Notes under the pieces: generated by a model
Databases searched by the model: none
The model's input: the letters and a program-made list of their open reading frames with translations, nothing else
What the model was told of the DNA's origin: nothing
In this document: piece after piece, positions 1 to 64,000 of the stretch
Position numbering within the stretch: the stretch's first letter is position 1
Layout: every line of letters begins with the position of its first letter
Program-made: the position numbers and the translations under genes
Virus record (IMG/VR): IMGVR_UViG_3300028602_000006
Direction: 5' to 3' (one strand)
Length of the DNA: 64,000 nt
Origin: a virus
Lineage: Duplodnaviria; Heunggongvirae; Uroviricota; Caudoviricetes

Positions 1-33
1 AAAAAATAAGAGGGGTAGGCCGAAGAAAACATC

Positions 34-60
34 TTGACTTATTTAATATCTTATGATAGG
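34..60 (+). promoter_or_regulatory. Promoter-like motif TTGACT-N12-TATGATAGG upstream of first ORF
   Basis: TTGACT at 34-39, TATGAT at 52-57, 11 nt before the ATG at 69. Same architecture recurs at 2280, 51043, 53064, 54085 and 55413. Confidence 0.4.
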
Positions 61-68
61 CTTTAGAT

Positions 69-1037
69 ATGAAAAATGGAAAAATAAAATTGATTACGAA
101 GAGTAGTCCTTTAACTGAAATAACTCCTAAATTTGATAAAGTTATTGGGCAAGCTTCAGCGATAAAGAAAATGGCGTTTTTTATAGAGACGCATGATATG
201 AGTACTCCGTTGCCAACATTTTTGCTGACGGGTTCTCATGGATTAGGGAAAACGTATATCGCCGAAAAGATTGCCAATTGTATGGGTAGGCGTTTTATTG
301 AAGTAAATAGTGGTATGTTAGATGATCAAGAAGATCTTGTCAATGAGATTCTTCTTGGTAGAGTTATAGGTGATACTCCTGCGACATTATTCTTTGATGA
401 ATCGCATCGTTTGAATTCAGAGGTGACAACGGCGCTCTTATCGTTGCTTAACCCGTCTTCTGATCATAAAAATTATTTGAACTATAAAGAGTGGAGTATA
501 GAGTTTGATATGCGAAATATAAATGTTATTTTCGCAACAACAGATGCCCATCGTATGTTCGGGCCATTAGTTAATCGTTGCGAAAGAATCTTTTTTGATT
601 CGTACAACCACGATGATTTGTTGGCAATGCTTCATCTTTATTGTCCTGATGCGTATTTTTGTTGCAATAAAGAAGACCTTACTAATGCTTGCAGGGGAAG
701 AGGTAGAGACGCCTTTCAATTGGCCGGAAAGATATCTCGCTATCTTAACCAAAAGAATACTCCTATCCTTTCTAAAATAGGTTGGGGAAGATTGAAGAAT
801 ATCTTTGAGATTTATCCTCTTGGTTTAAACCGTCAGGAAGTTGAGCTTCTTCATATCGTTAGCACTTGCGGACCAATTTCTGTTGCCAACATAGCGCTAT
901 CTATGATGCTTAACACTGACAATATCGAATCTGAAATTGAAGTTCGTCCTAGGGAACTTGGGTTACTCCAAAGTACGACGAGAGGGCGAGTTCTTACTGA
1001 GAAAGGCGAAAAATATATTAAGAAAATTAAATTTTGA
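69..1037 (+). CDS. RuvB-like AAA+ ATPase
   Basis: Walker A LLTGSHGLGKTYIA, Walker B LFFDESHRL and sensor ATTDAHR are colinear with RuvB (LLxGPPGLGKTTLA / LFIDEIHRL). Length 322 aa matches RuvB. Confidence 0.6.
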   Translation: MKNGKIKLITKSSPLTEITPKFDKVIGQASAIKKMAFFIETHDMSTPLPTFLLTGSHGLGKTYIAEKIANCMGRRFIEVNSGMLDDQEDLVNEILLGRVIGDTPATLFFDESHRLNSEVTTALLSLLNPSSDHKNYLNYKEWSIEFDMRNINVIFATTDAHRMFGPLVNRCERIFFDSYNHDDLLAMLHLYCPDAYFCCNKEDLTNACRGRGRDAFQLAGKISRYLNQKNTPILSKIGWGRLKNIFEIYPLGLNRQEVELLHIVSTCGPISVANIALSMMLNTDNIESEIEVRPRELGLLQSTTRGRVLTEKGEKYIKKIKF

Positions 1038-1223
1038 TAATGTGAAATGGGAGTAAAAAGTGGAAAAGAATGGCAAATCTGACTTGGCTGAAAAAATTGT
1101 ATCTGATATAGTAGAGGATCTAACTGATCGAAGCGGGATTGGAGATGCCTTTGAAGACTGCGATGAAGACATTCAGAAAGAAATAAAAGATACATGGGAA
1201 AGAATAGTTAGGAGACATATAAA

Positions 1224-1844
1224 ATGAATTGCTGGGAAGAATATAAAGTGAGTGACGTACCCGAGGGATCATCCGGCGAATGGAAGATAGATAGATTTGA
1301 GATAACCGCAGAAGATGCTAAATTTCAGAATATAAGAGCATCATTTTCTTTTGGCGGAAGAGGATCTTTTTTTGTTCCGGGAAAATACACTCGTTTAACT
1401 AGAGGCGGCTTGGTAATTATGTCCGATACATTTGATGAAATTAGTGATCATCTTGGGGCAATTTATCAAGCGAAAGGACATTGCTTAGTCGGAGGGCTGG
1501 GATTGGGAGTCGTTATTAATGGTTGTCTTATGAATCCTGAAGTTGACCATGTAACGGTTATAGATTTGAGCAAAGATGTTATTAATCTTGTTGGCGATCA
1601 TTATCAAAAGAAATTCGGGGATCGTTTAACCATCATTAATGACAACATAATGACTTGGAAACCGCCTAAAGGAGCGCATTATGGAATGGCTTGGTTTGAT
1701 ATATGGGATGAAATCTGCGAAGATAATCTAGAATCCATGGCCGTTTTAAATCGTCGTTTCGCTCGTAAATCGGATTGGAAGGGATGCTGGAAACAGGAAA
1801 CAATTAAATATTATAGAGACTGCAATAAAAGAAGGGGATGGTAG
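1224..1844 (+). CDS. Rossmann-fold SAM-dependent methyltransferase-like protein
   Basis: Gly-rich motif I-like VGGLGLGV, followed by an acidic beta-strand end (VTVIDLSKD) and IINDNIM. Weak assignment. Confidence 0.35.
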   Translation: MNCWEEYKVSDVPEGSSGEWKIDRFEITAEDAKFQNIRASFSFGGRGSFFVPGKYTRLTRGGLVIMSDTFDEISDHLGAIYQAKGHCLVGGLGLGVVINGCLMNPEVDHVTVIDLSKDVINLVGDHYQKKFGDRLTIINDNIMTWKPPKGAHYGMAWFDIWDEICEDNLESMAVLNRRFARKSDWKGCWKQETIKYYRDCNKRRGW

Positions 1845-2051
1845 AAATGGGTAATAGCGTCAAAATAGATTATGCATACAAAGATATATCTGAAGTTGAA
1901 GAAATTTTGGGATATACAGTAAATGAATCATTTAAAACAGGGTTTAGTATGGCAAGAATGACTAATCCCATGTTCGGAAAATTGGATAAGGCGCATAAAC
2001 AGAGGAAGAAATCGAAATCACATAAATAGTCTTTAATTAGCGGAGATAATA

Positions 2052-2303
2052 ATGCCCAATAATATTAAAGACATTATGGATGAAGAGGGTAAATGGTGCA
2101 GAATAGACGGATGTAACGGGGCAATGGAGTTGCAATGGCCATTCGGAGAAGAATGCACCTGCCATCTTGGACATCCACCATGTCATGCTTGCATTAATAT
2201 GAGGCTTACCTGTACTAAATGCGGGCATGTCATAGAAGACGAGAATTACGAAGACGACGAAGAATATAAGGGAAATGTCTTGACTCATTACATTAATTTA
2301 TGA
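2052..2303 (+). CDS. Small Cys/His-rich (zinc-binding?) hypothetical protein
   Basis: SD-like GGAGATAATAATG. Multiple CxxC/HxxC pairs (CRIDGCNG, CTCHLGHPPCHAC, CTKCGH). Confidence 0.45.
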   Translation: MPNNIKDIMDEEGKWCRIDGCNGAMELQWPFGEECTCHLGHPPCHACINMRLTCTKCGHVIEDENYEDDEEYKGNVLTHYINL

Positions 2304-2306
2304 TAG
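2280..2306 (+). promoter_or_regulatory. Promoter-like motif TTGACT-N13-TATGATAGG
   Basis: Near-identical to the motif at 34-60 (TATGATAGG shared). Lies 11 nt upstream of the small leader ORF at 2317. Confidence 0.4.
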
Positions 2307-2316
2307 GATTTGTTTT

Positions 2317-2424
2317 ATGATGGAAGTACAAAAATATATTAGGGAAAACGGTCTCGATAAACTTCGGGAAGAATTTTCGATAATTGTTACCGATTATCCT
2401 GACCGAATTGGAGCAATATTATGA
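2317..2424 (+). other. 35-aa leader ORF homologous to the N-terminus of the RNA-ligase-like gene at 7102, translationally coupled (ATGA) to the nuclease-helicase gene
   Basis: Hand translation gives MMEVQKYIRENGLDKLREEFSIIVTDYPDRIGAIL. This aligns with MTMHVQKYLREKGLKSLIDEFHIDVREYDDRIV of the 7102 ORF at roughly 60 percent identity. Its stop TGA at 2422-2424 overlaps the ATG at 2421. Confidence 0.5.
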
Positions 2425-4619
2425 ATACTATTAAACTTACGCATCCTTTTATAAATAAATGTCCTGACATTGATGAATTATTCTTCAATAAAGATGGCGA
2501 AGTTGTTTGTACGATTAACGCCTTTTGTGGTAAAATTAAAACTTTGTCAGCAAAGTACTCCGACAGGATGGATGAAAATAAATTCAAAGGTGATGCTTTA
2601 GAGTTGTTTACTGAATTTATGATCCGAACAGCGCCTGAAGACAATCGTATTGGTATTTACAACTACAAACCTATTACTGATGCAGAAGACGATGATGTCG
2701 GCGTTGATGGATTTGGGGCAGGCGAAGATGGAAATCCAGCTACAGTTCAGGTGAAGTACAGGGCCGGTAATTATGTCTTGACAGCAAATGCAGATCACCT
2801 TTCTAATTTTCTTACTGCGTCTTGGAATGACTTCGCAGTTCCTATCAATTCAAAAACAAATATGCTTATTGTCACAACAGGCCAAAAGGTAGATGAAAGA
2901 ACTCGTCAAAAGATGCTCAAAGACAAAGTGAGAGTACTTAACAGAGATTCTTTACGAAGAATGTACGATAATCGTCCTGAATGGTGGAAACGATTTTACG
3001 AATCAGTAAAAAATAACCGTTTTGCTCCTAGCCACAAACGTACCCCCATCGTTTTAAGACAGCATCAAAAAGAAGCAAAAGACGCAATCAAAAATGATAA
3101 AAACGGTAAGGGTAAAGTACTTCTTCCCACTGGAACAGGGAAAACCATAATTGAGGTCCATACAGCAATTGATTCAATCAAAGCGCTAAGGCGTAAAAAA
3201 GTAATCGCCCCCATCATTAAAGTTAATTCGAGTCGTATTCTTCTTTGCTTCCAATTAGCTGATGATTTTATTAAAGAATTCGCTATGGCAAAAATAAATG
3301 CTCGATATGTTAATTTCAATTCGGGCAAAAAAGATGAAACAGAATATGCTGAATTGATGCAACAAGAAGGGTGGGGGTATAGAAAAATTCTATCCACTAC
3401 AAATCCCCAAGAAGTTGCTAAGGTCTATGAGGATTGTAAAAAGAAAAATATGCCTTTGGTTATCTTCAGCACTTATCATTCCTCTGAAAGACTGGCTGAA
3501 AGTGGATTGGTTCCCAATATGACAATTAATGACGAAGCTCATAATCTAGTTTCTAGAAATTTTCATAGGGCCGCTAAATTACCTACTGATAGTAATATCT
3601 TCTTCACTGCGACTGAAAAGGTAACAGATTCCGATGACGGTTTGGGCATGAACAACGAGGACGTGTTTGATAATATAATTTACACAAAATCTGCAAAGGA
3701 ATTGATTGACGCAGGAGAAATGGTTCCTCCTTATCTTCATGTTGTTCGATCTTCTAACGAATGCCGCATTGATACGGATTACGAAATGATGTTTCAATCT
3801 ATCGTAGAAGCATTTAAACATCATGAAAATAAGATAAAAGAAGTGTCTTATGATGCTGAAAATATAGGCGCTAAAGTTCTTGTCGTTTGTAGAGGACAGC
3901 AGGATCTACTTCAGATGTTTAAGACAAAAGCGCTTGAACATTTTAAGACAAATTACCCTGATATCCATCTATTTGCCTTATCTTCTGAATTTGGGATGGT
4001 TAATGATGGAGAGTTCTTTGAACCTCCTGTAACAAATATCAAGAAATATCATATGTTGAAAAAACTTAAAGCTATGGGTCATAACGAGAGGGCTTTGATT
4101 TTTCATGTCGATATGATTGGGGAAGGGATTGATGTCCCCGGTGTTACAGGAATAATGCCATTTAGGAATTGTGAAGAGTCTAAATTAATTCAGAATATTG
4201 GCAGGTCAACTAGACTTCATCCTGAAGATCGTAAGCGTTTTTACAATGAAGAAATTAGCCCTAATGACCGAACAATAGGATGGATTAAACCTTATGCATG
4301 GGTTATCATCCCATCATATATGATCGATTCTGAAGGTATCGAGGCTCGTTTTAGATTTATTATAGATCGTGTCAGAAGAGAGTACGGCTACATCCCTCAA
4401 CAGCATACAGTTATAGATAATGTTGAGGGTTTAAGCGATGAAGACGAAATTGATACTGTCAATAAAATCACTAAGAAAAAGAAACAAGTAAAATCTCATA
4501 TAGAAGAATTCAAACATGAATATGAAAAAGTTTGTGTTATGGAGAAAATTATCATGGAAGATAAGTTGACTCAAAAAGAGAAGGATGTATGGGATGAACT
4601 TAAGGCTATGGGATTGTAA
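2421..4619 (+). CDS. PD-(D/E)xK-like nuclease domain fused to SF2 (DEAH) helicase; restriction-enzyme-like motor subunit
   Basis: N-terminal GVDGFG...VQVKY (D...QxK variant of PD-(D/E)xK). Helicase motifs I LLPTGTGKT, II NDEAHN, III FFTAT, and a QNIGRSTR arginine finger. Confidence 0.7.
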   Translation: MNTIKLTHPFINKCPDIDELFFNKDGEVVCTINAFCGKIKTLSAKYSDRMDENKFKGDALELFTEFMIRTAPEDNRIGIYNYKPITDAEDDDVGVDGFGAGEDGNPATVQVKYRAGNYVLTANADHLSNFLTASWNDFAVPINSKTNMLIVTTGQKVDERTRQKMLKDKVRVLNRDSLRRMYDNRPEWWKRFYESVKNNRFAPSHKRTPIVLRQHQKEAKDAIKNDKNGKGKVLLPTGTGKTIIEVHTAIDSIKALRRKKVIAPIIKVNSSRILLCFQLADDFIKEFAMAKINARYVNFNSGKKDETEYAELMQQEGWGYRKILSTTNPQEVAKVYEDCKKKNMPLVIFSTYHSSERLAESGLVPNMTINDEAHNLVSRNFHRAAKLPTDSNIFFTATEKVTDSDDGLGMNNEDVFDNIIYTKSAKELIDAGEMVPPYLHVVRSSNECRIDTDYEMMFQSIVEAFKHHENKIKEVSYDAENIGAKVLVVCRGQQDLLQMFKTKALEHFKTNYPDIHLFALSSEFGMVNDGEFFEPPVTNIKKYHMLKKLKAMGHNERALIFHVDMIGEGIDVPGVTGIMPFRNCEESKLIQNIGRSTRLHPEDRKRFYNEEISPNDRTIGWIKPYAWVIIPSYMIDSEGIEARFRFIIDRVRREYGYIPQQHTVIDNVEGLSDEDEIDTVNKITKKKKQVKSHIEEFKHEYEKVCVMEKIIMEDKLTQKEKDVWDELKAMGL

Positions 4620-4684
4620 ATATTATTGACATTGCTTGTCGGATATGTTAATCTTTTCATATCTTAAATGGTAAAGGATATTTA

Positions 4685-5881
4685 ATGAGTCAAGAAAAAA
4701 TATTGGATGCTCAAGCTGTTAGAAGTGTTTATGAGAAGTTTTCTATAGATTTGCCAAATATAGGCAATCTACAGAACGTTTTTACTCCTTATTCGCTTTG
4801 CAAGGATATGATTGGACGCCTGAAGAAGTATAAGAGGAAGTTTGAAGGAGCGAACTTCTCTGTTTTTAATCTTGAATTTGCTGAAGTTTTAATGTATGAT
4901 TATGGAGTTAAGGCAAATCAGATTTGGTTCTTTACTGATTGTGTTGAGAAGAGCAAATTCGCTCAGTTGAATAGGTATGCGGGGTTGAATGTCGAATTGG
5001 TTAATTTAAGCCGATTCTTACGGGAGAAGATTACTATGAAATTTGATGTTGTTATTATGAATCCGCCTTATCAGGCCCCTAAAGCCAAAGAGCACGAAGG
5101 GAGAGGAAAATGTGGAACATCGCTGTGGGAAGATTTTGTTAGGAAATCCTTTGAATTGGCGAAAGATGATGGATATGTTTGTGCTATTCACCCTAATAGG
5201 TGGAGAAGACCCGAGGGCAAAATTGGCGAATTAATTAAGTCAAAACAAATTCATTATCTTGAAATGCATGGACTGGAAGACGGAAGGAAAACATTTTCTT
5301 GCCAAACCGATTATGATTGGTATATTGCTCAAAACAAAAAATCAGAGACCAATACGCAAGTTGTAGACTATGATGGTGAATCAAATTCAATTGATTTGAA
5401 AAACGCTCCTTTCATTCCCAACTCCAATGTGAAAGATGTTTTGTCTCTCGTCGCAAAAGAAGGAGAAGAAAAAGTCAATTTGTTATGGAACTGTGAATAT
5501 CATACTCAAGCAAGAGCAAAAGACGGAACGATGTCACCAATACAAACCGATGAATTTAAATACCCTTGTGTTTATTCTGTAACAATCAAAGGAGAAGTTA
5601 AGTTTTGGTACTCAAGCAAAAAAGAACAATTTTTTGGAATTCCTAAGGTCATATGTTGCAATGGTCATACTATGCCAATTGTTGACAAAAATGGGGAGTA
5701 CGGATTAACTCAATTCGCATTTGGAATAGCTGATAAAAAAACAAATTTAGAAAAAATACAAAATGTTATGAATTCTGATGAATTCAGGAAAACAATAATG
5801 GGTTATAGAGATAATGGTGGCAATGTTTATGACAAGAACATGATAGCAACTTTCCGCAAAGATTTTTGGAACGAAATATGA
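4685..5881 (+). CDS. N6-adenine DNA methyltransferase (NPPY) with C-terminal putative target-recognition region
   Basis: VVIMNPPYQAP is a motif IV. Upstream NVFTPYSLCKDMI is a motif X-like element. No clear FxGxG motif I in this ORF. Confidence 0.6.
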   Translation: MSQEKILDAQAVRSVYEKFSIDLPNIGNLQNVFTPYSLCKDMIGRLKKYKRKFEGANFSVFNLEFAEVLMYDYGVKANQIWFFTDCVEKSKFAQLNRYAGLNVELVNLSRFLREKITMKFDVVIMNPPYQAPKAKEHEGRGKCGTSLWEDFVRKSFELAKDDGYVCAIHPNRWRRPEGKIGELIKSKQIHYLEMHGLEDGRKTFSCQTDYDWYIAQNKKSETNTQVVDYDGESNSIDLKNAPFIPNSNVKDVLSLVAKEGEEKVNLLWNCEYHTQARAKDGTMSPIQTDEFKYPCVYSVTIKGEVKFWYSSKKEQFFGIPKVICCNGHTMPIVDKNGEYGLTQFAFGIADKKTNLEKIQNVMNSDEFRKTIMGYRDNGGNVYDKNMIATFRKDFWNEI

Positions 5882-6453
5882 AAACCACCACAAAAACTTG
5901 TACCAAACGCCAAAATCGAAAAAAACAAACTGCTGAGGATTTTACTCCGGCATGGTTGGTTAATCAAATGCTCGACAAGTTAAATGAATATGGAAAAGAA
6001 TCATGGGAAGAAGGGAAAACTTTTCTTGATCCTGCTTGCGGGAATGGAAATATGCTCGTATGTGTTTTGAAGCGTAAAATAAAACTAGGACATGATCCAT
6101 CAGAGGCATTGAAAACTATCTATGGAACCGACATAATGGATGATAATATCAAAGAGTGTCGCTTAAGGCTCCTTAAAATTATTCAAGAAGAAGGAATTAA
6201 AATAACACTTGAGCACATTAAATCTGTGTTTAATAATATTATTGTAACGAGATTGAGTAGATACAAAAGTGGATCTCTTGACTATAATTTCAAATTCAAA
6301 AACAAAGCATCGCATAAAGATGTTATTAAGTGGTTAGACGGAATACAGAACCACAACTGGCTTGAGTTAGTGGGACACGAAAACATTAATGCCATCATAA
6401 AAAATGACGTTGAAGCTAGTTTTGTTGAAGAGAAATTTGCCGCATTCTTTTAA
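5866..6453 (+). CDS. Methyltransferase N-terminal-like fragment (motif X + motif I + post-I, no NPPY)
   Basis: FTPAWLVNQML, LDPACGNGNMLV (FxGxG-type) and IYGTDIMDD. Overlaps the previous ORF by 16 nt in another frame. Confidence 0.45.
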   Translation: MERNMKTTTKTCTKRQNRKKQTAEDFTPAWLVNQMLDKLNEYGKESWEEGKTFLDPACGNGNMLVCVLKRKIKLGHDPSEALKTIYGTDIMDDNIKECRLRLLKIIQEEGIKITLEHIKSVFNNIIVTRLSRYKSGSLDYNFKFKNKASHKDVIKWLDGIQNHNWLELVGHENINAIIKNDVEASFVEEKFAAFF

Positions 6454-6531
6454 AGGAGTTTTGTTGGCTTTTCTTGTATAATATGTACATGAGAGCGACC
6501 AATAAACTCGTAGAAATTAGATATTTAATAA

Positions 6532-6596
6532 GGCTCTACCTAAGTAGGATCTGGGAGTTTGGTCGCTTTCACCTACTTGGGGACGAGCCTTTTTTA
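6532..6596 (+). terminator. Long-stem rho-independent terminator
   Basis: GGCTC...CTAAGTAGG...CCTACTTGG...GAGCC nested stems are followed by TTTTTTATT. It also carries three copies of AGCGACCAA (two direct, one inverted). Confidence 0.5.
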
Positions 6597-6775
6597 TTCC
6601 AGTTAAGGAGAGCGACCAAAAATGAAAGACGAAATAGAAATTGTAGTGCGATTGAGCGAAATTGCATCGAAAAGATTAGATAAATTGCGAATAGATGGGA
6701 TTGATATAATATTCGACTTACACAACGATGTAGAAGAATATGTTAATGTTTGGCTGATAGGATTAGAGGTCAATT

Positions 6776-7055
6776 ATGCAAACTAAAACATGTTCAATTT
6801 GTAAAGAAGATCTATCTATACATAACTTTTACAAAGATAAGAAGTCTCCTGACAGGCATAGTTATCGATATTTTCGGATGGTATGAAGTGGTCAAACTAT
6901 GGAGGTAGAACGGGATGGCAAATAGATCATATCATTCCTTGTGCAAAATTTGACTTGACAGATGTAAAAGAACAGCAAAAATGTTTTCATTATTTAAATT
7001 TACGACCTTTATGGGGAAAGGACAATCAGAATAAAGCTGCAAAAATTGCTTGACA
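6776..7055 (+). pseudogene. HNH endonuclease, apparently frameshifted (zinc-finger N-part and HNH core in different frames)
   Basis: Frame 1 reads MQTKTCSICKEDLSIHNFYKDKKSPDRHSYRYFRMV*. The +1 frame continues ...GGRTGWQIDHIIPCAKFDLTDV...NLRPLWGKDNQNK* (HNH D-H-I...N...N). The shift lies near the T-run ATTTTC at about 6878. Confidence 0.45.
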
Positions 7056-7078
7056 TTTATCATCGAATCATATACAAT
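7050..7078 (+). promoter_or_regulatory. Sigma70-like promoter (TTGACA-17-TACAAT)
   Basis: TTGACA at 7050-7055 with a 17-nt spacer to TACAAT at 7073-7078. Lies 24 nt upstream of the rnl-like ATG. Confidence 0.55.
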
Positions 7079-7101
7079 GACGTAAACAATGGAGAAATAT
7101 T

Positions 7102-8343
7102 ATGACAATGCATGTTCAAAAGTATTTACGAGAAAAAGGTCTTAAATCTCTGATAGATGAATTCCATATAGACGTTCGTGAATATGATGACCGAATTGTC
7201 TTGAATTACGATCAAATAGAATCGCCGAGGTTTCATCCTATTTGTGATGAATGCCGAGCGCTTATTCTCCGTAAGTCTGATTGGTCAGTAATGGCTCGCT
7301 CGTTCGATAGGTTCTATAATTGGGGAGAAGGCGTAGAAGATCGTGTTCTTAAAGAAAATCCTTTAATGCAAAGAATTACTATCGATCCTTTTTCATCTAC
7401 AATATACGATGGAAATAACAAGTTTATGCCGTTCCCCTTGCAAAACTCTCTAGTGCAAGAAAAACTAGATGGGTCTCTCATATCTGTATATTGGGACGGA
7501 GAAGATTGGTGCGCTTCAACTAGAAAGATGGCCCATGCTGAGGGTCAAACTAATTTCGGAACCACATTTTCTGAAATATTCTGGGGCGTAGATAAGGATT
7601 TGAAAGAAAAACTTTCCAAGTCTAATTGCCATCAGCAAACTATTGTTTTTGAACTAACGGGGCCAGCGAATAGGATCGTGACCGCTTATCCTAATACAGG
7701 AATAACTTTAATCGGAGGCCGGTGGAACCTAGAGAGCCTTGACTATAAGGAACTAACTGCCAAAGAGCTAGATGACTTGGAAAAATCATGGGGTATAACC
7801 CGACCAAAAAATTACGAGGTCGATGATGCTACTAATTTAATCTCATTAGTTCATGGATTTCCCGCCATGGACGAGGGAGTTGTCTTGGTATATGAAAATA
7901 CAAATGGCTCTCATTTTCGTGTGAAGGTGAAAAACCCTCGTTATGTAGCTATCGCTAATATGAGGGCTAATGGAGGTATTTCACCTAAGCGAATTCTCTT
8001 TCTTATTATGGAGAATGAACATCACGAGTATTTGAAATATTTTGAGGAAGATCTCAAATACTTCAAATTTGTTGAGGAAGAATATCTCGAAGCAATAAAT
8101 CGTATTACAAATACATGGAATAAGGTAAAAGACATTAAAGATCAGAAAGAGTTCGCTTTGACAATGATGCCTCTTACTGAATATTCATTTGAAAAAGGTT
8201 TATTGTTTTCCGTCAGAAAAAACGGGACAACTGTTGAACAAGAACTTAAGAAAATAGAACCGAAGAAAATTGCGTTATCAATGAATCTTAAGGGGAAATT
8301 CGCCAAAGAATTTGGTGTACAAACGGAGGAAGAAGATGAGTAA
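7102..8343 (+). CDS. ATP-dependent RNA ligase-like nucleotidyltransferase (Rnl1-like)
   Basis: Motif I KxDG in QEKLDGSLISVYW. Size 413 aa. SD GGAGAAATATTATG. Confidence 0.5.
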   Translation: MTMHVQKYLREKGLKSLIDEFHIDVREYDDRIVLNYDQIESPRFHPICDECRALILRKSDWSVMARSFDRFYNWGEGVEDRVLKENPLMQRITIDPFSSTIYDGNNKFMPFPLQNSLVQEKLDGSLISVYWDGEDWCASTRKMAHAEGQTNFGTTFSEIFWGVDKDLKEKLSKSNCHQQTIVFELTGPANRIVTAYPNTGITLIGGRWNLESLDYKELTAKELDDLEKSWGITRPKNYEVDDATNLISLVHGFPAMDEGVVLVYENTNGSHFRVKVKNPRYVAIANMRANGGISPKRILFLIMENEHHEYLKYFEEDLKYFKFVEEEYLEAINRITNTWNKVKDIKDQKEFALTMMPLTEYSFEKGLLFSVRKNGTTVEQELKKIEPKKIALSMNLKGKFAKEFGVQTEEEDE

Positions 8344-8546
8344 AAATACAGTATTTGACATATCTACGGACATTGCAAATTGTTTTCCTGTATCTATGGA
8401 ATACAAACGGAAAATCAGGAATATGATACTTCGAGCCGCTAAACAAGCTATTCTAGAGCAGCAATTGGATAATACTACAATTGATTCAATAAATAGGTGG
8501 ATAGAGGCTGGCTAATATTCACTAAAATAAACTTTGCTTAAATTAC

Positions 8547-8574
8547 TTGATTTTTGGTCTAGTTATAGTATAAT
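8547..8574 (+). promoter_or_regulatory. Sigma70-like promoter (TTGATT-16-TATAAT)
   Basis: TTGATT at 8547 with a 16-nt spacer to a perfect TATAAT at 8569-8574. Lies upstream of 8602. Confidence 0.5.
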
Positions 8575-8601
8575 GGGGTTGTTGAATAAGATTGAATATA
8601 A

Positions 8602-9411
8602 TTGAAAGGAATAAATATGAAGATACATTTGTTGACGATTGATCCTCAGCGAGATTTCTGTAGTCCAAACGGCGCTCTTTTTGTTCAGGATGCAGATCAA
8701 GACATGATTCGTTTAGCGGCAATGGTTGACCGTTTGCGCAATAAAATTGATGATATCCACGTTACGCTGGATAGCCACAATGAAGTAGACATTGCTCACC
8801 CTATATTCTGGATTGATTCTAACGGAGCGCATCCTAATCCCTTTACTATTATTACAGAAGAGGATGTTGTCAAGGGTGTATGGACAACTACTAGGCCAAC
8901 ATGCCGCCAGCGAGCAGTTGATTATGTTAAAGCCTTAGCTTCCAACGGGCGCTACCCTCTTTGTATTTGGCCTCCTCACTGTATTATCGGTACAGAAGGA
9001 TGGACAATTCAGCAGCCTCTTGCTGACTCATTGTCAAATTGGTGCAAAGATCGCTTTAAGAAAGTAGATTATCAGGTTAAGGGTTCAAACGTATTTACTG
9101 AGCACTATAGCGTTTTCAGGGCAGATGTAATAGATCCGTCTGATCCATCAACGATGTTAAACACTGATCTCATTAAGGTTATTTCTGAAGCTGACGAAAT
9201 TTTGATCGCTGGCGAAGCAAGAAGCCATTGTGTCAATCATAGTTTTCGTGATCTTATCGGGGAACTTGGCAAGGAACACGCTCAGAAGTTCATTCTTCTT
9301 GAGGACGCTATGAGTGATGTAACGGGATTCGAAAATCTTGGAAAACAGTTTTTCGATGATATGATAGCTCTCGGCGTAAAATCAACCACAACTAAAGATT
9401 ATCTTGCATAA
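8602..9411 (+). CDS. Isochorismatase-family cysteine hydrolase (nicotinamidase PncA-like)
   Basis: N-terminal LLTIDPQRDFC (Asp of the D-K-C triad) and C-terminal GEARSHCVNHS (catalytic Cys context). Confidence 0.5.
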   Translation: MKGINMKIHLLTIDPQRDFCSPNGALFVQDADQDMIRLAAMVDRLRNKIDDIHVTLDSHNEVDIAHPIFWIDSNGAHPNPFTIITEEDVVKGVWTTTRPTCRQRAVDYVKALASNGRYPLCIWPPHCIIGTEGWTIQQPLADSLSNWCKDRFKKVDYQVKGSNVFTEHYSVFRADVIDPSDPSTMLNTDLIKVISEADEILIAGEARSHCVNHSFRDLIGELGKEHAQKFILLEDAMSDVTGFENLGKQFFDDMIALGVKSTTTKDYLA

Positions 9412-9447
9412 TAAGGATTTATCTTTAATTAACTAAAGGGGTAAAAT

Positions 9448-10221
9448 ATGCCTGATATTACAAATGAAACTACTGATATGACGAATCTACAGACGGCTTC
9501 CCGTTATGGATTCAGCGCTGTAGGACTTGATTCCTTGGGCGCTTCTGAATATACATTGGCTACCGTTGTTGTGGATGTCTCAGGATCAGTATCTGGATGG
9601 GTTAAACAACTAGAAGATTGTCTTAAGGCGATTCTTAAATCATGCCAAAGTTCACCTAGAGCAGATAACCTTCTACTGCGTTTAGTTTCTTTCGGAGATA
9701 ACGTCAACGAAGTTCATGGGTTTCGTCTTTTGGGCGACATTGATCCCAATGAATATGACAATTGTTTGACAATAAAAGGATGTACCGCTCTATTTGACGC
9801 AACGCACACTTCTGTTGAAGCTACAGCAGATTATGGCAAGTTGCTTATAGATCAGGGCGATATGACTGCGAATGCGGTTATCTATGTATTGACGGATGGA
9901 GGAGATAATGCCTCGAAGAATACTGCTTCTACTATTAAGAAATTATTGCAAAAAGTTAGATCGGATGAAAAACTGGAATCAATAGCAGTTATTCTAATTG
10001 GGGTGGGGTATGACGAAGATCATCTAAAGATATATCTTGATAAGTTCAAAAATACTGCCGAACTAGATCAGTTTGTCGATTTAACTGAATTGTTTAATAA
10101 TAGCTCGCCCGACAAGGCATTAGCTAAACTTGCAGGATATGTTAGTAAAAGTATATCGTCTACTTCACAGGCGCTTGCTAGCGGATCTTCTGCCGTATCA
10201 TCTTCATTATTGACATTTTAA
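9448..10221 (+). CDS. von Willebrand factor A (vWA) domain protein, TerY-like
   Basis: MIDAS motif VVVDVSGSVSG, downstream TDGGDN, about 250 aa. Confidence 0.6.
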   Translation: MPDITNETTDMTNLQTASRYGFSAVGLDSLGASEYTLATVVVDVSGSVSGWVKQLEDCLKAILKSCQSSPRADNLLLRLVSFGDNVNEVHGFRLLGDIDPNEYDNCLTIKGCTALFDATHTSVEATADYGKLLIDQGDMTANAVIYVLTDGGDNASKNTASTIKKLLQKVRSDEKLESIAVILIGVGYDEDHLKIYLDKFKNTAELDQFVDLTELFNNSSPDKALAKLAGYVSKSISSTSQALASGSSAVSSSLLTF

Positions 10222-10259
10222 GCGGAAACAAATTAAGTTTCTGACATGGTGAGGAGCTT

Positions 10260-10294
10260 GGGGTGGAGTAGTACTGAACTCTCCACCCCTTCTT
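10260..10294 (+). terminator. Hairpin terminator candidate
   Basis: GGGGTGGAG-loop-CTCCACCCC (9-bp stem) followed by TTCTT. Confidence 0.4.
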
Positions 10295-10310
10295 ACAATA
10301 GGAGCGAAAT

Positions 10311-10607
10311 ATGATTAAGTATAAAAACGGATTTGCAGGCCATATCGAAACATTAGAAATTGGCGATAGAATGTCTGTATTTTCTGGCCAAAGTTTTTAT
10401 CCTAATTGTTTGTTTATTAAAGTTACTTCGAAAGGGTTCAACATACTTAATGTCGATACGAATAGAGTGGTTCTGAAAAGGCATTTATATATGAGAGGAA
10501 TGGGTGGTAAACAATACCCTAAATATGGAGTCATTAAAGGAAATTTTGTTATTCCATCATGGTTATCTATACAGAAGAAATCACAAGAAAGAGAAATTGC
10601 GTCATAA
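10311..10607 (+). CDS. Hypothetical protein
   Basis: SD GGAGCGAAATATG. No recognised motif. Confidence 0.4.
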   Translation: MIKYKNGFAGHIETLEIGDRMSVFSGQSFYPNCLFIKVTSKGFNILNVDTNRVVLKRHLYMRGMGGKQYPKYGVIKGNFVIPSWLSIQKKSQEREIAS

Positions 10608-10618
10608 AGCGAGGAGTA

Positions 10619-11100
10619 ATATGAGTATATATAGCGATATCAAAAAGAGAATTTTAGAGTGTATGAAGTCTGGCGAAGCAGAAGAGCGAGACATTTTAAG
10701 GACGCTTATAGGAGAAATCCAATCTAAGATGTCTCGTGAAGGGAAAAACGAAGCCGATGATACGATGGTTGAAAAAACACTCATTTCTTTTAAAGAAAAC
10801 GCTTATCAAAGCACACTTGAAGGGATATCTGAAAAAATTGGCGCTGAGTCCTGTACCGATGCTTGGCTGGAATCTGACAAAAGAGCAAAGATAGAAATAG
10901 CGATCTATGAAAAGTTCTTGCCCAGTTATGAATCTGTAGAAAATATTATAGTTCTATTAGAAGAGTTCAGGGATAGAATTTTATCGGCAAAATCAGATGG
11001 CCCCGCTGTAGGCATGGCGATGGGATTTTTGAAGAGTGCGGGTAAGAAAGTACAGGGCAAGGACGTATCTGAGGCCGTTGCTATTATCAGGAAGGTTTAA
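10619..11100 (+). CDS. GatB/YqeY-domain protein
   Basis: Start placed at the ATG with SD GAGGAG. IKKRILECMKSGEAEERDILRTLIGEIQ and YEKFLPSYESVENI...GPAVGMAMGFLKSAGKKVQGKDVS match the YqeY pattern. Confidence 0.5.
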
Positions 11101-11309
11101 AAAATGAAAATTAAATCTAAAAAACAAAAATATGATTCGGGGAGCGGGTCATTGTTTTTTATGTTCTATGGGTCATCCGAAGATGAGGATAAGTGGGGGA
11201 AGCTTCTTACTGTCAAGTTCGGATTCAGGAAAATAAAGAGTAATATCTTTGTTAAGCCCTAATAATTCACGGAAGATATTTAGTATTGGCGCATAAATAG
11301 GCAATAAAT

Positions 11310-12185
11310 ATGAATACAGATAGCTATTTTGAAATAGGTAACTCTCATGAAGTTTGCCAAGATTTTGCAATTTCCGGCAATATTAATGAGAATATAAGTT
11401 TTGCCATTGTAACGGACGGATGCACGACGTCTCATAATCAGTGCGCCCAAGTAGATACAGGGGCCAGAATTTTAGCCTATTCCGCAAGAGAAGCCTTAAA
11501 AAAGATTTGGGCAGATAAGGATTCAACAATATTCGAAAACACGACTCAAGAAATGGTTAGTGAATTTTTACGGAACCAATCAATTGTTACAACTAGATTG
11601 ATTGAACGTCAACTTGGTCTAGATCCATTATGTGCCGACTGTACGCTTGTTGTGGCTGTTGCAGATAAATTCGGGAATGCTCATTCTTTTGTATACGGTG
11701 ACGGATCTGTTTTTGTACAATTAAAGGATGGGTCGCAACATATGATGGATGTGACATTTTTGAGTGGAGCGCCTCTTTATTTGTCCTATCAAACAGATGA
11801 ACCCAGAAAAATTGCATATATGGGTGTTTATGGTAATCTTCCAGTCCTTATTGATCGTTATATTTTGGACGGAGGAGAAATAGAAACAAAAAACTCTAAC
11901 CAGATTTTAGCATATGATTATGGTTTATATGGAGCTTGCAATTCTCAATGGAAGGACGTTGATTTTATATCTGTAACATCCGATGGCGCTAAAAGTTTCT
12001 TGAAAAATGAGGGAAATGAAACAAACACAGTCCCTCATATTAAAATAATGAACGAATTCAATGCTATCAAAAACAGAAATGGAGTTTTCATTCAAAGAAG
12101 AATGAAGACGATGGGGAAGTCTAATAAGAAATTAAATATCTCTCATTACGATGATATTTCTATATCTGCCATTTTAGTTGGATAA
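11310..12185 (+). CDS. PP2C-family Ser/Thr phosphatase-like protein
   Basis: FAIVTDGCTTSH resembles the PP2C metal-binding xxDGHGG motif. GDGSVF lies downstream. Placed between the vWA and kinase genes. Confidence 0.45.
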   Translation: MNTDSYFEIGNSHEVCQDFAISGNINENISFAIVTDGCTTSHNQCAQVDTGARILAYSAREALKKIWADKDSTIFENTTQEMVSEFLRNQSIVTTRLIERQLGLDPLCADCTLVVAVADKFGNAHSFVYGDGSVFVQLKDGSQHMMDVTFLSGAPLYLSYQTDEPRKIAYMGVYGNLPVLIDRYILDGGEIETKNSNQILAYDYGLYGACNSQWKDVDFISVTSDGAKSFLKNEGNETNTVPHIKIMNEFNAIKNRNGVFIQRRMKTMGKSNKKLNISHYDDISISAILVG

Positions 12186-12188
12186 ATC

Positions 12189-13877
12189 ATGCCAAAAATC
12201 GCATATAATATTGAGGGAATTGGAAATGTTGTCGTAACAGACAATAATTACCTTGGGGCTGGCGGCGAGGCGAATGTCTATGCGAAGAATGATCTTGCAA
12301 TAAAGATATATCACGATCCCTCTCGGATGATACCCATTCAAAAGATAGAAGAATTGCGGGAGATTAAAGACAAACGAGTCCTCGTACCAAAGCATATTGT
12401 TTATAAATCAGGAAGCTCCCCTGTAGGGTATGCAACTCCTTTCAAACCTGATACGCATCCTTTATGTAAACTCTTCACAAAGACATTTAAAGTTAAAAGT
12501 GGGATTAGCGATGACATGATAAATAATCTCGTTGTTGAAATGCAGCAAACTATTAAGAACATACATAAGGCAAATTGCTTAGTAGTTGACTTGAATGAAA
12601 TGAACGAGCTGGTTTCTCCTAAATTCGATAACATATATTTTATTGATGTCGATAGCTATGAAACCCCATCATTCAGGGCTACGGCGATAATGGAAAGCGT
12701 CAGAGATAGGCAGATTAGAAAACAGCGATGGAATGAAGGAAGCGATTGGTATTCATTTGCCATTTTATCGTTTCAGATGTGGATTGGCATACATCCTTAT
12801 AAAGGCAAACATCCCGATTATAAACCCGCTGAGTGGACAAATCGCATGGATGAAGGCGTATCTGTATTCGATCCTAAAGTTATTTTACCTAGAACTTGCT
12901 CGGATTTGTCTGTTATACCCAAAAGTCATATAGAATGGTTGCGAGATATTTTTGTCAATGGAGCTAGATGCTCTCCGCCTGATATGTCAGACAATTTACT
13001 TATAGTTGTCCCAAATTCATTTAAATTTATTACGGCTAGTAAATCTTTTGAAACAAAACTTATAGAAACTTGTTCTGAGCTAATTAATCGAGTCTTTAAC
13101 TTTATTGGGGTTAACTATTTAATAGGCAAAACTAATATACACAGGGGCAGGGCAATCGTACCTGTTAATATTGATGGGGCAGATGAAGTGTTAATGTGCG
13201 AATCGGAGGGAGTTGACCCTATAATTTGTATTCAAAAAAACGGGATAGCCAGATTTTATTGCGAGAAAGGTCAAGAGTTTGGTTCAATATCTGCAAATTC
13301 CATGATGGCTAGAAACGGCTGTATTTATACAATATATGACGGACGTTTAATGGAAAACACATTTAGCCGCATGGGGAATAAGCTTATACATTCCTGTAGG
13401 CAATCCGCTTCTGTAATGGACTTATCGACGCAAATGTTTAATGGGGTTATAATTCAAGATATATTAAACAAGAAGTATGTTACGTTACCCTATGCGAAAG
13501 GTCTCTGCGCTCATCTTCCAGTAAAAGAACTTGATGGTTATCGCATTCTAGGCGCAAAATCCGAGCGAAATGTTTGTGCTATTATGGCTGAAAAAAGTGG
13601 TAAATATTATCGCTTTGTATTATCGTTTGGCGCAACATATTCTAATTATACTGTTAGAGTTGTTGCGGATGTTCCCTATGCCGACATCAATTTAACAGTA
13701 ATGCCCAATGGAGTCGCAGTTCTTGCCTTAGAAGATTCTGTAGAAATATTTAAAGATGAAGGTGTTAAGATAATTGACAATCCCCCATTCGACGCTACAA
13801 AAAGAATATTTAATATCTCCGGGGTTATACATTATATTGATGGGAAAGAATTATATACTGCAAAAATGAAGAGTTGA
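12189..13877 (+). CDS. Ser/Thr protein kinase-like protein with large C-terminal extension
   Basis: Gly loop GAGGEANVY, AIK lysine, catalytic-loop-like HKANCLVVDLNEMN, DFG-like IDVDSYE. Confidence 0.55.
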   Translation: MPKIAYNIEGIGNVVVTDNNYLGAGGEANVYAKNDLAIKIYHDPSRMIPIQKIEELREIKDKRVLVPKHIVYKSGSSPVGYATPFKPDTHPLCKLFTKTFKVKSGISDDMINNLVVEMQQTIKNIHKANCLVVDLNEMNELVSPKFDNIYFIDVDSYETPSFRATAIMESVRDRQIRKQRWNEGSDWYSFAILSFQMWIGIHPYKGKHPDYKPAEWTNRMDEGVSVFDPKVILPRTCSDLSVIPKSHIEWLRDIFVNGARCSPPDMSDNLLIVVPNSFKFITASKSFETKLIETCSELINRVFNFIGVNYLIGKTNIHRGRAIVPVNIDGADEVLMCESEGVDPIICIQKNGIARFYCEKGQEFGSISANSMMARNGCIYTIYDGRLMENTFSRMGNKLIHSCRQSASVMDLSTQMFNGVIIQDILNKKYVTLPYAKGLCAHLPVKELDGYRILGAKSERNVCAIMAEKSGKYYRFVLSFGATYSNYTVRVVADVPYADINLTVMPNGVAVLALEDSVEIFKDEGVKIIDNPPFDATKRIFNISGVIHYIDGKELYTAKMKS

Positions 13878-13909
13878 AAATTACATAAAATAAGGGAGCA
13901 GTTAGAAAA

Positions 13910-15109
13910 ATGAACAACGAGAATAAATCCGGTTTAACCTTATTCACTGTTATGATAATGCTGGCGTTTTTATCTATAGTGGGGGTATATGCATACAACG
14001 CTATGAGGACGGACATCTATATTTCTAACAATTATAGAGAAGGAGTTGAAGCTTTTTGTCAGGCCGATGCGGGTATTTTTTATGTTAGGGGATTAATAGA
14101 GCAACAGCTTAAAGAGGATACTCTTATATTTGTGGATGGGGATAACTCAGTTTTTTATGAGCCTCCCGAAGGATTTACATTCTTGCCTATCACTAATATA
14201 CATAAGATATCTGAGGGTATATATTGCTATGAATGTACAGGAAAGAAGAATAATTCTAGCGCTACGGTTAAGGTGGTTGTGGCCAGAAAACCTCTCCTTA
14301 TGGCAGGGCTGTTGGGGGATTTAAGATTAAACATACAACCTTTGGTGAATATTTATAGCTATGATTCCATAAGTACATTTAATCCTATTCCTTCAGACAG
14401 TTCATCAGAAGCAACCATCGGTTCAAATTTTTTAATAGAAATATCTCCCGGAGTATTTATCGACGGAGAGATAGAGATTGGACAGTCACCTGATGGGATA
14501 CCTGCTGTAATTGTGGGGGATTTAGCAGCTCCAATAGTTGATTTTGGAAGATTTGAAGAAGATCCGCTCGGCGCTATTGGAGGAGAAATTGAATCACAAT
14601 TTATCGAATATATGCAACCTGTTAATAATAACAATTTATTGGTAGATCCTCCTCAGGCAGTAGTCGGTACGGAACTATTTATGAAGAAAAATACTGCAAC
14701 TCAATTTGTTACACTAGAGGCGGGAAATTATTATCTCACTGATATTCAAATCGGTCCAGACTGTGTATTAACAATTGATGACTCAAACGGTCCCGTTAAC
14801 ATTTATCTGGACGGAGAAATGTATGCAGGCCCAGGTAGCGACATAAATAGCCCATCGCCATTGTCTTTCAGTATTTTTTCTAGGGCAGAAGATCCTATTT
14901 TAGTGCAACCAAACGGGAGTTTTGACGGGTTTATATATGCGCCATTTTCAGAAGTTACTATGAAACCGGGGAATGATGGTCATGGTGTTGTATGGGGAGA
15001 TAAAGTATATTTGTATCCTCAGGGCGATTGGTATATTGATATAAATCTTTTAAAGAGATTTTTGTCGAAAGAATTATATTTTATGAGCTGGAAAGAAATT
15101 AGAAACTGA
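13910..15109 (+). CDS. PilX-like (type IV pilus minor pilin/assembly) N-terminal domain protein
   Basis: GLTLFTVMIMLAFLSIVGVYAYNAMRTDIYISNNYREGVEAFCQADAGIFY resembles the PilX_N pattern (hydrophobic helix ... AfqAAEAGl). Confidence 0.35.
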   Translation: MNNENKSGLTLFTVMIMLAFLSIVGVYAYNAMRTDIYISNNYREGVEAFCQADAGIFYVRGLIEQQLKEDTLIFVDGDNSVFYEPPEGFTFLPITNIHKISEGIYCYECTGKKNNSSATVKVVVARKPLLMAGLLGDLRLNIQPLVNIYSYDSISTFNPIPSDSSSEATIGSNFLIEISPGVFIDGEIEIGQSPDGIPAVIVGDLAAPIVDFGRFEEDPLGAIGGEIESQFIEYMQPVNNNNLLVDPPQAVVGTELFMKKNTATQFVTLEAGNYYLTDIQIGPDCVLTIDDSNGPVNIYLDGEMYAGPGSDINSPSPLSFSIFSRAEDPILVQPNGSFDGFIYAPFSEVTMKPGNDGHGVVWGDKVYLYPQGDWYIDINLLKRFLSKELYFMSWKEIRN

Positions 15110-15119
15110 TTATTATATC

Positions 15120-15147
15120 TTGACTTAAAGCCCATATATGATATAGT
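15120..15147 (+). promoter_or_regulatory. Promoter (TTGACT ... TATGAT / TATAGT)
   Basis: TTGACT at 15120, N11, TATGAT at 15137-15142, then TATAGT. Lies about 40 nt upstream of nadE. Confidence 0.45.
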
Positions 15148-15186
15148 AACTAGAAAATTATGATTGTATCGATAAGGATTTGAATT

Positions 15187-17250
15187 ATGTCAATTGAACA
15201 AAAAATAAGTATATGTTTCGGGCAAATTGAGGTCGCTCCCGGTCTCCCTAGGGTCAACACTGAAAAAATGTTGAAGTATATCAAAGAAGCTAAAGCTGAA
15301 GCATCGGATCTATTGATATTCCCAGAATTATGCATTCCGGGATACCTTCTTGGAGATATGTGGGAACGTCCTGATTTTCTAGAAGATTGTGAAGAATGCG
15401 GTAAGAAAATAATTGAAGCTTCTCAAGGAATAACTATAGCCTTCGGGAATGTCAAAACAGATCCTAAAAATAAAAACGAAGACGGCAGAATCCGTAAATA
15501 TAATTGCTGTTTTATAGCATCAAACGGGCAATTGGTCACAACTGTCACAAAAACTTTACAGCCAAACTACAGGGAATTTGATGATAATCGCCACTTTTAT
15601 GACAAGCGTAAGCAATTGACTGATTCATATCTTTCAGAGCCAAGTACAAAGGTTTCATTTTCTGAATTCATTGATAAGGCCTATGAGCCATCCTTAACAA
15701 TAAATGGAATTAAGATTGGATTCTTACTCTGTGAAGACGCTTGGGATACAGATTATTCATTCTCTCCTATAGATGTACTCGCACCCAAATGCGATCTGAT
15801 AGTCAATATGAGTTGTTCTCCGTTTACCATGGGGAAGAACCAAAAAAGGAACAGGCTTTTCTCTCAAAGAGCTAAAAATAATAATGTTATGATTGCCTAT
15901 ATAAATAATGTGGGCATTCAAAATAACGGGAAAACAATTTATACTTTCGATGGGAATAGTTGTCTTTATGATATTAATGGTGCGCAGTTTGACCTTTCTG
16001 CTCCTTTTGAAGAAAGCCTTGAAGTTTTAAGCTTGGATTTAGATGCTCGTACAGGATCATATGAAGAGAGCGCCATTGGTTCGTCAAGCGATGATATTGA
16101 AGATTTGTATTCATCAATTTGTTATGGAATCGAAAAATTTCTTCAGCAGATAGGAGTTAATAAAGTAGTAATTGGTGTATCCGGCGGGATTGATTCGGCT
16201 GTTGTTGCGGCGTTGTTTTCTGAAATTCTTCCTCCGGAAAATATTTATCTTATTAACATGCCTAGCTCTTTTAATTCTCAAACCACAAAAGACTTGGCAA
16301 AAGACTTGGCTAAAAATCTGGGATGTAAATATAGTATAATTCCTATTGGATGTAGTATTGATCACACTAGAGAACAATTATTAAAAGAAGGATTTGATGT
16401 TAGTAAATTCGTTTTCGAGAACATTCAGGCAAGAGATCGTTCTTCCAGAATTCTTGCGGCCATTGCTTCTTCAGTAGGCGGGGTTTTCACTTGCAACGCC
16501 AATAAGTCTGAGGCAACCGTAGGGTATACGACTCTCTATGGGGATTTGTCCGGATTTTTGTGCCCATTAGCTGACGTATGGAAGACAGACGTGTACAAGC
16601 TTGCTGAGTATATAAATGATAGTAGTGATGAGATGATCATTCCCTATGGCATACTCGCAGTTAAGCCTTCGGCAGAATTAAACAACGATCAAAATGTCGA
16701 TGAGGGGAAGGGAGACCCTATTATTTACCCCTATCATGATTTGCTATTTAGAAGTTGGGTAGAAAAGTGGGAGAGGGCAACCCCCGCTGACATTCTACAA
16801 TGGGTCATAGATGATGATTTAGAAGGGAAATTAGGCTTTGAGGATGGGGATATAGTTGCCAAGTATTTTGGAGGAGATAAAAGAGCTTTTGTTGCCGACT
16901 TGGAAAGATGGTGGAATCTATATGACGGATTTGCTTATGCGAAAAGAATTCAGGCTCCTCCTGTTCTTGCGATCAGCCGCAGAAGTTACGGATTCGATCA
17001 CAGAGAAAGTTTAACCGCTCCATTTTATAGCCAAAAATATTACAAACTTCGTATGCAATATTTGGGAGAAGATTTGTCCATGAAAGAGGTTTATGACAAT
17101 TTAAAAACTATAAAAGAGAATGTCATTTTTGTTATGGCGAAAGAAGCTGGATTAGATATGGGAAAGTTTACAACCAAGGATTTAGCTCTTAAGGGATTCA
17201 TGTCCAAGATCTATGATTTATCCGATGAAGATATGGTTCATTGGGAGTGA
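15187..17250 (+). CDS. nadE: Glutamine-dependent NAD+ synthetase (nitrilase/CN-hydrolase domain + NAD synthase PP-loop domain)
   Basis: N-domain FPELCIPGY (Glu) and LLCEDAWD (Cys). C-domain PP-loop VIGVSGGIDSAVVAAL. 687 aa, typical of the fused form. Confidence 0.8.
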   Translation: MSIEQKISICFGQIEVAPGLPRVNTEKMLKYIKEAKAEASDLLIFPELCIPGYLLGDMWERPDFLEDCEECGKKIIEASQGITIAFGNVKTDPKNKNEDGRIRKYNCCFIASNGQLVTTVTKTLQPNYREFDDNRHFYDKRKQLTDSYLSEPSTKVSFSEFIDKAYEPSLTINGIKIGFLLCEDAWDTDYSFSPIDVLAPKCDLIVNMSCSPFTMGKNQKRNRLFSQRAKNNNVMIAYINNVGIQNNGKTIYTFDGNSCLYDINGAQFDLSAPFEESLEVLSLDLDARTGSYEESAIGSSSDDIEDLYSSICYGIEKFLQQIGVNKVVIGVSGGIDSAVVAALFSEILPPENIYLINMPSSFNSQTTKDLAKDLAKNLGCKYSIIPIGCSIDHTREQLLKEGFDVSKFVFENIQARDRSSRILAAIASSVGGVFTCNANKSEATVGYTTLYGDLSGFLCPLADVWKTDVYKLAEYINDSSDEMIIPYGILAVKPSAELNNDQNVDEGKGDPIIYPYHDLLFRSWVEKWERATPADILQWVIDDDLEGKLGFEDGDIVAKYFGGDKRAFVADLERWWNLYDGFAYAKRIQAPPVLAISRRSYGFDHRESLTAPFYSQKYYKLRMQYLGEDLSMKEVYDNLKTIKENVIFVMAKEAGLDMGKFTTKDLALKGFMSKIYDLSDEDMVHWE

Positions 17251-17456
17251 AATAGTGAAAGAAGAAAAAGAACATTTTCAGAAAAAGAAAGTAAACAAAC
17301 TCAACATCCAAGAGGCGAGAGATATGATGGATCTATTGAGGAAATGTGATCAAACTTTAAGCAAGAAATTCAGGCATGTCAGGGAAAGAGTAGAATACCT
17401 AGAAAAATCTAATACTTAGTAGAGGGAAAAGGGCGATCTTGCTTGAATAAAAATAC

Positions 17457-17939
17457 ATGAGCAAGATCATAAAAACTCAAATAGATGGAGTCCCCGTAGA
17501 ACTGGAAATCAGAAATGTCGGTCCTGCCTCCATTGACGAAATTCAACGCTTAAGCGAGAATTTGGCAAAAGAATCAAGCGTCCGTAATCCGTCCTCAACA
17601 GAAGTTAGAGTAATTAGAGTAGGGGATGAAAATAGGCCAGCTACGCCGGAAGAAGTTGAGAAAATTGAAGGCCAAATTAAAGATACTCCTGTTGAATTAG
17701 TGGGAGACCTTATTGAAAGCTTAAGTAACGTATCTGAAGGTAAAGAGTGGTGGCAGTCGAAGATAGTTTGGACAAATATTGCGGCCATAGTTACAGCGAT
17801 TACAGCACTATTTGGATTGCCCATTCAAATCAACCCTGAGATAGCAATGGTGCTTTTCCCTGTTATACTCGGTTTGGTAAATGTTTTTCTTAGGGGTAAG
17901 ACGGATAAGGCGATCAAGCCAATTTTTAAGAAAAATTAA
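17457..17939 (+). CDS. Hypothetical protein with C-terminal transmembrane anchor
   Basis: Hydrophobic stretch WTNIAAIVTAITALFGL...VLFPVILGLVNVF at the C-terminus. Confidence 0.4.
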   Translation: MSKIIKTQIDGVPVELEIRNVGPASIDEIQRLSENLAKESSVRNPSSTEVRVIRVGDENRPATPEEVEKIEGQIKDTPVELVGDLIESLSNVSEGKEWWQSKIVWTNIAAIVTAITALFGLPIQINPEIAMVLFPVILGLVNVFLRGKTDKAIKPIFKKN

Positions 17940-18020
17940 TTTCTTTTATTCTCCATCTTATGTATAATAATTTTGTCGATTCATTGATGGAATTTAGTTA
18001 TAAATCAAAGGAGAAAAAAT

Positions 18021-18206
18021 ATGAGAGAAATTTTTGGATTATTACTTATTTTAGCGGTTATACTTGTTATAATTTTTGGTCCTTTCATAACTATATGGAG
18101 TCTCAATACATTATTCCCATCCCTAGCAATAGCATATACCTTTAATACATGGGTCGCATCTCTTCTGCTATTCGGAGGCGGACTAATAGTATTCATTAAA
18201 CGCTAA
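18021..18206 (+). CDS. Small two-TM membrane protein (holin-like topology)
   Basis: 61 aa with two hydrophobic helices and a basic C-terminus (FIKR). SD GGAGAAAAAATATG. Confidence 0.35.
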   Translation: MREIFGLLLILAVILVIIFGPFITIWSLNTLFPSLAIAYTFNTWVASLLLFGGGLIVFIKR

Positions 18207-18227
18207 CGCTCAAATAATTATATTAGA

Positions 18228-18261
18228 AAAAAACGGTAGATATTTTTCTACCGTTTTTTCT
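18228..18261. terminator. Bidirectional rho-independent terminator
   Basis: AAAAAACGGTAGA-TATTTT-TCTACCGTTTTTTC. Perfect 7-bp stem flanked by an A-run and a T-run. Confidence 0.7.
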
Positions 18262-18323
18262 TGTTTTTGCGGGAATATGTAGTAGAATATTTAGCAGATG
18301 ATTAATAACCATAGGAGAAAAAA

Positions 18324-18689
18324 ATGACAGAAGAAAATAAGTCTAATTTTACATTAGGAACAGATGAAGAAATGGAAGTAGTAACTCCGGAGGCACAGGT
18401 TATATCCGAAGTTAAGAGCTATACAGACAATGAGGGACGCTCAATAACAGGTTTGTATCCTCTTGACGGATCGGTGGCGACATTTATAGGCGGATTTGTC
18501 GTTCAATCTAATATGGGTCCAATTCGTATGAGGATTGATTTCCCAGAAGGATTGAAGCTTGAAGAATGCTTCGACCAATTTGACTTTTTGGCGCAGGAAA
18601 CAATGCAAAAAGCGCAGGAAGAGGCAGAGAATAGAAGCCGTATTATCACACCCGATCAGGCCAGAAAATCCGGCATAATTGTTCCATAA
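18324..18689 (+). CDS. Hypothetical protein
   Basis: SD AGGAGAAAAAAATG. No motif. Confidence 0.4.
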   Translation: MTEENKSNFTLGTDEEMEVVTPEAQVISEVKSYTDNEGRSITGLYPLDGSVATFIGGFVVQSNMGPIRMRIDFPEGLKLEECFDQFDFLAQETMQKAQEEAENRSRIITPDQARKSGIIVP

Positions 18690-18857
18690 GTGATATCAGC
18701 GGAGATATAGACGGAGGGACTTTTAGCACAAAGCAATTCATGAAGGTATATGAGATTATTTGCAATAATTTCTTAAAAAGATGCTTGACATTCAGTCTGC
18801 TATATGCGAAGATGCTGAATAATTGATAGTTGAATAATAATTAGAAAGGATATAATC

Positions 18858-20192
18858 ATGGCATCGTTAGTTGAGAAAGTACATCTGATAAAGTCTGACC
18901 CAGTAAACAATAACAATAAGTTTTGGATTGGAGAATTATATGATGATGATTCCGTGGTTTGTAGATGGGGAAGAGTCGGAGATACTGGGCAAAGTAAATC
19001 ATTCCCCAGCGGAGGAAAGAAATTTTTAGATTCAAAAGTCCGCTCTAAAAAGAAATCAGGACGTAATGGTGAAATCGCATATCGAGAAATAGAAATTATA
19101 GACGGAGCAAGCGTTCCTGCACCCAAAACATCCTCTACAAAAACTACCAGCGGTAGCCAACTATCTCAAATCGCCAAAAAGCAAATTCAAACTGGTGGTA
19201 ATCCTGAGGCACTTAAACTCATTGATTACCTTGTTAAAGTTAACGCTCATCAAATCGCAAGTATGACGGGTGGCCAAATTACTTATAACTATGATACAGG
19301 TCTTTTCCAAACTCCGATGGGTCTTGTTTCTCAGGCTAATATTGATGAAGCGAGAGATAAAATTACAGGTATTGGTGATATTGTAGCAAAGAAAAAGTAC
19401 AATGATCCTAATCTTATGGAACTTACTAGGGATTATCTTATGCTTGTCCCTCAGGATATTGGGCGTAAAAGGCTTGAACTTGATGATTTTTGGTGCGATC
19501 TAACTGCCGTTCAGAAACAGGATGCTATTCTTGACGGGCTTCAAGCTTCTTTAACGCAAGCAGCTAAAACCCCCGTAAAGTCCGTCAAAGATAATAAGCC
19601 CGAAGAGCAAATATTTCAAACTAAGCTCGAACTCGTTTCCGATCCTAAGGCGATTAAGAAAATAAAGGACTTATACCATAAAACTCGTCAGTCTATGCAT
19701 AATTGTTATCACCTTGATGTCAAAAAAGTATATACAATTGATATTAATACGGTTCAAGATGCGTTCAAAAGAGACGGCGCTAAGATGGATAATGTTTGGG
19801 ATCTTTGGCATGGGACTAGAGCGAGTAATCTACTCTCCATTCTTAAGGGCGGATTGATTATTCCGCCGTCAAATGCATCAAATGTTACTGGGCGTATGTT
19901 CGGAAATGGGGTTTACGCTTCTGATCAGTCCACAAAGGCTCTTAACTATGCTTATGGATATTGGGGCGGGGGCAAATCAGATGACAACTGCTTTATGTTC
20001 CTTCTTAAAATGGCCATGGGTAATTATTACACTCCTAAAAGTCCGTTTTCAGCTAACTCTGCTCCCAAAGGCTATGATTCCACCTTTGCACAGGCTCATA
20101 AGAGCGGGGTATATAATAACGAAATGATTGTATATAGGACATCCCAAATAAATCTTAGGTATTTGGTGGAATTTAGTCCGAATGGTAAATAA
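18858..20192 (+). CDS. Poly(ADP-ribose) polymerase-like protein (WGR domain + PARP catalytic domain)
   Basis: N-terminal WGR (FWIGELYDD...CRWGRVGDTGQ). Catalytic H-Y-E triad context HGTRASN...GIYFA-like GNGVYASDQ...YNNEMIVY. Confidence 0.75.
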   Translation: MASLVEKVHLIKSDPVNNNNKFWIGELYDDDSVVCRWGRVGDTGQSKSFPSGGKKFLDSKVRSKKKSGRNGEIAYREIEIIDGASVPAPKTSSTKTTSGSQLSQIAKKQIQTGGNPEALKLIDYLVKVNAHQIASMTGGQITYNYDTGLFQTPMGLVSQANIDEARDKITGIGDIVAKKKYNDPNLMELTRDYLMLVPQDIGRKRLELDDFWCDLTAVQKQDAILDGLQASLTQAAKTPVKSVKDNKPEEQIFQTKLELVSDPKAIKKIKDLYHKTRQSMHNCYHLDVKKVYTIDINTVQDAFKRDGAKMDNVWDLWHGTRASNLLSILKGGLIIPPSNASNVTGRMFGNGVYASDQSTKALNYAYGYWGGGKSDDNCFMFLLKMAMGNYYTPKSPFSANSAPKGYDSTFAQAHKSGVYNNEMIVYRTSQINLRYLVEFSPNGK

Positions 20193-20276
20193 AAAAGAAG
20201 AAGGGATAAATGTAATGCGAGAAGTAGAAATTTTCCCGCTCATGGAAGAACTTTGTAAATAAGATTTATTAAAAAA

Positions 20277-20408
20277 CGTCGGGTAGCTTAGTTGGGAAGG
20301 TAAATGTAACCCTGTCGTTCGTCACTCATGATATCATGATGACGACTTCAAAGCGTAGGGCAAGGAACGGCTCTAAGATCGGTGGTTCGAATCCATCCCC
20401 GACGACCA
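20277..20408 (+). tRNA. tRNA-like gene, atypically long (132 nt) with about 56-nt insertion; isotype undetermined
   Basis: 7-bp acceptor CGTCGGG/CCCGACG, discriminator A, CCA encoded. D-arm GCTT-AGTTGGGA-AGGT. Canonical T-arm GGTGG-TTCGAAT-CCATC. Central palindromic hairpin TCATGATATCATGA interrupts the anticodon region. Confidence 0.5.
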
Positions 20409-20456
20409 AAATAGAGATATGAAAGAATTATAGTCGCAAAGAATAGAGATTAGCTA

Positions 20457-21629
20457 ATGATACCATTTTACCTATTGCTCATTATTTATTGCTTCGTAAC
20501 GATGTTCATCCATTTTAAGTTCCATACTATTACTTGGTATGAATGGCTGGGTGTATGTCTGATTGGATTTGCTGTAACTGGAGTATTTCATGCTATTGCC
20601 GTTCATGGAATGACGGCAGACAATGAAATTTGGTCAGGTCAAATTACACGAGCAGTTCATTATCCAAGGTGGATTGAAGAATATCAAGTCGCTATATATA
20701 AAACAGTAACACATACTCGTAGTGATGGCTCTACATATACAACATCAGAATTCTCCCATTATGAAACCCGGCATAGAACTCATCCTGAACATTGGCAAGC
20801 AGAAACATCTATAACCCGACCAAAGGAAATTGATAAAAAGTTCTTCAATGAGATTGTTCAGAATTTTGGAGATCTTACCACAGAAAAGCCTCATAAAAGC
20901 GGATTCGATAGCGGCGATCCAAACATCTATGTAGCCTATAACAAAACTGGTTATGTCTATCCCATTACTGATATTCGATCATTCAAGAACAAGATCAAAG
21001 CATCCCCATCTGTATTTAGCTTCTCTAAAGTGCCAGAAGGAACACCAGTTTATGAATATCCTTATAGTCATTGGCTGGTATCTGCACGATTGATTGGAAC
21101 TGCATCGACGGTGATTGACATAACTGAATTTGATCGTCTTAATAGCCGACTCGGGCCTACTAAGAGGGTCAATGTCATTATTGTTGGGTTCAACTCATTA
21201 GATTCTCAATTGGGTCAATGGCAAGAGGCAAAATGGATCGGTGGAAAGAAAAATGATCTCGTGATTTGTTATGGTGGAACGACTAATGCAAATTGGGCGT
21301 ATTGCTTTGGATGGACAGAACAAGAGATAGTAAAGCGAAATATTGAGACTATTTTCTTGAAATTTCCCGTAAATGATGATATACTATTAAAAATAGAAAA
21401 TGAGATTAGAAAGAATTATGTCATTAAAGATTGGTCAAAATTTGATTACATTAGAGTGGAACCACCAAGATGGGCATTCATGATATTGGTTATTATTTTT
21501 ATTGGTACGCAGGGCGGGTTATGGGCATTTGCTCATTATAATGATTTTACTGATGAAGATAGGCCAATTATATCAGCACGGGAAAGAGAACGATTAATGA
21601 AAAAATATGGTTATAGGAGAATGAGGTAA
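20457..21629 (+). CDS. Membrane protein (N- and C-terminal TM segments), hypothetical
   Basis: Hydrophobic N-terminus (FYLLLIIYCFVTMFI...) and C-terminal TM (FMILVIIFIGT). Confidence 0.4.
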   Translation: MIPFYLLLIIYCFVTMFIHFKFHTITWYEWLGVCLIGFAVTGVFHAIAVHGMTADNEIWSGQITRAVHYPRWIEEYQVAIYKTVTHTRSDGSTYTTSEFSHYETRHRTHPEHWQAETSITRPKEIDKKFFNEIVQNFGDLTTEKPHKSGFDSGDPNIYVAYNKTGYVYPITDIRSFKNKIKASPSVFSFSKVPEGTPVYEYPYSHWLVSARLIGTASTVIDITEFDRLNSRLGPTKRVNVIIVGFNSLDSQLGQWQEAKWIGGKKNDLVICYGGTTNANWAYCFGWTEQEIVKRNIETIFLKFPVNDDILLKIENEIRKNYVIKDWSKFDYIRVEPPRWAFMILVIIFIGTQGGLWAFAHYNDFTDEDRPIISARERERLMKKYGYRRMR

Positions 21630-21630
21630 T

Positions 21631-22047
21631 ATGAATCTACGTGACATAAGACTATTAACTGACCCCATAGGCAATTTTTTAATGCTTGCGTTGGGAATTT
21701 TTATGATGTTTTTTACTATGTCAATGACCCAATTTGCATATTGGAATGGTTATCATATTACATTCATTGTTTTTGGTTTACTTACATTAGGGGTTGTTTT
21801 ACTTTTTGCGCATCACATAAGGGTTATAAAGGAAGCACAAAAGCTTCGTGATGAATATCGAAAGAGAACTGATCCTATTGGATGGAAATATTCTAGAGAT
21901 GGAGTGGAAGTTACAGGCGAAGTAATTGAAGATCTTACCAAATATACATTTAATGGTAAAGAAATTGTTTTGAATGATAAAGAATTTGATGGGATAATGG
22001 CAGTCAATAACATGATATGGCAAGAAAAACAACTGAGGAAAGTATAA
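21631..22047 (+). CDS. Membrane protein, hypothetical
   Basis: Two N-terminal TM helices. ATG overlaps the previous stop (TAATATG). Confidence 0.4.
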   Translation: MNLRDIRLLTDPIGNFLMLALGIFMMFFTMSMTQFAYWNGYHITFIVFGLLTLGVVLLFAHHIRVIKEAQKLRDEYRKRTDPIGWKYSRDGVEVTGEVIEDLTKYTFNGKEIVLNDKEFDGIMAVNNMIWQEKQLRKV

Positions 22048-22227
22048 TGGGAAATACAACAAAACGTATATTGAAAAACGAGAATTACTTGGGGACAAAT
22101 ATTGGAAAGACCCTAGATGGAAGAAAGTAAGAAAGCTAAGAGATGCGGGGAAACTGCGTGAAGCTAATAAAATTGTTTGTGAGATAAGATATAGTTATGG
22201 TTTGTAATAAGTAAAGGAAAATAAAAA

Positions 22228-22764
22228 ATGAAGACATGGATAGTATTAGGTAGTTTGGTTGCGGTATTGGTTATGTTTGGTGTGTTTGCAGTGGGATTGC
22301 TGAATAGTGAGGCTCGATTGGCTATTGCCGTTGAATCCAAACAAACGGATCAAACCAGCGAGTTTGATAATCTGACGAAAAAGATTTCACAGATGGCACA
22401 AATTCCAGAAGCCAAGAAGGATGCTCTAAAGGAAATCTTCGTGGAGTATGCCTCCGCACGTTCTGGCGACAAGACATCAGGTTCTTTGGCAAATTGGATT
22501 CATGAGGCTGTGCCGAATGTTGATATGAAGGAATTTGAGAATCTTCAGAATATCATTGTAGCTTCTAGGGATGCATGGACGATGAGACAGAAGGAACTGA
22601 TTGATTTGGATCGGGAGCATGATGCTATGTTTGTGGAATTTCCTACTGGTCAGATTCTTCGTATGTTTGGGCGCAAGAGGACTGAGATTGTAGTTATTAC
22701 ATCCAGCAAGACTGAGAAGGCCTTTGAGACTGGCAAAGATGATGATGTCCAGTTATTTAATTGA
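22228..22764 (+). CDS. LemA-family-like membrane-anchored protein
   Basis: N-terminal TM followed by LNSEARLAIAVESKQTDQ...FVEYASARS, which resembles the LemA block YNSLV...EQ...FTEVAEARS. Confidence 0.4.
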   Translation: MKTWIVLGSLVAVLVMFGVFAVGLLNSEARLAIAVESKQTDQTSEFDNLTKKISQMAQIPEAKKDALKEIFVEYASARSGDKTSGSLANWIHEAVPNVDMKEFENLQNIIVASRDAWTMRQKELIDLDREHDAMFVEFPTGQILRMFGRKRTEIVVITSSKTEKAFETGKDDDVQLFN

Positions 22765-23004
22765 TGGGATATATCAGAATGAAAACATTCGCACTAACAG
22801 TAAAAGCAGATTTAGAAAAATTGACATGTGGAGATGATTGCCCCTTTCGTCATTATGTTTCGTCTTCTAGTAAACAGAAATGCCTTCTTTACAATGATGT
22901 TTTAGAAGACTATTATGTGTATAACTCAAAAGAGGGAGTTAGAATGTGTGATAAATGTGTTAAAGTTCTTAGGAACATAAAGCAGTAAATACTAAGGAGA
23001 AATA

Positions 23005-23310
23005 ATGAAGAGTAGAATAACGTTAATAATAGCATTTCTAATAATCAGTACGTTGGTATATATTGGGGTGCAATTCGGAATTGATGTCGGATCGGTTCCA
23101 GTTCAAAATGAGATAGCGCTATCTCAGGTTGAGTCTAATAATAACACAGGTGATTGGATTGCAACTAACACGGCAAATCGAGCATCTGAAATGATTGGAG
23201 ATGTAGGGACTTATATTTATTACGCCATATTGCTTATTGGCGGATATAAGTTGGTTAAAATAGGCGTAGAAGTAAAGAACAAAAAAGAAAAGGAAAACAA
23301 AAATGCGTAA
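23005..23310 (+). CDS. Small membrane protein, hypothetical
   Basis: Signal/TM helix (ITLIIAFLIISTLVYIGV) and a second hydrophobic stretch. Confidence 0.4.
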   Translation: MKSRITLIIAFLIISTLVYIGVQFGIDVGSVPVQNEIALSQVESNNNTGDWIATNTANRASEMIGDVGTYIYYAILLIGGYKLVKIGVEVKNKKEKENKNA

Positions 23311-23611
23311 ATTAATTATTAGTCTATTCACAGTGGCAATTCTGATGCAAGGAACAACTGGATGCATTATTCGTCCATACAAAAAGGCATTACTTGAAGA
23401 ATTTGAGTCAAACGAAACAGTCTTCATGATTATGCTTGAAGGCAGTAGCGAGGATCAGGCAAAGTTTTCAAGTGTTGATTTGCTTGAAAGGCAAAGGTAT
23501 CTAGTAAACGGGTCGAAATTCCACAGCGATGGCTTCCTCTTGGAAGGCTTCGCAATCATGGGAAATGGATTCCATCTGCTAAGATTATCAAAGTTAATAG
23601 GTCGCCAGTAG
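23303..23611 (+). CDS. Lipoprotein-like N-terminal segment (possible detached N-terminus of the downstream SPFH gene)
   Basis: Signal peptide plus Cys (LFTVAILMQGTTGC). Ends where the SPFH reading frame is already open in another frame. Confidence 0.35.
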   Translation: MRKLIISLFTVAILMQGTTGCIIRPYKKALLEEFESNETVFMIMLEGSSEDQAKFSSVDLLERQRYLVNGSKFHSDGFLLEGFAIMGNGFHLLRLSKLIGRQ

Positions 23612-24333
23612 CTCGTCGATGGACACCCGAAGTTGAGTCCGGGACTTCCAGATCTAAACAGGGGCTTTCCGCAGAATCAAAGGATAGTATTGGTGTAACA
23701 TCTGGATTTGCTATTACGGCTTATATTAAAGAAATTGATGCAGCAAAATATCTGTATTACTTCCCGAATAGCCATCTTAGTGAAGTAATCGACAATCAGG
23801 TTTTCAATGCAGCGCAAGCAGTATATACGGCATGGGCAGCAAAATATAATCTGGATGAACTTCGTGAAAAGAAGTCAGAGATTACAGACGCCATGAGAGA
23901 AGAACTTATTCCCAAGTTTGCCGAAATGGGTATAACAATTGATAATACAATGGGATTAATTGGCGGTCTGTATTACGAAAATATAGATATTCAGAAGGCT
24001 ATTGATCAGGTCTTTATCTCTCAGACATTGGAAGAAAAGGCAGATGCTGAGCGTCTTGCACAGATTAAGGAGAACGAGAGAATTCTATCTATTGAACAGA
24101 ATCAAGCATCGATGCGTAAGGTAAAGGCTGATGCTGAAGCATATGAGATTACAAAGAAAGCCGAAGCTGTATCAAAGGGCGGAGATTCGTATATCAAATT
24201 GCTTGAACTTGAAGTCGAAATTCTCAGGATCGGCAAGTGGAATGGTACAGTTCCTCAGTTTAGCGGTGGGGATGGCGCTGGTGTAATCGGTCATGTTGTT
24301 GCGGGTAATGCGGCTCCTATCATAAATAAATAA
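23488..24333 (+). CDS. SPFH/band-7 (stomatin/prohibitin-like) domain ORF; no in-frame ATG/GTG/TTG before 23893
   Basis: Stop-to-stop frame from 23488 encodes ...TSGFAITAYIKEIDAAKYLYY...AVYTAWAAKYNLDELREKKSEITDAMREELIPKFAEMGITID...AEAYEITKKAEA. These are SPFH core and C-terminal motifs. The ORF track starts only at M23893. Confidence 0.5.
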   Translation, partial: KAKVSSKRVEIPQRWLPLGRLRNHGKWIPSAKIIKVNRSPVARRWTPEVESGTSRSKQGLSAESKDSIGVTSGFAITAYIKEIDAAKYLYYFPNSHLSEVIDNQVFNAAQAVYTAWAAKYNLDELREKKSEITDAMREELIPKFAEMGITIDNTMGLIGGLYYENIDIQKAIDQVFISQTLEEKADAERLAQIKENERILSIEQNQASMRKVKADAEAYEITKKAEAVSKGGDSYIKLLELEVEILRIGKWNGTVPQFSGGDGAGVIGHVVAGNAAPIINK

Positions 24334-24393
24334 CAATAAAAATTGCGAGGGGATGGAATTACCCATCCTCTCGCAAAACGCTGATAGGTAATT

Positions 24394-24888
24394 ATGAGCA
24401 TTAAAGAAATATTTTCAAAAGACCCTTGCGGATTTGTAATAGATTGTGATGTATGTCACGAACGCAAGGAGGATAATAAAATAGCGGAAAGGTTATGCAA
24501 TAATAGAATACATATTTGCGAATCTTGTCGAAAAATGATTCCCGATGATCTAGTTGATGCCCTAAGACAGTCTAATTATCCTCGAATTGATAAAGAATGG
24601 AGATGTAAAGCCGCTCGTCATTTCTTATTTAATATTCATGATAGTGATGATTCGTTCGTTTATGAATTAAGAACTCCGTCCAATTTGAAGGTCGGGACTT
24701 GGGCGGTTTACGGGAATGATTATTCTGAGGAATTTACAATACAAAGCGTCGAAAGCATCGAAAAATTGGAGGAGCGTACTGGTTATTTTGAGTTTAAATA
24801 TCGTGAAGGCCCGCTACATCTTTTGGGAGTGTTGAATGATGGCAAGCTTAGAAATTTTGTTTTGAAGTGGTCATTGGAGGAAGAATGA
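24394..24888 (+). CDS. Cys-rich hypothetical protein
   Basis: CGFVIDCDVCHER...CNNRIHICESCRK zinc-binding-like cluster. Confidence 0.4.
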   Translation: MSIKEIFSKDPCGFVIDCDVCHERKEDNKIAERLCNNRIHICESCRKMIPDDLVDALRQSNYPRIDKEWRCKAARHFLFNIHDSDDSFVYELRTPSNLKVGTWAVYGNDYSEEFTIQSVESIEKLEERTGYFEFKYREGPLHLLGVLNDGKLRNFVLKWSLEEE

Positions 24889-25202
24889 GCGAAAAGATGA
24901 AAAGTTATTGTAGCAAGATCATATGTCTGTTTGCGCTCGCTATATTCATTATATTATATACTGTTGTTTTACCTTCAGCTTTAACTGTGTTTTTTGTATG
25001 CCATGTATTTCAACTAGCTGATTATTGGATGATACTTTTTGGTTGCTTATTTGAAATAATATTAGTTTGCTTTATGATTATTCCGTTAAAAAGGCATTTA
25101 ATTGTGCCTCTATGGAATGATTACAAGTTTAAAAAAGAGCTTATATGTACGGCATCAAAAATTAACGAACCTGTATTGGATCACGTAGAGAGGGGAGAAT
25201 AA
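24867..25202 (+). CDS. Membrane protein, hypothetical
   Basis: Three hydrophobic segments. Confidence 0.35.
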   Translation: MVIGGRMSEKMKSYCSKIICLFALAIFIILYTVVLPSALTVFFVCHVFQLADYWMILFGCLFEIILVCFMIIPLKRHLIVPLWNDYKFKKELICTASKINEPVLDHVERGE

Positions 25203-25203
25203 A

Positions 25204-25482
25204 ATGATTAAAGTAATATTGGCATCAGTTACATTAGGGTTGATTCTTTACTTTGCGATAGTTTGGGTATCTTTTAATTTGCTTTTTGACACCATGCCAT
25301 ATATACCAAAGCTTCCATCTGGCTATTCTATGTATGTGAATGAGTTCGATGATTACAAATTTGTAGATCCAGACGGATACACATCAGAGACATATGACAA
25401 TAAGAAGTTCTGTATTAATGCGGCTATCGATCATTATAAAGAGAATCATTCGTCTAATATAATATGGAGGGCTGTAGACTAA
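25204..25482 (+). CDS. Small membrane-anchored hypothetical protein
   Basis: N-terminal TM. ATG follows the previous stop by 1 nt. Confidence 0.35.
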   Translation: MIKVILASVTLGLILYFAIVWVSFNLLFDTMPYIPKLPSGYSMYVNEFDDYKFVDPDGYTSETYDNKKFCINAAIDHYKENHSSNIIWRAVD

Positions 25483-26033
25483 TGAATACAGCATTGATTA
25501 GAATATGTAAAGGTTGTGGCGTAGTAACTGCGATAGATATGGATAATACGCCCGAGCATAAGAAGGACATGGAACTCCACGGCCATACTATATGCGAAGT
25601 ACCACAAGAGGACGCAATGACATATTGGAAGAGTGCAGGAAAATGCAAATGTAAAACAATAATTGAAGAAAATGCCGAAGAACCGCCATATATAGAGGCG
25701 ATTAGGGTATCAATAATTAAAGAAAGTAAATACAATCCGAAATATGGCAATACTAAACTTTGCAAATGCGGACATCCATACTATAGACATTTTGATACAT
25801 CTGAGGATATGGAGGCGGTGGGTTGTAAACATTGTTTTTGTATGGGATTCGAAGAAGGGAATGACCAAGCAAATGGAGGCGGAATAGAACAGGAAGAGAT
25901 TTTGACAGTTGACGAATTTAAAGAAAAATTGAGAAATTCTAAATACACCAACATACATGATTTTTATACGGATTTTGTTAAATGCAATCCTAGCGCCAAT
26001 GATATTCAAGAAATTAATAAAATTATAGGATAA
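25464..26033 (+). CDS. Cys-rich hypothetical protein
   Basis: CKGCG...CKCK...CKCGH...CKHCFC motifs. Confidence 0.4.
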   Translation: MEGCRLMNTALIRICKGCGVVTAIDMDNTPEHKKDMELHGHTICEVPQEDAMTYWKSAGKCKCKTIIEENAEEPPYIEAIRVSIIKESKYNPKYGNTKLCKCGHPYYRHFDTSEDMEAVGCKHCFCMGFEEGNDQANGGGIEQEEILTVDEFKEKLRNSKYTNIHDFYTDFVKCNPSANDIQEINKIIG

Positions 26034-26041
26034 TTTGCATC

Positions 26042-26386
26042 ATGAATAATCCAAATCCCAATGACAAAAATAACATCAAAATAGCCAAGTTTTGTGGATA
26101 CGAAGAAACTATTCTTTCTAACTGGCCGACTCAGCTACTTAATACTAAGACTGGTTTAGTAGAGACTATTCCTGATTATTGTGATGATTTAAACGCCATG
26201 CATAACGCTGAAGGCGTATTATTAAATAATGGGAGTATGTGGGATGATTATTGTGACTTATTAATGGATAACCTAGTCAAAAAGCAAGGATATCAGGCAG
26301 GAGAATTACTTATACATTCTTCGGCAAAACAACGGTCAGTTGCATTTTTAGAAATAATTGAGAGAGAAAATGGAAACGGTAATTGA
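26042..26386 (+). CDS. Hypothetical protein
   Basis: ORF in operon context. No motif. Confidence 0.35.
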   Translation: MNNPNPNDKNNIKIAKFCGYEETILSNWPTQLLNTKTGLVETIPDYCDDLNAMHNAEGVLLNNGSMWDDYCDLLMDNLVKKQGYQAGELLIHSSAKQRSVAFLEIIERENGNGN

Positions 26387-26675
26387 TTTGTCTGAACAAT
26401 CATTCAAAAATTCGCTCCATACTAATGAACGAACAAACATGAGTACCATTGATGATGACTATATGTTTGTTGCTTCAACTGATATGCCCGCATTATTGCC
26501 CAAACGGAAATTGGAAATATATCATAAGTGTTTATTGCCGGGTTGCGAAAATATGACATCACATAATGGAGGATATTGTAGCGCAGAACATTGTCGTCTG
26601 CATCGTAAAGGGATTAGTTTTCCACCTCTGAAGCCCCCTCATCAAGTAGCTCTTGTTCATCCGGCAATAGAATAG
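26358..26675 (+). CDS. Hypothetical protein with C-terminal zinc-ribbon-like motif
   Basis: CLLPGCEN...GGYCSAEHCRLH. Confidence 0.35.
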   Translation: MREKMETVIDLSEQSFKNSLHTNERTNMSTIDDDYMFVASTDMPALLPKRKLEIYHKCLLPGCENMTSHNGGYCSAEHCRLHRKGISFPPLKPPHQVALVHPAIE

Positions 26676-26937
26676 ACAGGAGTTTTTGCAATTCACCAAC
26701 ATGGACTTTCTCTTCATCTGCAATATCCTGTAGAGTTTTTTTCACAGTTTCATTGTCAGTTGAATCAACTACAGTCTCATATTGCTTTATTGCATCTTCT
26801 TCGGCTATGATGGCGTCCCTGATCGCCCTTGTAAGCTCTCTATCATTAAGCATTTCCATCGTTTCGACATTATCTAAATGTTGCGCTTTTCTTAATAAAA
26901 TCATATTTCCTGAATCTATATGCATGGTTTTCTCCAA
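26614..26937 (-). CDS. Ferritin-like/rubrerythrin-like four-helix-bundle protein
   Basis: Only clear minus-strand gene in the first 47 kb. Paired ExxH-type segments AIIAEEDAIKQYE and ADEEKVHVGEL. Followed by an AT-rich gap. Confidence 0.45.
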   Translation of the reverse strand: MEKTMHIDSGNMILLRKAQHLDNVETMEMLNDRELTRAIRDAIIAEEDAIKQYETVVDSTDNETVKKTLQDIADEEKVHVGELQKLLSILLPDEQELLDEGASEVEN

Positions 26938-27383
26938 ACAAGTGTTAACTATATTACCCTATATAATTCTATATTTTGACGGAGGCTTCCTTTGTCATAT
27001 TCTATGAATTAAAACTTGAAATGTCATATCATTTATACTATATTAATATAAGGAAATTTGGTGATTATTAAAGATATAACGATTGGGGAATATAGATATG
27101 GCAACAATGAGTTCTTTTCATGAACAATGTCGGAATAAACAGGCTGATTCCGCTGGCAGGCGGCGGATTAGGTTCGATTGGAAGAGTTTCCGTTTTAAAT
27201 GTGGTCGTTTTTTTCATATAATTCATCCTGTCAAGGGATACAAAGACTATATTTGGTGGGAATGGGAAGATAAATGATTTTTTCCGTAGATTTTATGTAT
27301 AATAGTAAAGGTTTAAAAAAAATATTAATGAATATTATTGATGCATCTTAATTATTAGATGTTAGGAGAACAAAAAAACTTAT

Positions 27384-28553
27384 ATGGAAATAAAATCTTT
27401 GTTGGTCGATGAACCTCCGTCTATTATTGCTGATTCTGTAATGGAATCAGCAATAACTTTACCTATCCAAAACGAAATCAAACGAATTGAGCGATGGGAC
27501 AACTGGCAATGGCAAATGCAAAACCGCATTAGAACAGTTTCTCAATTAAACAAGCAGTTTCCTTACCTAAATACGAGTGGCATATATGATGCATCTGTGA
27601 AATTTCCGTTTGCAATTACTCCGTATTACGCATCTTTAATTAGGAATGCCGATTTGTCAGACCCCATATTTGCAATGAGTGTTCCTCAGGCGGAAGAACT
27701 ATTGAATCCATCTTATTTGAAAGAAGACCCGCTTGAAGAAGAAAAGTACATGCCTGTTCCGGGATTAGTCCATAGATACCCAGACAGAGCGTTGTTAATC
27801 ACAACATCGTCCTGCGCCATGTATTGCCGTCATTGTACTAGGAAAAGAGTTGCGGGTAAAAGAGATACTTGCGTTAATGAATCTCAGCTTAGTAAAATGA
27901 TAGATTATTTGAGGATTCACCCAGAAATCCATGATGTAATTATATCTGGAGGAGATCCGCTAACAATGTCCACTGGTAAATTGGAATCGATAATTAAACA
28001 AGTCAGATCTGTTGAGAGCGTTGATATTATCAGAATAGGAACTAGGACTCCTGTTGTCCTCCCAATGAGAATAACATCCGTATTGGTCAATATGTTGAAG
28101 AAATATCATCCAATATATATTAACACTCATTTCAATCACCCAAATGAATTAACTCCGCAGGCTCTTGAGGCCTGTTCAAAATTAGTAAATGCAGGTATTG
28201 TTCTCGGTAATCAGTCTGTTTTATTAAAGGGTGTTAATGACGACGCTACAACAATGGAAACCCTGCTCCGTGGGTTATTAAAAGCAAGAGTAAAACCATA
28301 TTATTTATTCCAATGTGACTTAATAAGCGGTACAGAGCATTTTAGAACCCCGATATCAAAGGGAATTGAAATTATGGAGTATCTAAGGGGAAGACTAAGC
28401 GGATTGGCTATCCCATCTTATATTGTTGATCTTCCCAATGGAGGGGGTAAAATTCCAGTCCTTCCTAGCTATATTGTGGCATTTAAAGATGAATATACCT
28501 TATTCAGGAACCCAGAGGGCGATTTGATCCGCTATCCTTGCCCCATCCACTAA
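27384..28553 (+). CDS. Lysine 2,3-aminomutase family radical SAM enzyme (KamA/EpmB-like)
   Basis: CAMYCRHCTRK (CxxxCxxC) and ISGGDPLT signature. 389 aa. Confidence 0.75.
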   Translation: MEIKSLLVDEPPSIIADSVMESAITLPIQNEIKRIERWDNWQWQMQNRIRTVSQLNKQFPYLNTSGIYDASVKFPFAITPYYASLIRNADLSDPIFAMSVPQAEELLNPSYLKEDPLEEEKYMPVPGLVHRYPDRALLITTSSCAMYCRHCTRKRVAGKRDTCVNESQLSKMIDYLRIHPEIHDVIISGGDPLTMSTGKLESIIKQVRSVESVDIIRIGTRTPVVLPMRITSVLVNMLKKYHPIYINTHFNHPNELTPQALEACSKLVNAGIVLGNQSVLLKGVNDDATTMETLLRGLLKARVKPYYLFQCDLISGTEHFRTPISKGIEIMEYLRGRLSGLAIPSYIVDLPNGGGKIPVLPSYIVAFKDEYTLFRNPEGDLIRYPCPIH

Positions 28554-28573
28554 CTAAAAAGTCTTATTTTATT

Positions 28574-28597
28574 CTTGCATTATCATGGCATATATAG
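28574..28597 (+). promoter_or_regulatory. Promoter-like TTGCAT-N12-TATAGT
   Basis: Same N12 spacing as the TTGACT-N12-TATGA(G/T) family. Lies upstream of 28610. Confidence 0.3.
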
Positions 28598-28609
28598 TAA
28601 TATATTACC

Positions 28610-28867
28610 ATGAAGATAGAAGAAAAATTATGGCGGACTTTAATCAGGGTAGAACGATATGACAGCAAGAATATCTACGTGGTAATTCCGGGATATAACG
28701 TTAATGAAGAAATTACAATACCAAAATCAATAATTCCCGAAGATGTCTTAGTGGTTATTGAAACTGAAATTGACGAAGAAGAAATTTATCGTTTTCATGT
28801 ACAATGCAATATCGGGGCAAAAAGCAAAGAAGACTTGATTTTTGCTCCTCCTTGGGAATGCGAATGA
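28610..28867 (+). CDS. Hypothetical protein
   Basis: Stop overlaps the GNAT start (ATGA). Confidence 0.35.
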   Translation: MKIEEKLWRTLIRVERYDSKNIYVVIPGYNVNEEITIPKSIIPEDVLVVIETEIDEEEIYRFHVQCNIGAKSKEDLIFAPPWECE

Positions 28868-29304
28868 AAGACTTTGCCATAGAACACTACTCGGATCAGT
28901 GTAAGATTGACGATTTATGGGATTTCATAGAAGATAACCTATCGCTAAAAGGATTCCCAAGCCCTGCGTTCTGGATTACTAAACGGGCATTAGAACTGCG
29001 AAGAAAAAATAATGAGATTTTGCTTGCAATGATCGATAATAAAATGATAGGATGTATTGTATTAAATAGAAGCCTTATTGAAATCTTATGCATTAAAAGG
29101 AGATACAGAAAGCGTGGAATAGGTAATAAGCTAGTAAGATATGCGGAAGAATTACTTAAAAAAGACGCTAGAAGGAAATACTTAAGAGTTGATAGCTTTA
29201 AACCTTTTAAAGCTAAAAACTTTTATGATAAGATGGGGTTCGAAACATATAATCAAAGCGAATACTGCGATACATGGCACTTTAGGAGAAAACTAAATGA
29301 ATGA
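28858..29304 (+). CDS. GNAT-family N-acetyltransferase
   Basis: Acetyl-CoA motif A CIKRRYRKRGIGNKLVRYAEELL (R/Q-x-x-G-x-G/A). Start at 28858 or 28864 assumed rather than 28804. Confidence 0.6.
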   Translation: MRMKDFAIEHYSDQCKIDDLWDFIEDNLSLKGFPSPAFWITKRALELRRKNNEILLAMIDNKMIGCIVLNRSLIEILCIKRRYRKRGIGNKLVRYAEELLKKDARRKYLRVDSFKPFKAKNFYDKMGFETYNQSEYCDTWHFRRKLNE

Positions 29305-29617
29305 CGGAAGCATAGCTGGTCAAATTATATTGAGTATTGTTTTTGCGATACTATTGGTTGTTTCATATAATAAATCCACCAAAGCAGATCAAGCTGTTTA
29401 TGATCGCTATGAGGCGCTTAGTTCAGGAACGGTAGAGCGTGAAGATACCCCTTATAAAGACTCGGTTGTTAATCGTTACGAGGGGCAACGTGAATTTTGG
29501 GGCGGAATGATGTTCGCCAGTATAATGATTTTATGCCTCGTTTGCCCTATCTTCCGCTATCTTATATTTTCCATCCTCGGAGTGGCATTATTGGGAATGT
29601 TTGGGAGTAAGGATTAA
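29297..29617 (+). CDS. Membrane protein, hypothetical
   Basis: Three TM helices. Confidence 0.35.
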   Translation: MNDGSIAGQIILSIVFAILLVVSYNKSTKADQAVYDRYEALSSGTVEREDTPYKDSVVNRYEGQREFWGGMMFASIMILCLVCPIFRYLIFSILGVALLGMFGSKD

Positions 29618-29640
29618 CCATACTTTTCTCTTGCTTTTTA

Positions 29641-30165
29641 TTGGGTAATACTTATAATTTTGACATGAATATTTTTGCTACAGATAAATGTCCGGTAGAG
29701 TCTGCGAAGGCTCTTCCGAATATTTTGGTTAATAAAATGATTGTAGAATCCGCTCAATTGCTTAGCACTGCTCACTATGTATTGGATAAAAACATGAAGG
29801 GATACAAAGCCACTCATATAAATCATCCATGCGCTAAATGGTGTAGGGAATCGAAAGGCAATTATGATTGGCTATTCAATCATTTCGATGCTCTCTGCGA
29901 CGAATATGAGGCTCGAAATGGTAAAACTCATAAATCGAGCGAGCTAAAAGATATATTGTCTGTATGCCCATCTTCCATAGCACAAAAAGGCGTTACAGAA
30001 TTTGCGAAAGCAATGCCTGACACTTTTAAGGAGAAAGGCTCTGCAATAGATTGTTATATTGCTTACTTAATATCAAAATTTGAAGGATGGGAAACTAGAA
30101 CGGATAAAAGGAAAATAACGCCAAGCTGGGGATGTCGCAACGCTCCTAAGTGGCTCAGGAGGTAA
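29641..30165 (+). CDS. Hypothetical protein
   Basis: No motif recognised. Confidence 0.35.
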   Translation: MGNTYNFDMNIFATDKCPVESAKALPNILVNKMIVESAQLLSTAHYVLDKNMKGYKATHINHPCAKWCRESKGNYDWLFNHFDALCDEYEARNGKTHKSSELKDILSVCPSSIAQKGVTEFAKAMPDTFKEKGSAIDCYIAYLISKFEGWETRTDKRKITPSWGCRNAPKWLRR

Positions 30166-30166
30166 C

Positions 30167-30907
30167 ATGGCAACTTTTTGGTTTATTAGACATGGGGAAT
30201 CTACAGCGCAGGCCAAGCCCGATGTAATAGGTGGTAGATCTCCGGACGCCGAAATAACCACCGTAGGTGCTTCGCAAGCTAGGGCGTTGGGATACTGCTT
30301 GGGGAAGGATAAAACACTTATTGGTGGATTTGATGACCTATGGAGATCAACGCTTATTCGAGCCAAGCAAACTTGTGATCTTATGATGGCAGAGATGGGA
30401 AGTTCATGCGAGCGCCCCATGAATACCCCGTCACCAATAGTAGATTCACGTCTAATTGAACTTGATCAAGGTAAATGGCAAGGGGAAGATAGAAAAAGTG
30501 TATATACTCCGCATATGATCCAACTGATAGAATCGAATACGTTGCATTTTTGCGCTCCGGGAGGAGAATCACAATTTCAAGTAACAGAGAGAATGCTTTC
30601 TTGGTTATATGATGCTTTACGCTTGGCTAGAACCAATCGAACTTTAAGAGAATCAATAATGCCATCGTTACGCAGTTTAAATGAATCTGATTACAATATA
30701 GCAGTCGTAGGACATGGATATGCGATTAGATGTTTATTGTGCAATCTATTTGATATACCAAACCGACAGGCCTTTCATATTAAGATCGATAACTGCTCAA
30801 TTACGAAAGTAAGAATATGGAGTGACGATTTCGACCATTTGGAAAATAATCTAAAATGTAATTTGGATTGCCTAAATTTTGTGTACCCTGATGTTAAATA
30901 TGCTTGA
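30167..30907 (+). CDS. Histidine phosphatase (phosphoglycerate mutase-like superfamily)
   Basis: N-terminal RHGE motif FWFIRHGESTAQ. Second His context VVGHGYAIR. Confidence 0.6.
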   Translation: MATFWFIRHGESTAQAKPDVIGGRSPDAEITTVGASQARALGYCLGKDKTLIGGFDDLWRSTLIRAKQTCDLMMAEMGSSCERPMNTPSPIVDSRLIELDQGKWQGEDRKSVYTPHMIQLIESNTLHFCAPGGESQFQVTERMLSWLYDALRLARTNRTLRESIMPSLRSLNESDYNIAVVGHGYAIRCLLCNLFDIPNRQAFHIKIDNCSITKVRIWSDDFDHLENNLKCNLDCLNFVYPDVKYA

Positions 30908-30931
30908 CAATGTATTTATTTACGATATACT
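30904..30931 (+). promoter_or_regulatory. Sigma70-like promoter (TTGACA-16-TATACT)
   Basis: TTGACA at 30904 and TATACT at 30926. Lies upstream of 30943. Confidence 0.45.
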
Positions 30932-30942
30932 CTTTGTAAATA

Positions 30943-31281
30943 ATGAAGGGAAGTATTATGGAACTAAAAATACCAGAAATGAGAAAAGAAGGTGGAGTAA
31001 CAATTTATTCTTTGCATAATGCGAAACTGTTAATAAATAAGTTTGGCAAACCTGATCGGGTTATTCTTAACTATGTTGTTGATCCATGGGATTATGTTTG
31101 TATAGCTGAATGGGGAAATGATTCATTTACATTTTCAGGATTTTCGTGGGGGTATTATGGTGAAGGATCTCGTGGTCTTGCTGAATTCCTTAATCTCTGT
31201 AGGCCTAAAACAGATACAGATACATGGTTTAAAAAAGTAACATCGCTAGAGAGAGAAATTAACGATTATAAAATCATATAA
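30943..31281 (+). CDS. Hypothetical protein
   Basis: SD GAAGGGAAGTATTATG. Confidence 0.4.
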   Translation: MKGSIMELKIPEMRKEGGVTIYSLHNAKLLINKFGKPDRVILNYVVDPWDYVCIAEWGNDSFTFSGFSWGYYGEGSRGLAEFLNLCRPKTDTDTWFKKVTSLEREINDYKII

Positions 31282-31583
31282 CTAATGAAATGATGGATGC
31301 ATGGGTAAATTACAAAGGGGAATGAAATGACTGATCGAATAAAGGGATTGACCGTAACAATAGAAAATATGCGAGAAGATGATGCTGAAAATATAATTAA
31401 CGCCGTCAGAATGATAAAAGGTGTTGTTGACGTAAATGCGCATGTTGCCGATATGGATCACTACATGGCCGTTGAAACAGTAAGGCATCAAATGCGAATG
31501 CAGATATTGGATATTATTATTCGTCCAAATGATGATTCGGGAAAGAAGACCGTTTAAATAACTAAAAAGAAAGGTAATGTCAA

Positions 31584-32366
31584 ATGAGTAATTCAATAGA
31601 TCAGGTAATTCGGGATGTAATTGATAAATTTGTGTCGGACGGTTTCATGTTTACCGCTTTCGATGTAACTCGTACCGTCAGGGAAGAAGTTGGGAAGAGC
31701 ACCTCTGTTTCTCATAATGATGTTAAAGTAATTATTCAGAATGCTTTTAATAATGGTGAGCTGGGCCAGTATGTACGTGATTTGATTAACGTAGGAACTA
31801 AAGTAGAGCCTTTTGTCTATTATCATCCATATAGCGATATAGTAAATTATGATCCCAAATGGATTCTAAATGATCCTAAACAGGACAATATGAAGGCCGA
31901 TTTATCCAAAGTGCCGTCAACTCCTGTAAACCCTGTTACTCCGTCCACTTCTGGCGGTTATCAGCCTCCAATACTTGATCTTGATGAAGACGATACTACT
32001 CCTGTTTCTGCGGCACCATCATCCACAGCAGGATCGCTTGCCATTTCAAATGCCATTCAACCCAAAAATAATCTCGGCAAGAACCAGCACCGATTGACGA
32101 GAGAAGGGCGTTTGCAAATTCCTATAAACATTGTTCGAGAGGCTGGATTTCAGGTCAACCAGAATACTTCTGTTATTAATGACAATGGAAAATTAACTAT
32201 TATGGGACAAGCAATCCCCGCAGTGAATTCAGAAATTGTCAGGGTTAATAAAGATGGCCGCATTAGAATATGCCACTCCATCTTAAAGTCAATCACTAGT
32301 AATCCCAAGAATGAAGTGTTTAAAGTTGAACGAAATAACGGAGAAATTATTATTGAAACTGTTTAA
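31584..32366 (+). CDS. Hypothetical protein with two C-terminal AbrB/SpoVT-like swapped-hairpin motifs
   Basis: GRLQIPINIVREAGF and DGRIRICHSILKSI resemble AbrB/MazE-type motifs. Low-complexity Pro/Ser/Thr linker in the middle. Confidence 0.35.
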   Translation: MSNSIDQVIRDVIDKFVSDGFMFTAFDVTRTVREEVGKSTSVSHNDVKVIIQNAFNNGELGQYVRDLINVGTKVEPFVYYHPYSDIVNYDPKWILNDPKQDNMKADLSKVPSTPVNPVTPSTSGGYQPPILDLDEDDTTPVSAAPSSTAGSLAISNAIQPKNNLGKNQHRLTREGRLQIPINIVREAGFQVNQNTSVINDNGKLTIMGQAIPAVNSEIVRVNKDGRIRICHSILKSITSNPKNEVFKVERNNGEIIIETV

Positions 32367-32384
32367 ATGGATTTGATAGATTGA

Positions 32385-32433
32385 CGAAAAAGTCCCTTGG
32401 AGAATTGTATAATGATCCAAGGGACTTTTTTCA
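32385..32433. terminator. Bidirectional rho-independent terminator
   Basis: AAAAAGTCCCTTGG-loop-CCAAGGGACTTTTTTC. Perfect 11-bp stem with an A-run and a T-run. Confidence 0.7.
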
Positions 32434-32455
32434 GACGGAAAGCGAGAAATAAGAA

Positions 32456-33028
32456 ATGAATGAAACAAACAGAGATATTTTGAAAAACCATTTTAGTCGT
32501 ATTGATTTTGACCCTAGGTTTAAATCAGATAACATTATTTATTGGTTTGACGGAACAGAATACTCATTCTTGAGCAATTTTCATATGCACCCCATAAAAT
32601 ATAATGGGAAAGTTTATGCATCAACGGAACACGCCTTTCAAGCCGCAAAAACCCTCGATGATATGTGGAAAGAAGCTATCCGTATTACAAAAACTCCCGG
32701 AGAAGCTAAGAGAAAGGGAGGTTTATGCCCCTTGAGACCCGATTGGGAGGAAGTAAAAAATTCAGTCATGGCCGAAGTATTGGAAATAAAGTTTCAAGGC
32801 CCTTATCTACAAGACGCATTACTTAACACCTATCCGAATTATCTTGTTGAAGGTACGCTATGGCATGATAACTGGTGGGGGATTTGCCTATTGAAAGATT
32901 GCAAGAAATGTGAAGATAAGAAGGCGTTAAACATGTTAGGAATTCTTTTAATGGAATTGAGAGAAAAAATACTAACAAGACGATTACAGGAAGAGGTTGA
33001 TCTAGTTAGGGGCATTGAAGGTAATTAA
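32456..33028 (+). CDS. NADAR (YbiA-like, DUF1768) domain protein
   Basis: YWFDGTEYSFLSNFHMHPI...ASTEHAFQAAKT...WHDNWWG are hallmark NADAR blocks. Confidence 0.7.
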   Translation: MNETNRDILKNHFSRIDFDPRFKSDNIIYWFDGTEYSFLSNFHMHPIKYNGKVYASTEHAFQAAKTLDDMWKEAIRITKTPGEAKRKGGLCPLRPDWEEVKNSVMAEVLEIKFQGPYLQDALLNTYPNYLVEGTLWHDNWWGICLLKDCKKCEDKKALNMLGILLMELREKILTRRLQEEVDLVRGIEGN

Positions 33029-33508
33029 ATGGGAATGACTGAACAACAGAAGAAACGGTGGAGAGAATATAAACATCGTGATTATAAGCGATCTCGCATC
33101 TTCCAAAAAATGAAAGAGTGCAAAGATGAAATAATTAAACTCCACAAAGACAATGAAATAATTTATGAGGATAGGGTTTATAGATTCTACCATGCTTCTT
33201 TTAAGATTTTTTGGCTGCAAAACCAAATCGAAGATATCTTAAAATTGCTCAAGAAATTAAACCCGCATCGTCCATACAAATTTGACGAATGGTTCCTTAA
33301 AATCATAAAAGAAGCTCAGGATAAAGGTCAATTTAACATAGATTATAATGAAGATTTTAGCGCCCATGCAAGGCCAGTCTTGGAAGCTTATCTACATTGT
33401 AAGTATTTTCTTGATATGTTAAGGGAATGTATTAAAATAAAACAAGAACCAAAATCCTGCATAACTTCGGGATGGGCAGCGATATTAGAACTATATAACT
33501 TAAGGTAA
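33029..33508 (+). CDS. Hypothetical protein
   Basis: ATG follows the previous stop directly. No motif. Confidence 0.35.
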   Translation: MGMTEQQKKRWREYKHRDYKRSRIFQKMKECKDEIIKLHKDNEIIYEDRVYRFYHASFKIFWLQNQIEDILKLLKKLNPHRPYKFDEWFLKIIKEAQDKGQFNIDYNEDFSAHARPVLEAYLHCKYFLDMLRECIKIKQEPKSCITSGWAAILELYNLR

Positions 33509-33511
33509 AAT

Positions 33512-33964
33512 ATGACAGATAAAAGCAAAAATCAATTGATAATATTCATAACTCTATTCTTCACACTTGTGGCATCATTTTTATATCAAAAGTATAGCGG
33601 AGATCCTAACGGAGAATTAATAAGTAATATATTGGGGGGAAATGAAACATTATCCAACATGGTAAGCGTTGTATGGGATGAAAGTGATGTTAAAGATGTT
33701 AACCCATCAAATGTGATCTTGGAACTTGAATATGGGAAAATTATTGAAGCAGGAGTCTACAGTAATGATCTTGGAATAGCAACACGGTATATTTATTTCC
33801 CTAATTGGCCTTTCCCCTCAAATCAAGTGGTCGAATGCAGTAAATTATCTCTCAAGGATTCTATTACTGGTAAGGACTTAACCAATGTTATCTCATTTGT
33901 TTTAACTCCGTCTAATAAATCGTTAGAAGTACTCATTGTTCCTTATGACGGGAAATTATTTTAA
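33512..33964 (+). CDS. Hypothetical membrane-anchored protein
   Basis: N-terminal TM (LIIFITLFFTLVASFLY). Confidence 0.35.
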   Translation: MTDKSKNQLIIFITLFFTLVASFLYQKYSGDPNGELISNILGGNETLSNMVSVVWDESDVKDVNPSNVILELEYGKIIEAGVYSNDLGIATRYIYFPNWPFPSNQVVECSKLSLKDSITGKDLTNVISFVLTPSNKSLEVLIVPYDGKLF

Positions 33965-33975
33965 AGGAGGATATT

Positions 33976-34410
33976 ATGGAAACAATAGAATTCAGAGTTT
34001 GGAGTAGGCCTCTTAAACGATGGTTGACAGATTCGGACGGGAGTCTTCATTGTCGCAGTAATTGGATGATGGATATCTTTACCGGAGAAATTGTTGATTG
34101 GGTGAATAGTAGAGGCGGCGAAGAAGAATATTACTCGCCAGAAAGAGAGCGTATATATGCTGAGAATAGTTCGGGAAAAATAAGTACATTTATAAAGCAA
34201 ATGTATACTGGGATTGATGACAAAAATGACCAAAAAATATATGATGGGGATATCGTTGACTTTAATGGCACTAAGGTATTGATAGAATGGAATGCTTCCG
34301 AAGGTTGTTTTTGGGGCGGTTGCAATAAGCAACGGCACATCTTGCAGTATTGGGACATGTTGAGGGTTATCGGGAATATAATTGAAAACCCCAATTTGTT
34401 AGAAAGTTAA
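33976..34410 (+). CDS. Hypothetical protein
   Basis: SD AAAGGAGGATATTATG. Confidence 0.4.
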   Translation: METIEFRVWSRPLKRWLTDSDGSLHCRSNWMMDIFTGEIVDWVNSRGGEEEYYSPERERIYAENSSGKISTFIKQMYTGIDDKNDQKIYDGDIVDFNGTKVLIEWNASEGCFWGGCNKQRHILQYWDMLRVIGNIIENPNLLES

Positions 34411-34651
34411 AACATATGCTCACGAATGAACAAATAGTTAAAGCAGATCAGTGGAGGATTTTGCATGCCGAGCATGTTACGGAGCTATTAAAAGAAAATG
34501 ATCCTTCATATCCTCCAAACAAAGAAGACGCTTCGCATCCAGAGTTATGGAAGGCTGGCCACTGGAAGTGGTTTCTAATAAACGCATAAAGCGAAAATCA
34601 ATTTTAAATTTTTAAAAATTGTGAAAATATTATATTTTGGAGTTATAAATA

Positions 34652-35149
34652 ATGGTTGAAAAATTTAATAAGAAAGAACTGGATCTTCCTTGGGCTAAAT
34701 CAGAAGAAATTGACCGTCATATATATTCAGAGAAATACGGACTTGTAATCCATTGTTGTCACAGAAATTTTAGTGATTTTATTTTAGAAGCGGTAAATAA
34801 CTATCATGATTTAATGGCTCTTAAAGAAGAGTATGAGAGTGCAAAAGAATTCGTTCTAGATGATAAGTGTTCTGAATCGGAACAACATTGCGGATGCGTA
34901 TCGGTATTAAGACCGGAGACAAAAAAGCTGGAAAAAGAAAATAAGGATTTAAAGGACAGGGTTAAAAATCTTTTGAAATTTCGAATCAGCGTTTCTGACG
35001 AATACAGAAAGAAAGCGCAAAGATGTTTTAATGAAGAATGTCCTCATTATAACGTTAATATACCTACTTTTTGCGACTCTTTAAGCATTAAACAAATGAG
35101 AAAATGTACTAAACTTAGGGCTGAAGAATCTGAGGTAGATAATGGGTGA
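34652..35149 (+). CDS. Cys-rich hypothetical protein
   Basis: CCHRN...CSESEQHCGC...CFNEECPHY. Confidence 0.35.
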   Translation: MVEKFNKKELDLPWAKSEEIDRHIYSEKYGLVIHCCHRNFSDFILEAVNNYHDLMALKEEYESAKEFVLDDKCSESEQHCGCVSVLRPETKKLEKENKDLKDRVKNLLKFRISVSDEYRKKAQRCFNEECPHYNVNIPTFCDSLSIKQMRKCTKLRAEESEVDNG

Positions 35150-35336
35150 GGACAAAAATAAAGATAACTGTTTAATCGGTAATCATTTCATAGGAATCGC
35201 AAGTGATGGGTTCGATCTTCATGATTTTGTTCATACATACGATGACCTAAACGAAATATATAAGCTGGGGATGAAAATGACTTGTAAATTCAAATTCTGC
35301 CCACATTGCGGAATAATAGTGAACGGAGGAGAATAA

Positions 35337-35699
35337 ATGAAATCGGGATGCGGGTTTAATGAGGCGCAAACAGATAATGAAAAGCTTTGGAGATCAGAAT
35401 GGGAACAAATCTCTAAAATTGCAAAAGAATTACAAGAAGAAAATGATCGTCTAAAGATTCTTTTGAAGATAGCAATATGCCCGAATTGTGATGGAAGCGG
35501 CGCTATCCCAGTTCAAACTTGCGCTCGCCAATATGTTACACATGATATGGCGATGGATGCTTGTTGTCCCGAAATGGAAGGAAGTTTATACTGTGATGAT
35601 GAATGGGAAGCAACGCAATGTCAATGGTGTTACGAAAAAGATGAAATATTAAAGACAACTGAAGATAAGAAAATTAAGGAGGATGATCTCCCCTTTTAA
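35337..35699 (+). CDS. Cys-rich hypothetical protein
   Basis: CPNCDGSG...CCPEMEGSLYCDDEWEATQCQWC. Confidence 0.35.
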   Translation: MKSGCGFNEAQTDNEKLWRSEWEQISKIAKELQEENDRLKILLKIAICPNCDGSGAIPVQTCARQYVTHDMAMDACCPEMEGSLYCDDEWEATQCQWCYEKDEILKTTEDKKIKEDDLPF

Positions 35700-35900
35700 T
35701 ACTAAATTAAAGGAGGCGAATAATGATTATTGAAAGTGATGAAGTTATATACTCTCTTCAAGATCCACCCGATAAGGATGAACAAATAACTGTTAGAGCA
35801 ATACGTTCTGCATATTCGGATGAATGGATTATTTTTACAGAGAATGACTATGGTGAATTAGATATTAGTTTAATAAGTGAAGCAGAGTTGGTAGAGCAAA

Positions 35901-36197
35901 ATGGCGAAATACCAAAAGACTGATTTTGTCTGTCCGATTTGCGAAAGAAAAGTTCCCGAAGGACTTATAGAGAAACATCATCTCATTCCTAAATGCAAAA
36001 AGGGAAGAGTGACCATAATGTTATGCGTGAATTGTGGAGATATCATACATAAGTTAATACCGCTAAATGAGTTAAAGAATAAGTATAATTCGATAGAAAG
36101 TCTGAAGTCGCATTCGTCTATTAAGAAATGGGCGGCATGGATTAAGAAGCGAAATGATTTTTCAGTTTGCATGGCGAGAAAGAAAAGAAAGAAGTAA
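35901..36197 (+). CDS. Small HNH nuclease-family protein
   Basis: CPICERK...EKHHLIPKCKKG...LCVNCGDIIH (HNH His-Asn-His with flanking Cys pairs). Confidence 0.55.
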   Translation: MAKYQKTDFVCPICERKVPEGLIEKHHLIPKCKKGRVTIMLCVNCGDIIHKLIPLNELKNKYNSIESLKSHSSIKKWAAWIKKRNDFSVCMARKKRKK

Positions 36198-36226
36198 TTT
36201 AGGATAAATAGAAGAAGGAAAGAAAA

Positions 36227-36544
36227 ATGAAATCAGATATGATAGATATTATTCAAGAACTGGTACACCTCTGTCCTGAGACAAACCCCAATTTCAGAGC
36301 TTTAATACTACTTGGAGAAGAATTTAGGAAACATGATCTTCCCATAAAGTATATCGGGAAAATAAAAATAGATGTTGATGAGAATTTTTTCGAAGATAAA
36401 CCTCAAGTTGAAGAATTCATGCGTATAATGGGAGAAGTTATTTCAAAAATTTATAAGGCTATTGTAGATGAATTCGGGGAAGAAGACGCAAAATATATTT
36501 TTTCTGATATGATGGAAGATTTCTCCATTATTCACAAACTCTGA
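36227..36544 (+). CDS. Hypothetical acidic protein
   Basis: SD GAAGGAAAGAAAAATG. Confidence 0.4.
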   Translation: MKSDMIDIIQELVHLCPETNPNFRALILLGEEFRKHDLPIKYIGKIKIDVDENFFEDKPQVEEFMRIMGEVISKIYKAIVDEFGEEDAKYIFSDMMEDFSIIHKL

Positions 36545-36548
36545 TTTG

Positions 36549-36577
36549 ATCGAAATCAAAAAAATATGTATAATAAT
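36549..36577 (+). promoter_or_regulatory. Extended -10 promoter (TTGATC-15-TGTATAAT)
   Basis: TTGATC...TG-TATAAT with 17-nt overall spacing. No SD-led ORF for about 170 nt downstream. Confidence 0.45.
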
Positions 36578-36980
36578 TAGAAATGAGTATTCCATTTTTA
36601 AATCTTACGCTAAAAATACAGCGAATTTTGCGCTCACTTGCCGGCGCTGCTATAAACACTTTTGTCTACCTTACGTATTTTAAACAAATTCGAGAGGAAG
36701 TTATTAGACCATTAGGAAAAGAAAACAGTCCAACCCAAAAGGCAAGCGGATATGAATACAGAACAAACTTTAGAAGATCTTATTGTTAAGGCGAAAGAAT
36801 GCGATTTGTTTTATAAAGATCCTCCCGCACCTGAAACATGCGAGTTTCTATCTTGCGAAAATCCTGCCGTCTTGTACCTAGAACGATTTCATGTCTGCGT
36901 TGCCCATGGATTTAGATTAATTCAATGCTTGACAGAAAAGCCATTAAATGATACTGTAGATCAGAATAGTAATAATATAA

Positions 36981-37439
36981 ATGATTGCAACCATAAAGAA
37001 TAATATTATGAATGAAACAAGTTCATTTTTTACGCAGTATCTTAACGAAACCGTCGATAAAGCGGGTACGCCATTTTCGACATTGAATTGGCTAAAACAT
37101 CTTGATACCGACAGCTTAGAGATGTTATGCGGATATATTGACAATTTCGATGAAAGAACCCCAATGGAAAAAGTCGATGAAAATGAGGCCAAGGATATGT
37201 TCCAGCTCGTTCATCAACTAATTATTCTCGAAACAGATAAGAAAGAATGGGAATCTGACTATCCCGACGATATTTCCGCTCTGCAAGCTTTATCTGGGTT
37301 GATCGTGATGGAAGGTATGCGAAGAAAGGGGATTATAGAAATTAAAGGCGATGGACTTATTACGAAAAAGAATACTTTCTCAAAGCTTACTAAACTTGGG
37401 GCAGAAGTTCAAAAAGAATTGAAGGCAAAATCACATTGA
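36981..37439 (+). CDS. Hypothetical protein
   Basis: No motif. Confidence 0.35.
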   Translation: MIATIKNNIMNETSSFFTQYLNETVDKAGTPFSTLNWLKHLDTDSLEMLCGYIDNFDERTPMEKVDENEAKDMFQLVHQLIILETDKKEWESDYPDDISALQALSGLIVMEGMRRKGIIEIKGDGLITKKNTFSKLTKLGAEVQKELKAKSH

Positions 37440-37523
37440 TTAAAACATTGACAAATAAAGCTTTATATTGTCTGATCATACGATAATATATTGCTTGAAT
37501 GATAGAAATAGAGGAGAGAAAAA

Positions 37524-38075
37524 ATGATTTTTATAGTGCTTAGCGTTTTACTTACTATTTTCGGGATAGCATTAATTATTTGTGCATTCAGAGAATTCTT
37601 TGACGGCGTTTATACAGTAATGGGACGTATAGTATCTGCTGGGCTTATGGTTATTCTTATCTTCTTTATTTTTGCGCTTTGGGTGCTTGGGATTTATGGC
37701 ATACAATCTTTTTGTGAATACCAGTTTAGATATACGACATGCGTTGAAGATAAAATTGAAACCATAGTATCTTTGGACAAATCCCCTTCTATTAATGGGC
37801 GCTTTATTCTCGGAAGTGGATCTATTAACGGGCAATCACAGTACACCTTCTTCGTAGAAAAAGGAACGAATCAATATTTGCGATCCAATCTTCCTGCATC
37901 AGAGACTTTAGTTCAGGAGCATGAAAATATGAAATGCCCGAATGTATCTTATGAAAGAAGTTATTACGATGTACCTTGGTGGTCGACCTCAGAATGCAAA
38001 CTAGAACCTTTTAAAGACCATAATTATGTTTTGAATGTGCCAACTGGAACTATCATTAGGGCGATTGAATTGTAA
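37524..38075 (+). CDS. Membrane protein with extracytoplasmic Cys-containing domain
   Basis: Two N-terminal TM helices. SD AGGAGAGAAAAAATG. Confidence 0.4.
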   Translation: MIFIVLSVLLTIFGIALIICAFREFFDGVYTVMGRIVSAGLMVILIFFIFALWVLGIYGIQSFCEYQFRYTTCVEDKIETIVSLDKSPSINGRFILGSGSINGQSQYTFFVEKGTNQYLRSNLPASETLVQEHENMKCPNVSYERSYYDVPWWSTSECKLEPFKDHNYVLNVPTGTIIRAIEL

Positions 38076-38088
38076 TGCGGGGAAAATA

Positions 38089-38424
38089 ATGAAAGCAATG
38101 ACTAAAGATTTAAAGCCCCTAGGATTTAAGGGCGATAATATATTTGGATCAAATTGTCATAATATATATCATCTTGCTATTCCAAAAACAAGAAAGATAA
38201 TTGTTGTCGATAATTTGAACCAAGCTATATATACTTATGCGTTGACACCTACGCAATGGACTCAATGGGAGACTAATAAGCTTTCGATTGTACCTATGAA
38301 TTCAATCACAGTAACAGGGGGCAAATGCATTGGTAAATATAAAATAGAGCATAAGGGTGATTTCAAAAAAACTTTTAAGACTCAGAAATCTTTAATAGAA
38401 TACATAACAGGGGTAACTAAATAG
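38089..38424 (+). CDS. Hypothetical protein
   Basis: Start set at MKAMTKD (SD GGGGAAAATAATG) rather than the upstream in-frame ATG. Confidence 0.35.
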   Translation: MKAMTKDLKPLGFKGDNIFGSNCHNIYHLAIPKTRKIIVVDNLNQAIYTYALTPTQWTQWETNKLSIVPMNSITVTGGKCIGKYKIEHKGDFKKTFKTQKSLIEYITGVTK

Positions 38425-38425
38425 C

Positions 38426-39682
38426 ATGTCAAAAAAGATCAAGTTTTTCAAAATAAATAACGTTCAAGTAGTGCATATACCTTCCGAAAGCAATATATCG
38501 GCATTCGGAGTCCAAGTTGTAGCGGGAGCAAGATATGAAAACTTCTCCAACGCAGGTGTTGCTCATTTTGCAGAGCATATGTTTTTCAAAGGGACAGGGC
38601 TATATGATTGGAAACAGCAAGATCGATTATTCGCAAAAGCTGGCGCATCTCAGAACGCTTACACAGGTAATGATCTTGTTATGTACCATGCAACATTCCC
38701 AGAGATAAATAAAGACAAAGTTATACATCTTATAATGGACATGTTCTTTAACGCTACATTCCCCGAAGATGAAATGGAAAAAGAACGTCAAGTAATAATG
38801 GAGGAGAAACGAAGACTTTTAGATGATGCGGATGGTTTCTTTTACGACTCAATCGGAGAGAACCTTTTAGAATGGCAAATAGGTCATTCAACCATAGGAA
38901 CATTTGAAACCATAAAATCATTAAAGAGGAAAGATATTATTGAATTTCTTAACTCAAGATGCGGTATCGAAACCATAACAATTATTTATGTTGGCAAGGA
39001 AAGCAATGATCTCAATAAAATAATTGAAGACAATATTCCTGCCAATCATCCGTATCTCAGCAACGGGAAAACTATTTTGTATGGGCAGAAGTTGTGGAAT
39101 AGATCGTCGGTAGATAACGCAGATAAAATAAAATTAACTGTCCATCGAAATGATATAACTCAAGCTCAGCTAAACATGTCGATTGCAGGACTTCCATTTA
39201 ATTCTAAACACCGGTTTGCAGAAAAGATTTTGCTTCGGGGTCTTGGAGGAGGGATGTACTCAAAATTATTTTCACGTATTCGCCAAGAACTAGGATTATG
39301 TTATAGCGTTGGGTTTTCTTCTTATGATCTAGCTCTCCCTGAATATCAGATGGTCTTTTTGTATGGCGGAACCGCTCCAGAAAATATTCCTCAGTTTATG
39401 GAAGAATCGGAAAAAGTAATCGACACCGTAATTAGAGATGGGATGGAAGAAGAGATATTTGAATGCGCAAAAGCTGATCTTTTAGCATCCACTCTTCGTT
39501 CAACAGAAACATCAATGGGCAAACTAGAGTATTACAATTCCAGAGCGGCTTTTGGAGAATGTAAACCGATTGATGGTATTGTTCACAATATACAAAATAT
39601 AACGATTGATGAATGCAATGAAGTTGCCAATATTTTGTTTAGCGGTAATCGGAATTGGTCGGTCATGATCCCATTGGAGTAA
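38426..39682 (+). CDS. M16-family (insulinase/pitrilysin-like) zinc peptidase
   Basis: Inverted zinc motif HxxEH in GVAHFAEHMFFKGT. Downstream EEKRRLLDD (Glu ligand region). Confidence 0.7.
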   Translation: MSKKIKFFKINNVQVVHIPSESNISAFGVQVVAGARYENFSNAGVAHFAEHMFFKGTGLYDWKQQDRLFAKAGASQNAYTGNDLVMYHATFPEINKDKVIHLIMDMFFNATFPEDEMEKERQVIMEEKRRLLDDADGFFYDSIGENLLEWQIGHSTIGTFETIKSLKRKDIIEFLNSRCGIETITIIYVGKESNDLNKIIEDNIPANHPYLSNGKTILYGQKLWNRSSVDNADKIKLTVHRNDITQAQLNMSIAGLPFNSKHRFAEKILLRGLGGGMYSKLFSRIRQELGLCYSVGFSSYDLALPEYQMVFLYGGTAPENIPQFMEESEKVIDTVIRDGMEEEIFECAKADLLASTLRSTETSMGKLEYYNSRAAFGECKPIDGIVHNIQNITIDECNEVANILFSGNRNWSVMIPLE

Positions 39683-39889
39683 TATTTCTAAAGAAAGGGC
39701 TTGAAAAATGATAGATAAAGAGTTAGAATACTTATCAAACAAAGTTCGCAAGGGAATTCCTATTGGCATTCCTGATATATTAAGAGTAATTAAATATCAA
39801 AAAAGAAAGAAATCAATTAAAGATAGAATTATTTCAAATTGGTATTATATGAAAGGGTTGACGGGCGAAGAAAATGAGGAGTAAAAAAT

Positions 39890-40444
39890 ATGAAACAATA
39901 TAGTTTAAGCAAAGTGTTTGGGAATATAGCATTCGCAATTAAGAATGCATTAATATTCTTTGTCAAGTTTATCGTTCCGGGTGCGCTCATTTTAGCAATT
40001 ATACTTGCGCTCATTCTCAGAATATTCTTCTTGTCTTTTGTGGATAAACATGAACTTGGTTATTGCTATAACAAGATCACTGGCGAAATTGTAAAATTCG
40101 AACGCACAGGGTACTTTTTATTTCCTCCTTGGTTCTACTCAGTTCACTCTATCGATTTAAGGCCAATGCAATTACAGATAACAGCCAATTCATTCGGTAA
40201 TACAAGCGCCATGGATATGGTCAATCAGCGAGTTCTTAATGCTAAACTCGTATCCTTCAATCCTGACGGTCTTGAAACTTTCATCGAATGGCATGGGCGT
40301 AACGCTGGAGATAGGAGAACAGAGCTTGCTGAAATTCTAAGATGTTATGCCTTTGACAGAGAGGGAGGTAAGAATTGTCCTTTCCTGACGATTGAGAGAG
40401 AACTTAGCCCCGCTCAAACTCCCGATAAAGAAACGGATGAATAA
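39890..40444 (+). CDS. Membrane protein with SPFH-like N-terminal segment (paralog A)
   Basis: TM followed by GYFLFPPWFYSVHSIDLRPMQLQIT. Paralogous to the next ORF. Confidence 0.4.
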   Translation: MKQYSLSKVFGNIAFAIKNALIFFVKFIVPGALILAIILALILRIFFLSFVDKHELGYCYNKITGEIVKFERTGYFLFPPWFYSVHSIDLRPMQLQITANSFGNTSAMDMVNQRVLNAKLVSFNPDGLETFIEWHGRNAGDRRTELAEILRCYAFDREGGKNCPFLTIERELSPAQTPDKETDE

Positions 40445-40989
40445 TGGAATCACCGCTGAAACTATTATTGATTGAATTAAAGACTGATGTGATGAAAACA
40501 TTTCCGTTTTTGGAAAGAGGAGTCGCATTCTTTAAGACTTCGTTATGGAAATGGATCAAGAGAACTATGATCGCCATTTTTATATGGCTATTCTTATGGG
40601 TTAACCTTATAACACATATAGAGCCGACAGAAGCAGGGATAGGAATTAATTGGTTTAATGGTAACTTACAGCTTCTAGATCGTTCTGGATGGCATGTTAC
40701 TCCTCCTTGGGTGTGGGTATGTAAAATTGAAACAACTCCCATGAGAGTTAGCGTGTCAACTGCCAGTCGAGGTTATAGTTCTAAACTAATACAATTCAAT
40801 AAAGAATTTTACAAAGAATTTGTTGAAACAGAAGGATGGTATTTTTATTGGTGGTATAATCGGCTTTCCTTTAATATAGGATATGATCGCAATGAGGAAT
40901 ATCGTGGGTTTAGGGATATTATGAGGGCTTACGCATATTCTGCCAAAAAATATCAGTTTATTACGACGCTGAAAGAGTATGAGGATTGA
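40444..40989 (+). CDS. Membrane protein with SPFH-like N-terminal segment (paralog B)
   Basis: TM followed by GWHVTPPWVWVCKIETTPMRVSVST. Start overlaps the previous stop (TAATGG). Confidence 0.4.
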   Translation: MESPLKLLLIELKTDVMKTFPFLERGVAFFKTSLWKWIKRTMIAIFIWLFLWVNLITHIEPTEAGIGINWFNGNLQLLDRSGWHVTPPWVWVCKIETTPMRVSVSTASRGYSSKLIQFNKEFYKEFVETEGWYFYWWYNRLSFNIGYDRNEEYRGFRDIMRAYAYSAKKYQFITTLKEYED

Positions 40990-41413
40990 AATGGGTGCAA
41001 TTATAAAAAGAGTGAATGATAAATTTTTAGTTACAAATACTGTTTCTGATGACACTTCTGCTCCTCTCACTCTTAAAGAGGCTATTGCCAGAGTATCAGC
41101 CTCTGAAATATTGAATCATCGTGAAAAGATCATCGAGTATTATATGACGTTTCCGCATGGTTGGGGCAAACATGGCATGCGGATATGGACATGCAATGAG
41201 CAGGGACGCAATGACTATTTCGAGTTCATATTAGCCGTATTAAAGAAAAAAGATTACTGGAAAATTATTGAAGAAACTTACAACGAGATATACGACATAC
41301 TTAACGATGATAATTCCGATTATAAACCCTACCGTGAAATAAAATGGATCGGAGAAATATTAAATCAAACTTTAAAAGAGAAGAACCATGAAAAAAAAGC
41401 CATACCTTGTTGA
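40979..41413 (+). CDS. Hypothetical protein
   Basis: No motif. Confidence 0.35.
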   Translation: MRIEMGAIIKRVNDKFLVTNTVSDDTSAPLTLKEAIARVSASEILNHREKIIEYYMTFPHGWGKHGMRIWTCNEQGRNDYFEFILAVLKKKDYWKIIEETYNEIYDILNDDNSDYKPYREIKWIGEILNQTLKEKNHEKKAIPC

Positions 41414-41726
41414 TGTGAATTTCGAAGGCGAAGGTACATTTCTAGTATTTGCAACCGACGAACGTGACGCAAAAAATACGATTGATGTGACTTGCGAGGA
41501 TGTAGATATGGAATGTTATGAGAAAGTACGTCTAGTAGAAAGCGAAAAGAATATTCCTGATTACATTATGGATAAAAATGGTGATATTAATCCAGAATAC
41601 GTTTATGGGCTTGAGAATGGAGAAACTGCGCTAGAATATTTTGAAGATTTAGCAAAGAAAATAAAAATGAGACAATTGGACGAAAAGCATTACCATTTTG
41701 ATTTCTGGGGGAAAGAGGAACAATAA
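41388..41726 (+). CDS. Hypothetical acidic protein
   Basis: Overlaps the previous ORF by 26 nt. Confidence 0.35.
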   Translation: MKKKPYLVDVNFEGEGTFLVFATDERDAKNTIDVTCEDVDMECYEKVRLVESEKNIPDYIMDKNGDINPEYVYGLENGETALEYFEDLAKKIKMRQLDEKHYHFDFWGKEEQ

Positions 41727-42330
41727 TGCCTTCAGCAGTAATTGTTTTAGTTTTTATAACGGGATGTTTATTGGCATCCATTCATATAACGAGAGATAAC
41801 GATAAAAAACATTTGCATAAAATGTTGGTACGGGAAGTGGAGAAGACGAATTTAACATTCAACATAACAGAATAAGGTAAGCTATGACTCCGAATGAGAT
41901 AGAAAAAATGATGAATGATGCAAAATGGGGCAAAACAATTAGACAGATATGGAATGCTATTAATCTTGCGTATTCAAGCACAGATGACAAAATAGTTGCC
42001 TTCAAAAGTTATGTAAAATTATTGCATGAAGATACCGGAATGATTTTAAAGATGATGGAAAATTGAAAGGAAAATAAATGAAGAAATTTAATGTAAAAGT
42101 CCAGCGTACAGAATATAAAGAACATATTTTTTAGGTAGAGGCTGAAAGCGAGGCCGAAGCCAAAGAAAAGGCTCTCGATGAGCATTCTTTTGATTATGGT
42201 TGGAATGATGATGTTCTCTATGGTGCGGATGAGGTCATAGAAGACGTTAAAGTAAAGAAAAATAAAAGACCTTGTTGATGTTTTAGGAGAATCATCTCGG
42301 GTAAAAAATAGTGATAATTGAATATAAGGA

Positions 42331-43032
42331 ATGGAGACAAAAATGTCAAATATACTCAAGCCAGTAGAAAGATATCCAGAATTTGATCTTACAGACAGGA
42401 GCAATGACCATATCGGATATTACGCCGAGATTAATGATGATGAATTTACTATATTAAAGAGGATATTCCTAGAAGAATTTGAGGTCAAACCAACTGCCAT
42501 ATTAAAAGGCGCGTTGTGCAAAGGCATCCTAGATATGGAATATGTAAAGAGCATGGTTAATTGCCTGAATAAAAACCACAATGAAGAAGTAGAGGACGTG
42601 GAAGCAATAAAAGAAACATCTTCTGAAAACACATACGATAATATGGAAGGAGATGAAATAGATGAAATTCCTAAGCTTCTACAAGAGGAAGAGTTTAAGG
42701 CAATCATCAATAATCTAATTGATGATATTGCAACAGACCTTATTAAGCGAAAACTTGGATTAAGCCTTCTTATTGGAGCTAATGAAGAAGGTAAATTGCA
42801 AGTGATAGGATATCAGAGTAACGGAACTGTTTATCACGTCTCTAACGCTTTCGATGTGATCAGAATTTATGGATCTTCATTCGGACAGTCTGGGATGCAT
42901 TCAATTGGGAACTTCTTTAATGATGGGAGAAAGAAAAAATATAATGAAAAAATGGAGAAAGAAAAGACCCTTGTAGAAGAAAAAAAGCCTGTCAAAAGGT
43001 CACTTATTAAAAGATTCTTTAGGATGAATTAA
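42331..43032 (+). CDS. Hypothetical acidic protein
   Basis: SD AAGGAATGGAGACAAAAATG. Confidence 0.4.
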   Translation: METKMSNILKPVERYPEFDLTDRSNDHIGYYAEINDDEFTILKRIFLEEFEVKPTAILKGALCKGILDMEYVKSMVNCLNKNHNEEVEDVEAIKETSSENTYDNMEGDEIDEIPKLLQEEEFKAIINNLIDDIATDLIKRKLGLSLLIGANEEGKLQVIGYQSNGTVYHVSNAFDVIRIYGSSFGQSGMHSIGNFFNDGRKKKYNEKMEKEKTLVEEKKPVKRSLIKRFFRMN

Positions 43033-43330
43033 ATATAGTCTGAGAACGCATGAGGTAATGGAAAAGAAAGGATAATTTTATGAAAAAGATAACACCAAGA
43101 ACAATTATTTATAGCGGAGCATTGTTAATTTCTGTTGGCATTGGTATTGGAGCCGGATCTTTAATTACTATGTTCTCTTCCATATGTATATTATTGGGAT
43201 TATGCGCAATTATTGACGGTATAATGCAGGCAATAAACTGCTGCTGAATTATCTTGTTTTATTTAAACTTTATACTATATTAACTAAGTATAAAATAAGG
43301 GGTATAGATCTATCAAATAAGGCATTAGTT

Positions 43331-43792
43331 ATGAAAAAGTGGTTTAAAAATATATTCTTTAGTTTGTTCCCATGTAATGAAACCTGTCTGTCTAAATATA
43401 GATGGTATAGAAAATGGCATGGTGGTGTATGGAACTTATGGCTTACTGATTTTTGCGGACGAATATGGGTTCACTATGGTTCCGTCTATGTCCCTCAATC
43501 ATCTAAGCTAATAAAAATAGAAAATTATAATAACCACAATAATATTGAGATAGACCCTCTTAAAAATGAGTTAATGGGAATAGTATCAGCACAGATAGGT
43601 GTAAGTAAAAACAATATAGATACTACCTCCGATTTAATAGATATTGGAGGAGATTCTCTAGATTATATTAGTATCATAATGCATGTGGAGGAGGAATTTA
43701 ACGTAGAGATCCCGGACGATAAATTGTCATCTTTAAAGTCTATAGACGATATGTACGATTATCTCATTAGTAAAGGTGTAAAGATTTCCTAA
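43331..43792 (+). CDS. Carrier-protein (ACP/PCP-like) domain protein with Trp-rich N-terminal extension
   Basis: C-terminal LIDIGGDSLDYISIIMHVEEEFNVEIPD matches the phosphopantetheine attachment motif (GxDSL). Confidence 0.55.
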   Translation: MKKWFKNIFFSLFPCNETCLSKYRWYRKWHGGVWNLWLTDFCGRIWVHYGSVYVPQSSKLIKIENYNNHNNIEIDPLKNELMGIVSAQIGVSKNNIDTTSDLIDIGGDSLDYISIIMHVEEEFNVEIPDDKLSSLKSIDDMYDYLISKGVKIS

Positions 43793-44820
43793 GAGTGGGC
43801 ATTCGAAATAATTAAAGTAGATAAAAATAGAGTTATGGACATCAGATTGCAATACCAATGTTCTCTGATGGATGCCAAAAGAATCGTTATGAAAGAAGCC
43901 TTGCTTGACGCTACTAAAAACGCAAAATCTATAGAAGACATAAAACAAGTAATTGAAGATACTGCGCTATGAAAGGCTAAGAGGCAACTTAATCCATCAA
44001 TGGTGGTAGAATTGATAAAACTTGAAACGAGCGTTCCAGATAAAAATGGGATGACTTTGTGTTAATTAAACTCTCCCAACATAAGGAGAAATATGAAATC
44101 TGAAACGAACGAAGTACCGGGAAAAACTTACCGTGAAGCGCCTTACTGGGTCTATGTATTTCTCCATCCTTTGATGTGGATGCGATGGAAGAGAACATCC
44201 CAACGTGTGCTTTCAACGCCCGACAACCAGTATGTGACTTTCTTAGCATACATTAGGGGGCATCGATAAAAACTAAAGGATTTTGCGATAAAAATAATTC
44301 CGCAATAGGAGAATTACAATGATAGTTACAATATTCATTATTTTATTGATTGTCTGCTTACTTATTGTACGCAAGAGAGAAACCGGAATACAATATCTGC
44401 CACTCAGAATGATTATAGAGGAAATAGAACATATGATTCACGAGGATAAGATGACGGCAATCGCATCAATAAAATACCTAGAAATATTAAACGCAATGAG
44501 CGAAATGCTATGTACGAGACTCAATCACCAAGATTCTCTGTATGCATGCCAATATAATTTATTTTTTTTAACTTATGTACTTTCAAAATACACGAAAGAT
44601 GATTTATACACAGCATACGAAAATCTAGGAGTCTAATGAAAACAGAAATAACTATCCTAAAAGTAGAAAAGTTAACAATAGAACACCCCGAATCATGGAT
44701 GAAAGGTGAACTCAAGCAACTGGCTCAACAATATTGCGAATCCAATGGTTCTGTCAGCAAGCGATGGGATCTTACCGGCATTAATATAGAAAGAAATTGC
44801 ATTATCGAAAAAATACTTGA

Positions 44821-45357
44821 GTGAATAACAATAAAAGGATAAATAATATGAAAAACAATACACTTATACCAATAATACTGATTGTATCTCTCGTATCTCT
44901 GTCAATGCTCTTAACAGGATGTAATCTAAATAAACTTATTGAACCGATTCTTGAAAAATCATACGAGGTCGTCATTTATGTGGAGCAAATTGTCAGTAAT
45001 GAAAGTCCCGAAGATTTGATGTCTAAAATGAATAATATAGACCAAGCCCTAGTCGTCCTGTCGCAAAGTCTATCTTTTATAAACAAAAATATAAATAATC
45101 CGCAAACGCAAGACATAATACTTGAAGTGATCAACAAAATAGATGAAGTACATAACTATATACAAGAAACCGATATAGATGATGTTGCGGAAATAAAACA
45201 AAAAATTATGGATACTATGAGTGATGTTAAAGGGGCTATAGAATCTATCGCAGACAAACTTGGTATCATCCTAGATGTAACTGTTAAAAAGAATTCCAAT
45301 ACTGTAGATTTACTCAATCAATCAATAAATGAATTGGAAAAACTGATCGAAGAATGA
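44821..45357 (+). CDS. Lipoprotein, hypothetical
   Basis: Signal peptide plus lipobox LLTGC. Coiled-coil-like remainder. Confidence 0.5.
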   Translation: MNNNKRINNMKNNTLIPIILIVSLVSLSMLLTGCNLNKLIEPILEKSYEVVIYVEQIVSNESPEDLMSKMNNIDQALVVLSQSLSFINKNINNPQTQDIILEVINKIDEVHNYIQETDIDDVAEIKQKIMDTMSDVKGAIESIADKLGIILDVTVKKNSNTVDLLNQSINELEKLIEE

Positions 45358-45372
45358 AGAGGAGAATAAACT

Positions 45373-45612
45373 ATGAAGTGCATTAAGAAAAATGATGAAG
45401 TCCGTAAAGTGGACGATAAAGAAGCTAGAGAAAAAGTATTGAATGGATGGGAATATTGTTCTAGGGAGAGCTGGAGGAAAGCCAATAATGCCTCTGGCCC
45501 TAAGCCTTCGGAAAAAGATGAAAAAGCAGAGATTACTCCCAAAAAGAAAAAACACGCTCGTAATGATAGGAAGGGGCAAAAATCGGTCAAGAATTCTGAT
45601 GTTGTGAAATAA
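45373..45612 (+). CDS. Small basic (Lys/Arg-rich) hypothetical protein
   Basis: SD GAGGAGAATAAACTATG. KKKKHARNDRKGQK tail. Confidence 0.4.
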   Translation: MKCIKKNDEVRKVDDKEAREKVLNGWEYCSRESWRKANNASGPKPSEKDEKAEITPKKKKHARNDRKGQKSVKNSDVVK

Positions 45613-46774
45613 ATTTGAATAAAGGAAGGCTCAAAGAGTAATATGGCCATTAAAGGTCGGCATCCGACCTCCTTATAAATCAATTGGTTCATATACTCAC
45701 CATCCCTTCTGACGGGTAGCGAACGTTTGAGATAGCTCCCGTATTAATTATTGCAATTCAAGTAAATGACAATTAAATCTACAACTATATTGCCTGCTGA
45801 TTCATTCAAAATAGGAAAGAAATACTTTAAATATTTGTCTCCTCCTTCATCTTCTCTTTTGGGGGAGAATGAAGAATGGGTACTGGGGATTGTCCCTTTA
45901 AATACCTATTATATCGCTTTAAATTTTGATAGCCCTGAACATAAGGGGAGCGAGCTTAGATCAGATAGGAATCCTCCGTATAATGGGGATATGAACGGAA
46001 TGAGATGGTACAAAGCAAAATCTTAAAAATGATTAAGATGAGAATAGATTTTGAAGAAAAAAAATAAAGCTACAAAAACATGGTAGCATTATGGGATATT
46101 GTGTTGTTAAAGAAAAAAATCTATCAGGACTTATTAAGAAAGTTAATTCACTTTCTTGTGATGGATATAGGCCTGTTGGCGGAATAGCGGTTATTCAAGA
46201 ATCTGAGGTTTATCAAGTATACATGTATTATCAGGCAATGTTTAAGAAGGACGATGTATGCGCAGAAGAGTTTTAGAGATGGTCTAGTTGGGATTAATGA
46301 TTCGGAGATCACCATCAATGAATAATAGAGAAAAATCAATACAGAAAATACGACGTTGGCTTAAAAAGAATGATATGACCTATGATGATATAGGAGGCGT
46401 AGGCCAATTGTCCAAAGCATCAGATGAAATTATCTCCGAAATATTAGAAGATATAGCGGAAGATGAAGCTAAAGACATGGGCAGACGCTATGAGGAACAA
46501 GAAGCCCTAAAATATATGTCAGAAGAAGATTCGTTATGAAAACCAATCAATGATATAAGAAAAATTAGAGATATAACGGCAGAACAGGTAACAAAATGAA
46601 TAATAGATATTCTTTTGATGATTGGGGCATAGGCAGATTAAAGAATAGTGGAAGAAGCCTAACGAGTCATGATATTGCTCGTCCTAATGGCATAGATAAG
46701 TCTGATTGGTACAAGTTTGCATGTGAAGTAATCAAGATTCTTAATTCTTGTGACAAAACGAAAGAAGGTAACTA

Positions 46775-47044
46775 ATGAGAGTGGATTATGAAATTGTTTA
46801 TTTAAAAGAGGGCAAACTTTTATTCAAGCAGTTTTCCTATGAAATGGACGAAACAAATATTCCCTTTAACTCACATCTACCTGACGACGCTTATGAGTTT
46901 TATAAACGATTACATGACGCTAATGTTCCTGTAATAGTTCTTATTGGTGAATTGGAACGAGGATCTGGCTTGATAAGATATTCGGGTGCTGATCCTGTTA
47001 GTGACTTAACGACAGAAGGTAACAAAGAGGGCGAAAATGATTAA
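46775..47044 (+). CDS. Hypothetical protein ending in TTEGNKEGEND
   Basis: Its C-terminus lies in the repeated TAACGACAGAAGGTAACAAAG element. Confidence 0.4.
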   Translation: MRVDYEIVYLKEGKLLFKQFSYEMDETNIPFNSHLPDDAYEFYKRLHDANVPVIVLIGELERGSGLIRYSGADPVSDLTTEGNKEGEND

Positions 47045-47400
47045 GACGCAAAAAGAGTTATATGAGAACCTAAAAAGCATCAGAGAGAATGAAGCTCTCT
47101 CAAAATATCTTGAAGAGATATTTCAAATACTTCATAATAAGTTTAGTGACATAACGACAGAAGGTAAAAAAATTCTTGACATAGAATAAACAGAGGCTAT
47201 ATTAGTAGCAACAAAGGTAGATATGTTAATAGCTTTTATATTACTAGTATTTCTTTATGGAATACAAACATGGAGAGTTAAAAAGTGGAAGTGGAACTAT
47301 GAGCGTCTACTTAGGGATTATCACAGATTAGAAGAAAGGTATATAACGGAATAATGACTAAAAATAAACAGATTGTATAGTCAAATACATAACGACAGAA
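47007..47400 (+). repeat. Three dispersed copies of TAACGACAGAAGGTAA(C/A)AAAG at successive small-gene junctions
   Basis: Copies at 47007-47027, 47152-47172 and 47380-47400, with a partial copy at 46755-46776. Each encodes a -TTEG(N/K)K C-terminus and supplies the GAAGGT SD for the next small ORF (ATGs at 47037, 47223, 47421). Confidence 0.6.
47176..47203 (+). promoter_or_regulatory. Sigma70-like promoter (TTGACA-16-TATATT)
   Basis: TTGACA at 47176 and TATATT at 47198. Confidence 0.4.
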
Positions 47401-47501
47401 GGTAACAAAGGCGAATAAAAATGGTTGATGTATATAATTGTCAGGAAGGTTGTCATCCCTTTGCAGATTCATGTGAAGAATATATGAAATCTATGAATGA
47501 A

Positions 47502-48731
47502 CTACCCAGACACTAAAGATGTCTGGGTTTCGTGACTCGCAGGCTCGTCTAACGACAACGCCTCCTCACGTTTTTGTTTTGATTCCGACTGTATTCCACA
47601 ACCAGAATTGTAAATCATTAATCCTTGACTGAGGGCTTCGCCTGCAAGTCTCAGCCCTTGCTCCAATATATTTTTTGAAGCATTGATGTCTCTATCTAGT
47701 TTAGCACCACAAACAGGACAAACCCATTTTCTATCTTTCAATGTCAAATCCTGATTAACAAACTTACACTTGTTACAGGTTTTGCTTGAAGGGAAGAACT
47801 TATCTATTTGAATTAGGTTTCGTTCATTCCATTCCGATTTATACTTCAGTTGTCTTAGGAATTCGCTCCAAGAACAATCTGAAATACTTTTTGCTAGGTT
47901 ATGGTTTTTCATCATATTTGCAACAGATAAGTCCTCAACACAGATCGTTTGATTCTCACGAACTATTTGAGTTGTTATGTTATGGATATGATTTAGCCTA
48001 CTGTTTGTGATTTTCTCATGAACTCTAGCAACTTTGATTCGTTGTCTATTCCTACTACTTGATCCTTTTTGTTTTTTACTGAGTTGTTTCTGCTCATAAG
48101 AAAGTTTTTTAGCATACTTATTAGTAGTTTTTATGTTCTCATAGATTTTGCCATCAGAACATATTGCTAAATCTTTAATTCCTAAATCAACTCCTACTTG
48201 ATTTTTGTTCTTTTTATATGGAGCGTGTTCGGTTTCACAGGTAATAGAAACAAAATACTTACCTGATGGATTTTTGGAAATGGTTGAAAAGAGTATTGTT
48301 CCTTCAAGTGGTCTATCCTCTTTTACCTTGATGGGTTGTTTGAATTTAGGTATCTCTAGTTTCCCATTCTCATACTTAGTTGATTGAGGAATACGAAATG
48401 ATTGTTTGTCTTTCTTGGATTTGAATCGTGGGAACTTACCTTGTTTTGAAAAGAATCGGTTGTAAGCTACTTCTAAGTCTCTTAATGAAGCTTGAACTGA
48501 CTGAGAGTTAGTTTCTTTAAGCCAACTATATTCGTCTTGTTTCTTTAGCTTAGTGAGAGAGGATGCATTGTCATAATAGTTTAAAGAAGTGTTGTTTTCA
48601 AGATAGGCGTTTTTTCGTTCATTAAGAAAATGGTTCCATACAAATCTTTTAGCCCCGAAGTGTTTAGCCAATAGGACTTCTTGATCCTTAGTTGGGTATA
48701 TTCGATATTTAAATGACTTCTTTATTTTCAT
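47502..48731 (-). CDS. tnpB: TnpB (IS200/IS605-family OrfB, RuvC-like plus zinc finger)
   Basis: C-terminal CNKCKFVNQD...WVCPVCGAKLDRDINASKNI. The 3' end overlaps the perfect hairpin CCCAGACA-CTAAAGA-TGTCTGGG (47505-47527). No adjacent tnpA. Confidence 0.75.
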   Translation of the reverse strand: MKIKKSFKYRIYPTKDQEVLLAKHFGAKRFVWNHFLNERKNAYLENNTSLNYYDNASSLTKLKKQDEYSWLKETNSQSVQASLRDLEVAYNRFFSKQGKFPRFKSKKDKQSFRIPQSTKYENGKLEIPKFKQPIKVKEDRPLEGTILFSTISKNPSGKYFVSITCETEHAPYKKNKNQVGVDLGIKDLAICSDGKIYENIKTTNKYAKKLSYEQKQLSKKQKGSSSRNRQRIKVARVHEKITNSRLNHIHNITTQIVRENQTICVEDLSVANMMKNHNLAKSISDCSWSEFLRQLKYKSEWNERNLIQIDKFFPSSKTCNKCKFVNQDLTLKDRKWVCPVCGAKLDRDINASKNILEQGLRLAGEALSQGLMIYNSGCGIQSESKQKREEALSLDEPASHETQTSLVSG

Positions 48732-48734
48732 GTG

Positions 48735-49202
48735 TTATTTATAATTTTTATCCAAAATAGATACATTTTTACCACTAAATACGCAACATGTTAGTATCCC
48801 GCTTTCTAATATCTTTACACCATCATATTTATGAATATCTTGAATGACATTGTTTATAACCCAACTTGTGCTAACATCATCTATATCTGGTCTAGATAGC
48901 AATTGCGTTTCGACATTAGAATCGTTAAATTTTATCCCGATGTCAGAAAATAGGAATTCAATGTCTCCGTCATCTATATTTATTGTATCATCCATATCAT
49001 ACGCTGTTAAATCTAAGTAGTTAGAGGCGGATAATCTCACGGTATATAGGACGTTTGCCTTTTTGCCTTCTGTAGACCAACTAATATAGTCAGATGCCAT
49101 ATTTTTATCACTAGTAAACCAACTGTAATCATTAAATTGATCAAAATCTTTTACTGATCCATGATACCATAACTCGGCAGATGCTATTTTATATATTCTC
49201 AT
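48735..49202 (-). CDS. Hypothetical protein directly upstream of the solo tnpB
   Basis: Same strand as tnpB, 3-nt gap. No HuH motif, so not TnpA. Confidence 0.4.
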   Translation of the reverse strand: MRIYKIASAELWYHGSVKDFDQFNDYSWFTSDKNMASDYISWSTEGKKANVLYTVRLSASNYLDLTAYDMDDTINIDDGDIEFLFSDIGIKFNDSNVETQLLSRPDIDDVSTSWVINNVIQDIHKYDGVKILESGILTCCVFSGKNVSILDKNYK

Positions 49203-49348
49203 GCTTAATAATTCACTAAAAATTTAATTTATACCTTCTTATTCTAAAAATATTTACAAAATCCTTCTTTTTTTGCAGGAATTTTCCACTTTATTTTTGA
49301 ATAATATATTGGTACTTGAAAACATTAAGGAATCCTGTATAATATAAA

Positions 49349-49708
49349 ATGAAAACAAAAGAATGCCGATTCAGTAAAAAATGCCCCTTATGGGATATGA
49401 CTTTGAACGGGGCAGAATGGTGCGATGGCGATGCAATTGGTATAGATTTTGAGAGATGTCCAAAGCCTAAAAAGTGCAAGGAGGCATTGAAATCTTTGAC
49501 TGCGGGAAAAATGAGCGACTTTCATCTATATTATAAGCTTCCTTATTGTGCAAGCATGGTTAATGGAGAGTCTGAAAATCGATGTCAGATTCTTCGTTCA
49601 GATACAGAAAAAATTGTTACCTATGCATCCACCCCAAAGAAAGCTGAACAAATTTGTAAAAAGTTTTCTAAAACAGGAATCCTTCCAAAAATGAATAATT
49701 GTAACTAA
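49349..49708 (+). CDS. Cys-rich hypothetical protein
   Basis: Several Cys pairs (CRFSKKCPLW, CDGD, CPKPKKC). Confidence 0.35.
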   Translation: MKTKECRFSKKCPLWDMTLNGAEWCDGDAIGIDFERCPKPKKCKEALKSLTAGKMSDFHLYYKLPYCASMVNGESENRCQILRSDTEKIVTYASTPKKAEQICKKFSKTGILPKMNNCN

Positions 49709-49735
49709 GTTAAAAACTTTAAAAGGATAAATGAA

Positions 49736-50527
49736 ATGAAAATGCAAAAATGGTATAAAATAAACGAAGATGATCCATGGAATAACAACGAATTAATAGG
49801 ACTGGTCGCTGGCATTGATGAATATGGCTACACGACATGGTTCTCAAAAGCGTTTTACTGGGCGGGCGGTCAAAACAGTATAGAGGACTGGAGTAAAACA
49901 TACGATAATTTCCACGAATGCTCAGAAGAAAAAGCGATGACATTTATCAAGGCACAAAAATGGTATAAAGAAGGATGTGATGCCGATAAACTACCAACCC
50001 CTCTTATCTCAAACGAAGAATTTAAACTAATTGGGGGTAAGTTTGAAATATGCTGGTGCGAAACATGTAAGTCTTATTATGTAAAATGTCCTCGATGCGG
50101 GAATAACTGCTGTAACGGAGGATATGGAGATAATGGGCATTGCGATTTTTGTAAATACGCCTACGAATTCCAAGATGTAATTAATAGAATATTGAAAGAA
50201 AGAGATATTTCTCCATCATTTGAGAAGAGCGGGGATTTGTCGGATGATACGGCAGAAAAAATAGAAAAATGGCCGTATACATTAATGGATGAGATTTGGG
50301 ATTATATTGATAAATGCTGGAATCATGAATATGGAAAAATAGAAATAAGATCGGAAGTAAGAGAGATCCATTTTTCTACCGGCGGTTGGAGAGACAATGA
50401 GTTAATAATTGACTCCCTGCATAAAAATTCCCAATTCTGGCACGTTCACTGGTTGTCTTCCCATAAAGGCGGTAGATATATTTTTAGATATCCTGAAAGT
50501 CTATTATCCAACGAGGTGAAATCATGA
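49736..50527 (+). CDS. Cys-rich hypothetical protein
   Basis: CWCETCKSYYVKCPRCGNNCCNGGYGDNGHCDFC. Confidence 0.4.
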   Translation: MKMQKWYKINEDDPWNNNELIGLVAGIDEYGYTTWFSKAFYWAGGQNSIEDWSKTYDNFHECSEEKAMTFIKAQKWYKEGCDADKLPTPLISNEEFKLIGGKFEICWCETCKSYYVKCPRCGNNCCNGGYGDNGHCDFCKYAYEFQDVINRILKERDISPSFEKSGDLSDDTAEKIEKWPYTLMDEIWDYIDKCWNHEYGKIEIRSEVREIHFSTGGWRDNELIIDSLHKNSQFWHVHWLSSHKGGRYIFRYPESLLSNEVKS

Positions 50528-51042
50528 TGGGAATTAGATCTCCTAGCCTGTTTAATGCCAAAGAAAAAGAATTAAAGCTACTATTAAGCATTACTGCACA
50601 AACATCTGACGGGAAATGGATATTGGCTAGACCCTATGGCTTAATCGGATTATATTTGGGAAGACGCCTTAAATATGCGTGGAATGTTTTTATTGGAAAA
50701 TATGATGTCCTGAAATGGGAGGAATGATATCAACAGCATTAAGCCATCGTTCTTTATAGCATTCTCTATTATGTTTTTTGTAGGGAGGAATTCAAAATGA
50801 AAATTGAAAAAGGTGTTAATTATGTAGTGCGATGCATCCGAGACAATAATAATCGCTTTGGATTCGGTTATCGGCATAAAAAAGGTCAGTTTGTTACCTA
50901 TATAGGAAAAGGATCTTTTGACATCAATGAAGCCCATATCTACAAACATAATAAAAACGGAGATATGGTATTCGATGAAACAACTGATTTATGGGAAAAA
51001 TATTACGAATATGTACCCCTAATTATTCTTACAAAATTAAGC

Positions 51043-51075
51043 TTGACTAATTGAAAAGAATATGAGATGATGTTG
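51043..51075 (+). promoter_or_regulatory. Promoter-like motif TTGACTAATT-N8-TATGAGATGATGTT
   Basis: Near-identical to 53064-53095 and 55413-55440. Lies upstream of 51108. Confidence 0.45.
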
Positions 51076-51107
51076 TCTGTAATAGCTGAGAAAGAAGTAA
51101 AAAGGAA

Positions 51108-51431
51108 ATGGAGAAAATAATGAATGTAAGATATATTGTGATGTTAGCGGTATCGTTTGCCCTTATGGGTTGTCAGCCGGATACAAAGGTACTTGATGCT
51201 GGTAAAAAGGTAAAAGCTGCCTTTGGATTTTTTGCTCCTAAAAATTTGAATGACTTAAGAAGCAGAGGGCAAGAGGTAACAGAAGCACAATGGAGAAATA
51301 CATCTGCAAGTAATGAATATTTGTTCGGTGCAGGTGTTGGTAAAATCGGAAATATGGGCATAGTACAGCCACAGCAAGTTATAGTATTAAATCAAGTAGC
51401 CACAAATATTGTTGAAGCAGGAGAAAAATAA
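51108..51431 (+). CDS. Secreted/lipoprotein-like hypothetical protein
   Basis: Signal peptide plus LMGCQ lipobox-like. Confidence 0.4.
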   Translation: MEKIMNVRYIVMLAVSFALMGCQPDTKVLDAGKKVKAAFGFFAPKNLNDLRSRGQEVTEAQWRNTSASNEYLFGAGVGKIGNMGIVQPQQVIVLNQVATNIVEAGEK

Positions 51432-51638
51432 TGGCAGAAGTCCAAGAAATTAATATTATTGGTGATACGGAATCCCCCCTTGAAGTAATGGGAATTGCTA
51501 TATTTGTAAATAAAAATCCCGAACTTGTTTTCCGCAAAAGAATCGGGATGAGAGAGTCAGTCCTCCTTGATTTTAGGGGCGGCGATGACAGTATTTATTC
51601 GGGAGTAGATATACAGTTTGATGTAAAGTTATAAGATA

Positions 51639-53057
51639 ATGGGGACTAATATGAACTGCAAATATATCATTGTATTATTTTTGATTGCTGGCTCTTGTTA
51701 TGGAATCACGAACAGGTTTGATAAATTGGTGACGCTTGAAGGAGCGGAATATTTAAAGGCAAAAATAACCGAAAGCCATATTCAAACAAACAGATATGGG
51801 CATGTCTACGGAAGTATGACGATTATTTATAATGGCGGCGTGGGCGATATATTAGTTAATAGTTTGCCAGATGATGTTCGTGTATCTATCGGCTTACCTT
51901 CTCGTGAACAGGTTAGGGCGAGTATAGAAAAGTGCAAAGAAAATCGCAGAAAAGACAGGGAAAGCATTCGTGAGTCAAATAGGAAAAGGGCGCAGGAACA
52001 TCAGAATCAATTGGAAGGTTATGATCTGGAATATGAGCGACAGTTAGAAGAATATAATCAGAAATATGCAATATGGGACTACGAAATAAGGCAGATTGTA
52101 TCCCAGATTGAAATAAGAAATCGCTATAATGATAATCTTCGTCAAGAAGCCAATAAACGAATCGAATTGGAAAATGCTGAGGCCATAAGGAATGGGAGGA
52201 TTAAACTAAGTAATAAAATTAGAACTCTTGGTCTTTATCCATTATCAAAAATAAACTATAGAGATCTTCAAAGTGATTGTTATAACGACGAAGAATTTGC
52301 GAGCAAAAAAGATAGAAGATTTGAGTTAAATTATCTCGGCAAGGTTATAGAATGGGTTGGTGTTATTGAGGACAGTGGCATATTCTCTAACACTGGAGAA
52401 CCGTATTTGAAAATCAAAACATCAGGTGATTACTTGGGGGATGATTCTAGCACCATTATAGTAGAGTTGGAAGGTACGTCAGAAATTGATAAAATCTCTG
52501 GTAAAGCTGGCGAGATTATTATGTTTCGTGGAATTATGCAGAGCAGAACCACAACTCCCGCCCTCATTAATATTCCCAAAATATTGGGTATTACGCTAGA
52601 AAATGATAACAATACCTTACAGTTAGGTAATTGTATTATTATTGCCAGATTATCTCCCATGAATTACGGGGCGATGGAGGAGACCATAGATATTGATTCT
52701 ATTCAAACTAAATCAGTTAAGCCAATTATGCCCGTAAAACTACCGCCGGCGGCTTCACCCAGAGTAATTGATTTGCCAGTGGAAATTACAGATAGGATGG
52801 CGTTTGAAGAGCCTACCATTTCTATGCCATATTTACCCAATCAGCCCGTAGTAGCTTCTTTAAGAGGTACTATTCGATGCCCTGCTTGCCGTGGTACTGG
52901 ACAAGGCGTACAATCGTCACAGCAGAGGATTGTTTGTGATAAATGTGTGAATGGAAATCGAAATTGTACTTATTGTAAGGGAACTGGATGGAGATATGAT
53001 ACTCCCGCCACGCCTCCCTGTTCAAGATGTAACGGATCAGGGAAAATCAGACAATAA
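51639..53057 (+). CDS. Signal-peptide protein with coiled-coil region and C-terminal DnaJ-type CxxCxGxG zinc-finger repeats
   Basis: CPACRGTG, CTYCKGTG and CSRCNGSG repeats at the C-terminus. N-terminal hydrophobic signal. Confidence 0.5.
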   Translation: MGTNMNCKYIIVLFLIAGSCYGITNRFDKLVTLEGAEYLKAKITESHIQTNRYGHVYGSMTIIYNGGVGDILVNSLPDDVRVSIGLPSREQVRASIEKCKENRRKDRESIRESNRKRAQEHQNQLEGYDLEYERQLEEYNQKYAIWDYEIRQIVSQIEIRNRYNDNLRQEANKRIELENAEAIRNGRIKLSNKIRTLGLYPLSKINYRDLQSDCYNDEEFASKKDRRFELNYLGKVIEWVGVIEDSGIFSNTGEPYLKIKTSGDYLGDDSSTIIVELEGTSEIDKISGKAGEIIMFRGIMQSRTTTPALINIPKILGITLENDNNTLQLGNCIIIARLSPMNYGAMEETIDIDSIQTKSVKPIMPVKLPPAASPRVIDLPVEITDRMAFEEPTISMPYLPNQPVVASLRGTIRCPACRGTGQGVQSSQQRIVCDKCVNGNRNCTYCKGTGWRYDTPATPPCSRCNGSGKIRQ

Positions 53058-53063
53058 ATCTTA

Positions 53064-53095
53064 TTGACTAATTCCCCAAAGCATGAGATGATGTT
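53064..53095 (+). promoter_or_regulatory. Promoter-like motif TTGACTAATT-N8-CATGAGATGATGTT
   Basis: Copy of the 51043 motif. Lies upstream of 53121. Confidence 0.45.
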
Positions 53096-53120
53096 CAGAA
53101 ATAATTGAAAAGGAACTGAT

Positions 53121-53558
53121 ATGAAAAAATTAACTATGGCATGGAAAAAGGGGGAGAAGGAGTTTCATTCTATTTATGGCGTAAAAAATGATTTTGCCCT
53201 TGAACTTCTTATTATGAAAGCTATTCCAATCTCTATGAAAGATGCAAGTAAGTTAGGTCTTAAAAATACCTCTTCAGATCAAATTGTAACATTTATAACC
53301 GCAAAAGAAGCATCTAAATATCTTGAATCAAAAGGGTGGAAGTGGGTTAATATTATTAAAGGACGACAAATGAGCAAGAAAACAGACGATTTTAAAGAGT
53401 GGGGAGATGCATGGGTATATTGCAATCAGCATCTTCGGGTACATAAGACGGGTTGGTGTACCGTTAGTGTTAATAACAAGGTCTGCGTATGCTCTGGCGA
53501 AAAGACAGAGGATGAAGCTGAAAAGAAATGCAAAAAATGGGGGTTCAAAATTGTATGA
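53121..53558 (+). CDS. Hypothetical protein
   Basis: No motif. Confidence 0.35.
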   Translation: MKKLTMAWKKGEKEFHSIYGVKNDFALELLIMKAIPISMKDASKLGLKNTSSDQIVTFITAKEASKYLESKGWKWVNIIKGRQMSKKTDDFKEWGDAWVYCNQHLRVHKTGWCTVSVNNKVCVCSGEKTEDEAEKKCKKWGFKIV

Positions 53559-54084
53559 GCAAGAAAACAGACGCATTTAATTCACTTCCTGACTTTCAAA
53601 AATGGAAGACACAGAAAGAACAAAAGGGGAATGAATAGTGCAACTTGATATTGATGTAGATGTTTTAATACAAAGTATCTCTATAGGTAGAAGTATAAAT
53701 AATGAAGACGCTTTTGCTTTAATAGCAGGTATTGACGAAAGAATAGCCGATTATGACTTCACTAAAAGGTTGGCAGATCATTTCACAAATATTATTAAAA
53801 AAGAAGACGAAATCAAGGACTAATGTGAAAATATTTGGAAGAACATTTCTTTTCCCCATATTGATACATAAGACAGAGAGTGGTTATAGCGGGCAACCCA
53901 ATCTAACTGTACGATGGAACAAGAGTCGTATGGCGGGAACTATGAAAACCACAAGTTATACTCTTGAAATATGTACCAAGACAAAAAAATGGCAATGGGC
54001 ATTTGTTTGGAGGCCAGATGTTACTCGTCATTGGTGGGTCACAAGTAAGAAAAAAATACCTAATTATTCTTATAAAATTAAAGC

Positions 54085-54108
54085 TTGACTTATCTCCCCA
54101 AATATGGT
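54085..54108 (+). promoter_or_regulatory. Promoter-like motif TTGACT-N12-TATGGT
   Basis: Same architecture. Lies upstream of 54141. Confidence 0.35.
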
Positions 54109-54140
54109 CTAATGTCTTTAAAGAATAAAGAAAGGCAGAT

Positions 54141-54638
54141 ATGAAAGAAGTAAAAATGACCGCACATGTTCTTAACACCATAGACACATTCTTGAAAAAT
54201 GGAAAGGATGCCCTAATGGACGTTTCTAATGGCTATAAACCATCTCCAAAATGGCGTGATTGTACTCTAAATGATTTTTATAATGCCGTACATATATGCC
54301 ACCTCCTGCAAAATGAGAAATTCGAAAAAGCAAATGAACTTCTCGAATCAGTAGATGCCTCAATATTGCCGTGGACTATCAGAAAGTGGATAGATAAATG
54401 GTTTGAGGCGCATATAAAACAAATGAAAGATCATCCGTTTGACAAAAATTTAGCGCCAAAAGGATATTATGCGGTAATCCAAAGTAAAGTGGAACGAGAA
54501 GAGTCTTCATGTTCAGGCTGTGCTTTTAATGTATTTAATGTAAGTTCTTCTTGCGGACCGGATCGCCCCTGTTGCCAAGATGAAAGACCCGATAAACAAT
54601 TCGTCATTTTTAAGAAAAGAAAGACAAGTAAACATTAA
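54141..54638 (+). CDS. Hypothetical protein
   Basis: SD AAAGGCAGATATG. Confidence 0.35.
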   Translation: MKEVKMTAHVLNTIDTFLKNGKDALMDVSNGYKPSPKWRDCTLNDFYNAVHICHLLQNEKFEKANELLESVDASILPWTIRKWIDKWFEAHIKQMKDHPFDKNLAPKGYYAVIQSKVEREESSCSGCAFNVFNVSSSCGPDRPCCQDERPDKQFVIFKKRKTSKH

Positions 54639-55412
54639 TTAAAGTCAGCGCCAAATAAGATAATTTCGAAAACGTCTTATGCGGCCTTCAAGCAGGGTTC
54701 CCCGGATTAATTTCCGGTTGGCTGACAGTTGTTATATGGAATGATATCTAAAAACATATGATTACCGTAACCCGCACCAATTTTTAATCAAGGAGAATAT
54801 ATGATGCGAGAATCACAAAAAGAAAAAATAGCCCATTATAATGATCGAATGGGCTGTCAATTGCGGTGGATTCTCAGAAAAAGAACTCTTCCAAGGTAGA
54901 AGGCAATAATATGGAAAATCAATATAATTTAAGCGATGACGATATCGGAGACTTGCTTACTGGATATGCCGATGGAGAACGACGAGTAATGCAAGAAACA
55001 GGAATGGAAATTGATGAGATTGAGGAATGGGGATTGAATCATAATATCGAAAAATGCCCTACTTGCGGTTGCTGGACTGAATCTCATAACTTGTTACCCG
55101 ATGAACCCGATGACAGCGACGAACCTGACGGATTTTGTGACAATTGCCGTTAAAATTAAGAGGAAAAAAGAATGAAACTCTATGGAACTATAGGCCCAAA
55201 TTGCGAACACTTCCGATTTATACGAGGAAGACATACCGGAGGAGGAACATATCTGTGGCAACGAGTCGAATGTAAATGCCTCTTCCATCTATTCGGATTA
55301 AACTGGGGTAAGAAAAAATGGAGAATCACTGGATCACCCATTAGAGAACACGAATGTAATTATTACGAAATAAATAGCTAATGTCCAAAGGTAAAAGAAC
55401 TCAATAAATGGC

Positions 55413-55440
55413 TTGACTAATTCCAAATAATATGAGATGC
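55413..55440 (+). promoter_or_regulatory. Promoter-like motif TTGACTAATT-N8-TATGAGATGC with no downstream + gene before the IS element
   Basis: Third copy of the 51043-type motif. Followed by a GC-rich patch and then the IS200/IS605 element. Confidence 0.35.
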
Positions 55441-55798
55441 CCCGCCCCCAAACCGCCCACTACCTCCATCTTTATCTTCTAAATACAATATTGATTTTTG
55501 TGAAGGATAAAATATTATCAAAACCATCAGTAAGAATGAATATAGATTATATAGGAACATATGATAGGCCGGGTCTATGGGAAAAATAATCCATTGGCAG
55601 TACATCGACATCCCTCTTTGTGACTCTGTAATAGTAGCGATGCGGCGACTTGTAAGATATAATCCTTTATAATCTTTAGCTTCTTCAGGATCTTCCACAA
55701 ATATACACTCCCGTTCAAAATAATCCTAGAAAAATAAAGGATTTGTTATTTATATATAGAATAAATAACATAAACGATAACTGCGTGGAGTTAAAATA

Positions 55799-56212
55799 AT
55801 GGAGCTAAAAAATCCGAATAGAATATTTCATGAAGAAAAAAAATATGTGTACTCTTGCCAGTATCATGTAATCTTTTGCCCAAAGTACCGAAGAAGTGTA
55901 CTAATAAATGGAATAGAGAAAAGGTTGAAGGAACTTATCCATGAGAAGCAAAAGGAATATAACTATGAAGTAATAGACATAGAAGTAATGCCAAACCATG
56001 TGCATCTTCTATTAGATATAAATCCTAAAATGGGGATATGGTCTATTATTAGCAAAATTAAAGGATATACATCTAACACACTTCGTAAAGAATTTCCTGT
56101 TCTAAGATCTAGATTACCTACACTATGGTCTGGTTCAAAATTTATCGGTACAGTCGGATCTATATCACTAGATGTTATCAAAAAATATATTGAGGAACAA
56201 AAGAACAAATGA
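55799..56212 (+). CDS. tnpA: IS200-type Y1 HuH transposase TnpA
   Basis: CQYHVIFCPKYRRSVL, HuH MPNHVHLLL, catalytic Tyr region KGYTSNTL. 137 aa. Confidence 0.85.
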   Translation: MELKNPNRIFHEEKKYVYSCQYHVIFCPKYRRSVLINGIEKRLKELIHEKQKEYNYEVIDIEVMPNHVHLLLDINPKMGIWSIISKIKGYTSNTLRKEFPVLRSRLPTLWSGSKFIGTVGSISLDVIKKYIEEQKNK

Positions 56213-57282
56213 TCCTAACTTATAGAATTAAGCACGATAGAGACTTTAGTTCAGAGCTTAGTAAGGCATTGAAAATCGCTAAGTTCGCTATTCGTACTAA
56301 ATCTCGTTCAAGTAAAGATGTAAGTTTTTTTGGTCTTAAATCAATAATATCTAACCAAATACTTAAAAAATATGCAGGCCAAAAGAACTGTAAATTAATT
56401 CACTCAGTGAAACTAACAATCCCAAATCAGGGTATTAATGTAGATCAAGAAGAGCGCATCGTCAATATTCCATGTATAAAGCTGAAACTACAATACCACT
56501 TCCCAAATAACTTCAATAAAGTCAATCAAATAGAAATAGATAATAAGTATTGTTATATATCATGCCAATTCCCCGATAAACCTGAAATCGAAATAGAAAA
56601 CTACATTGGTTTAGATAGAAATACCACTGGGCATATAGCGGTGGGAGCTATTGTCTCTACAGGTAAGGTTTATAAGTTGGGAAAGAAAGCTTATCATACT
56701 CACCGTAAGTACAAAAAAATTCGAGCACATCTACAAGAGAAAGGCGCTAAGAAAAAACTAAAAAGAATAAGAAAACGAGAGAAAAATATTATCAAAGATA
56801 TTAATCATAAAACTTCTAGAAAGATCGTTGAAATAGCTAAAGATAATAAATGCGGAATAGCTTTAGAGGATTTAAAAGGAATAAGAAAAGGCAAAAGAAG
56901 TAATAAGATAAACAAAACAGGAGAAAGTTTCAAGTCTTCCATAAATAGTTGGGAATTCTATCAATTACAGACTATGATAGAATACAAAGCCAAAATATGT
57001 GGGATACCTTTAGTATATGTTGATCCCAAATACACATCTCAAAAATGTAGTAAATGCGGACTCATTGCTAAGAATAATAGGAAACAAAAAAAGTATACAT
57101 GCACCGAATGCGGTCATGTTGATCATGCGGATGCTAATGCTGCTTTTAATATTTCAGCATTGGCATTTCAAAGAAAATCAATGAGCAATGATCAATCCAT
57201 AGCAGACAGGGATGTTATGGAAGGGAGCACTGATACCCCGCAGTTGGAAACACAACACGAGCTTATAGCGAGTGTTGCTTAA
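56209..57282 (+). CDS. tnpB: TnpB (OrfB) RNA-guided nuclease-family protein
   Basis: Overlaps tnpA by 4 nt. C-terminal CSKCGLIAKNN...YTCTECGHVDHADANAAFNI zinc finger and RuvC-III. Confidence 0.8.
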   Translation: MILTYRIKHDRDFSSELSKALKIAKFAIRTKSRSSKDVSFFGLKSIISNQILKKYAGQKNCKLIHSVKLTIPNQGINVDQEERIVNIPCIKLKLQYHFPNNFNKVNQIEIDNKYCYISCQFPDKPEIEIENYIGLDRNTTGHIAVGAIVSTGKVYKLGKKAYHTHRKYKKIRAHLQEKGAKKKLKRIRKREKNIIKDINHKTSRKIVEIAKDNKCGIALEDLKGIRKGKRSNKINKTGESFKSSINSWEFYQLQTMIEYKAKICGIPLVYVDPKYTSQKCSKCGLIAKNNRKQKKYTCTECGHVDHADANAAFNISALAFQRKSMSNDQSIADRDVMEGSTDTPQLETQHELIASVA

Positions 57283-57568
57283 CCAAGAGCATCCTGTACT
57301 TTAAGGTATGGGTAGTATGTCAGTATGCACTGAATGGCGTGATTATAACCGCCTAAGCCATTTACACTCAAAAAAATCACAGTAAAAATTACTTTTGCAA
57401 TTCGCCTTCAATCACTCTTTTTACTATATATAGTGTTGCGAAAATAGAGTGGGACAAAAAGACGCTAATTTTGTTCACGGAATATTCTTTATGATTCCTT
57501 TGGCGGGGGACAAGTGGGAGGAAGTGGGGTAAAGTGGGGGATAAGTCATATTGAAAACCTACAAAAAA

Positions 57569-57656
57569 TAGATCCACGTAGATCCACAGCATGTTTTTAT
57601 GAGAAAAAACATGTAGAAATTGAAGCATGTTTTTATGAGAAAAAACATGTAGAAAT
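57569..57656. repeat. Tandem direct repeats: TAGATCCAC x2, then 32-nt unit GCATGTTTTTATGAGAAAAAACATGTAGAAAT x2 (4-nt gap), each unit internally palindromic
   Basis: Units at 57589-57620 and 57625-57656 are identical. Each contains the inverted repeat CATGTTTTT-ATGAG-AAAAACATG. Confidence 0.7.
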
Positions 57657-57799
57657 GAGAGAGTTGATTGAGAGAGTTGATATGGATTAGTATCTGGCGT
57701 GAGATTTAGGAAGTAAAAAACGAAAAAAACTCTTGAAAAGGCAATAATAATTTGTAGAATACAGAGCGATTAACGTCCTAAATGGAATAGGAGAATAAT

Positions 57800-58474
57800 A
57801 TGAAAACAGAGATAACTTCTGAAGAGATGGTAAAGGCGACAAGGAAAAAGGTATTTTGGAGGCTATATGGTTTGCCATGGATAATTTGCGTATTTATCTT
57901 GGCGAGTACATGTATAGGATGTTTATTTTATGTACGGGATCTACAAATAAGATTCGACAGGAAAGATAGTTTTAGGGAAAAAGTATTATTGGCCAGTAAA
58001 AAAGGCGGAGAAGTACTTAGGACTGAGCTAGAATCAGAATTAATTAATAGGGGGATAATTTTAGGGGTTGAACGTATTCGGAGGGAAATAGTTGATCGTG
58101 GGTATGGATATTGGGATGTAAATGATAATACATTAGATATTGAATTCAAATGGTATGATATAAAGCAGACATCTATATCTGAAAGTACCAATATAATCTA
58201 TTCACGGAATGTGCGGGATGTGGGGAAGAGAGAACGGGAAGAAAGGGAATATCCTTTTACATGGGATAATTATAAATTTAGTCAAGAGATAGGTTTAGAT
58301 TTTGAGAATCAGTTAATTGGGACTGTACGGTTAACAATTGATCATTTATTTAAGACGAGAGGAATAAAGGATGCACGGAATGATATAGAATTTAGCATTC
58401 ACGTAAAGAATGAGGTAGAGGAATCTATTCGCAAGAGATTTGATGGATTTGAAACTTATAATAGAACTAACTAA
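57800..58474 (+). CDS. Membrane-anchored hypothetical protein
   Basis: N-terminal TM (LPWIICVFILASTCIGCLFYV). SD GGAGAATAATATG. Confidence 0.4.
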   Translation: MKTEITSEEMVKATRKKVFWRLYGLPWIICVFILASTCIGCLFYVRDLQIRFDRKDSFREKVLLASKKGGEVLRTELESELINRGIILGVERIRREIVDRGYGYWDVNDNTLDIEFKWYDIKQTSISESTNIIYSRNVRDVGKREREEREYPFTWDNYKFSQEIGLDFENQLIGTVRLTIDHLFKTRGIKDARNDIEFSIHVKNEVEESIRKRFDGFETYNRTN

Positions 58475-58485
58475 AAGGATATCAA

Positions 58486-59085
58486 ATGGTTAAGAAAATA
58501 ATGAAGAAAAGAGGAAGACCGCCAAAGAAAGCTACAGCGCCAAAGAAAGTGTCCAAGAAGAAGTCATCTAGAGCGAAAAAATCTTTCACGGAATGTGTGC
58601 AGGCAGGTAAGAAAGCGCCAAAGAAAGCGGTAGCGCCAAAGAAAGCGGGGAAGAGGGCAAAGAGCAATAAAGATATATTATCTGATAAGCCAAAACTTTC
58701 AAAGCGTCCAAAATGTCCTAGGGGTAATCCGAATTTTATTAAGAAAAGGAAACCCACGGAATGTAATTTAGAGCCATCGCCAACGCTTAAGGTATTTAAG
58801 ATATTGGGATATTGCTCTGGCACTGAATGTAATGGGATAGTAACTACTGGGGATTATGAGGATAAGAAGAAGGGGATAGTTTGTTGTGTTAGTTGTGGGA
58901 AACGTCAAAAAGTTACTAGATTGAGGAAAAACATTAAAAGGGCTGAAAAACCATCAAAAGATTTTTCACGGAATAATAGAAATGATTTAGATGATATTAC
59001 TATTCCTCATGATGGATTACTTAGAGATATTCCAGATATACCTGATGAATTTCGTAATATAAAAATAGGGGAGGAGTGGGATTAA
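58486..59085 (+). CDS. AT-hook / histone H1-like lysine-rich DNA-binding protein with C-terminal zinc-ribbon
   Basis: KRGRPPKK (AT-hook RGRP core). Repeats APKKVSKKK, APKKAVAPKKAGKRAK. C-terminal CxxC...CCVSCGKRQK. Confidence 0.55.
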   Translation: MVKKIMKKRGRPPKKATAPKKVSKKKSSRAKKSFTECVQAGKKAPKKAVAPKKAGKRAKSNKDILSDKPKLSKRPKCPRGNPNFIKKRKPTECNLEPSPTLKVFKILGYCSGTECNGIVTTGDYEDKKKGIVCCVSCGKRQKVTRLRKNIKRAEKPSKDFSRNNRNDLDDITIPHDGLLRDIPDIPDEFRNIKIGEEWD

Positions 59086-59825
59086 TTATGATATGGCAAT
59101 TAACTTATAAGATAAAAACGGTTGATAAAGCGACTTGTAATTGTAATGTTCTTATTGAGACGCATGAGAAAAATAATAGTCAACATGTAACGAATCTTTT
59201 TTGGCATGGGATTGGGGAATATGTTAGTAATATGCGCCTTAAATTGATAGAGATTATTGATATTGAATGTTTAGGGGTAGTAAGCATAAAAGATGTAGAG
59301 TAATAAGTATTTATCTTTAGGAGGTAATTTTGGGGAAAGGAGCATTATTTTTTAAAGTTACGGGATCTAATCCATCTGATTATGCGGTATACAAGATAAT
59401 TAATTCTATTAGCGGGCGGCGTATTTATATATCTGAGGGGGAGACATGGGATAGGGGGAATAGATGGAACAGGCCCGGCAGGAATAATCGATGGCCATTA
59501 ACTTGGTATTATCCTGATCCTCGGAGTCAAAAAATAGAATATTTAAATGATTTTGATATATTGGATTAAATAATATATTGGAATAGAATATTTTTATGGA
59601 TTAAACGTCTTATTTCATTTTAGAATATAATTAATATCTTTGATGGGGGAGTTCTGACTATTATTTCGAATTAATTAAATTTATATTAAATATTTAGCCT
59701 CATTTACTTTAAAAGGGTATTTAACCGTTGACCTCAAACCTACAAAATCCTACAAACAACTAAAAAATACTTTTATTTAAATAGAGGATTTTTCTGTATA
59801 ATATAGAATAAAAGGAGTATGAAAA

Positions 59826-60065
59826 ATGAAATCATCAAAATTTGCAAGGATAATGAAAGATATGGAAAATAAAAATCATAAGGTCGTTAGAGTCTCTAAA
59901 ACAGAATTTGAACTAGATACGGGAGACATTTACCCAATCCCGTTTGATTTGGGATATGAACCAACGCTAGAAGAATTCCAAAAATTTATAAATGATTCCA
60001 AGTCGCTTATATCTGAATTCATTAAAAAGTCAGAAAAGGAGAAGCGAAATGCTAGAAAAAGATAA
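59826..60065 (+). CDS. Hypothetical protein
   Basis: SD AAAGGAGTATGAAAAATG. Confidence 0.4.
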   Translation: MKSSKFARIMKDMENKNHKVVRVSKTEFELDTGDIYPIPFDLGYEPTLEEFQKFINDSKSLISEFIKKSEKEKRNARKR

Positions 60066-60735
60066 ACTCCTTAGTATGGCAGAAACTTGTTCTCTTCTCA
60101 ATGTATCCCAAGAAACCTTAAGGAATTGGGATGCTGATGGAACTCTAAAGCCAGTTAGAACAAAAGGTGGTCATCGTAGGTATAAGCAGAGCGATATTAA
60201 TTCTTACATGGGAATTAAAGAAGAAGAAATCAATAGGAATCTTCTTCCTGTTGCGACTTATGCTAGAGTGAGTAGTCATGAACAGAAACAAAAAGGCGAT
60301 TTAGATAGACAAAGCCAAAGATTGTCTGAATACTGTGCCAAAAAGAAGTATAGAGTTGAACACATTATTAAGGATGTCGGTTCAGGTCTATCGGACACAA
60401 GAAGTGGATTTAATAAATTATTTGACCTTGTAATCCAGAAAAAAGTATCTAAAGTAATTGTAGAGCATAAAGATAGATTGACTCGTTTCCAATTTAATGT
60501 ATTAGTAAGATTTTTTGAGAGTTATGGTGTTGACATAGAGAAGGTTGAGTCTACGTCTTCTAATGATGAAGAGGAATTAGTTCAAGATATTATGATGCTT
60601 ATGGCTGTTTTCTCAGGGCGACTTTACGGCAAAAGGTCAGCAAAACGAAGAAAAGAGAAAAAATTGCAGAAAGAGCTTGACTTACTCAATGGTTCTGGTA
60701 TGATGACGCCAACAGTTGAGAAAGGAATAGAATGA
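60049..60735 (+). CDS. IS607-type serine recombinase (MerR-like HTH + resolvase catalytic domain)
   Basis: N-terminal HTH LSMAETCSLLNVSQETLRNWDADG. Catalytic YARVSSHEQ, DVGSGLSD, RLTR. Start set at the ATG with SD AAAAGGAGAAGCGAAATG. Confidence 0.7.
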   Translation: MLEKDKLLSMAETCSLLNVSQETLRNWDADGTLKPVRTKGGHRRYKQSDINSYMGIKEEEINRNLLPVATYARVSSHEQKQKGDLDRQSQRLSEYCAKKKYRVEHIIKDVGSGLSDTRSGFNKLFDLVIQKKVSKVIVEHKDRLTRFQFNVLVRFFESYGVDIEKVESTSSNDEEELVQDIMMLMAVFSGRLYGKRSAKRRKEKKLQKELDLLNGSGMMTPTVEKGIE

Positions 60736-61424
60736 AAAACGATAACCAATTAGACAATGATATGTTGGCAACTTCGATAACCCATCCAAGAAATATTGCG
60801 GTTAAATGTTGGGATGTGCTTTTAGAGAAGTGTAGTTCATTGTCTTGTTTTGCGTCCAGAATAGAAAAACAGGCTGGAATTATAGAAAAATCAGAAAAAG
60901 TTGATTTCTTTGATAAATATGGCGAGGATGGAGCCAATTCTTTCAAAGGTGATGTAACAGAGGTTTTTGCAGAATATGTCCTTAAAGGATATGGAAGAAC
61001 ATGGGGAATTTATAACTATGTTCCATTCTTTTCTGTTTGTGGGGAAGATCAAGATGTGGGAGTGGACGGAACAGGCAAGACAAAAGACGGAAGAGTTATT
61101 ACGGTTCAGGTTAAATATGGCAACTGGTCAACTGCCCTTGATCATATTAAAAGAAAATTAAGAACCTTCCATTGGACTTCAATTTCGAAATATGGAGTTG
61201 GAACCACAAGTAGAGATCAAATGTTTGTCTTTACCTTGGCTCACGATATAAATTGGATGACTTTAGGTGGACATTTTCATGGGAGATTGAAATTCATAGC
61301 CCAAGAAGAGTCTGGCGGAATTTATCTTCCAAATAACGATCCAACAGAAGTTTGTTCTTTGAAGTCTGTCTGTGGCAATAATCCTACGTTTTGGAAAACA
61401 TTTTGCGAAATGGTGAAATCATGA
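60732..61424 (+). CDS. PD-(D/E)xK-like nuclease domain protein (paralog of the N-terminus of 2421-4619)
   Basis: QDVGVDGTGKTKDGRVITVQVKY parallels DDVGVDGFGAGEDGNPATVQVKY. ATGA overlap with the recombinase gene. Confidence 0.6.
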   Translation: MKNDNQLDNDMLATSITHPRNIAVKCWDVLLEKCSSLSCFASRIEKQAGIIEKSEKVDFFDKYGEDGANSFKGDVTEVFAEYVLKGYGRTWGIYNYVPFFSVCGEDQDVGVDGTGKTKDGRVITVQVKYGNWSTALDHIKRKLRTFHWTSISKYGVGTTSRDQMFVFTLAHDINWMTLGGHFHGRLKFIAQEESGGIYLPNNDPTEVCSLKSVCGNNPTFWKTFCEMVKS

Positions 61425-63781
61425 AAACAAATCATATATTCAAATTCAAAATTCTTAATGGAAGCGTCTCTAATGCTGGTAATTTGATGCCTTCTGATTT
61501 GTCCTTTGACGGATTTGGACAAAATCTTAGGAAACTTTCACTAGAAAGTAAAACTGCTAAAGACTTTATTGAGAGTGGCTTTCAGTCTTTTGTGGAAGCA
61601 TTGATACTTTATTTTGGAGATAAAATCGGTATCAGTGATTACGAAAATATTAATTCGATTAATCATAAATATAAGGCTCATGGTCTTGGCAAGAGAAATG
61701 GCAAGGTTGTAACTGCTTTCTTCGCCTTTAATGGCAAAGAGTTCATGACAGATGGCAACAGTCAACTTACTGAATATTTTTCTCAATCATGCTATCTTGA
61801 CGGATTTGATTTGTCTGCCGATGAAAAGGTATTCAATATATTTTCTGATTCTGTTGCGATTCATGAAAACACTATAAAGAACTTTGTTTTGCCAGAGAAA
61901 ACAAAATTTTATGGAATTAATGAAATCAAGTCTTTGGTTGATGGCAATATCGGTTTCTGGAAGGCATATAGGGAATCTTTGGAAAATGCCGTCAATGAAG
62001 TTTTATCATGTTCAATGGATTTTGTTCCAGACGCATACCAAGTGGAAGCAATAGATAGGCTATTGGCTATTCGTACAACAGAGTTTATTTCTGGTCAAAA
62101 GATGGAAAGCGAAATAATAAATGAAGTTTGTTTAGATAAGCCTCGATTCAAAATCTCCAACAATAAGATAATTACATTCTATAGACATGAAAAATTAATC
62201 ATTGAAATAGATATGTCTCATAAGAGAGCACAGGTAATATGGCCCACTGGAACGGGAAAAAATGAAATTATGATGGAATTTTCAATACGATTGGCTAAAC
62301 TGCTTAGATCGCAAGGGATGTCAGTTAAAATATTATTCATATCTCCTCGTATTAATTTAGGAGTGCAAGGAATTAGAAAAATTGTCAATAGGCTCAAGCA
62401 GTATGATGCTGATAATGAAGTTGAAATAGTTAATTTTTCGTCAGGAGGCTACGATAATGATAGCCTCGCAAAACTTGATTGCAATATTGATGGAGTAACC
62501 AGCACAACGTCGGTGAATGTTCTCAAAGACATTATCAATAGGTCAAATGGTTGTACTTTTGTTTTCTCCACATATAATTCAGTTGATAAGATTATTGATG
62601 CTGGTATTAAATTTGATCTTATAAATTGTGACGAAGCTCATAATATTGTTAAGGGGAAAAGCATTCCGCAAAAAAGTAGAGAGGCTGTTATTTCTGAACA
62701 GGCTAGACGCCTTTCTCCTTTTACTGTATTTTATACTGCCACACAAGCTCTAACTGGGACTCCAGATGCCCCTATAGAAGATGGGAAAGGAATGGATAAC
62801 CCATCATTATTCGGAGAAGTTATTTCCCGAAAGACTCCCAAGGAAATGATAGAATGTGGAAAAATTGTCCGTCCTCTTTTGTGCCATTTGTCGATTACAA
62901 AAGCTATTTTAAGAAAGCACGTTGACATCTCTTCTGCAACGCAGGAAGAAATAACTAAAAATGCGGAACTTAATGCTTATATAATATGGGAATCTTATTT
63001 AGAAATTGAGAGAATCAACCAAAGACATTCCTTAAATAGTGACCAAAATTGCATCAAAATGTTGGTTAAGTGTCCGGGAGGTAAATCATATTCTGAAATA
63101 ATAAAATCAAAAACATTTCAGCAATATAGCAAGAAATTTCCTAGTGTTGGAATATATGGAATTTCTAGCGATTGGGGTAATTGGATAGACGGAATAAGAT
63201 ATGAATCAAATTCTAAATCAGAAAATCTATTCTTAGACACGTTAAGGGACAAAAAATCAGATGAAAAAGCAATCATTCTTCACATAGCGAAAGTAGGTGA
63301 AGGATGGGATGTACCGGGAATTAATGCTATTCTTCCCTTTGGCGACATGAGCGATATTACTTCAAGTCAGGCTTTGGGTAGGGGAATGAGACTTCATCCT
63401 TTTGATAGAGAAAGATTGTCTAAGAGCTTGATAGTCCCTTCGGATTGCTATAAAGGGAAGTTCTATAAGCCATTCTGTTATGTTATTATGCCAAAATATT
63501 GTGGATTTAGCGATATTAACAGAAACAATATTGAGAGAATGGTGGATCAGATTCAGTCCGATATTGGGTATTGTCCTTATGAGATATTCAATGAGGAGAC
63601 CTATGATGGCAAGATGATTACTGTTCCACCGCCTAGAATTGAAAAGACCTATACTGTTCCTGAAGAGATTGAGCATGAATTTAGTATTATTCTTTCAATT
63701 GAGGAAAGAAAAAAGCAAGAAGAGTTTAGGAAACAAGTGGATAGCGAGAAAGAGGCGTTGCGAAAGGAATTTGCGTTATGA
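61391..63781 (+). CDS. SF2 DEAH-type helicase (paralog of the C-terminal part of 2421-4619), Walker A variant GKN
   Basis: WPTGTGKN, NCDEAHN, FYTATQ and GEGWDVPG...QALGRGMR. Overlaps the nuclease-domain ORF by 34 nt in another frame. Confidence 0.65.
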   Translation: MENILRNGEIMKTNHIFKFKILNGSVSNAGNLMPSDLSFDGFGQNLRKLSLESKTAKDFIESGFQSFVEALILYFGDKIGISDYENINSINHKYKAHGLGKRNGKVVTAFFAFNGKEFMTDGNSQLTEYFSQSCYLDGFDLSADEKVFNIFSDSVAIHENTIKNFVLPEKTKFYGINEIKSLVDGNIGFWKAYRESLENAVNEVLSCSMDFVPDAYQVEAIDRLLAIRTTEFISGQKMESEIINEVCLDKPRFKISNNKIITFYRHEKLIIEIDMSHKRAQVIWPTGTGKNEIMMEFSIRLAKLLRSQGMSVKILFISPRINLGVQGIRKIVNRLKQYDADNEVEIVNFSSGGYDNDSLAKLDCNIDGVTSTTSVNVLKDIINRSNGCTFVFSTYNSVDKIIDAGIKFDLINCDEAHNIVKGKSIPQKSREAVISEQARRLSPFTVFYTATQALTGTPDAPIEDGKGMDNPSLFGEVISRKTPKEMIECGKIVRPLLCHLSITKAILRKHVDISSATQEEITKNAELNAYIIWESYLEIERINQRHSLNSDQNCIKMLVKCPGGKSYSEIIKSKTFQQYSKKFPSVGIYGISSDWGNWIDGIRYESNSKSENLFLDTLRDKKSDEKAIILHIAKVGEGWDVPGINAILPFGDMSDITSSQALGRGMRLHPFDRERLSKSLIVPSDCYKGKFYKPFCYVIMPKYCGFSDINRNNIERMVDQIQSDIGYCPYEIFNEETYDGKMITVPPPRIEKTYTVPEEIEHEFSIILSIEERKKQEEFRKQVDSEKEALRKEFAL

Positions 63782-64000
63782 TTCTGTCAGCAAAACAATT
63801 GGCTCTTAGAGAGTATTATCAAGAAGTATTCAAGGAGTGGGAAACTCTTGATAATAACTTGCAGAATGTTTTTACGCCTTATGATCTTTGTGAGAAAATG
63901 ATAGATAAGGTTTGCAAGTATTGTGAACTAAAGGGCAAAAAGATATTGGTTACGAATTTGGAATTTGCTATAGTTCTTGTTGAAAGAGGGATTGATCCTA
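63779..64000 (+). CDS. Methyltransferase paralog (5' part; continues beyond window)
   Basis: LQNVFTPYDLCEKMI...NLEFAIVLVERG parallels LQNVFTPYSLCKDMI...NLEFAEVLMYDYG of 4685. ATGA overlap with the helicase gene. Confidence 0.5.

Follow-up and report, generated by a model that had tools for sequence, protein, structure and literature searches.

The locus at positions 20277-20408 (+) of the window, by which we mean the whole 64,000-nt stretch of phage DNA analysed, raises the question of what a 132-nt gene can be that has the ends and the D and T arms of a tRNA together with a large insertion and no recognisable anticodon. A preliminary description had offered three answers, namely an intron-containing tRNA, a degraded tRNA and a tRNA-derived regulatory RNA. 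The tRNA-like element itself is genuine, as that description held. It has 50% G+C compared with 36% in the genome, and the Rfam tRNA covariance model (RF00005) matched positions 20277-20405 over model positions 1-71 with 40.7 bits. This score lies above the gathering score of 29, that is, above the covariance-model threshold for the family of functional decoding tRNAs. The corresponding E-values were 2.9e-7 for a 501-nt region and 3.7e-5 for both strands of the whole window, so the likeness to a tRNA exceeds chance. The element is present in a single copy and was the only tRNA-like match of Rfam and ARAGORN in the 64-kb window. ARAGORN at default settings made no call on it and an Rfam pass over the 64 kb with fast filters overlooked it. 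An ordinary tRNA of 76-90 nt with other boundaries, which would have spoken against the preliminary description, was not returned: the default ARAGORN run gave none and the run with introns gave only a strained tRNA(UCA). Standard annotation thus misses or mislabels genes of this kind, since ARAGORN reports nothing or '???' and the fast filters of Rfam lose the match.

Most parts of the element are those of a class I bacterial or phage tRNA (RF00005). The acceptor stem is formed by CGTCGGG (20277-20283; C1:G72) and CCCGACG (20398-20404), which pair in 7/7 Watson-Crick pairs and are followed by the discriminator A (20405) and an encoded CCA (20406-20408); the perfect 7-bp acceptor and the CCA had already been described and were confirmed from the sequence. 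After U8 and A9 (20284-20285), the 5' strand of the D stem (GCTT, 20286-20289) pairs in the Rfam alignment with AAGC at 20351-20354 to give four base pairs, all of them Watson-Crick. The 5' part of the D loop, AGTTGG (20290-20295), supplies A14, G15, G18 and G19, A21 directly precedes the 3' strand of the D stem (20350-20354 together), and G26 follows at 20355. The variable loop AGATC (20376-20380; A44, G45, C48) has the class I length of 5 nt, and the T arm GGTGG-TTCGAAT-CCATC (20381-20397) has a 5-bp stem with G53:C61, T54, T55, C56 and A58 in place. The GG of the D arm and the TTCGAAT T loop noted before are therefore present, whereas the GCTT/AGGT pairing that had been proposed for the D stem, with two G-U pairs, is a weaker alternative to the one given here. 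In the Rfam alignment the canonical nucleotides include U8, A14, G15-C48, G18, G19, A21, G26/A44, T54-A58, C56 and G53-C61, and if the insertion is placed in the D loop, the acceptor stem, T54-Psi55-C56, G18 G19 and the tertiary-pair bases are all canonical. Unlike a class I tRNA, the element has ∼54 extra nucleotides in the D loop, a 6-bp arm with the 8-nt loop AAGGAACG and no identifiable anticodon.

The insertion had been assigned to the anticodon region. The covariance model instead placed it within the D loop at position 20, between GCUU-AGUUGG and AAGC (G19 / A21), and the replacement of the anticodon arm is a separate feature. The insertion occupies ∼54 nt (20296-20349; 55 nt remained unaligned in the Rfam alignment), so that 61 nt lie between the strands of the D stem, compared with a D loop of 7-11 nt in decoding tRNAs. 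By folding, its core is an imperfect hairpin (20319-20345), and at the tip of this hairpin lies the perfect 14-nt palindrome TCATGATATCATGA (20326-20339) that had been pointed out earlier. A fold constrained to the cloverleaf with the D-loop insert had an energy of -40.8 kcal/mol, which is 1.2 kcal/mol above the minimum free energy (MFE) of -42.0, and it was 3.5 kcal/mol better than the intron model of ARAGORN. The MFE alternative has 20310-20314 paired with 20356-20360. The sequence of the insertion is unique in the window and among all fetched loci (denoted by L numbers below); with up to 3 mismatches allowed, the palindrome motif matched the window 8 times, no more often than expected (8.3), and no similarity was found to the D-loop inserts of L022, L034, L037 and L067. 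A repeated or mobile element was accordingly rejected as the identity of the insertion.

Deletion of 20296-20349 leaves 78 nt that take up a perfect cloverleaf as their MFE structure, with none of the canonical tertiary-contact bases missing, and this could indicate that the insertion is an intron, cut by an unspecified endonuclease and sealed, for instance, by a ligase of the T4 Rnl1 type to give a 78-nt product without an anticodon. The phage encodes an Rnl1-family RNA ligase (7102-8343), and in L067 a tRNA-Arg(UCU)-like gene has a ∼150-nt insert at the same D-loop site that would have to be taken out before that tRNA could decode. Archaeal and red-algal tRNAs can also carry an intervening sequence within the D loop, and its removal depends on a bulge-helix-bulge (BHB) motif. 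An exhaustive BHB scan over the 132 nt detected no motif at the borders of the insertion; the one BHB-like geometry present (bulges at 38-40 and 86-88) would excise the 3' strand of the D stem. The element differs from the archaeal and red-algal cases further in that it has no anticodon even after removal of the insert, and its source is a bacterial-type phage with Shine-Dalgarno usage. An archaeal-type intron-containing tRNA, with a 3-4-3 BHB and splice sites at the insert borders, was therefore rejected. No ribozyme or group I/II intron was matched by Rfam at E <= 10 in the element region, nor was one matched in L067. Self-splicing introns need far more than 54 nt, and a bacterial group I intron in an anticodon loop, with a core of ∼200 nt or more, was rejected for an insert of 54 nt in the D loop. 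As position 20 is a naturally length-variable site of the D loop, an outward-pointing hairpin would be tolerable there without splicing. With neither a BHB nor a ribozyme match, an intron or ribozyme identity of the insert was rejected; the intron-containing tRNA of the preliminary description thus finds no support, and the D-loop intron with an unspecified endonuclease appears quite improbable.

The anticodon arm is absent. In its place stands a 6-bp stem (TAGGGC/GCTCTA, with one G-U pair; 20356-20375) that carries the 8-nt loop AAGGAACG (20362-20369) in both the alignment and the fold, in agreement with the earlier remark that no standard anticodon arm could be folded. The 5-bp anticodon stem, 7-nt loop, U33, 3-nt anticodon and purine 37 of a decoding tRNA are all lacking: the loop contains no U, position 33 is A and position 37 is C. 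The element is predicted not to decode.

Two models that would nevertheless restore decoding have to be weighed here. ARAGORN with the -i option returned the label 'SeC(tca)'. This stands for an opal-suppressor or Sec-like tRNA(UCA) in which 38 nt between positions 31 and 32 form an intron, the loop reads CUUCAAA and the AAGGAACG hairpin serves as a long variable arm. U33 and A37 are indeed present in CUUCAAA, and in three other loci the variable region of a tRNA-Gln(UUG) does hold a AAGGAACG hairpin. In this model, which we consider hardly credible, two pairs of the D stem would have to be G-U, and the anticodon stem of 4 bp would contain two more G-U pairs as well as an A-A mismatch; no cloverleaf results when its spliced form is folded, and its energy has the deficit of 3.5 kcal/mol given above. 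The gap of 5 nt between the hairpin and the T stem is that of class I tRNAs, a YUNNNRN heptamer arises by chance about once per 16 positions, and to our knowledge no splicing system for an intron at this position exists in bacteria. The window showed no sign of TGA recoding, as 23 of the 67 ORFs end in TGA and the mean ORF length only rises from 233 to 236 aa when TGA is read through. Its energy, the quality of its stems and the lack of TGA recoding led us to reject the suppressor tRNA(UCA) with an intron. A tRNA-Sec or opal suppressor was also rejected on its geometry, which is 7/5 with a 4-bp D stem where 8/5 or 9/4 and a 6-bp D stem are required; a UCA anticodon in a 7-nt loop arises only once the 38-nt 'intron' has been taken out. 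The second model is a quadruplet-decoding (+1 frameshift) tRNA, in which the 8-nt loop would present the 4-base anticodon GGAA and read UUCC. It shares the loop length with frameshift-suppressor tRNAs, ARAGORN assigned 4-base anticodons to the homologous cases L136 (ggaa) and L001 (gaaa), and GAA occurs in all these loops. U33 and purine 37, however, are near-universal in decoding loops, frameshift suppressors included, and both are missing here. The stem has 6 bp in the element and only 2 bp in L033, the hairpin of L131 is a variable-arm insert in a tRNA with an anticodon of its own, and the 'loop' of L001, which comes from a relative of this phage and has the same T arm, pairs further to give an 8-bp stem capped by a GAAA tetraloop. 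Quadruplet decoding is consequently very improbable.

The loop AAGGAACG recurs in other phages. In exact-pattern scans, for which hits were partly picked for a closing stem, it was the loop of a hairpin closed by at least 4 bp in 9 of the 24 distinct viral-contig matches to AAGGAACG plus a T arm that were listed, compared with 0/88 and 1/79 of the matches listed for two composition-matched control 8-mers in viral contigs, and with 2/120 of the AAGGAACG matches listed in contigs of cellular genomes. It sits on covarying stems in the window (20356-20375), L033, L136, L163, L165 and L131/L134/L135, of which L033 was recovered independently by a search with the T arm only. The hairpins of L033, where the stem has only 2 bp, L136 and L163 occupy the exact place of the anticodon arm, 1 nt past the D stem and 5 nt ahead of the T stem, while in L131/L134/L135 the hairpin is inserted in the variable region of the tRNA-Gln(UUG), which already has its anticodon. 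Across 7 sequences, compensatory changes were found at 6/6 pairs of the stem with 88% of the cells paired, and none of 500 shuffles equalled this covariation. Loops of 8 nt made up ∼1% of 767 sampled viral tRNA-like sequences, and the other loop sequences among them were diverse. These alignments and counts show the loop to be a module that recurs, lies on covarying stems and is specific to viruses.

Since the exact 8-nt loop is common to unrelated phages and is not seen likewise in the cellular controls, it argues for a specific molecular partner, and the AAGGAACG loop probably binds such a partner rather than decoding. The loop contains AAGGA, which is the commonest Shine-Dalgarno-type word of the window and is found at -10 to -14 of 16 of the 79 start codons, a 6-fold enrichment. 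Candidate partners could thus be factors that read GGA-containing ribosome-binding sites, and we conjecture that these may include the 16S 3' end, proteins of the CsrA type or nucleases with cleavage sites in Shine-Dalgarno sequences. The complement CGTTCCTT was not enriched in the transcripts of the window and both of its matches are the reverse strands of AAGGAACG sites; an antisense target in the window was therefore rejected. No conserved neighbouring protein is common to the AAGGAACG-bearing loci, and a protein partner encoded beside the elements was rejected on this ground.

The same recurrence bears on whether the element is a decaying tRNA pseudogene that has lost its anticodon loop, gained a palindromic insertion and has no function now. 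Its predicted inability to decode, its single copy and its standing as the sole tRNA-like gene in 64 kb would all agree with decay, as would the frequency of aberrant tRNA-like sequences in viral contigs, where about a third of the T-arm matches of one scan (38/121) were not called by ARAGORN. The element is also missing from the closest relative, L158, in which the neighbouring protein is 87% identical, the gene order is the same and a 79-aa ORF fills the slot; the element would thus be dispensable or recently gained. Decay should have brought random damage to stems and tertiary bases, but the acceptor (7/7), D stem (4/4) and T arm are perfect, no tertiary-contact base has been lost and the arm at the anticodon position forms a clean helix of 6 bp. 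Nor would decay account for an identical 8-nt loop on covarying stems in unrelated phages, unlike what was found for control words and cellular genomes. The retained tertiary contacts and the recurring loop weaken the preliminary suggestion of a degraded tRNA, and we regard a pseudogene as unlikely.

The phage is large and belongs to a T4-like lineage, and the element lies in a tRNA-bearing region, between a PARP-like gene and ORF390 in a rightward gene array on one strand. No sigma-70-like promoter (+ strand) or terminator was found flanking it, and the T4 late-promoter word TATAAATA showed no enrichment. This intergenic position would suit an RNA-processing signal, for which the tRNA shape recruits RNase P and 3' enzymes that cut the transcript between the PARP-like gene and ORF390, with the excised RNA as a by-product. 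Only the parts that RNase P requires would then have to be canonical, leaving the anticodon arm free to vary, and ordinary tRNAs lie directly upstream of the ORF390 homologue in the relatives L146 and L171. Such a role leaves unexplained the exact 8-nt loop shared by unrelated phages and the retention of the D stem, the D loop and all tertiary bases, and L158 manages without the element; we therefore rate it as distinctly unlikely. A search of viral contigs for the D-loop-insert architecture as a DNA pattern gave 0 matches. Neither the locus nor the element had a BLAST match among 50,697 phage records, and the element was missing from everything reached by protein-anchored searches, namely 18 loci from metagenomes, 1 viral locus and 9 contigs fetched through protein matches. 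Among these searched records and loci, there was no orthologue with which covariation of the insertion could be followed.

The explanation we favour, with confidence evenly divided for and against, is that the element is a phage tRNA-derived small RNA that keeps the full L-shape, does not decode and works as a tRNA-shaped scaffold. Of the three options of the preliminary description, the tRNA-derived regulatory RNA comes closest to this evidence, with the regulatory function still putative. Beyond the observed fold and missing anticodon, we infer expression, processing, stability and a binding function as follows. The element would be co-transcribed with the rightward gene array and excised by host RNase P and 3' processing enzymes; these need only the acceptor, T arm and elbow, which are intact. 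It would then accumulate as a stable RNA of ∼132 nt and display two add-on hairpins, one projecting from the elbow at the D loop and the other the 6-bp, AAGGAACG-tipped arm in place of the anticodon arm. A protein or an RNA may be bound through the AAGGAACG loop, a tRNA-binding site may be filled, or both, and no amino acid would be delivered to a codon.

The usual explanations for tRNA genes in phages, codon usage and the evasion of anticodon nucleases, do not suit an RNA that has the shape of a whole tRNA and no anticodon. We propose a group of phage tRNA-scaffold RNAs, characterized by a helix-closed AAGGAACG loop, a canonical T arm and a tRNA-shaped body, all of which the element has. Full-text literature searches returned no description of anticodon-less phage tRNA-like RNAs with a AAGGAACG loop, and relative to the literature searched the group is first defined here. 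More tentatively, AAGGAACG hairpins on tRNA bodies might constitute a functional RNA module of large phages that has not been described before. The hairpin would then either stand in for the anticodon arm or be set into the variable loop of a genuine tRNA-Gln; the tRNA body would provide processing, stability and access to tRNA-binding sites, and the Shine-Dalgarno-like loop would capture a factor of the host or the phage, which could be the 16S 3' end, a regulator of the CsrA type, or a nuclease or defence protein by which ribosome-binding sites are read. The element in the window would be a member elaborated by the D-loop hairpin. If functional, these RNAs could represent a new class of tRNA-mimic effectors in phage-host conflict, and the AAGGAACG loop offers a concrete bait for pull-down.

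Among known RNAs without an anticodon, the tRNA-like domain of tmRNA resembles the element in its acceptor and T arm. The element, unlike tmRNA, has no tag reading frame or pseudoknots and keeps a full D stem, and as both the tmRNA mode of ARAGORN and the Rfam tmRNA search were negative on the element, a tmRNA was rejected. The bacterial Y RNA YrlA, a tRNA-like module that partners with Ro/Rsr, has a closed acceptor, and its ends lie in the stem bound by Ro, which stands in place of the anticodon stem, whereas the ends of the element form an acceptor with CCA. YrlA (RF02553), which is present in some phages too, is likewise a non-decoding RNA with a tRNA-like D/T elbow (PMC7824862). RF02553 gave no match on the element at E <= 10 and no TROVE/Ro domain was present in the 40 ORFs scanned, which comprised those of ∼120 aa or more; with the ends forming an acceptor as well, a YrlA or other bacterial Y RNA was rejected.

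On the best reading of the architecture, the element appears to be analogous to the species 1 RNA of T4. Species 1 RNA (rnaC, 139 nt) and species 2 RNA (rnaD) are stable RNAs that T4 encodes in its tRNA region and for which no function is known (PMC3014915, PMC9697503). Like the element, of 132 nt, rnaC belongs to a T4-like lineage, lies in a tRNA region and has no anticodon. It has paired 5' and 3' ends and a T arm (CCGGG-UUCGAAU-CCCGG) as in the element, with a ∼65-nt hairpin at the place of the D arm and a second hairpin before the T arm, so that the order of modules is the same. Sequence similarity is limited to an 11-nt T-loop word and homology of the element to rnaC or rnaD was not detectable, the likeness being one of architecture. 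Unlike the element, rnaC is missed by the Rfam tRNA model; its acceptor pairs imperfectly, neither a D stem nor G18 G19 can be recognised in it, and it lacks the AAGGAACG loop. In size, location, lineage and module order the element agrees with stable, processed rnaC-like RNAs of about 120-140 nt, of which it would be a candidate member. Should RNAs of this kind turn out to be functional, they would point to experiments on the T4 RNAs C and D, and the module reading, if true, would offer a first way in to the role of the T4 species 1 and 2 RNAs, a question 50 years old. The architecture of the element also recurs in L022 and L034, where a hairpin is inserted in the D loop and the anticodon arm gives way to a 6-bp stem that is capped by a GUAA or UCCG tetraloop; the Rfam tRNA scores are 40.1 and 41.6 bits, respectively.

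The element at 20277-20408 (+) was matched end to end (20277-20405) by the Rfam tRNA model under permissive filters, with a score of 40.7 bits against a gathering score of 29 (E = 2.9e-7 for the 501 nt searched and 3.7e-5 for the whole window). At gathering thresholds Rfam gave no matches in the whole 64-kb window, which for the element is a filter artefact, and ARAGORN at default settings called neither a tRNA nor a tmRNA there. Because both procedures miss the element, insert-bearing tRNA-like genes are systematically under-annotated. The T-loop word had a single exact match in the window (20384-20394), and no second tRNA-like sequence was found in it. The order of the element is CGTCGGG-TA-GCTT-AGTTGG-(54 nt)-A-AAGC-G-TAGGGC-AAGGAACG-GCTCTA-AGATC-GGTGG-TTCGAAT-CCATC-CCCGACG-A-CCA. 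The perfect 7-bp acceptor, encoded CCA, D-loop GG and TTCGAAT T loop listed in the preliminary description are all present, and that observation is real, since the Rfam match and the T-loop word match both support it. When the insertion is read as part of the D loop, the tertiary-structure bases are all canonical: U8, A14, G15 with C48, G18, G19, A21 (immediately 5' of the 3' strand of the D stem), G26 with A44, G53:C61 and, in the T loop, T54, T55, C56 and A58. The element passes the Rfam tRNA threshold, but its anticodon loop and the size of its D loop both depart from what defines a working tRNA. As a tRNA mimic encoded by a phage it is genuine and unusual.

In the covariance model the D stem is formed by GCUU (20286-20289) and AAGC (20351-20354), and the alignment left 55 nt between AGUUGG and AAGC as a D-loop insertion. 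The insertion had been placed in the anticodon region before; the covariance model and folding put it inside the D loop. The cloverleaf with this D stem had a predicted energy of -40.8 kcal/mol versus -42.0 kcal/mol for the unconstrained minimum, and removal of element positions 20-73 left a 78-mer whose minimum-energy structure was a perfect cloverleaf. The insert folded as an imperfect hairpin (20319-20345), and the palindrome noted earlier, which is perfect and 14 nt long (20326-20339), lies at its tip. The insert takes the place of tRNA position 20, the site of natural D-loop length variation, from where a hairpin may project away from the elbow and leave the L shape unbroken. No insertion-bearing orthologue was found in any collection searched. 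That the insert is a spliced intron is highly unlikely. A BHB-intron tRNA was ruled out for the element as there was no fitting BHB motif, and a group I intron tRNA as Rfam gave no match; the interpretations offered in the preliminary description are thus supported in part, and among them a tRNA-derived regulatory RNA comes nearest to the reading favoured here.

After G26, a 6-bp stem (TAGGGC/GCTCTA, one G-U pair) closes the 8-nt loop AAGGAACG (20362-20369) and is followed by 5 nt (AGATC) leading to the T stem, which is exactly the spacing of a class I anticodon arm. This stem and loop occupy the position at which a standard anticodon arm could not be folded by eye. The loop has zero U and no purine 37, and an anticodon is not definable; judged from its sequence, the RNA cannot decode by any known route, and a quadruplet decoder is an extremely improbable reading of the 8-nt loop. 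The loop could also form A.G and A.C mismatches beneath a GGAA tetraloop, with an arm length as in L001, a locus from a relative of the window phage that has a T arm identical to that of the element and an arm at the anticodon position predicted as a GAAA tetraloop on an 8-bp stem.

With introns allowed, ARAGORN returned a tRNA(UCA), labelled 'SeC', whose positions 31 and 32 are separated by a 38-nt intron; its D stem (GCUU/AGGU) and its 4-bp anticodon stem have two G-U pairs each, and the downstream hairpin is taken as a long variable arm. This model was rejected on energy (3.5 kcal/mol worse), on fold (the spliced product did not form a cloverleaf) and on motive. The splicing system that it requires is, to our knowledge, not known in bacteria. 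The model lacks a biological motive because no TGA recoding was found among the window ORFs of at least 100 aa; TGA terminates 23 of 67, and TGA read-through leaves the ORFs no longer (233 to 236 aa). On these grounds, this intron-bearing opal suppressor is hardly conceivable.

Viral contigs were scanned for exact matches of AAGGAACG located 2-20 nt 5' of a T loop, and likewise for two composition-matched control words (n = 2), AGAGCAAG and GACAAGAG. Among the matches listed, the loop was closed by at least 4 bp in 9/24 for AAGGAACG, 0/88 for AGAGCAAG and 1/79 for GACAAGAG. The first 120 AAGGAACG matches in cellular genome contigs, mostly within apparent coding regions, included 2 closed by at least 4 bp and 0 by at least 5 bp. 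The viral hairpin loci lie on unrelated contigs, and no neighbouring protein is common to them. L136 and L163, and likewise L033 (with a 2-bp stem and uncalled by ARAGORN), carry the identical loop on an arm placed 1 nt from the D stem and 5 nt from the T stem, as an anticodon arm would be, and L165 carries it on a more divergent body. In L131, L134 and L135, otherwise ordinary tRNA-Gln(UUG) genes of 89-91 nt, AGAG-AAGGAACG-CUCU replaces the 5-nt variable loop. When seven sequences were compared, the loop was invariant and compensatory double changes occurred at 6/6 stem pairs; 88% of cells were paired, a level reached by 0/500 shuffles, in a set of which some members had been noticed for having a stem and L033 had been found without using the motif. 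Loops of 8 nt at the anticodon position occurred in 9/767 sampled viral tRNA-like genes, with otherwise unrelated sequences. Neither AAGGAACG as a loop motif nor phage tRNA mimics that lack an anticodon and are built in this way were described in the literature searched, and the recurrent loop module is possibly new to science.

An exact T-arm search of viral contigs gave 121 matches, 38 of which were uncalled by ARAGORN, and several of these 38, L033 among them, showed similar designs. L034 (Rfam tRNA, 41.6 bits) combines a D-loop hairpin insert with an anticodon-position stem of 6 bp capped by UCCG, L022 (40.1 bits) an insert of about 45 nt in the D loop with a GUAA-capped 6-bp stem, and L037 has a GCUU/AAGC D arm with a long insert 3' of GG. 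L067 (about 5650-5870) and L121 carry a gene resembling tRNA-Arg(UCU) in which the anticodon loop, CUUCUAA, is normal; in L067 the D loop is extended by about 150 nt 3' of AGUUGG, which is also the insertion site of the window element, the Rfam tRNA match covers the 3' part only (26.6 bits), and Rfam detected no ribozyme. Very abundant among the T-arm matches were L008 and about 20 near-identical loci (e.g., L009, L017, L025, L042), with two tandem tRNA-like units that keep the acceptor, D and T arms and have ~12 nt in place of the anticodon arm. A tRNA-like gene on a 607-kb viral contig (L126, 1944-2020) has the hairpin GGUCCGGAAGGAA at the anticodon position, which we take to match the helix 8 tip of E. 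coli 4.5S (SRP) RNA over 13 nt. The anticodon-position insert of L107, a 112-nt tRNA-like gene, includes AAGGAG-ATG-GGG-AAA-TAA-TAG, reminiscent of a ribosome-binding site ahead of an ORF of 3 codons and two successive stops.

Among known systems, tmRNA was ruled out, as neither the ARAGORN tmRNA search nor Rfam matched the element, and so was a YrlA-type Y RNA, with no Rfam match and no Ro gene among the 40 ORFs scanned. The nearest precedent is the 139-nt T4 species 1 RNA (rnaC) from the T4 tRNA cluster. In that RNA the ends are paired, a T arm is present, a second hairpin comes after a long one, and there is no anticodon; no function has yet been assigned to it (PMC3014915, PMC9697503). Module order and phage lineage agree between the two RNAs, but sequence homology was undetectable and the element is therefore an analogue of rnaC, not a member. 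It would add a variant to the already known stable RNAs of phage tRNA regions, with a recurrent loop module that is possibly new.

We favour, with about even confidence, a non-decoding tRNA-scaffold RNA. RNase P and 3' processing would excise it from a transcript, the excised RNA would be stable, and it may act by loop-mediated binding of a partner and/or by occupying a tRNA site. AAGGA, contained in the AAGGAACG loop, lies 10-14 nt upstream of 16/79 start codons in the window, a 6-fold enrichment, so the loop resembles a hairpin-borne copy of the ribosome-binding site that the phage itself uses. Candidate partners would therefore be factors that read such sites, and the loop sequence suggests the 16S 3' end, CsrA-type proteins or Shine-Dalgarno-specific nucleases. 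A pseudogene is unlikely: simple decay fits poorly with an intact tRNA core, with the clean replacement of the anticodon arm and with a loop common to unrelated phages. That the element is a processing punctuation mark is distinctly unlikely.

The window has 34-38% G+C, with almost all genes on the + strand. The element lies between a WGR-PARP gene (18858-20192) and ORF390 (20457-21629), a conserved 390-aa protein gene with no Pfam match, whose product is identical to one from an NCBI MAG labelled Synergistaceae (182,571-bp contig). Contigs with relatives of this protein also encode a CCA-adding enzyme, a T4 Gp23 capsid protein and a T4 prohead protease; the source of the window is therefore a large T4-like phage. 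Upstream of the ORF390 homologue, relatives carry ordinary tRNAs (an abutting tRNA-His in L146, an array of nine in L171), and L001 carries its odd tRNA-like gene. In the closest relative, L158, the neighbouring protein is 87% identical and the NAD synthase-PARP-ORF order is the same; a 79-aa ORF fills the slot of the element, and the PARP gene, which adjoins the element in the window, is retained without it. A 15-codon ORF, MREVEIFPLMEELCK (20215-20262), with a Shine-Dalgarno-like AAGGGA, lies between the PARP gene and the element.

A glutamine-dependent NAD synthase (15187-17250), the WGR-PARP protein, a histidine phosphatase (30167-30907), a NADAR protein (32456-33028) and a weak isochorismatase-like match (8602-9411) form an NAD/ADP-ribose gene set, the content of which suggests NAD replenishment and ADP-ribosylation functions. 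A T4 Rnl1-type RNA ligase is encoded at 7102-8343; T4 Rnl1 repairs tRNAs cleaved by anticodon nucleases. L001 also contains a tRNA with anticodon CUA (651-724, -), labelled Pyl by ARAGORN, that looks like an amber suppressor; the window showed no sign of TAG recoding. TnpB/IS605-OrfB-like ORFs are located at 47502-48731 (-) and 56209-57282 (+), the former beside four 29-nt direct repeats, TTAGTGACnTAACGACAGAAGGTAAC (46747-47409, spacing 145-251 nt). An ORF at 59992-60735 combines a MerR-type HTH with a serine resolvase domain and resembles an IS607-type transposase. An exact 33-nt tandem duplication (57588-57620 and 57624-57656) has the inverted repeat AGCATGTTTTT..AAAAAACATGT inside, and TTGACTAATT-N12-ATGAGATGATGTT occurs in three copies about 2 kb apart (at 51043, 53064 and 55413), which are possible regulatory sites.

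Follow-up and report, generated by a model that had tools for sequence, protein, structure and literature searches.

Does a phage gene for a lysine 2,3-aminomutase-like radical SAM enzyme, followed on the same strand by a gene for a GNAT acetyltransferase, belong to a two-step pathway for a modified amino acid, or does it act alone? The two genes lie in a 64,000-nucleotide stretch of DNA (hereafter the window) belonging to a 182.6-kb contig, and the initial annotation likened them to the ablA/ablB and kamA/yodP pairs. The phage context of the window consists of helicases, methyltransferases, a T4-type RNA ligase and PHROG matches, with nearly all genes on one strand. The contig has been binned as Synergistaceae; clusters of IS elements, used as a host clue, yielded no host.

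The aminomutase gene (27384..28553, plus strand) encodes a 389-aa protein that was assigned to KamA-type lysine 2,3-aminomutases (LAMs), in a minimal form, through matches to TIGR00238, the Pfam families LAM_C and Radical_SAM and the structure 2A5H. Both signatures that had been noticed at the outset are present: CxxxCxxC reads CAMYCRHC at residues 144-151 (nt 27813-27836) and SGGDPLT occupies residues 188-194 (nt 27945-27965), with SGGD at 188-191. The proposed membership in the KamA family of radical SAM enzymes likewise held, since the family model TIGR00238 was passed with 322.3 bits (cutoff 199.2) and the lysine-binding residues are kept. LAM_C and Radical_SAM scored 58 and 38.4 bits against cutoffs of 26.7 and 29.5, and the C. 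subterminale LAM (CsLAM) structure 2A5H was matched nearly without gaps over 352 residues (E 4e-124). In this alignment C144, C148 and C151 of the [4Fe-4S] cluster correspond to CsLAM C125, C129 and C132, the PLP lysine K356 to K337, and the lysine-binding set R153, D312 and D349 to R134, D293 and D330. In the 2A5H structure Arg134 reportedly binds the carboxylate of lysine, and Asp293 and Asp330 its epsilon-ammonium group; the equivalents of these three residues are invariant in all 95 other aligned KamA sequences. Judged by residue conservation, the phage protein is a lysine 2,3-aminomutase homologue with intact catalytic and lysine-binding residues. Activity forming beta-lysine is predicted, and the clade to which the protein belongs suggests that the product would be (S)-beta-lysine. 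A dN/dS of 0.033 relative to the sister phage L001 indicates strong purifying selection on the gene.

The phage enzyme shares with CsLAM the radical SAM and PLP fold, CxxxCxxC, SGGD, the PLP lysine, and the arginine and two aspartates, but it falls in a different clade and has neither the zinc sites nor the multimerisation domain of CsLAM. The zinc ligand Cys268 is replaced by Asp287, and the protein ends one residue past CsLAM position 369 (approximately 370), thus lacking the C-terminal tail with its CxCxxC zinc site. The best equivalog model was TIGR03820 (AblA/KamA), whose score of 462.3 bits is below the cutoff of 525.4; model positions 4-361 of 417 were covered and 362-417 were unmatched, and the shortfall is plausibly due to the missing tail. 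Full-length relatives from the Planctomycetes-Verrucomicrobia-Chlamydiae (PVC) superphylum were also below this cutoff (499 and 513 bits), and the phage/PVC clade as a whole, its tail-bearing members included, may differ functionally from characterised LAMs. Other identities were rejected. An unrelated radical SAM clade is ruled out by the KamA-family placement and the kept lysine-binding residues, and EpmB by a model score of 251.9 bits against a cutoff of 369.3 and an identity of only 33% to E. coli EpmB. Arginine 2,3-aminomutase is rejected by 364 bits against 600 (TIGR04468), and glutamate 2,3-aminomutase by 440 bits against 650 (TIGR04368) and by aspartates at both positions 293 and 330, for which the glutamate enzyme reportedly has Lys/Asn.

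Phylogenetic placement had been set beforehand as a check on this assignment. A neighbour-joining tree of KamA sequences, with E. coli EpmB as the outgroup and without a glutamate aminomutase reference, placed the phage protein as KamA-type and nested inside the PVC clade (bootstrap 99-100). The window KamA grouped with those of L001 and the locus L007 at 100, with the Kiritimatiellia locus L002 added at 99, and with the PVC clade and L015 added at 100. Identities amount to 58-69% with PVC KamAs and 50-56% with LAMs of Firmicutes and Bacteroidales, and the nearest cellular sequence is that of Kiritimatiellia (JBFXGK010000026, locus L002). In PVC bacteria an uncharacterised operon begins with KamA and continues with two D-Ala-D-Ala-ligase-like ATP-grasp genes and a GNAT gene. 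A ligase-like gene follows KamA in all 14 non-duplicate PVC loci, and both ATP-grasp genes and the GNAT gene are found in 12 of them, the remaining two being truncated by the end of the contig or having the GNAT gene split between frames. PVC and phage KamAs both lack the zinc cysteines, whereas PVC KamA retains a conserved C-terminal tail of about 50 residues (GVWELASG...RR) from which the phage form is free, and the phage locus carries no ATP-grasp ligase after KamA and a GNAT that is not orthologous to the one in the PVC operon. On the strength of this tree, the phage KamA was captured from a PVC-type bacterium.

The acetyltransferase gene (28864..29304, plus strand) begins 310 nt past the KamA stop codon, in agreement with the distance of about 300 nt first reported, and the motif A reported with it was found as RKRGIG at residue 82. 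It is the sole GNAT gene seen in the 64 kb and lies one gene away from KamA, a position that could be non-random. Its 146-aa product matched Pfam Acetyltransf_10, Acetyltransf_7 and Acetyltransf_1 at 44-53 bits, and an AF2 model (pLDDT 81) gave 414 PDB GNAT matches at E <= 0.001, the best folds being generic GNATs and Ard1/Naa/RimI-like enzymes. By these profile matches the protein is a member of the GNAT superfamily, within which it is placed in a narrow family of phage proteins comprising 12 clusters. In an NCBIfam scan at E <= 0.01 it did not match the AblB model, and the hits were limited to RimI-like and generic GNATs (best 33.6 bits). AblB and YodP are two-domain proteins of roughly 270-290 aa. 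Against a profile of the PVC-operon GNAT, the phage protein scored 18 bits, in the motif A region alone. As far as profile comparison can tell, the phage GNAT is neither AblB/YodP-like nor an orthologue of the PVC-operon GNAT.

Directly upstream, a small ORF (28610..28867, plus strand) encodes an acidic protein of 85 aa, and its TGA overlaps the ATG of the GNAT gene (ATGA, 28864-28867). Such coupling had been taken to connect KamA with the GNAT gene through the small ORF; it stands for the small ORF and the GNAT gene but not for KamA and the small ORF, which starts 56 nt past the KamA stop without overlap. The small protein has no relatives in Pfam, NCBIfam or PDB and evolves under a dN/dS of 0.097; its homologues lie directly upstream of the GNAT gene in L107 (E 8e-33) and L109 (E 4.5e-31), loci without KamA. 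A TacAT/AtaRT-like pair, in which a DUF1778/RHH antitoxin gene precedes that of the GNAT toxin, was considered owing to the overlapping ORF, and GNAT-toxin structures were not among the top sequence or fold matches of the GNAT. The next gene (29297..29617, plus strand), which overlaps the GNAT stop by 8 nt, encodes a 106-aa membrane protein with two strongly hydrophobic segments in its hydropathy profile. In L107 and L108 the ORF after the GNAT gene is a homologue of the C-terminal half of this protein (E 7e-17), and weaker matches occur in L106, L003 and L109. The small ORF, GNAT and membrane protein genes form a module conserved in related phages, which was seen apart from KamA in L003-L006 and L106-L110. 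No KamA was found upstream of the GNAT gene within 8 kb in L106, 8 kb in L107 and 2.3 kb in L109, and within the sequence spanned at least four related phage lineages carry the module without KamA. Going by this distribution, the module is independent of KamA. As this module occurs in phages showing no KamA, the ATGA overlap couples the small ORF with the GNAT gene and leaves KamA out. The likeness to ablA/ablB or kamA/yodP was therefore not upheld: the AblB match is missing, the GNAT module is KamA-independent, and the pairing was found only in the window and L001.

KamA genes are present on at least 107 viral contigs in IMG/VR, and many of these contigs belong to phages of more than 200 kb. 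Of 75 viral KamA ORFs, 74 keep the full set of catalytic and lysine residues, none keeps the zinc cysteine, and 72 are tail-less. The 205 ORFs flanking KamA in 56 non-redundant viral loci showed no recurrent neighbouring family; a GNAT gene is adjacent in a single locus, in convergent orientation, which is about the estimated chance level. The closest KamA outside the sister phage, that of L007 (70% identity), has no GNAT gene beside it. KamA-bearing phages with deposited genomes include Vibrio phages vB_VcorM_GR11A and GR7B, in which 'lysine 2,3-aminomutase' is already annotated, Pseudomonas putida phages vB_PpuM-* and the huge phages LR756500/501. Their KamAs share with that of the window the absence of tail and zinc sites and the kept lysine-binding residues, but they are only 35-47% identical to it and their gene neighbourhoods differ. 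Monophyly of all phage KamAs received 0% bootstrap support in the neighbour-joining analysis and, on this tree, the deposited phage KamAs come from separate acquisitions; tail loss is uniform in the independent phage clades. In GR11A a GNAT gene starts 4 nt after KamA, an independent adjacency of the two. In the Vibrio and Pseudomonas phages KamA belongs to a conserved cluster of large unknown proteins beside topoisomerase II, which in GR11A includes two QueC-like genes.

The explanation that best fits these data, with about an even chance of being correct, is that KamA is a solitary auxiliary metabolic gene of the phage, derived from PVC bacteria, making beta-lysine and separate from the GNAT module. 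A minimal LAM with a [4Fe-4S] cluster, SAM and PLP would convert host L-lysine to beta-lysine in the infected, probably anaerobic, host. The gene would have been taken from a PVC-type bacterium, would then have lost the C-terminal tail of about 50 residues, and would have been inserted, together with a small ferritin-like gene, beside the small-ORF/GNAT/membrane module, an older module of this phage group. The phage would thus carry the first step alone with no dedicated partner enzyme, as do most phage KamAs. In the window no gene for an ATP-grasp, EpmA/LysRS-like or other such ligase was found, and the annotation of the 182.6-kb contig, followed out to 71 kb, lists none. A partner enzyme may lie beyond the 71 kb inspected. 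Most likely, host enzymes would then consume the beta-lysine, for instance the ligases of the parent operon, provided that the host has that operon; alternatively, the phage might benefit from beta-lysine itself or from the drain on lysine.

An AblA/AblB-like pair, in which KamA would make beta-lysine and a GNAT recruited secondarily from the phage module would convert it to N-acetyl-beta-lysine, osmolyte-like or detoxified, is a somewhat unlikely alternative. In its favour, the two genes share one strand with no terminator-like site in the 310 nt between them, this arrangement is kept in L001, and small GNATs are linked with KamA independently in the PVC operon, GR11A and the IMG/VR locus L113. 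Among PDB sequences, the GNAT family profile matched a putative streptothricin acetyltransferase best, at only 30 bits (E 3e-6), and enzymes of this class acetylate a beta-lysine moiety. The window is also like AblA/AblB and the Bacillus KamA/YodP pair in having an AblA-type aminomutase (462 bits) with a nearby same-strand GNAT gene; unlike them, its KamA stays below 525.4 bits, its GNAT, about half the size of AblB/YodP, has no match to the AblB model, and the pairing is not conserved past one sister phage. The low score against the PVC-operon profile, the occurrence of the GNAT with its two partners in KamA-less lineages, the L007 locus and the single convergent adjacency in 56 viral loci also argue against such a pair, as does the modelled fold, which appears closest to protein N-terminal acetyltransferases. 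Acetylation of beta-lysine by the neighbouring GNAT is possible but unsupported.

The missing tail invites another reading, namely that beta-lysine, or bound lysine, serves to modify an EF-P-like factor, a virion protein or phage DNA, the tail loss opening the active site to bulky substrates; it appears quite improbable. EpmB (YjeK) is a KamA paralogue that is tail-less like the phage enzyme, and it has been suggested that, for want of the C-terminal multimerisation domain, a substrate bound to protein could reach the enzyme (PMC2821294). The uniformity of tail loss in independent phage clades is in keeping with this reading, as are the topoisomerase II, large unknown proteins and QueC-like genes near other phage KamAs. 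However, the EpmB model is far under its cutoff, the phage enzyme has Asp at position 330 where E. coli EpmB has Glu, and it keeps the equivalent of R134, which binds a free alpha-carboxylate. No EpmA partner was seen in the window or in the annotation to 71 kb, and no EpmA/LysRS-like, ATP-grasp or amino-acid:DNA transferase genes were found in the 71 kb inspected. Phage clusters for thymidine hypermodification combine a 5-hmdU DNA kinase (5-HMUDK), an aGPT-Pplase/amino-acid:DNA transferase, a radical SAM isomerase and an acetyltransferase. The radical SAM enzyme known from this pathway, gp53 of M6, is spore-photoproduct-lyase-like and not KamA-like (PMC8989533), and Pfam families of that pathway (5-HMUDK, aGPT-Pplase) are absent from the window. 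Less probable still is that KamA enhances the fermentation of lysine by the host, with acetate, butyrate and ammonia as products, and thereby raises the ATP supply of an infected amino-acid-fermenting anaerobe. Synergistaceae, with which the contig was binned, are amino-acid fermenters, lysine 2,3-aminomutation is the first step of lysine fermentation, and a solitary gene would fit a single-step booster. The phage KamA, however, stems from the ATP-grasp-linked PVC clade and not from the zinc-containing clade of Firmicutes and Bacteroidales lysine fermenters, and other KamA phages infect P. putida and Vibrio, which are not known to ferment lysine through beta-lysine.

That beta-lysine production is a widespread, so far unstudied phage strategy, common to the IMG/VR phages and to cultured P. 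putida and Vibrio phages and acquired repeatedly and independently, is rather unlikely. If the repeated tail loss reflects selection for a new use, the outcome would be a new kind of phage-host interaction with a beta-amino acid as its basis. Beta-lysine might then supply a modification for phage DNA or for proteins of the virion or of translation, or it might disturb a host process or a defence that depends on lysine.

Divergent to KamA lies the small ferritin-like gene (26614..26937, minus strand; 107 aa; rubrerythrin/DUF2383/EncFtn-like, PF02915 32 bits), which is 94% identical and in the same position in L001 (dN/dS 0.046). It had no match in any sampled locus other than L001, and among phage relatives it is present only where KamA is; it may have arrived together with KamA. 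A short ORF between the two (27083..27277, plus strand; 64 aa) is 73% identical in L001 and had no match beyond it among the sampled loci. The membrane protein and histidine phosphatase genes that had been recorded downstream are both there, and between them lies an overlooked Pyr_excise-like gene of the pyrimidine-dimer glycosylase family (29665..30165, plus strand; PF03013 36.9 bits, phrog_624 E 1.6e-53). This gene, also present in L001, is a neighbour outside the unit; related phages have UvdE near the GNAT gene where the window has the Pyr_excise-like gene. The histidine phosphatase (30167..30907, plus strand; branch 1, RHG motif, PF00300 96.6 bits) is absent at this position in L001 and has a 44% identical homologue in the KamA-less L109 and L110; on this comparison it belongs to the backbone that the phage has in common with relatives lacking KamA, and has no tie to KamA itself.

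All of the elements listed in the initial annotation of the region 27384-30907 are present, and its assignment of the first gene (27384-28553, plus strand) to the KamA family was confirmed, the 389-aa product scoring 322 bits against the family model (cutoff 199). The best equivalog is AblA-type lysine 2,3-aminomutase, at 462 bits below its cutoff of 525.4, followed by glutamate 2,3-aminomutase (440 bits, cutoff 650), arginine 2,3-aminomutase (364 bits, cutoff 600) and EpmB (252 bits, cutoff 369). The protein aligns over 352 residues with the Clostridium subterminale lysine 2,3-aminomutase (CsLAM, PDB 2A5H; E 4e-124). The three cluster cysteines, the lysine-binding residues R134, D293 and D330, on which the initial annotation made the assignment depend, and the PLP lysine K337 (CsLAM numbering) are conserved in an alignment of 97 sequences; the roles given to these residues are those reportedly assigned in the LAM structure paper. 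The zinc ligand Cys268 is replaced by Asp, and the protein stops one residue past CsLAM position 369, without the C-terminal CxCxxC motif and multimerisation domain. This missing tail corresponds to the unmatched positions 362-417 of the AblA model and plausibly accounts for the score below cutoff; full-length relatives from the Planctomycetes-Verrucomicrobia-Chlamydiae (PVC) superphylum also fall just under it (499 and 513 bits).

Between the window and the sister phage contig L001, KamA is 94% identical at the amino acid and 87% at the nucleotide level, and its dN/dS of 0.033, the lowest in the neighbourhood, indicates that the gene is not decaying. Sequence comparison gives good support to an intact, constrained enzyme of a minimal KamA type, with an active site matching that of lysine 2,3-aminomutase. 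By homology, a [4Fe-4S]+ cluster and SAM would generate a 5'-deoxyadenosyl radical, and PLP-assisted migration of the alpha-amino group would convert lysine to beta-lysine, probably the (S) isomer, judging from the clade. The tail-less EpmB is a much weaker lysine 2,3-aminomutase, with 0.1% of the activity of the clostridial enzyme, and its product is (R)-beta-lysine (PMC2821294); the activity level and stereochemistry of the phage enzyme are therefore to be taken as predicted.

The nearest cellular KamAs (58-69% identical) all belong to PVC bacteria, namely Kiritimatiellia, Victivallales/Lentisphaerae and Planctomycetota; the window KamA shares 50-56% identity with the classical enzymes from Firmicutes and Bacteroidales. 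On a neighbour-joining tree rooted with E. coli EpmB, the window and L001 proteins group with the short-form KamA of the phage-like contig L007 (70% identical) at 100% bootstrap; a Kiritimatiellia sequence is the next to join, at 99%, and all of them lie within the PVC clade, supported at 100% with the viral sequence L015 included. The placement among KamA, EpmB and AblA proposed in the initial annotation was thus achieved in part: the gene falls inside the PVC KamA clade, but the tree holds no archaeal AblA, glutamate or arginine aminomutase references, and the position relative to these therefore rests on the HMM scores.

The comparison also brought to light an uncharacterised four-gene bacterial operon. 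A D-Ala-D-Ala-ligase-like ATP-grasp gene is located directly 3' of KamA in all 14 non-duplicate PVC loci, and 12 of them have the full order of KamA, two such ATP-grasp genes and a GNAT of about 155-165 aa; in the others the GNAT is lost at a contig end (L026) or apparently frame-split (L021). The GNAT is RimI-like, and some loci have it as a fusion with the second ligase. These loci (L002, L011, L013 and L021-L031; for example L013 6001-10106) span Kiritimatiellia, Lentisphaerae/Victivallales and Planctomycetota, and no description of such an operon was found in the literature searched. Its product is probably a beta-lysine-containing compound, and probably a small, possibly acetylated peptide. 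The PVC KamAs have no zinc cysteines but possess a conserved tail of about 50 residues that is absent from the phage copies; the loss of the tail in the window lineage came after capture. In another group of cellular KamAs, of short form (L033, L050, L083, L088 and L089), an ATP-grasp gene immediately precedes KamA.

The initial annotation had paired KamA with the downstream GNAT gene (28864-29304, plus strand) as a possible acetyl-beta-lysine pathway. This was not borne out, since the GNAT has no AblB match and its gene module occurs where no KamA was seen. The protein matches only generic GNAT and RimI-like models, the structure predicted for it (pLDDT 81) is similar to generic GNATs and to N-terminal acetyltransferases of the Ard1/Naa type, and the best PDB sequence match, a putative streptothricin acetyltransferase, reaches 30 bits only. 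Orthology with the GNAT of the PVC operon was rejected: pairwise BLAST gave 28% over 82 aa, the HMM score of 18 bits covered the acetyl-CoA motif only and was below generic Pfam GNAT scores, and hhalign aligned the two proteins at the acetyl-CoA motif region alone. A toxin-antitoxin reading of the GNAT was unsupported by Pfam or PDB matches.

The phage GNAT represents a narrow phage family of 12 clusters. It belongs to a module of three genes with overlapping starts and stops, encoding an acidic protein of about 85 aa, the 145-aa GNAT and a membrane protein (window 28610-29617; related phage loci L106 7655-9108, L107 7739-9054 and L109 2048-3391). The ATGA coupling noted initially does join the 85-aa ORF (28610-28867) to the GNAT gene, but KamA stops 56 nt before that ORF. 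The membrane protein (29297-29617) and histidine phosphatase (30167-30907) genes are both present downstream, although a Pyr_excise-like gene between them (29665-30165) had been missed. In the related phages a homologue of the 85-aa ORF lies 5' of the GNAT (E about 1e-31 to 1e-33) and a homologue of the membrane protein 3' of it, and no KamA was seen upstream within 8 kb in L106, 8 kb in L107 and 2.3 kb in L109. There the module occupies a variable region near UV-repair genes (UvdE; Pyr_excise in the window), and in L109 it adjoins CoaBC-like genes (Flavoprotein and DFP).

The window and the related phage contigs have in common a helicase-methylase module, orf260 and NADAR, and the histidine phosphatase is part of a backbone shared with L109 and is missing at the corresponding position in L001. 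Among the related phages compared, the ferritin-like gene, a 64-aa ORF and KamA occur in the window and L001 only, and from this distribution they look like a lineage-specific insertion beside an older module. The ferritin-like protein (107 aa, 26614-26937, minus strand, divergent from KamA), with rubrerythrin/DUF2383/EncFtn-like matches, was found only where KamA is present among the sampled relatives; a role for it in iron or oxidative protection of the Fe-S enzyme is conceivable. Promoter and terminator scans of 26-33.2 kb gave counts at shuffle expectation and were uninformative, apart from the absence of any terminator-like site between the KamA and GNAT genes.

We favour the reading that KamA is a solitary auxiliary metabolic gene, whose beta-lysine would be used by host enzymes or act by itself, because the gene originated as the first step of a cellular operon, no phage ligase is visible in 71 kb, and phage KamAs generally have no partner. 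The main alternative is that the neighbouring GNAT acetylates beta-lysine. The two genes are close together, as they are in Vibrio phage GR11A, where a GNAT of unrelated sequence begins 4 nt past KamA; the link is weakened by the lack of an AblB match, the non-orthology with the PVC enzyme, the KamA-independent module and the neighbourhood in L007, where KamA is followed by an NHL-repeat protein and no GNAT, and we consider this alternative rather doubtful. Modification of a macromolecule by phage beta-lysine is less likely still, no ligase being found in the 71 kb examined of the 182,571-bp contig, and so is a boost to host lysine fermentation by the phage aminomutase. Thymidine hypermodification by a radical SAM isomerase and an acetyltransferase was rejected, as the window has no 5-HMUDK or aGPT-Pplase; the isomerase of that pathway is SPL-like (Lee et al. 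2021). Modification of EF-P was rejected likewise, with no EpmA found in the window and the low EpmB score.

A profile scan of IMG/VR revealed 107 viral contigs with KamA relatives, of which 80 were retrieved, at least 16 sequences coming from contigs above 200 kb. All seven catalytic and lysine-binding residues are kept in 74 of 75 complete viral ORFs, the zinc cysteine in none, and 72 have six or fewer residues beyond CsLAM 369. Monophyly of the phage KamAs received 0% bootstrap (neighbour-joining), so that they were acquired several times. A Pfam census that took the two flanking ORFs to either side of KamA, 205 in all from 56 non-redundant loci, revealed no family recurring beside it among the matches listed (first 25 families per census). 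The neighbours include one GNAT (L113, convergent), one R2K ATP-grasp and one D-Ala-D-Ala-ligase-like protein, and our own GNAT profiles detected L113 only among all flanking ORFs. Roughly estimated, three lineages with an adjacent GNAT among about sixty are close to chance level. L019 has an ATP-grasp ligase of the R2K clade (L019/L174 1700-2575) two genes past KamA, and L018 a SET-domain protein (59-769) two genes before it; neither recurs at any other viral KamA locus.

The enzyme class is well known and a 'lysine 2,3-aminomutase' annotation already exists in phage records, so that the gene is not a new kind of system. What is worth retaining is the recurrence of a minimal lysine 2,3-aminomutase in more than 100 phage genomes, most of them large, where the catalytic and substrate residues are preserved and a dedicated partner is lacking; no discussion of it was found in the papers searched, and nothing relevant on phage KamA or beta-lysine in the literature searched. 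Since homologues occur in cultured phages of Pseudomonas putida KT2440 and Vibrio coralliilyticus, the question of why phages make beta-lysine is directly testable. In Pseudomonas phage vB_PpuM-Voja-6 (PP496442 161565-174692) and Vibrio phage vB_VcorM_GR11A (MT366761 43921-56913), KamA is 35% identical to that of the window, with the lysine residues kept, and stands between several large proteins without Pfam or PHROG match and topoisomerase II. GR11A has two QueC-like genes upstream of KamA, and the syntenic P. putida phages are without its GNAT. The cluster could represent a pathway of lysine-derived nucleic acid or protein modification.

The window covers the initial 64 kb of a metagenomic contig (ENA ERZ27250894 k141_2398814) that was deposited at NCBI within a MAG labelled Synergistaceae and looks like a large phage. 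The GC content stays within 33-38%, almost all of the genes share one strand, and a search for tRNA genes in the window found none. PHROG and Pfam matches include helicases, DNA methyltransferases, a T4-type RNA ligase, NAD synthetase, a PARP-like protein, NADAR, YopX and IS200/IS605 elements. Nucleotide similarity of the region to deposited phages is limited to a single weak match of 192 bp, and host searches based on TnpA/TnpB of the IS200/IS605 elements and on further protein clusters yielded no cellular match that was informative. The IS200/IS605 elements (47502-48731, minus strand; 55799-57282, plus strand; L105 14784-15872) comprise one pair of TnpA with TnpB and another two TnpB genes. 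At an identity of at least 90%, the TnpB cluster numbers 48 members, among them small contigs with the label Candidatus Glassbacteria and a JGI contig of 368 kb.

Four window genes form an NAD+/ADP-ribose set: an isochorismatase/nicotinamidase-like protein with a faint match (8602-9411), glutamine-dependent NAD synthetase with CN_hydrolase and NAD_synthase domains (15187-17250), a protein with WGR and PARP catalytic domains (18858-20192) and NADAR (32456-33028). The NAD synthetase and PARP genes are also present in L001, and NAD+ synthesis and use in jumbo phages has reportedly been the topic of a paper (PMC11662467). Two diverged paralogous modules (2421-6453; 60732-64000, continuing to about 65.5 kb of the contig, L105 10001-14787) encode a nuclease-like N-domain with a ResIII helicase, an Eco57I-like methylase and an N6 methylase, resembling a restriction-modification or anti-restriction unit. 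Their helicases are 28% identical, and in the second copy an ORF of its own, 230 aa long, encodes the N-domain (30% identical). L106 also has the module. Further unusual window genes encode a PP2C-like phosphatase (11310-12185), an M16 (pitrilysin-type) peptidase (38426-39682), a 153-aa protein with a phosphopantetheine-binding carrier-protein domain (43331-43792) and a serine recombinase with a MerR-type HTH (59992-60735).

Follow-up and report, generated by a model that had tools for sequence, protein, structure and literature searches.

The NADAR gene described here raises the question of what its product acts on: bases of phage nucleic acid that a host toxin has ADP-ribosylated, ADP-ribose placed by the phage's own PARP, soluble ADP-ribose (ADPr) derivatives, or an intermediate of riboflavin synthesis. 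The gene (32456..33028, + strand) lies in a window of 64,000 nucleotides, the whole stretch of DNA that was analysed, and is an intact stand-alone ('orphan') NADAR gene of a large uncultured phage. Its phage context includes genes for a clamp loader, helicases, an Rnl1-like ligase, DenV, and a virion-protein PHROG. The contig (k141_2398814 of ENA ERZ27250894) is assigned at NCBI to the bin of a Synergistaceae MAG. In a megablast search, 30-36 kb of the window matched none of 50,697 phage records, and the phage therefore has no close cultured relative. In vitro, all tested NADAR families remove G-ADPr from both DNA and RNA, and those of the YbiA type also remove C-ADPr (PMC11125620; PMC12945103). 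The reading preferred here, to which a probability of about 0.5 is assigned, is that the protein would be a stand-alone YbiA-type NADAR, an N-glycosidase acting on base-linked ADP-ribose and directed against host defence, as predicted from its sequence and a structural model.

Membership of the NADAR superfamily is virtually certain. The initial annotation placed a NADAR domain gene at these positions, and the open reading frame is exactly as given, runs from ATG to TAA, is also called in the public assembly, and encodes 190 aa (22.3 kDa, pI 6.2). The lack of a NADAR profile hit had been named as the refuting result; instead, Pfam PF08719 (NADAR, formerly DUF1768) matched with E=3.5e-23 and 83.1 bits (gathering score 35.1 bits) and covered profile positions 7-162 of 163. 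PHROG 1017 also matched (E=6e-32), and as sequence evidence the NADAR profile matches are far above chance. The AlphaFold (AF2) model of the protein (pLDDT 95.5) has helices at residues 57-63, 69-76, 81-88, 97-112, 116-123, and 160-189, plus flanking strands, and together with the Foldseek results it has the alpha-helical core and two small flanking beta-sheets of the YbiA fold. The Foldseek matches were to E. coli YbiA (2B3W; E=4e-12, TM 0.77) and to the P. nicotianae NADAR-ADP-ribose structure (8BAU; E=3e-8, TM 0.65). NADAR was the sole family match, the fold matches were to NADAR only, and neither a macrodomain nor an ARH fold was found in the protein. Relative to an 87%-identical homologue (L018), dN/dS is 0.064, and the gene is under strong purifying selection.

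Both of the sequence blocks cited in the initial annotation can be read in the translation. The first, FLSNFH (aa 38-43; 32567..32584, + strand), contains S40, N41, and F42, which are invariant or nearly so among homologues. The second, EHAFQAAK (aa 58-65; 32627..32650, + strand), contains E58 and K65. Their P. nicotianae equivalents are E43, in contact with the distal ribose, and K50, in contact with the pyrophosphate (PMC11543638). In an alignment of 121 sequences (the query and 120 homologues), E58, K65, E132, and D138 are invariant (121/121), and D96, W97, K101, and W141 are kept in at least 90% of homologues. Compared with 8BAU, eight of nine ADP-ribose contacts are kept: P. nicotianae E43, K50, D86, W89, R93, E125, D130, and W133 correspond to E58, K65, D96, W97, K101 (Lys for Arg), E132, D138, and W141. 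By this correspondence and the model, the distal ribose would be held by E58 and E132, the pyrophosphate by K65, W97, K101, D138, and W141, and the proximal ribose by D96. The ninth, the pyrophosphate-contacting R79 of P. nicotianae NADAR, is replaced by G89 (32720..32722, + strand); of the 121 aligned sequences, 93 have Arg here, 12 have Lys, and 4 have Gly.

The substitution at residue 89 might shift the protein toward altered binding, and it could be imagined as a non-catalytic binder of ADP-ribose that serves as a decoy or inhibitor of a host defence effector. A precedent, a non-enzymatic phage NADAR-type protein for Retron-Eco1, is mentioned in the discussion of PMC11825919 (its ref. 37). 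However, strict conservation of E58, E132, and D138 in all 121 sequences, together with the low dN/dS, is the pattern of a working enzyme, and such a binder is scarcely credible. Catalytic activity of the protein is rated as quite probable.

The branch to which the protein belongs is indicated by E132 (32849..32851, + strand), an acidic residue in the last strand by which the families are defined; it lies in LVEGT and aligns with E125 of 8BAU and with the Glu of LVEH in YbiA. This residue is Glu in the YbiA family, Asp in DarG1/BC4488, and His in T4 gp30.3 (PMC11543638; de Souza & Aravind). As judged from this alignment, the protein is of the YbiA-type (Glu) branch. Close to E132 is the sequence H137-D138-x2-W141-G-x-C144-x4-C149-x2-C152 (32864..32911, + strand), which includes the ADP-ribose contacts D138 and W141. 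Its full His/Cys3 set of four ligands is present, in covarying fashion, in 65 of the 121 aligned sequences and could form a putative structural zinc knuckle, metal binding being predicted from the pattern. Carried in covarying form by roughly half of the 120 nearest homologues and unmentioned in the cited NADAR structural literature, the motif suggests a structural metal site not described before. The protein also carries two extensions. The N-terminal one (aa 1-27; 32456..32536, + strand) comprises a short helix (9-15) and then a strand, has a net charge of about 0, and in the alignments is confined to the closest clade (P0001-P0006). The C-terminal one (aa 173-190; 32972..33025, + strand) prolongs the last core helix (160-189) and contains RLQEEV, conserved in P0001, P0002, P0004, and P0005. 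The extensions and the His/Cys3 knuckle are clade-specific features that probably stabilise the fold or tune substrate choice.

Comparison with characterised NADARs points in two directions. The closest tested relatives are equally distant: BLASTP gives 42.9% identity over 154 aa (100 bits) to AdfN-Bas32/33, a phage anti-DarT factor, and 41.4% (90.5 bits, E=1e-21) to E. coli YbiA, the best PDB match in both sequence and fold. AdfN-Bas32 is a proven G-ADPr DNA glycohydrolase that counters DarTG1; it neutralises DarT1 alone and rescues three phages (PMC11825919). YbiA removes G-ADPr and C-ADPr in vitro (PMC11125620; PMC12945103), yet in vivo it gives no rescue from the toxicity of DarT1 (PMC11125620). 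Additionally, the NCBIfam model TIGR02464 (riboflavin-intermediate N-glycosidase domain; cut-off 73.7 bits) scores 169.5 bits for YbiA, 84.8 for the window NADAR, and 66.8, below the cut-off, for AdfN-Bas33; by this model the window NADAR would be a marginal member. Since its similarity to AdfN-Bas32/33 and YbiA is equal and the TIGR02464 cut-off is passed, sequence cannot settle the physiological substrate.

E. coli YbiA and its plant homologues have been assigned the hydrolysis of reactive riboflavin-pathway intermediates, and an N-glycosidase of this kind would make the gene an auxiliary metabolic gene for metabolite damage control. The best PDB match, the equivalog-domain cut-off, and the Glu-type active site are all consistent with this role. 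However, YbiA scores twice as high with TIGR02464, and the inspected 71 kb contain neither RibA nor RibD nor other riboflavin genes and thus offer no housekeeping context. Furthermore, Johannesman et al. found the housekeeping YbiA-like proteins to be cellular, with phage NADARs outside that group, and Glu-carrying phage homologues such as AdfN-Bas32 act on DNA (PMC11825919). Damage control of riboflavin intermediates is therefore improbable here, and the label that a pipeline would apply, 'riboflavin biosynthesis intermediates N-glycosidase', is probably misleading in a phage.

The preferred reading of base-directed counter-defence follows a suggestion in the initial annotation, whose two general premises are correct: NADARs do reverse guanine ADP-ribosylation made by DarT toxins, in the case of DarT1 (PMC11543638), and phage NADARs do counter DarTG, in the case of DarTG1, as demonstrated in 2025 (PMC11825919). 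Its application to this gene is favoured by the identity to AdfN-Bas32/33 but tempered by the equal similarity to YbiA and the failure of YbiA to rescue in vivo, and a role in anti-DarT-type counter-defence is put at even odds or slightly less. As proposed, the host polymerase would transcribe the gene from an extended -10 promoter, within an early-type block of small same-strand genes. The protein would then detach ADP-ribose from bases of phage DNA or RNA, namely from guanine N2 and possibly also from cytosine, by hydrolysing the N-glycosidic bond; free ADP-ribose would be released and the template made replicable again. The outcome would be that DarT1-like or pierisin-like host ADP-ribosyltransferases are neutralised, as by the 43%-identical AdfN-Bas32. 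DarT1, or another base-directed ADP-ribosyltransferase (ART), is an assumed opponent and as such a candidate host defence only. Counting against counter-defence are G89 in place of the pyrophosphate-contacting Arg, the passing of a TIGR02464 cut-off that AdfN-Bas33 fails, and the acidic-neutral character of the protein (pI 6.2), which has no counterpart of the basic N-terminal extension with which DarG1 binds DNA (PMC11543638).

The lack of a basic DNA-binding surface extension would also fit a soluble substrate. From gene context, Iyer et al. argued in 2022 that most phage NADARs, some of them near NAD+ salvage genes, act on soluble ADPr derivatives, an argument that counts against base-directed counter-defence (PMC9503650). 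Here, the N-glycosidic bonds cleaved would be those of soluble ADPr derivatives, NAD-derived immune signals or toxins, or RNA-repair by-products. Molecules of this kind could come from host NADase or TIR/SIR2-type defences, and the NADAR would form part of a phage NAD+/ADPr toolkit with NadE, a nicotinamidase-like protein, and PARP. The window indeed holds a glutamine-dependent NAD synthetase, NadE (CN_hydrolase and NAD_synthase by Pfam; 15187-17250), a PARP, and a weakly isochorismatase/nicotinamidase-like open reading frame (8602-9411). A His_Phos_1 phosphatase lies 1.5 kb upstream of the NADAR gene, and at related loci the NADAR gene is two genes from an RNA ligase (P0028) or adjoins DUF4326 (P0048), which is likewise in keeping with soluble substrates. 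In contrast, a soluble-signal substrate is reported for no NADAR in PMC11125620, PMC11825919, or PMC12945103, while activity on macromolecular G-ADPr and C-ADPr is demonstrated. The NAD genes are 15-24 kb from the NADAR gene rather than adjacent to it, and the protein is not fused to Macro, SLOG, or Nudix domains. Action on soluble derivatives is thus considered unlikely.

The presence of a PARP gene in the same phage raises a further possibility, namely that the NADAR removes ADP-ribose placed by the phage's own PARP, as a writer and eraser pair. The initial annotation described the NADAR gene as downstream of PARP/NAD genes and proposed it as the eraser partner of the PARP at 18858. That context is real, and the PARP (18858-20192, + strand) has WGR, PARP_reg, and catalytic domains by Pfam, but it is 12.3 kb and 23 called genes away. 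It shares its strand and an early-looking region with the NADAR gene, and the precomputed Pfam annotations for 8.8-71.4 kb of the contig include neither PARG nor a macrodomain nor ARH; in the part inspected overall, 71 kb out of 183, there was no canonical eraser. A 390-aa gene that follows the PARP was considered as a hidden eraser and rejected: its AF2 model (pLDDT 90) matched nothing in the PDB at E<=0.001 and shows neither a macro nor a PARG fold, which leaves the gene adjoining the PARP without an eraser fold. Additionally, the PARP-bearing Klebsiella phage FBKp34 also has a very divergent DUF1768/NADAR gene (gp012), and PARP1 can modify adenine N1 in ssDNA, an N-linkage (PMC12945103).

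Several observations argue against such a pair. The phage PARP is a PARP1-like enzyme: its H-Y-E triad is intact, and it can be aligned with PARP1/2, in the case of PARP1 over the catalytic domain. The PARP-made linkages in PMC12945103, A(N1)-ADPr included, are reversed by PARG, TARG1, MacroD, or ARH3 and never by NADAR. Bacterial PARPs are accompanied by PARG and MacroD (PMC8120803), Cellulophaga phi4:1, which has a PARP, carries a macrodomain, and the remaining 111 kb of the present contig may hold a canonical eraser. Besides the 23 intervening genes, a terminator-like hairpin lies directly upstream of the NADAR gene, and in FBKp34 the PARP and NADAR genes are 41 kb apart. Relatives of the window NADAR occur in 409 phage records, as against 16 for the PARP, and PMC9503650 puts the share of phages with a NADAR at about 27% for myoviruses and 48% for those of medium and jumbo size; given this frequency, co-occurrence of PARP and NADAR is expected by chance. 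A scan of IMG/VR for PARP relatives found none. A NADAR HMM built from the 121-sequence alignment found no match in the 20 kb on either side of the PARP of FBKp34 or XacN1; it missed the annotated DUF1768 gene gp012 of FBKp34 and is therefore blind to divergent families, so that these negatives are limited to YbiA-like NADARs.

The proposed partnership with the PARP is thus unsupported and, as an explanation of the locus, decidedly improbable. A bolder version would set the extended His/Cys3 NADARs, some of which, this one included, have lost the Arg, apart as a phage subclade of their own whose substrate is not the G-ADPr made by DarT1. The member here would then be a dedicated eraser of the base-linked ADP-ribose that the H-Y-E PARP of the same phage writes on DNA. 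This is a long shot. If true, it would describe a self-contained viral writer and eraser pair for nucleic-acid ADP-ribosylation, in which NADAR replaces PARG or a macrodomain.

The hairpin upstream of the NADAR gene (32386..32431, + strand) is intergenic, with a stem of about 16 bp followed by a T-run (RNA fold -25.3 kcal/mol, z=-4.9). Its loop contains an extended -10-like sequence, TGTATAAT (32406-32413), 43 nt upstream of the start codon. The hairpin is conserved in L018 and L019, in which the flanking proteins are only 53% identical, and is read as a terminator of the upstream gene, a promoter of the NADAR gene, or both. In the window, TGTATAAT occurs in seven copies, all on the + strand, with flanks that look intergenic by eye. 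Its position in a conserved hairpin may hint at an early promoter. A PeSL-like repeated promoter/stem-loop cassette was considered and rejected; the hairpin is single in the window, and the other TGTATAAT sites are without stems.

A conserved partner gene was also sought around the NADAR. A 260-aa gene adjoins it upstream in L018 and in L019/L020, but this reflects the general synteny of related phages; L020 differs downstream of the NADAR and L021 differs on both sides. No neighbour of the window NADAR recurs at 12 other phage NADAR loci, and the gene has no conserved partner. No ART or DarT signature was found in the adjoining genes, and the 159-aa open reading frame downstream has zero matches in Pfam, PHROG, and PADLOC. 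A second 190-aa open reading frame just outside the window was checked and is not a NADAR.

NADAR genes are common in big phages, and therefore the gene is an ordinary find, one more example of a well-populated known class. Its interest lies in a Glu-type clade from uncultured phages that stands midway between housekeeping YbiA and the validated AdfN-Bas32, an intermediate zone where sequence is not yet predictive of in vivo specificity. No specific link among PARP, NadE, and NADAR was found; their presence in one phage makes this a reasonable test genome for viral NAD+ and ADP-ribose biology.

Among the known systems, E. coli K-12 YbiA (2B3W), the founding member of its family, shares the Glu-type active site. 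However, the YbiA gene is cellular and shares a LexA-controlled operon with dinG, rhlE, and ybiB; the protein is assigned to riboflavin-intermediate hydrolysis and swarming and lacks both the extensions and the His/Cys3 insertion (END..GDGGHGKG instead). P. nicotianae NADAR (8BAU) has the same fold at about 25% identity, but is eukaryotic, has other fold extensions, and has R79 in place of G89. The DarG1/BC4488 antitoxins (E. coli C7; Geobacter/Trichlorobacter lovleyi, 8BAT) are of the same superfamily and the same proposed chemistry, removal of ADP-ribose from guanine. In contrast to the window NADAR, they have a catalytic Asp, a basic beta-beta-alpha N-terminal extension, and an adjacent DarT1; the Foldseek match to 8BAT is marginal (E=0.3, TM about 0.4), and the nearly uncharged N-terminal extension here differs from that of DarG1 in secondary structure.

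In Chondromyces crocatus YbiA-YarT, a YbiA-type NADAR is the antidote to an ADP-ribosyltransferase (PMC11125620), whose gene is directly adjacent, whereas the neighbours here carry no such signature. T4 gp30.3 (AdfN-T4), of the 'phage NADAR' family, is likewise a phage orphan NADAR and is used against DarTG1, but it has His for Glu, comprises no more than the core domain, depends on a T-even co-factor to be fully active (PMC11825919), and has no similarity to the window NADAR detectable by BLASTP. AdfN-Bas32, found in T5-like phages and identical in Bas33 (phage HildyBeyeler, bas33_0070, QXV80081.1), is shorter (149 aa, without the N- and C-terminal extensions), keeps the Arg at the position of G89, and has no His/Cys3 motif, with Gly at the His137 position and neither Cys149 nor Cys152. 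Nevertheless, both proteins are phage-encoded and stand-alone with no adjacent DarT, both have the last-strand Glu (LIEGNTW in AdfN-Bas32, LVEGTLW here), and AdfN-Bas33, like the window NADAR, sits among early and nucleotide-metabolism genes.

The ORF at 32456..33028 (+) is uninterrupted from ATG to TAA (190 codons) and, as the initial annotation had claimed, encodes a NADAR-domain protein. The blocks FLSNFH and EHAFQAAK lie at residues 38-43 and 58-65, respectively, and Pfam PF08719 is matched over nearly its whole profile at 83.1 bits (E=3.5e-23; gathering score 35.1). With further matches to PHROG 1017 (E=6e-32) and NCBIfam TIGR02464 (84.8 bits; cut-off 73.7), the family assignment is thus confirmed. 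Contig k141_2398814 (182,571 bp) of ENA assembly ERZ27250894, whose first 64 kb are the window, carries a gene call for exactly the same protein. A relative on Logan contig L018 has 87% protein identity and 85% DNA identity to the window gene (dN=0.059, dS=0.92, dN/dS=0.064), and the full gene, including its N- and C-terminal extensions, is under strong purifying selection. The GC content of the window is uniform (0.33-0.38), and the NADAR gene is therefore not a compositional island.

An AlphaFold2 model of the protein, generated from a 121-sequence input, had a mean pLDDT of 95.5 and a pTM of 0.90, and its significant Foldseek matches in the PDB were exclusively NADARs. These included E. coli YbiA (2B3W; E=4e-12, TM 0.69/0.77, 41% identity) and the Phytophthora nicotianae NADAR with ADP-ribose (8BAU; E=3e-8, TM 0.65); the DarT1-linked Geobacter NADAR (8BAT) was a marginal match (E=0.3, TM ~0.4). 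In BFVD, 67 viral structures match the model at E<=0.001. The ADP-ribose contacts given for the Phytophthora enzyme by Schuller et al. (PMC11543638) were mapped by HMMER alignment (chain numbering offset, +2), such that E43, K50, R79, D86, W89, R93, E125, D130, and W133 correspond to E58, K65, G89, D96, W97, K101, E132, D138, and W141 of the window protein. E58, K65, E132, and D138 are kept in 121/121 aligned sequences, and a purely ADP-ribose-binding, non-catalytic protein is the most improbable of the readings considered. The sole deviation is G89: here, 93 of the 121 sequences (the query and 120 homologues) have Arg, 12 have Lys, and just 4 have Gly. Compensation might come from an unusual Lys at position 87.

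Outside the mapped contacts, a 27-residue N-terminal extension is common to the six closest homologues only (48-87% identity), four of which also have a C-terminal RLQEEV helix; in the model, the final core helix extends to residue 189. All four ligands of the motif H137-D-x2-W-G-x-C144-x(1 or 4)-C149-x2-C152 are present in 65 of the 121 aligned sequences, and they covary: sequences lacking the Cys pair mostly have Gly or Asn at position 137. This His/Cys3 motif may form a small structural zinc site in place of the Gly-rich loop of YbiA; a text search of two NADAR structure papers found no mention of zinc or cysteine. The extensions, the His/Cys3 motif, and the Arg-to-Gly change are minor peculiarities of the subclade.

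The contig is phage-like, with genes for a clamp loader, two SF2 helicases, a DNA methyltransferase, an Rnl1-type RNA ligase, DenV (Pyr_excise), and a virion-protein PHROG, as well as IS200/IS605 elements. Its helicase-methylase pair is ~29% identical to that of T4-like cyanophages, and megablast with the region at 30-36 kb of the window found no close DNA-level relative among GenBank phages. Nearly all genes are small and lie on the + strand, a pattern like that of early or hyperplastic regions. A 159-aa ORF without family matches begins right at the NADAR stop codon. Neighbouring genes are conserved among close relatives only, differ on two other contigs with related loci (L020 and L021), and are all absent from 12 other phage NADAR loci. 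The NADAR gene is therefore an orphan, lacking any conserved partner.

The upstream gene (31584-32366) encodes a 260-aa protein that has no family matches and is conserved on L018 (80%) and on L019 (53%), another contig with a related locus. Two AbrB/SpoVT-like 'GR(L/I)xIP' repeats were seen by eye in its C-terminal half, suggesting a candidate DNA-binding protein. Directly upstream of the NADAR gene is a hairpin followed by a T-run (32386-32431; 16-bp stem, with TGTATAAT in the loop), which folds at -25.3 kcal/mol (z=-4.9) and whose DNA is conserved above the flanking coding sequence in L018 and L019. The loop sequence occurs seven times in the window, 7/7 on the + strand, and from their flanking sequence, read by eye, these copies appear to be intergenic. 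The element looks like the terminator of the upstream gene, combined with or then followed by a putative extended -10 promoter of the host type that would serve the NADAR gene. Additionally, a DenV-type pyrimidine-dimer DNA glycosylase gene (Pyr_excise, PHROG 624) and, directly after it, a CobC/alpha-ribazole-phosphatase-like His_Phos_1 phosphatase gene (29641-30907) lie 1.5-2.8 kb upstream of NADAR, giving the region a loose 'glycosidase/repair' flavour.

Elsewhere in the window, a glutamine-dependent NAD synthetase (CN_hydrolase + NAD_synthase; 15187-17250, PHROG 36784) and a weakly matching isochorismatase/nicotinamidase-like ORF (8602-9411) constitute a partial phage set for NAD+ synthesis or salvage. 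A PP2C-type phosphatase, a 562-aa ORF with no matches, a PilX_N/DUF7305 pilin-like protein, and a VWA-like protein (11310-15109 and 9448-10221) are unusual phage cargo. Putative auxiliary metabolic genes encode a radical-SAM protein with a lysine-aminomutase C-terminal domain (27384-28553), a GNAT acetyltransferase (28804-29304), an M16 peptidase (38426-39682), and an acyl-carrier-like PP-binding protein (43331-43792). Three IS200/IS605-type elements in the phage genome (47502-49202, - strand; 55799-57282, + strand; and contig 65.5-66.6 kb, equivalent to L028 14784-15872) encode TnpB/Cas12f-like TNB, one together with a Y1 TnpA. A more distant setting is provided by L030, a 214-kb contig in which a homologous NADAR lies two genes before a DUF4326 gene (10001-11752); the abundance of ankyrin repeats and the integrase, AbiEii, and Fic genes indicate that it is probably a mobile element of an intracellular bacterium.

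The PARP gene at 18858-20192 is real: it encodes WGR, PARP_reg, and catalytic domains, and alignment to PARP1 shows an intact H-Y-E triad (LWHGTR / GVYASD / NNEMIVY). The initial annotation had raised the NADAR as a possible eraser of this PARP, which is very unlikely, as eraser chemistry, gene distance, and phage distribution all count against it. In the table of PMC12945103, each PARP-made linkage, adenine-N1/ssDNA included, has PARG, TARG1, MacroD, ARH3, or viral macrodomains as its erasers; NADARs are tabulated solely for G- or C-linked ADP-ribose that DarT1 or enzymes of the pierisin type attach. Moreover, bacterial PARPs occur together with a PARG and MacroD duo (PMC8120803). The two genes are separated by 12.3 kb, 23 genes, and the terminator-like hairpin. 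By tblastn, PARP homologues were found in only 16 of 50,697 GenBank phage records, compared with 409 records for relatives of the window NADAR. The PARP-bearing phages are XacN1, Xoo-sp13, CM1/RAS14, FBKp34-like phages, Cellulophaga phi4:1/phi17:2, and two megaphages. Of these, phi4:1 has a macrodomain; in Klebsiella phage FBKp34, a very divergent NADAR lies within a full NAD+ salvage set, 41 kb away from the PARP. Since about half of large phages have NADARs (PMC9503650), such co-occurrence is expected by chance. In favour of the proposal, precomputed Pfam matches at 8.8-71.4 kb of the 182,571-bp contig include no PARG, macrodomain, or ARH, and the widely conserved 390-aa gene adjoining PARP is without a recognisable eraser fold.

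This 390-aa gene (20457-21629; PHROG 2087, function unknown) directly follows PARP, has no Pfam family, and has >534 metagenome homologues at ~50% identity; its confident AF2 model (pLDDT 90) has long beta-hairpins and matches no PDB fold at E<=0.001. The same protein is deposited in NCBI (WC119_00130) under a 'Synergistaceae bacterium' MAG, and the contig was thus binned with that MAG, reflecting either a host hint or mis-binning. FBKp34 is a second phage lineage having both PARP and NADAR: its gp012 (3726-4265 of genome piece L024) is a divergent DUF1768/NADAR, and PARP, NADAR, DUF4326, NAMPT, Prs, NadR, PnuC, and SIR2 occur together across its pieces (L024-L026).

The best supported reading, with a probability of about 0.5, is an early orphan NADAR that undoes DarT1- or pierisin-like ADP-ribosylation of phage nucleic acid. 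Family membership, fold, and residue conservation are demonstrated; for substrate and biological role, we infer that the early-expressed enzyme would hydrolyse base-linked ADP-ribose (on G, possibly on C), and would in this way reverse DarT1-like or pierisin-like host modification. Hydrolysis of soluble ADP-ribose derivatives or NAD-derived signals, a role put forward from context by Iyer et al. (PMC9503650), is a weaker but appreciable possibility.

The chemistry of phage NADARs and their anti-DarTG1 role are already published. NADAR branches are separated by an acidic residue in the last strand, with Glu in the YbiA family, Asp in the DarT1-associated BC4488/DarG1, and His in the T4 gp30.3-type (PMC11125620, PMC11543638); the window protein has Glu (E132). 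In pairwise BLASTP, it matched the gut phage Phass-1 NADAR (49%), the anti-DarT factor AdfN of phage Bas33 (42.9% over 154 aa, 100 bits), and YbiA (41.4% over 152 aa, 90.5 bits), and did not match T4 gp30.3. Bas33 is phage HildyBeyeler (locus tag bas33_0070), and its NADAR, identical to that of Bas32 according to Johannesman et al., is sufficient to neutralise DarT1, rescuing RB69, T5, and Bas25 on DarTG1 hosts (PMC11825919). In vitro, G-ADPr is hydrolysed by YbiA and T4 gp30.3, yet neither enzyme rescues uninfected cells from DarT1 toxicity (PMC11125620), and YbiA-type enzymes also remove cytidine-linked ADP-ribose (PMC12945103). A YbiA-like role in metabolite damage control is unlikely. The window protein is thus a Glu-type NADAR that lies as close, by BLASTP score, to a proven counter-defence enzyme (AdfN) as to a housekeeping one (YbiA). 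It differs from both in having the His/Cys3 motif, and, unlike DarG1 with its electropositive N-terminal module, it has a pI of 6.2 and extensions that are non-basic at both termini.
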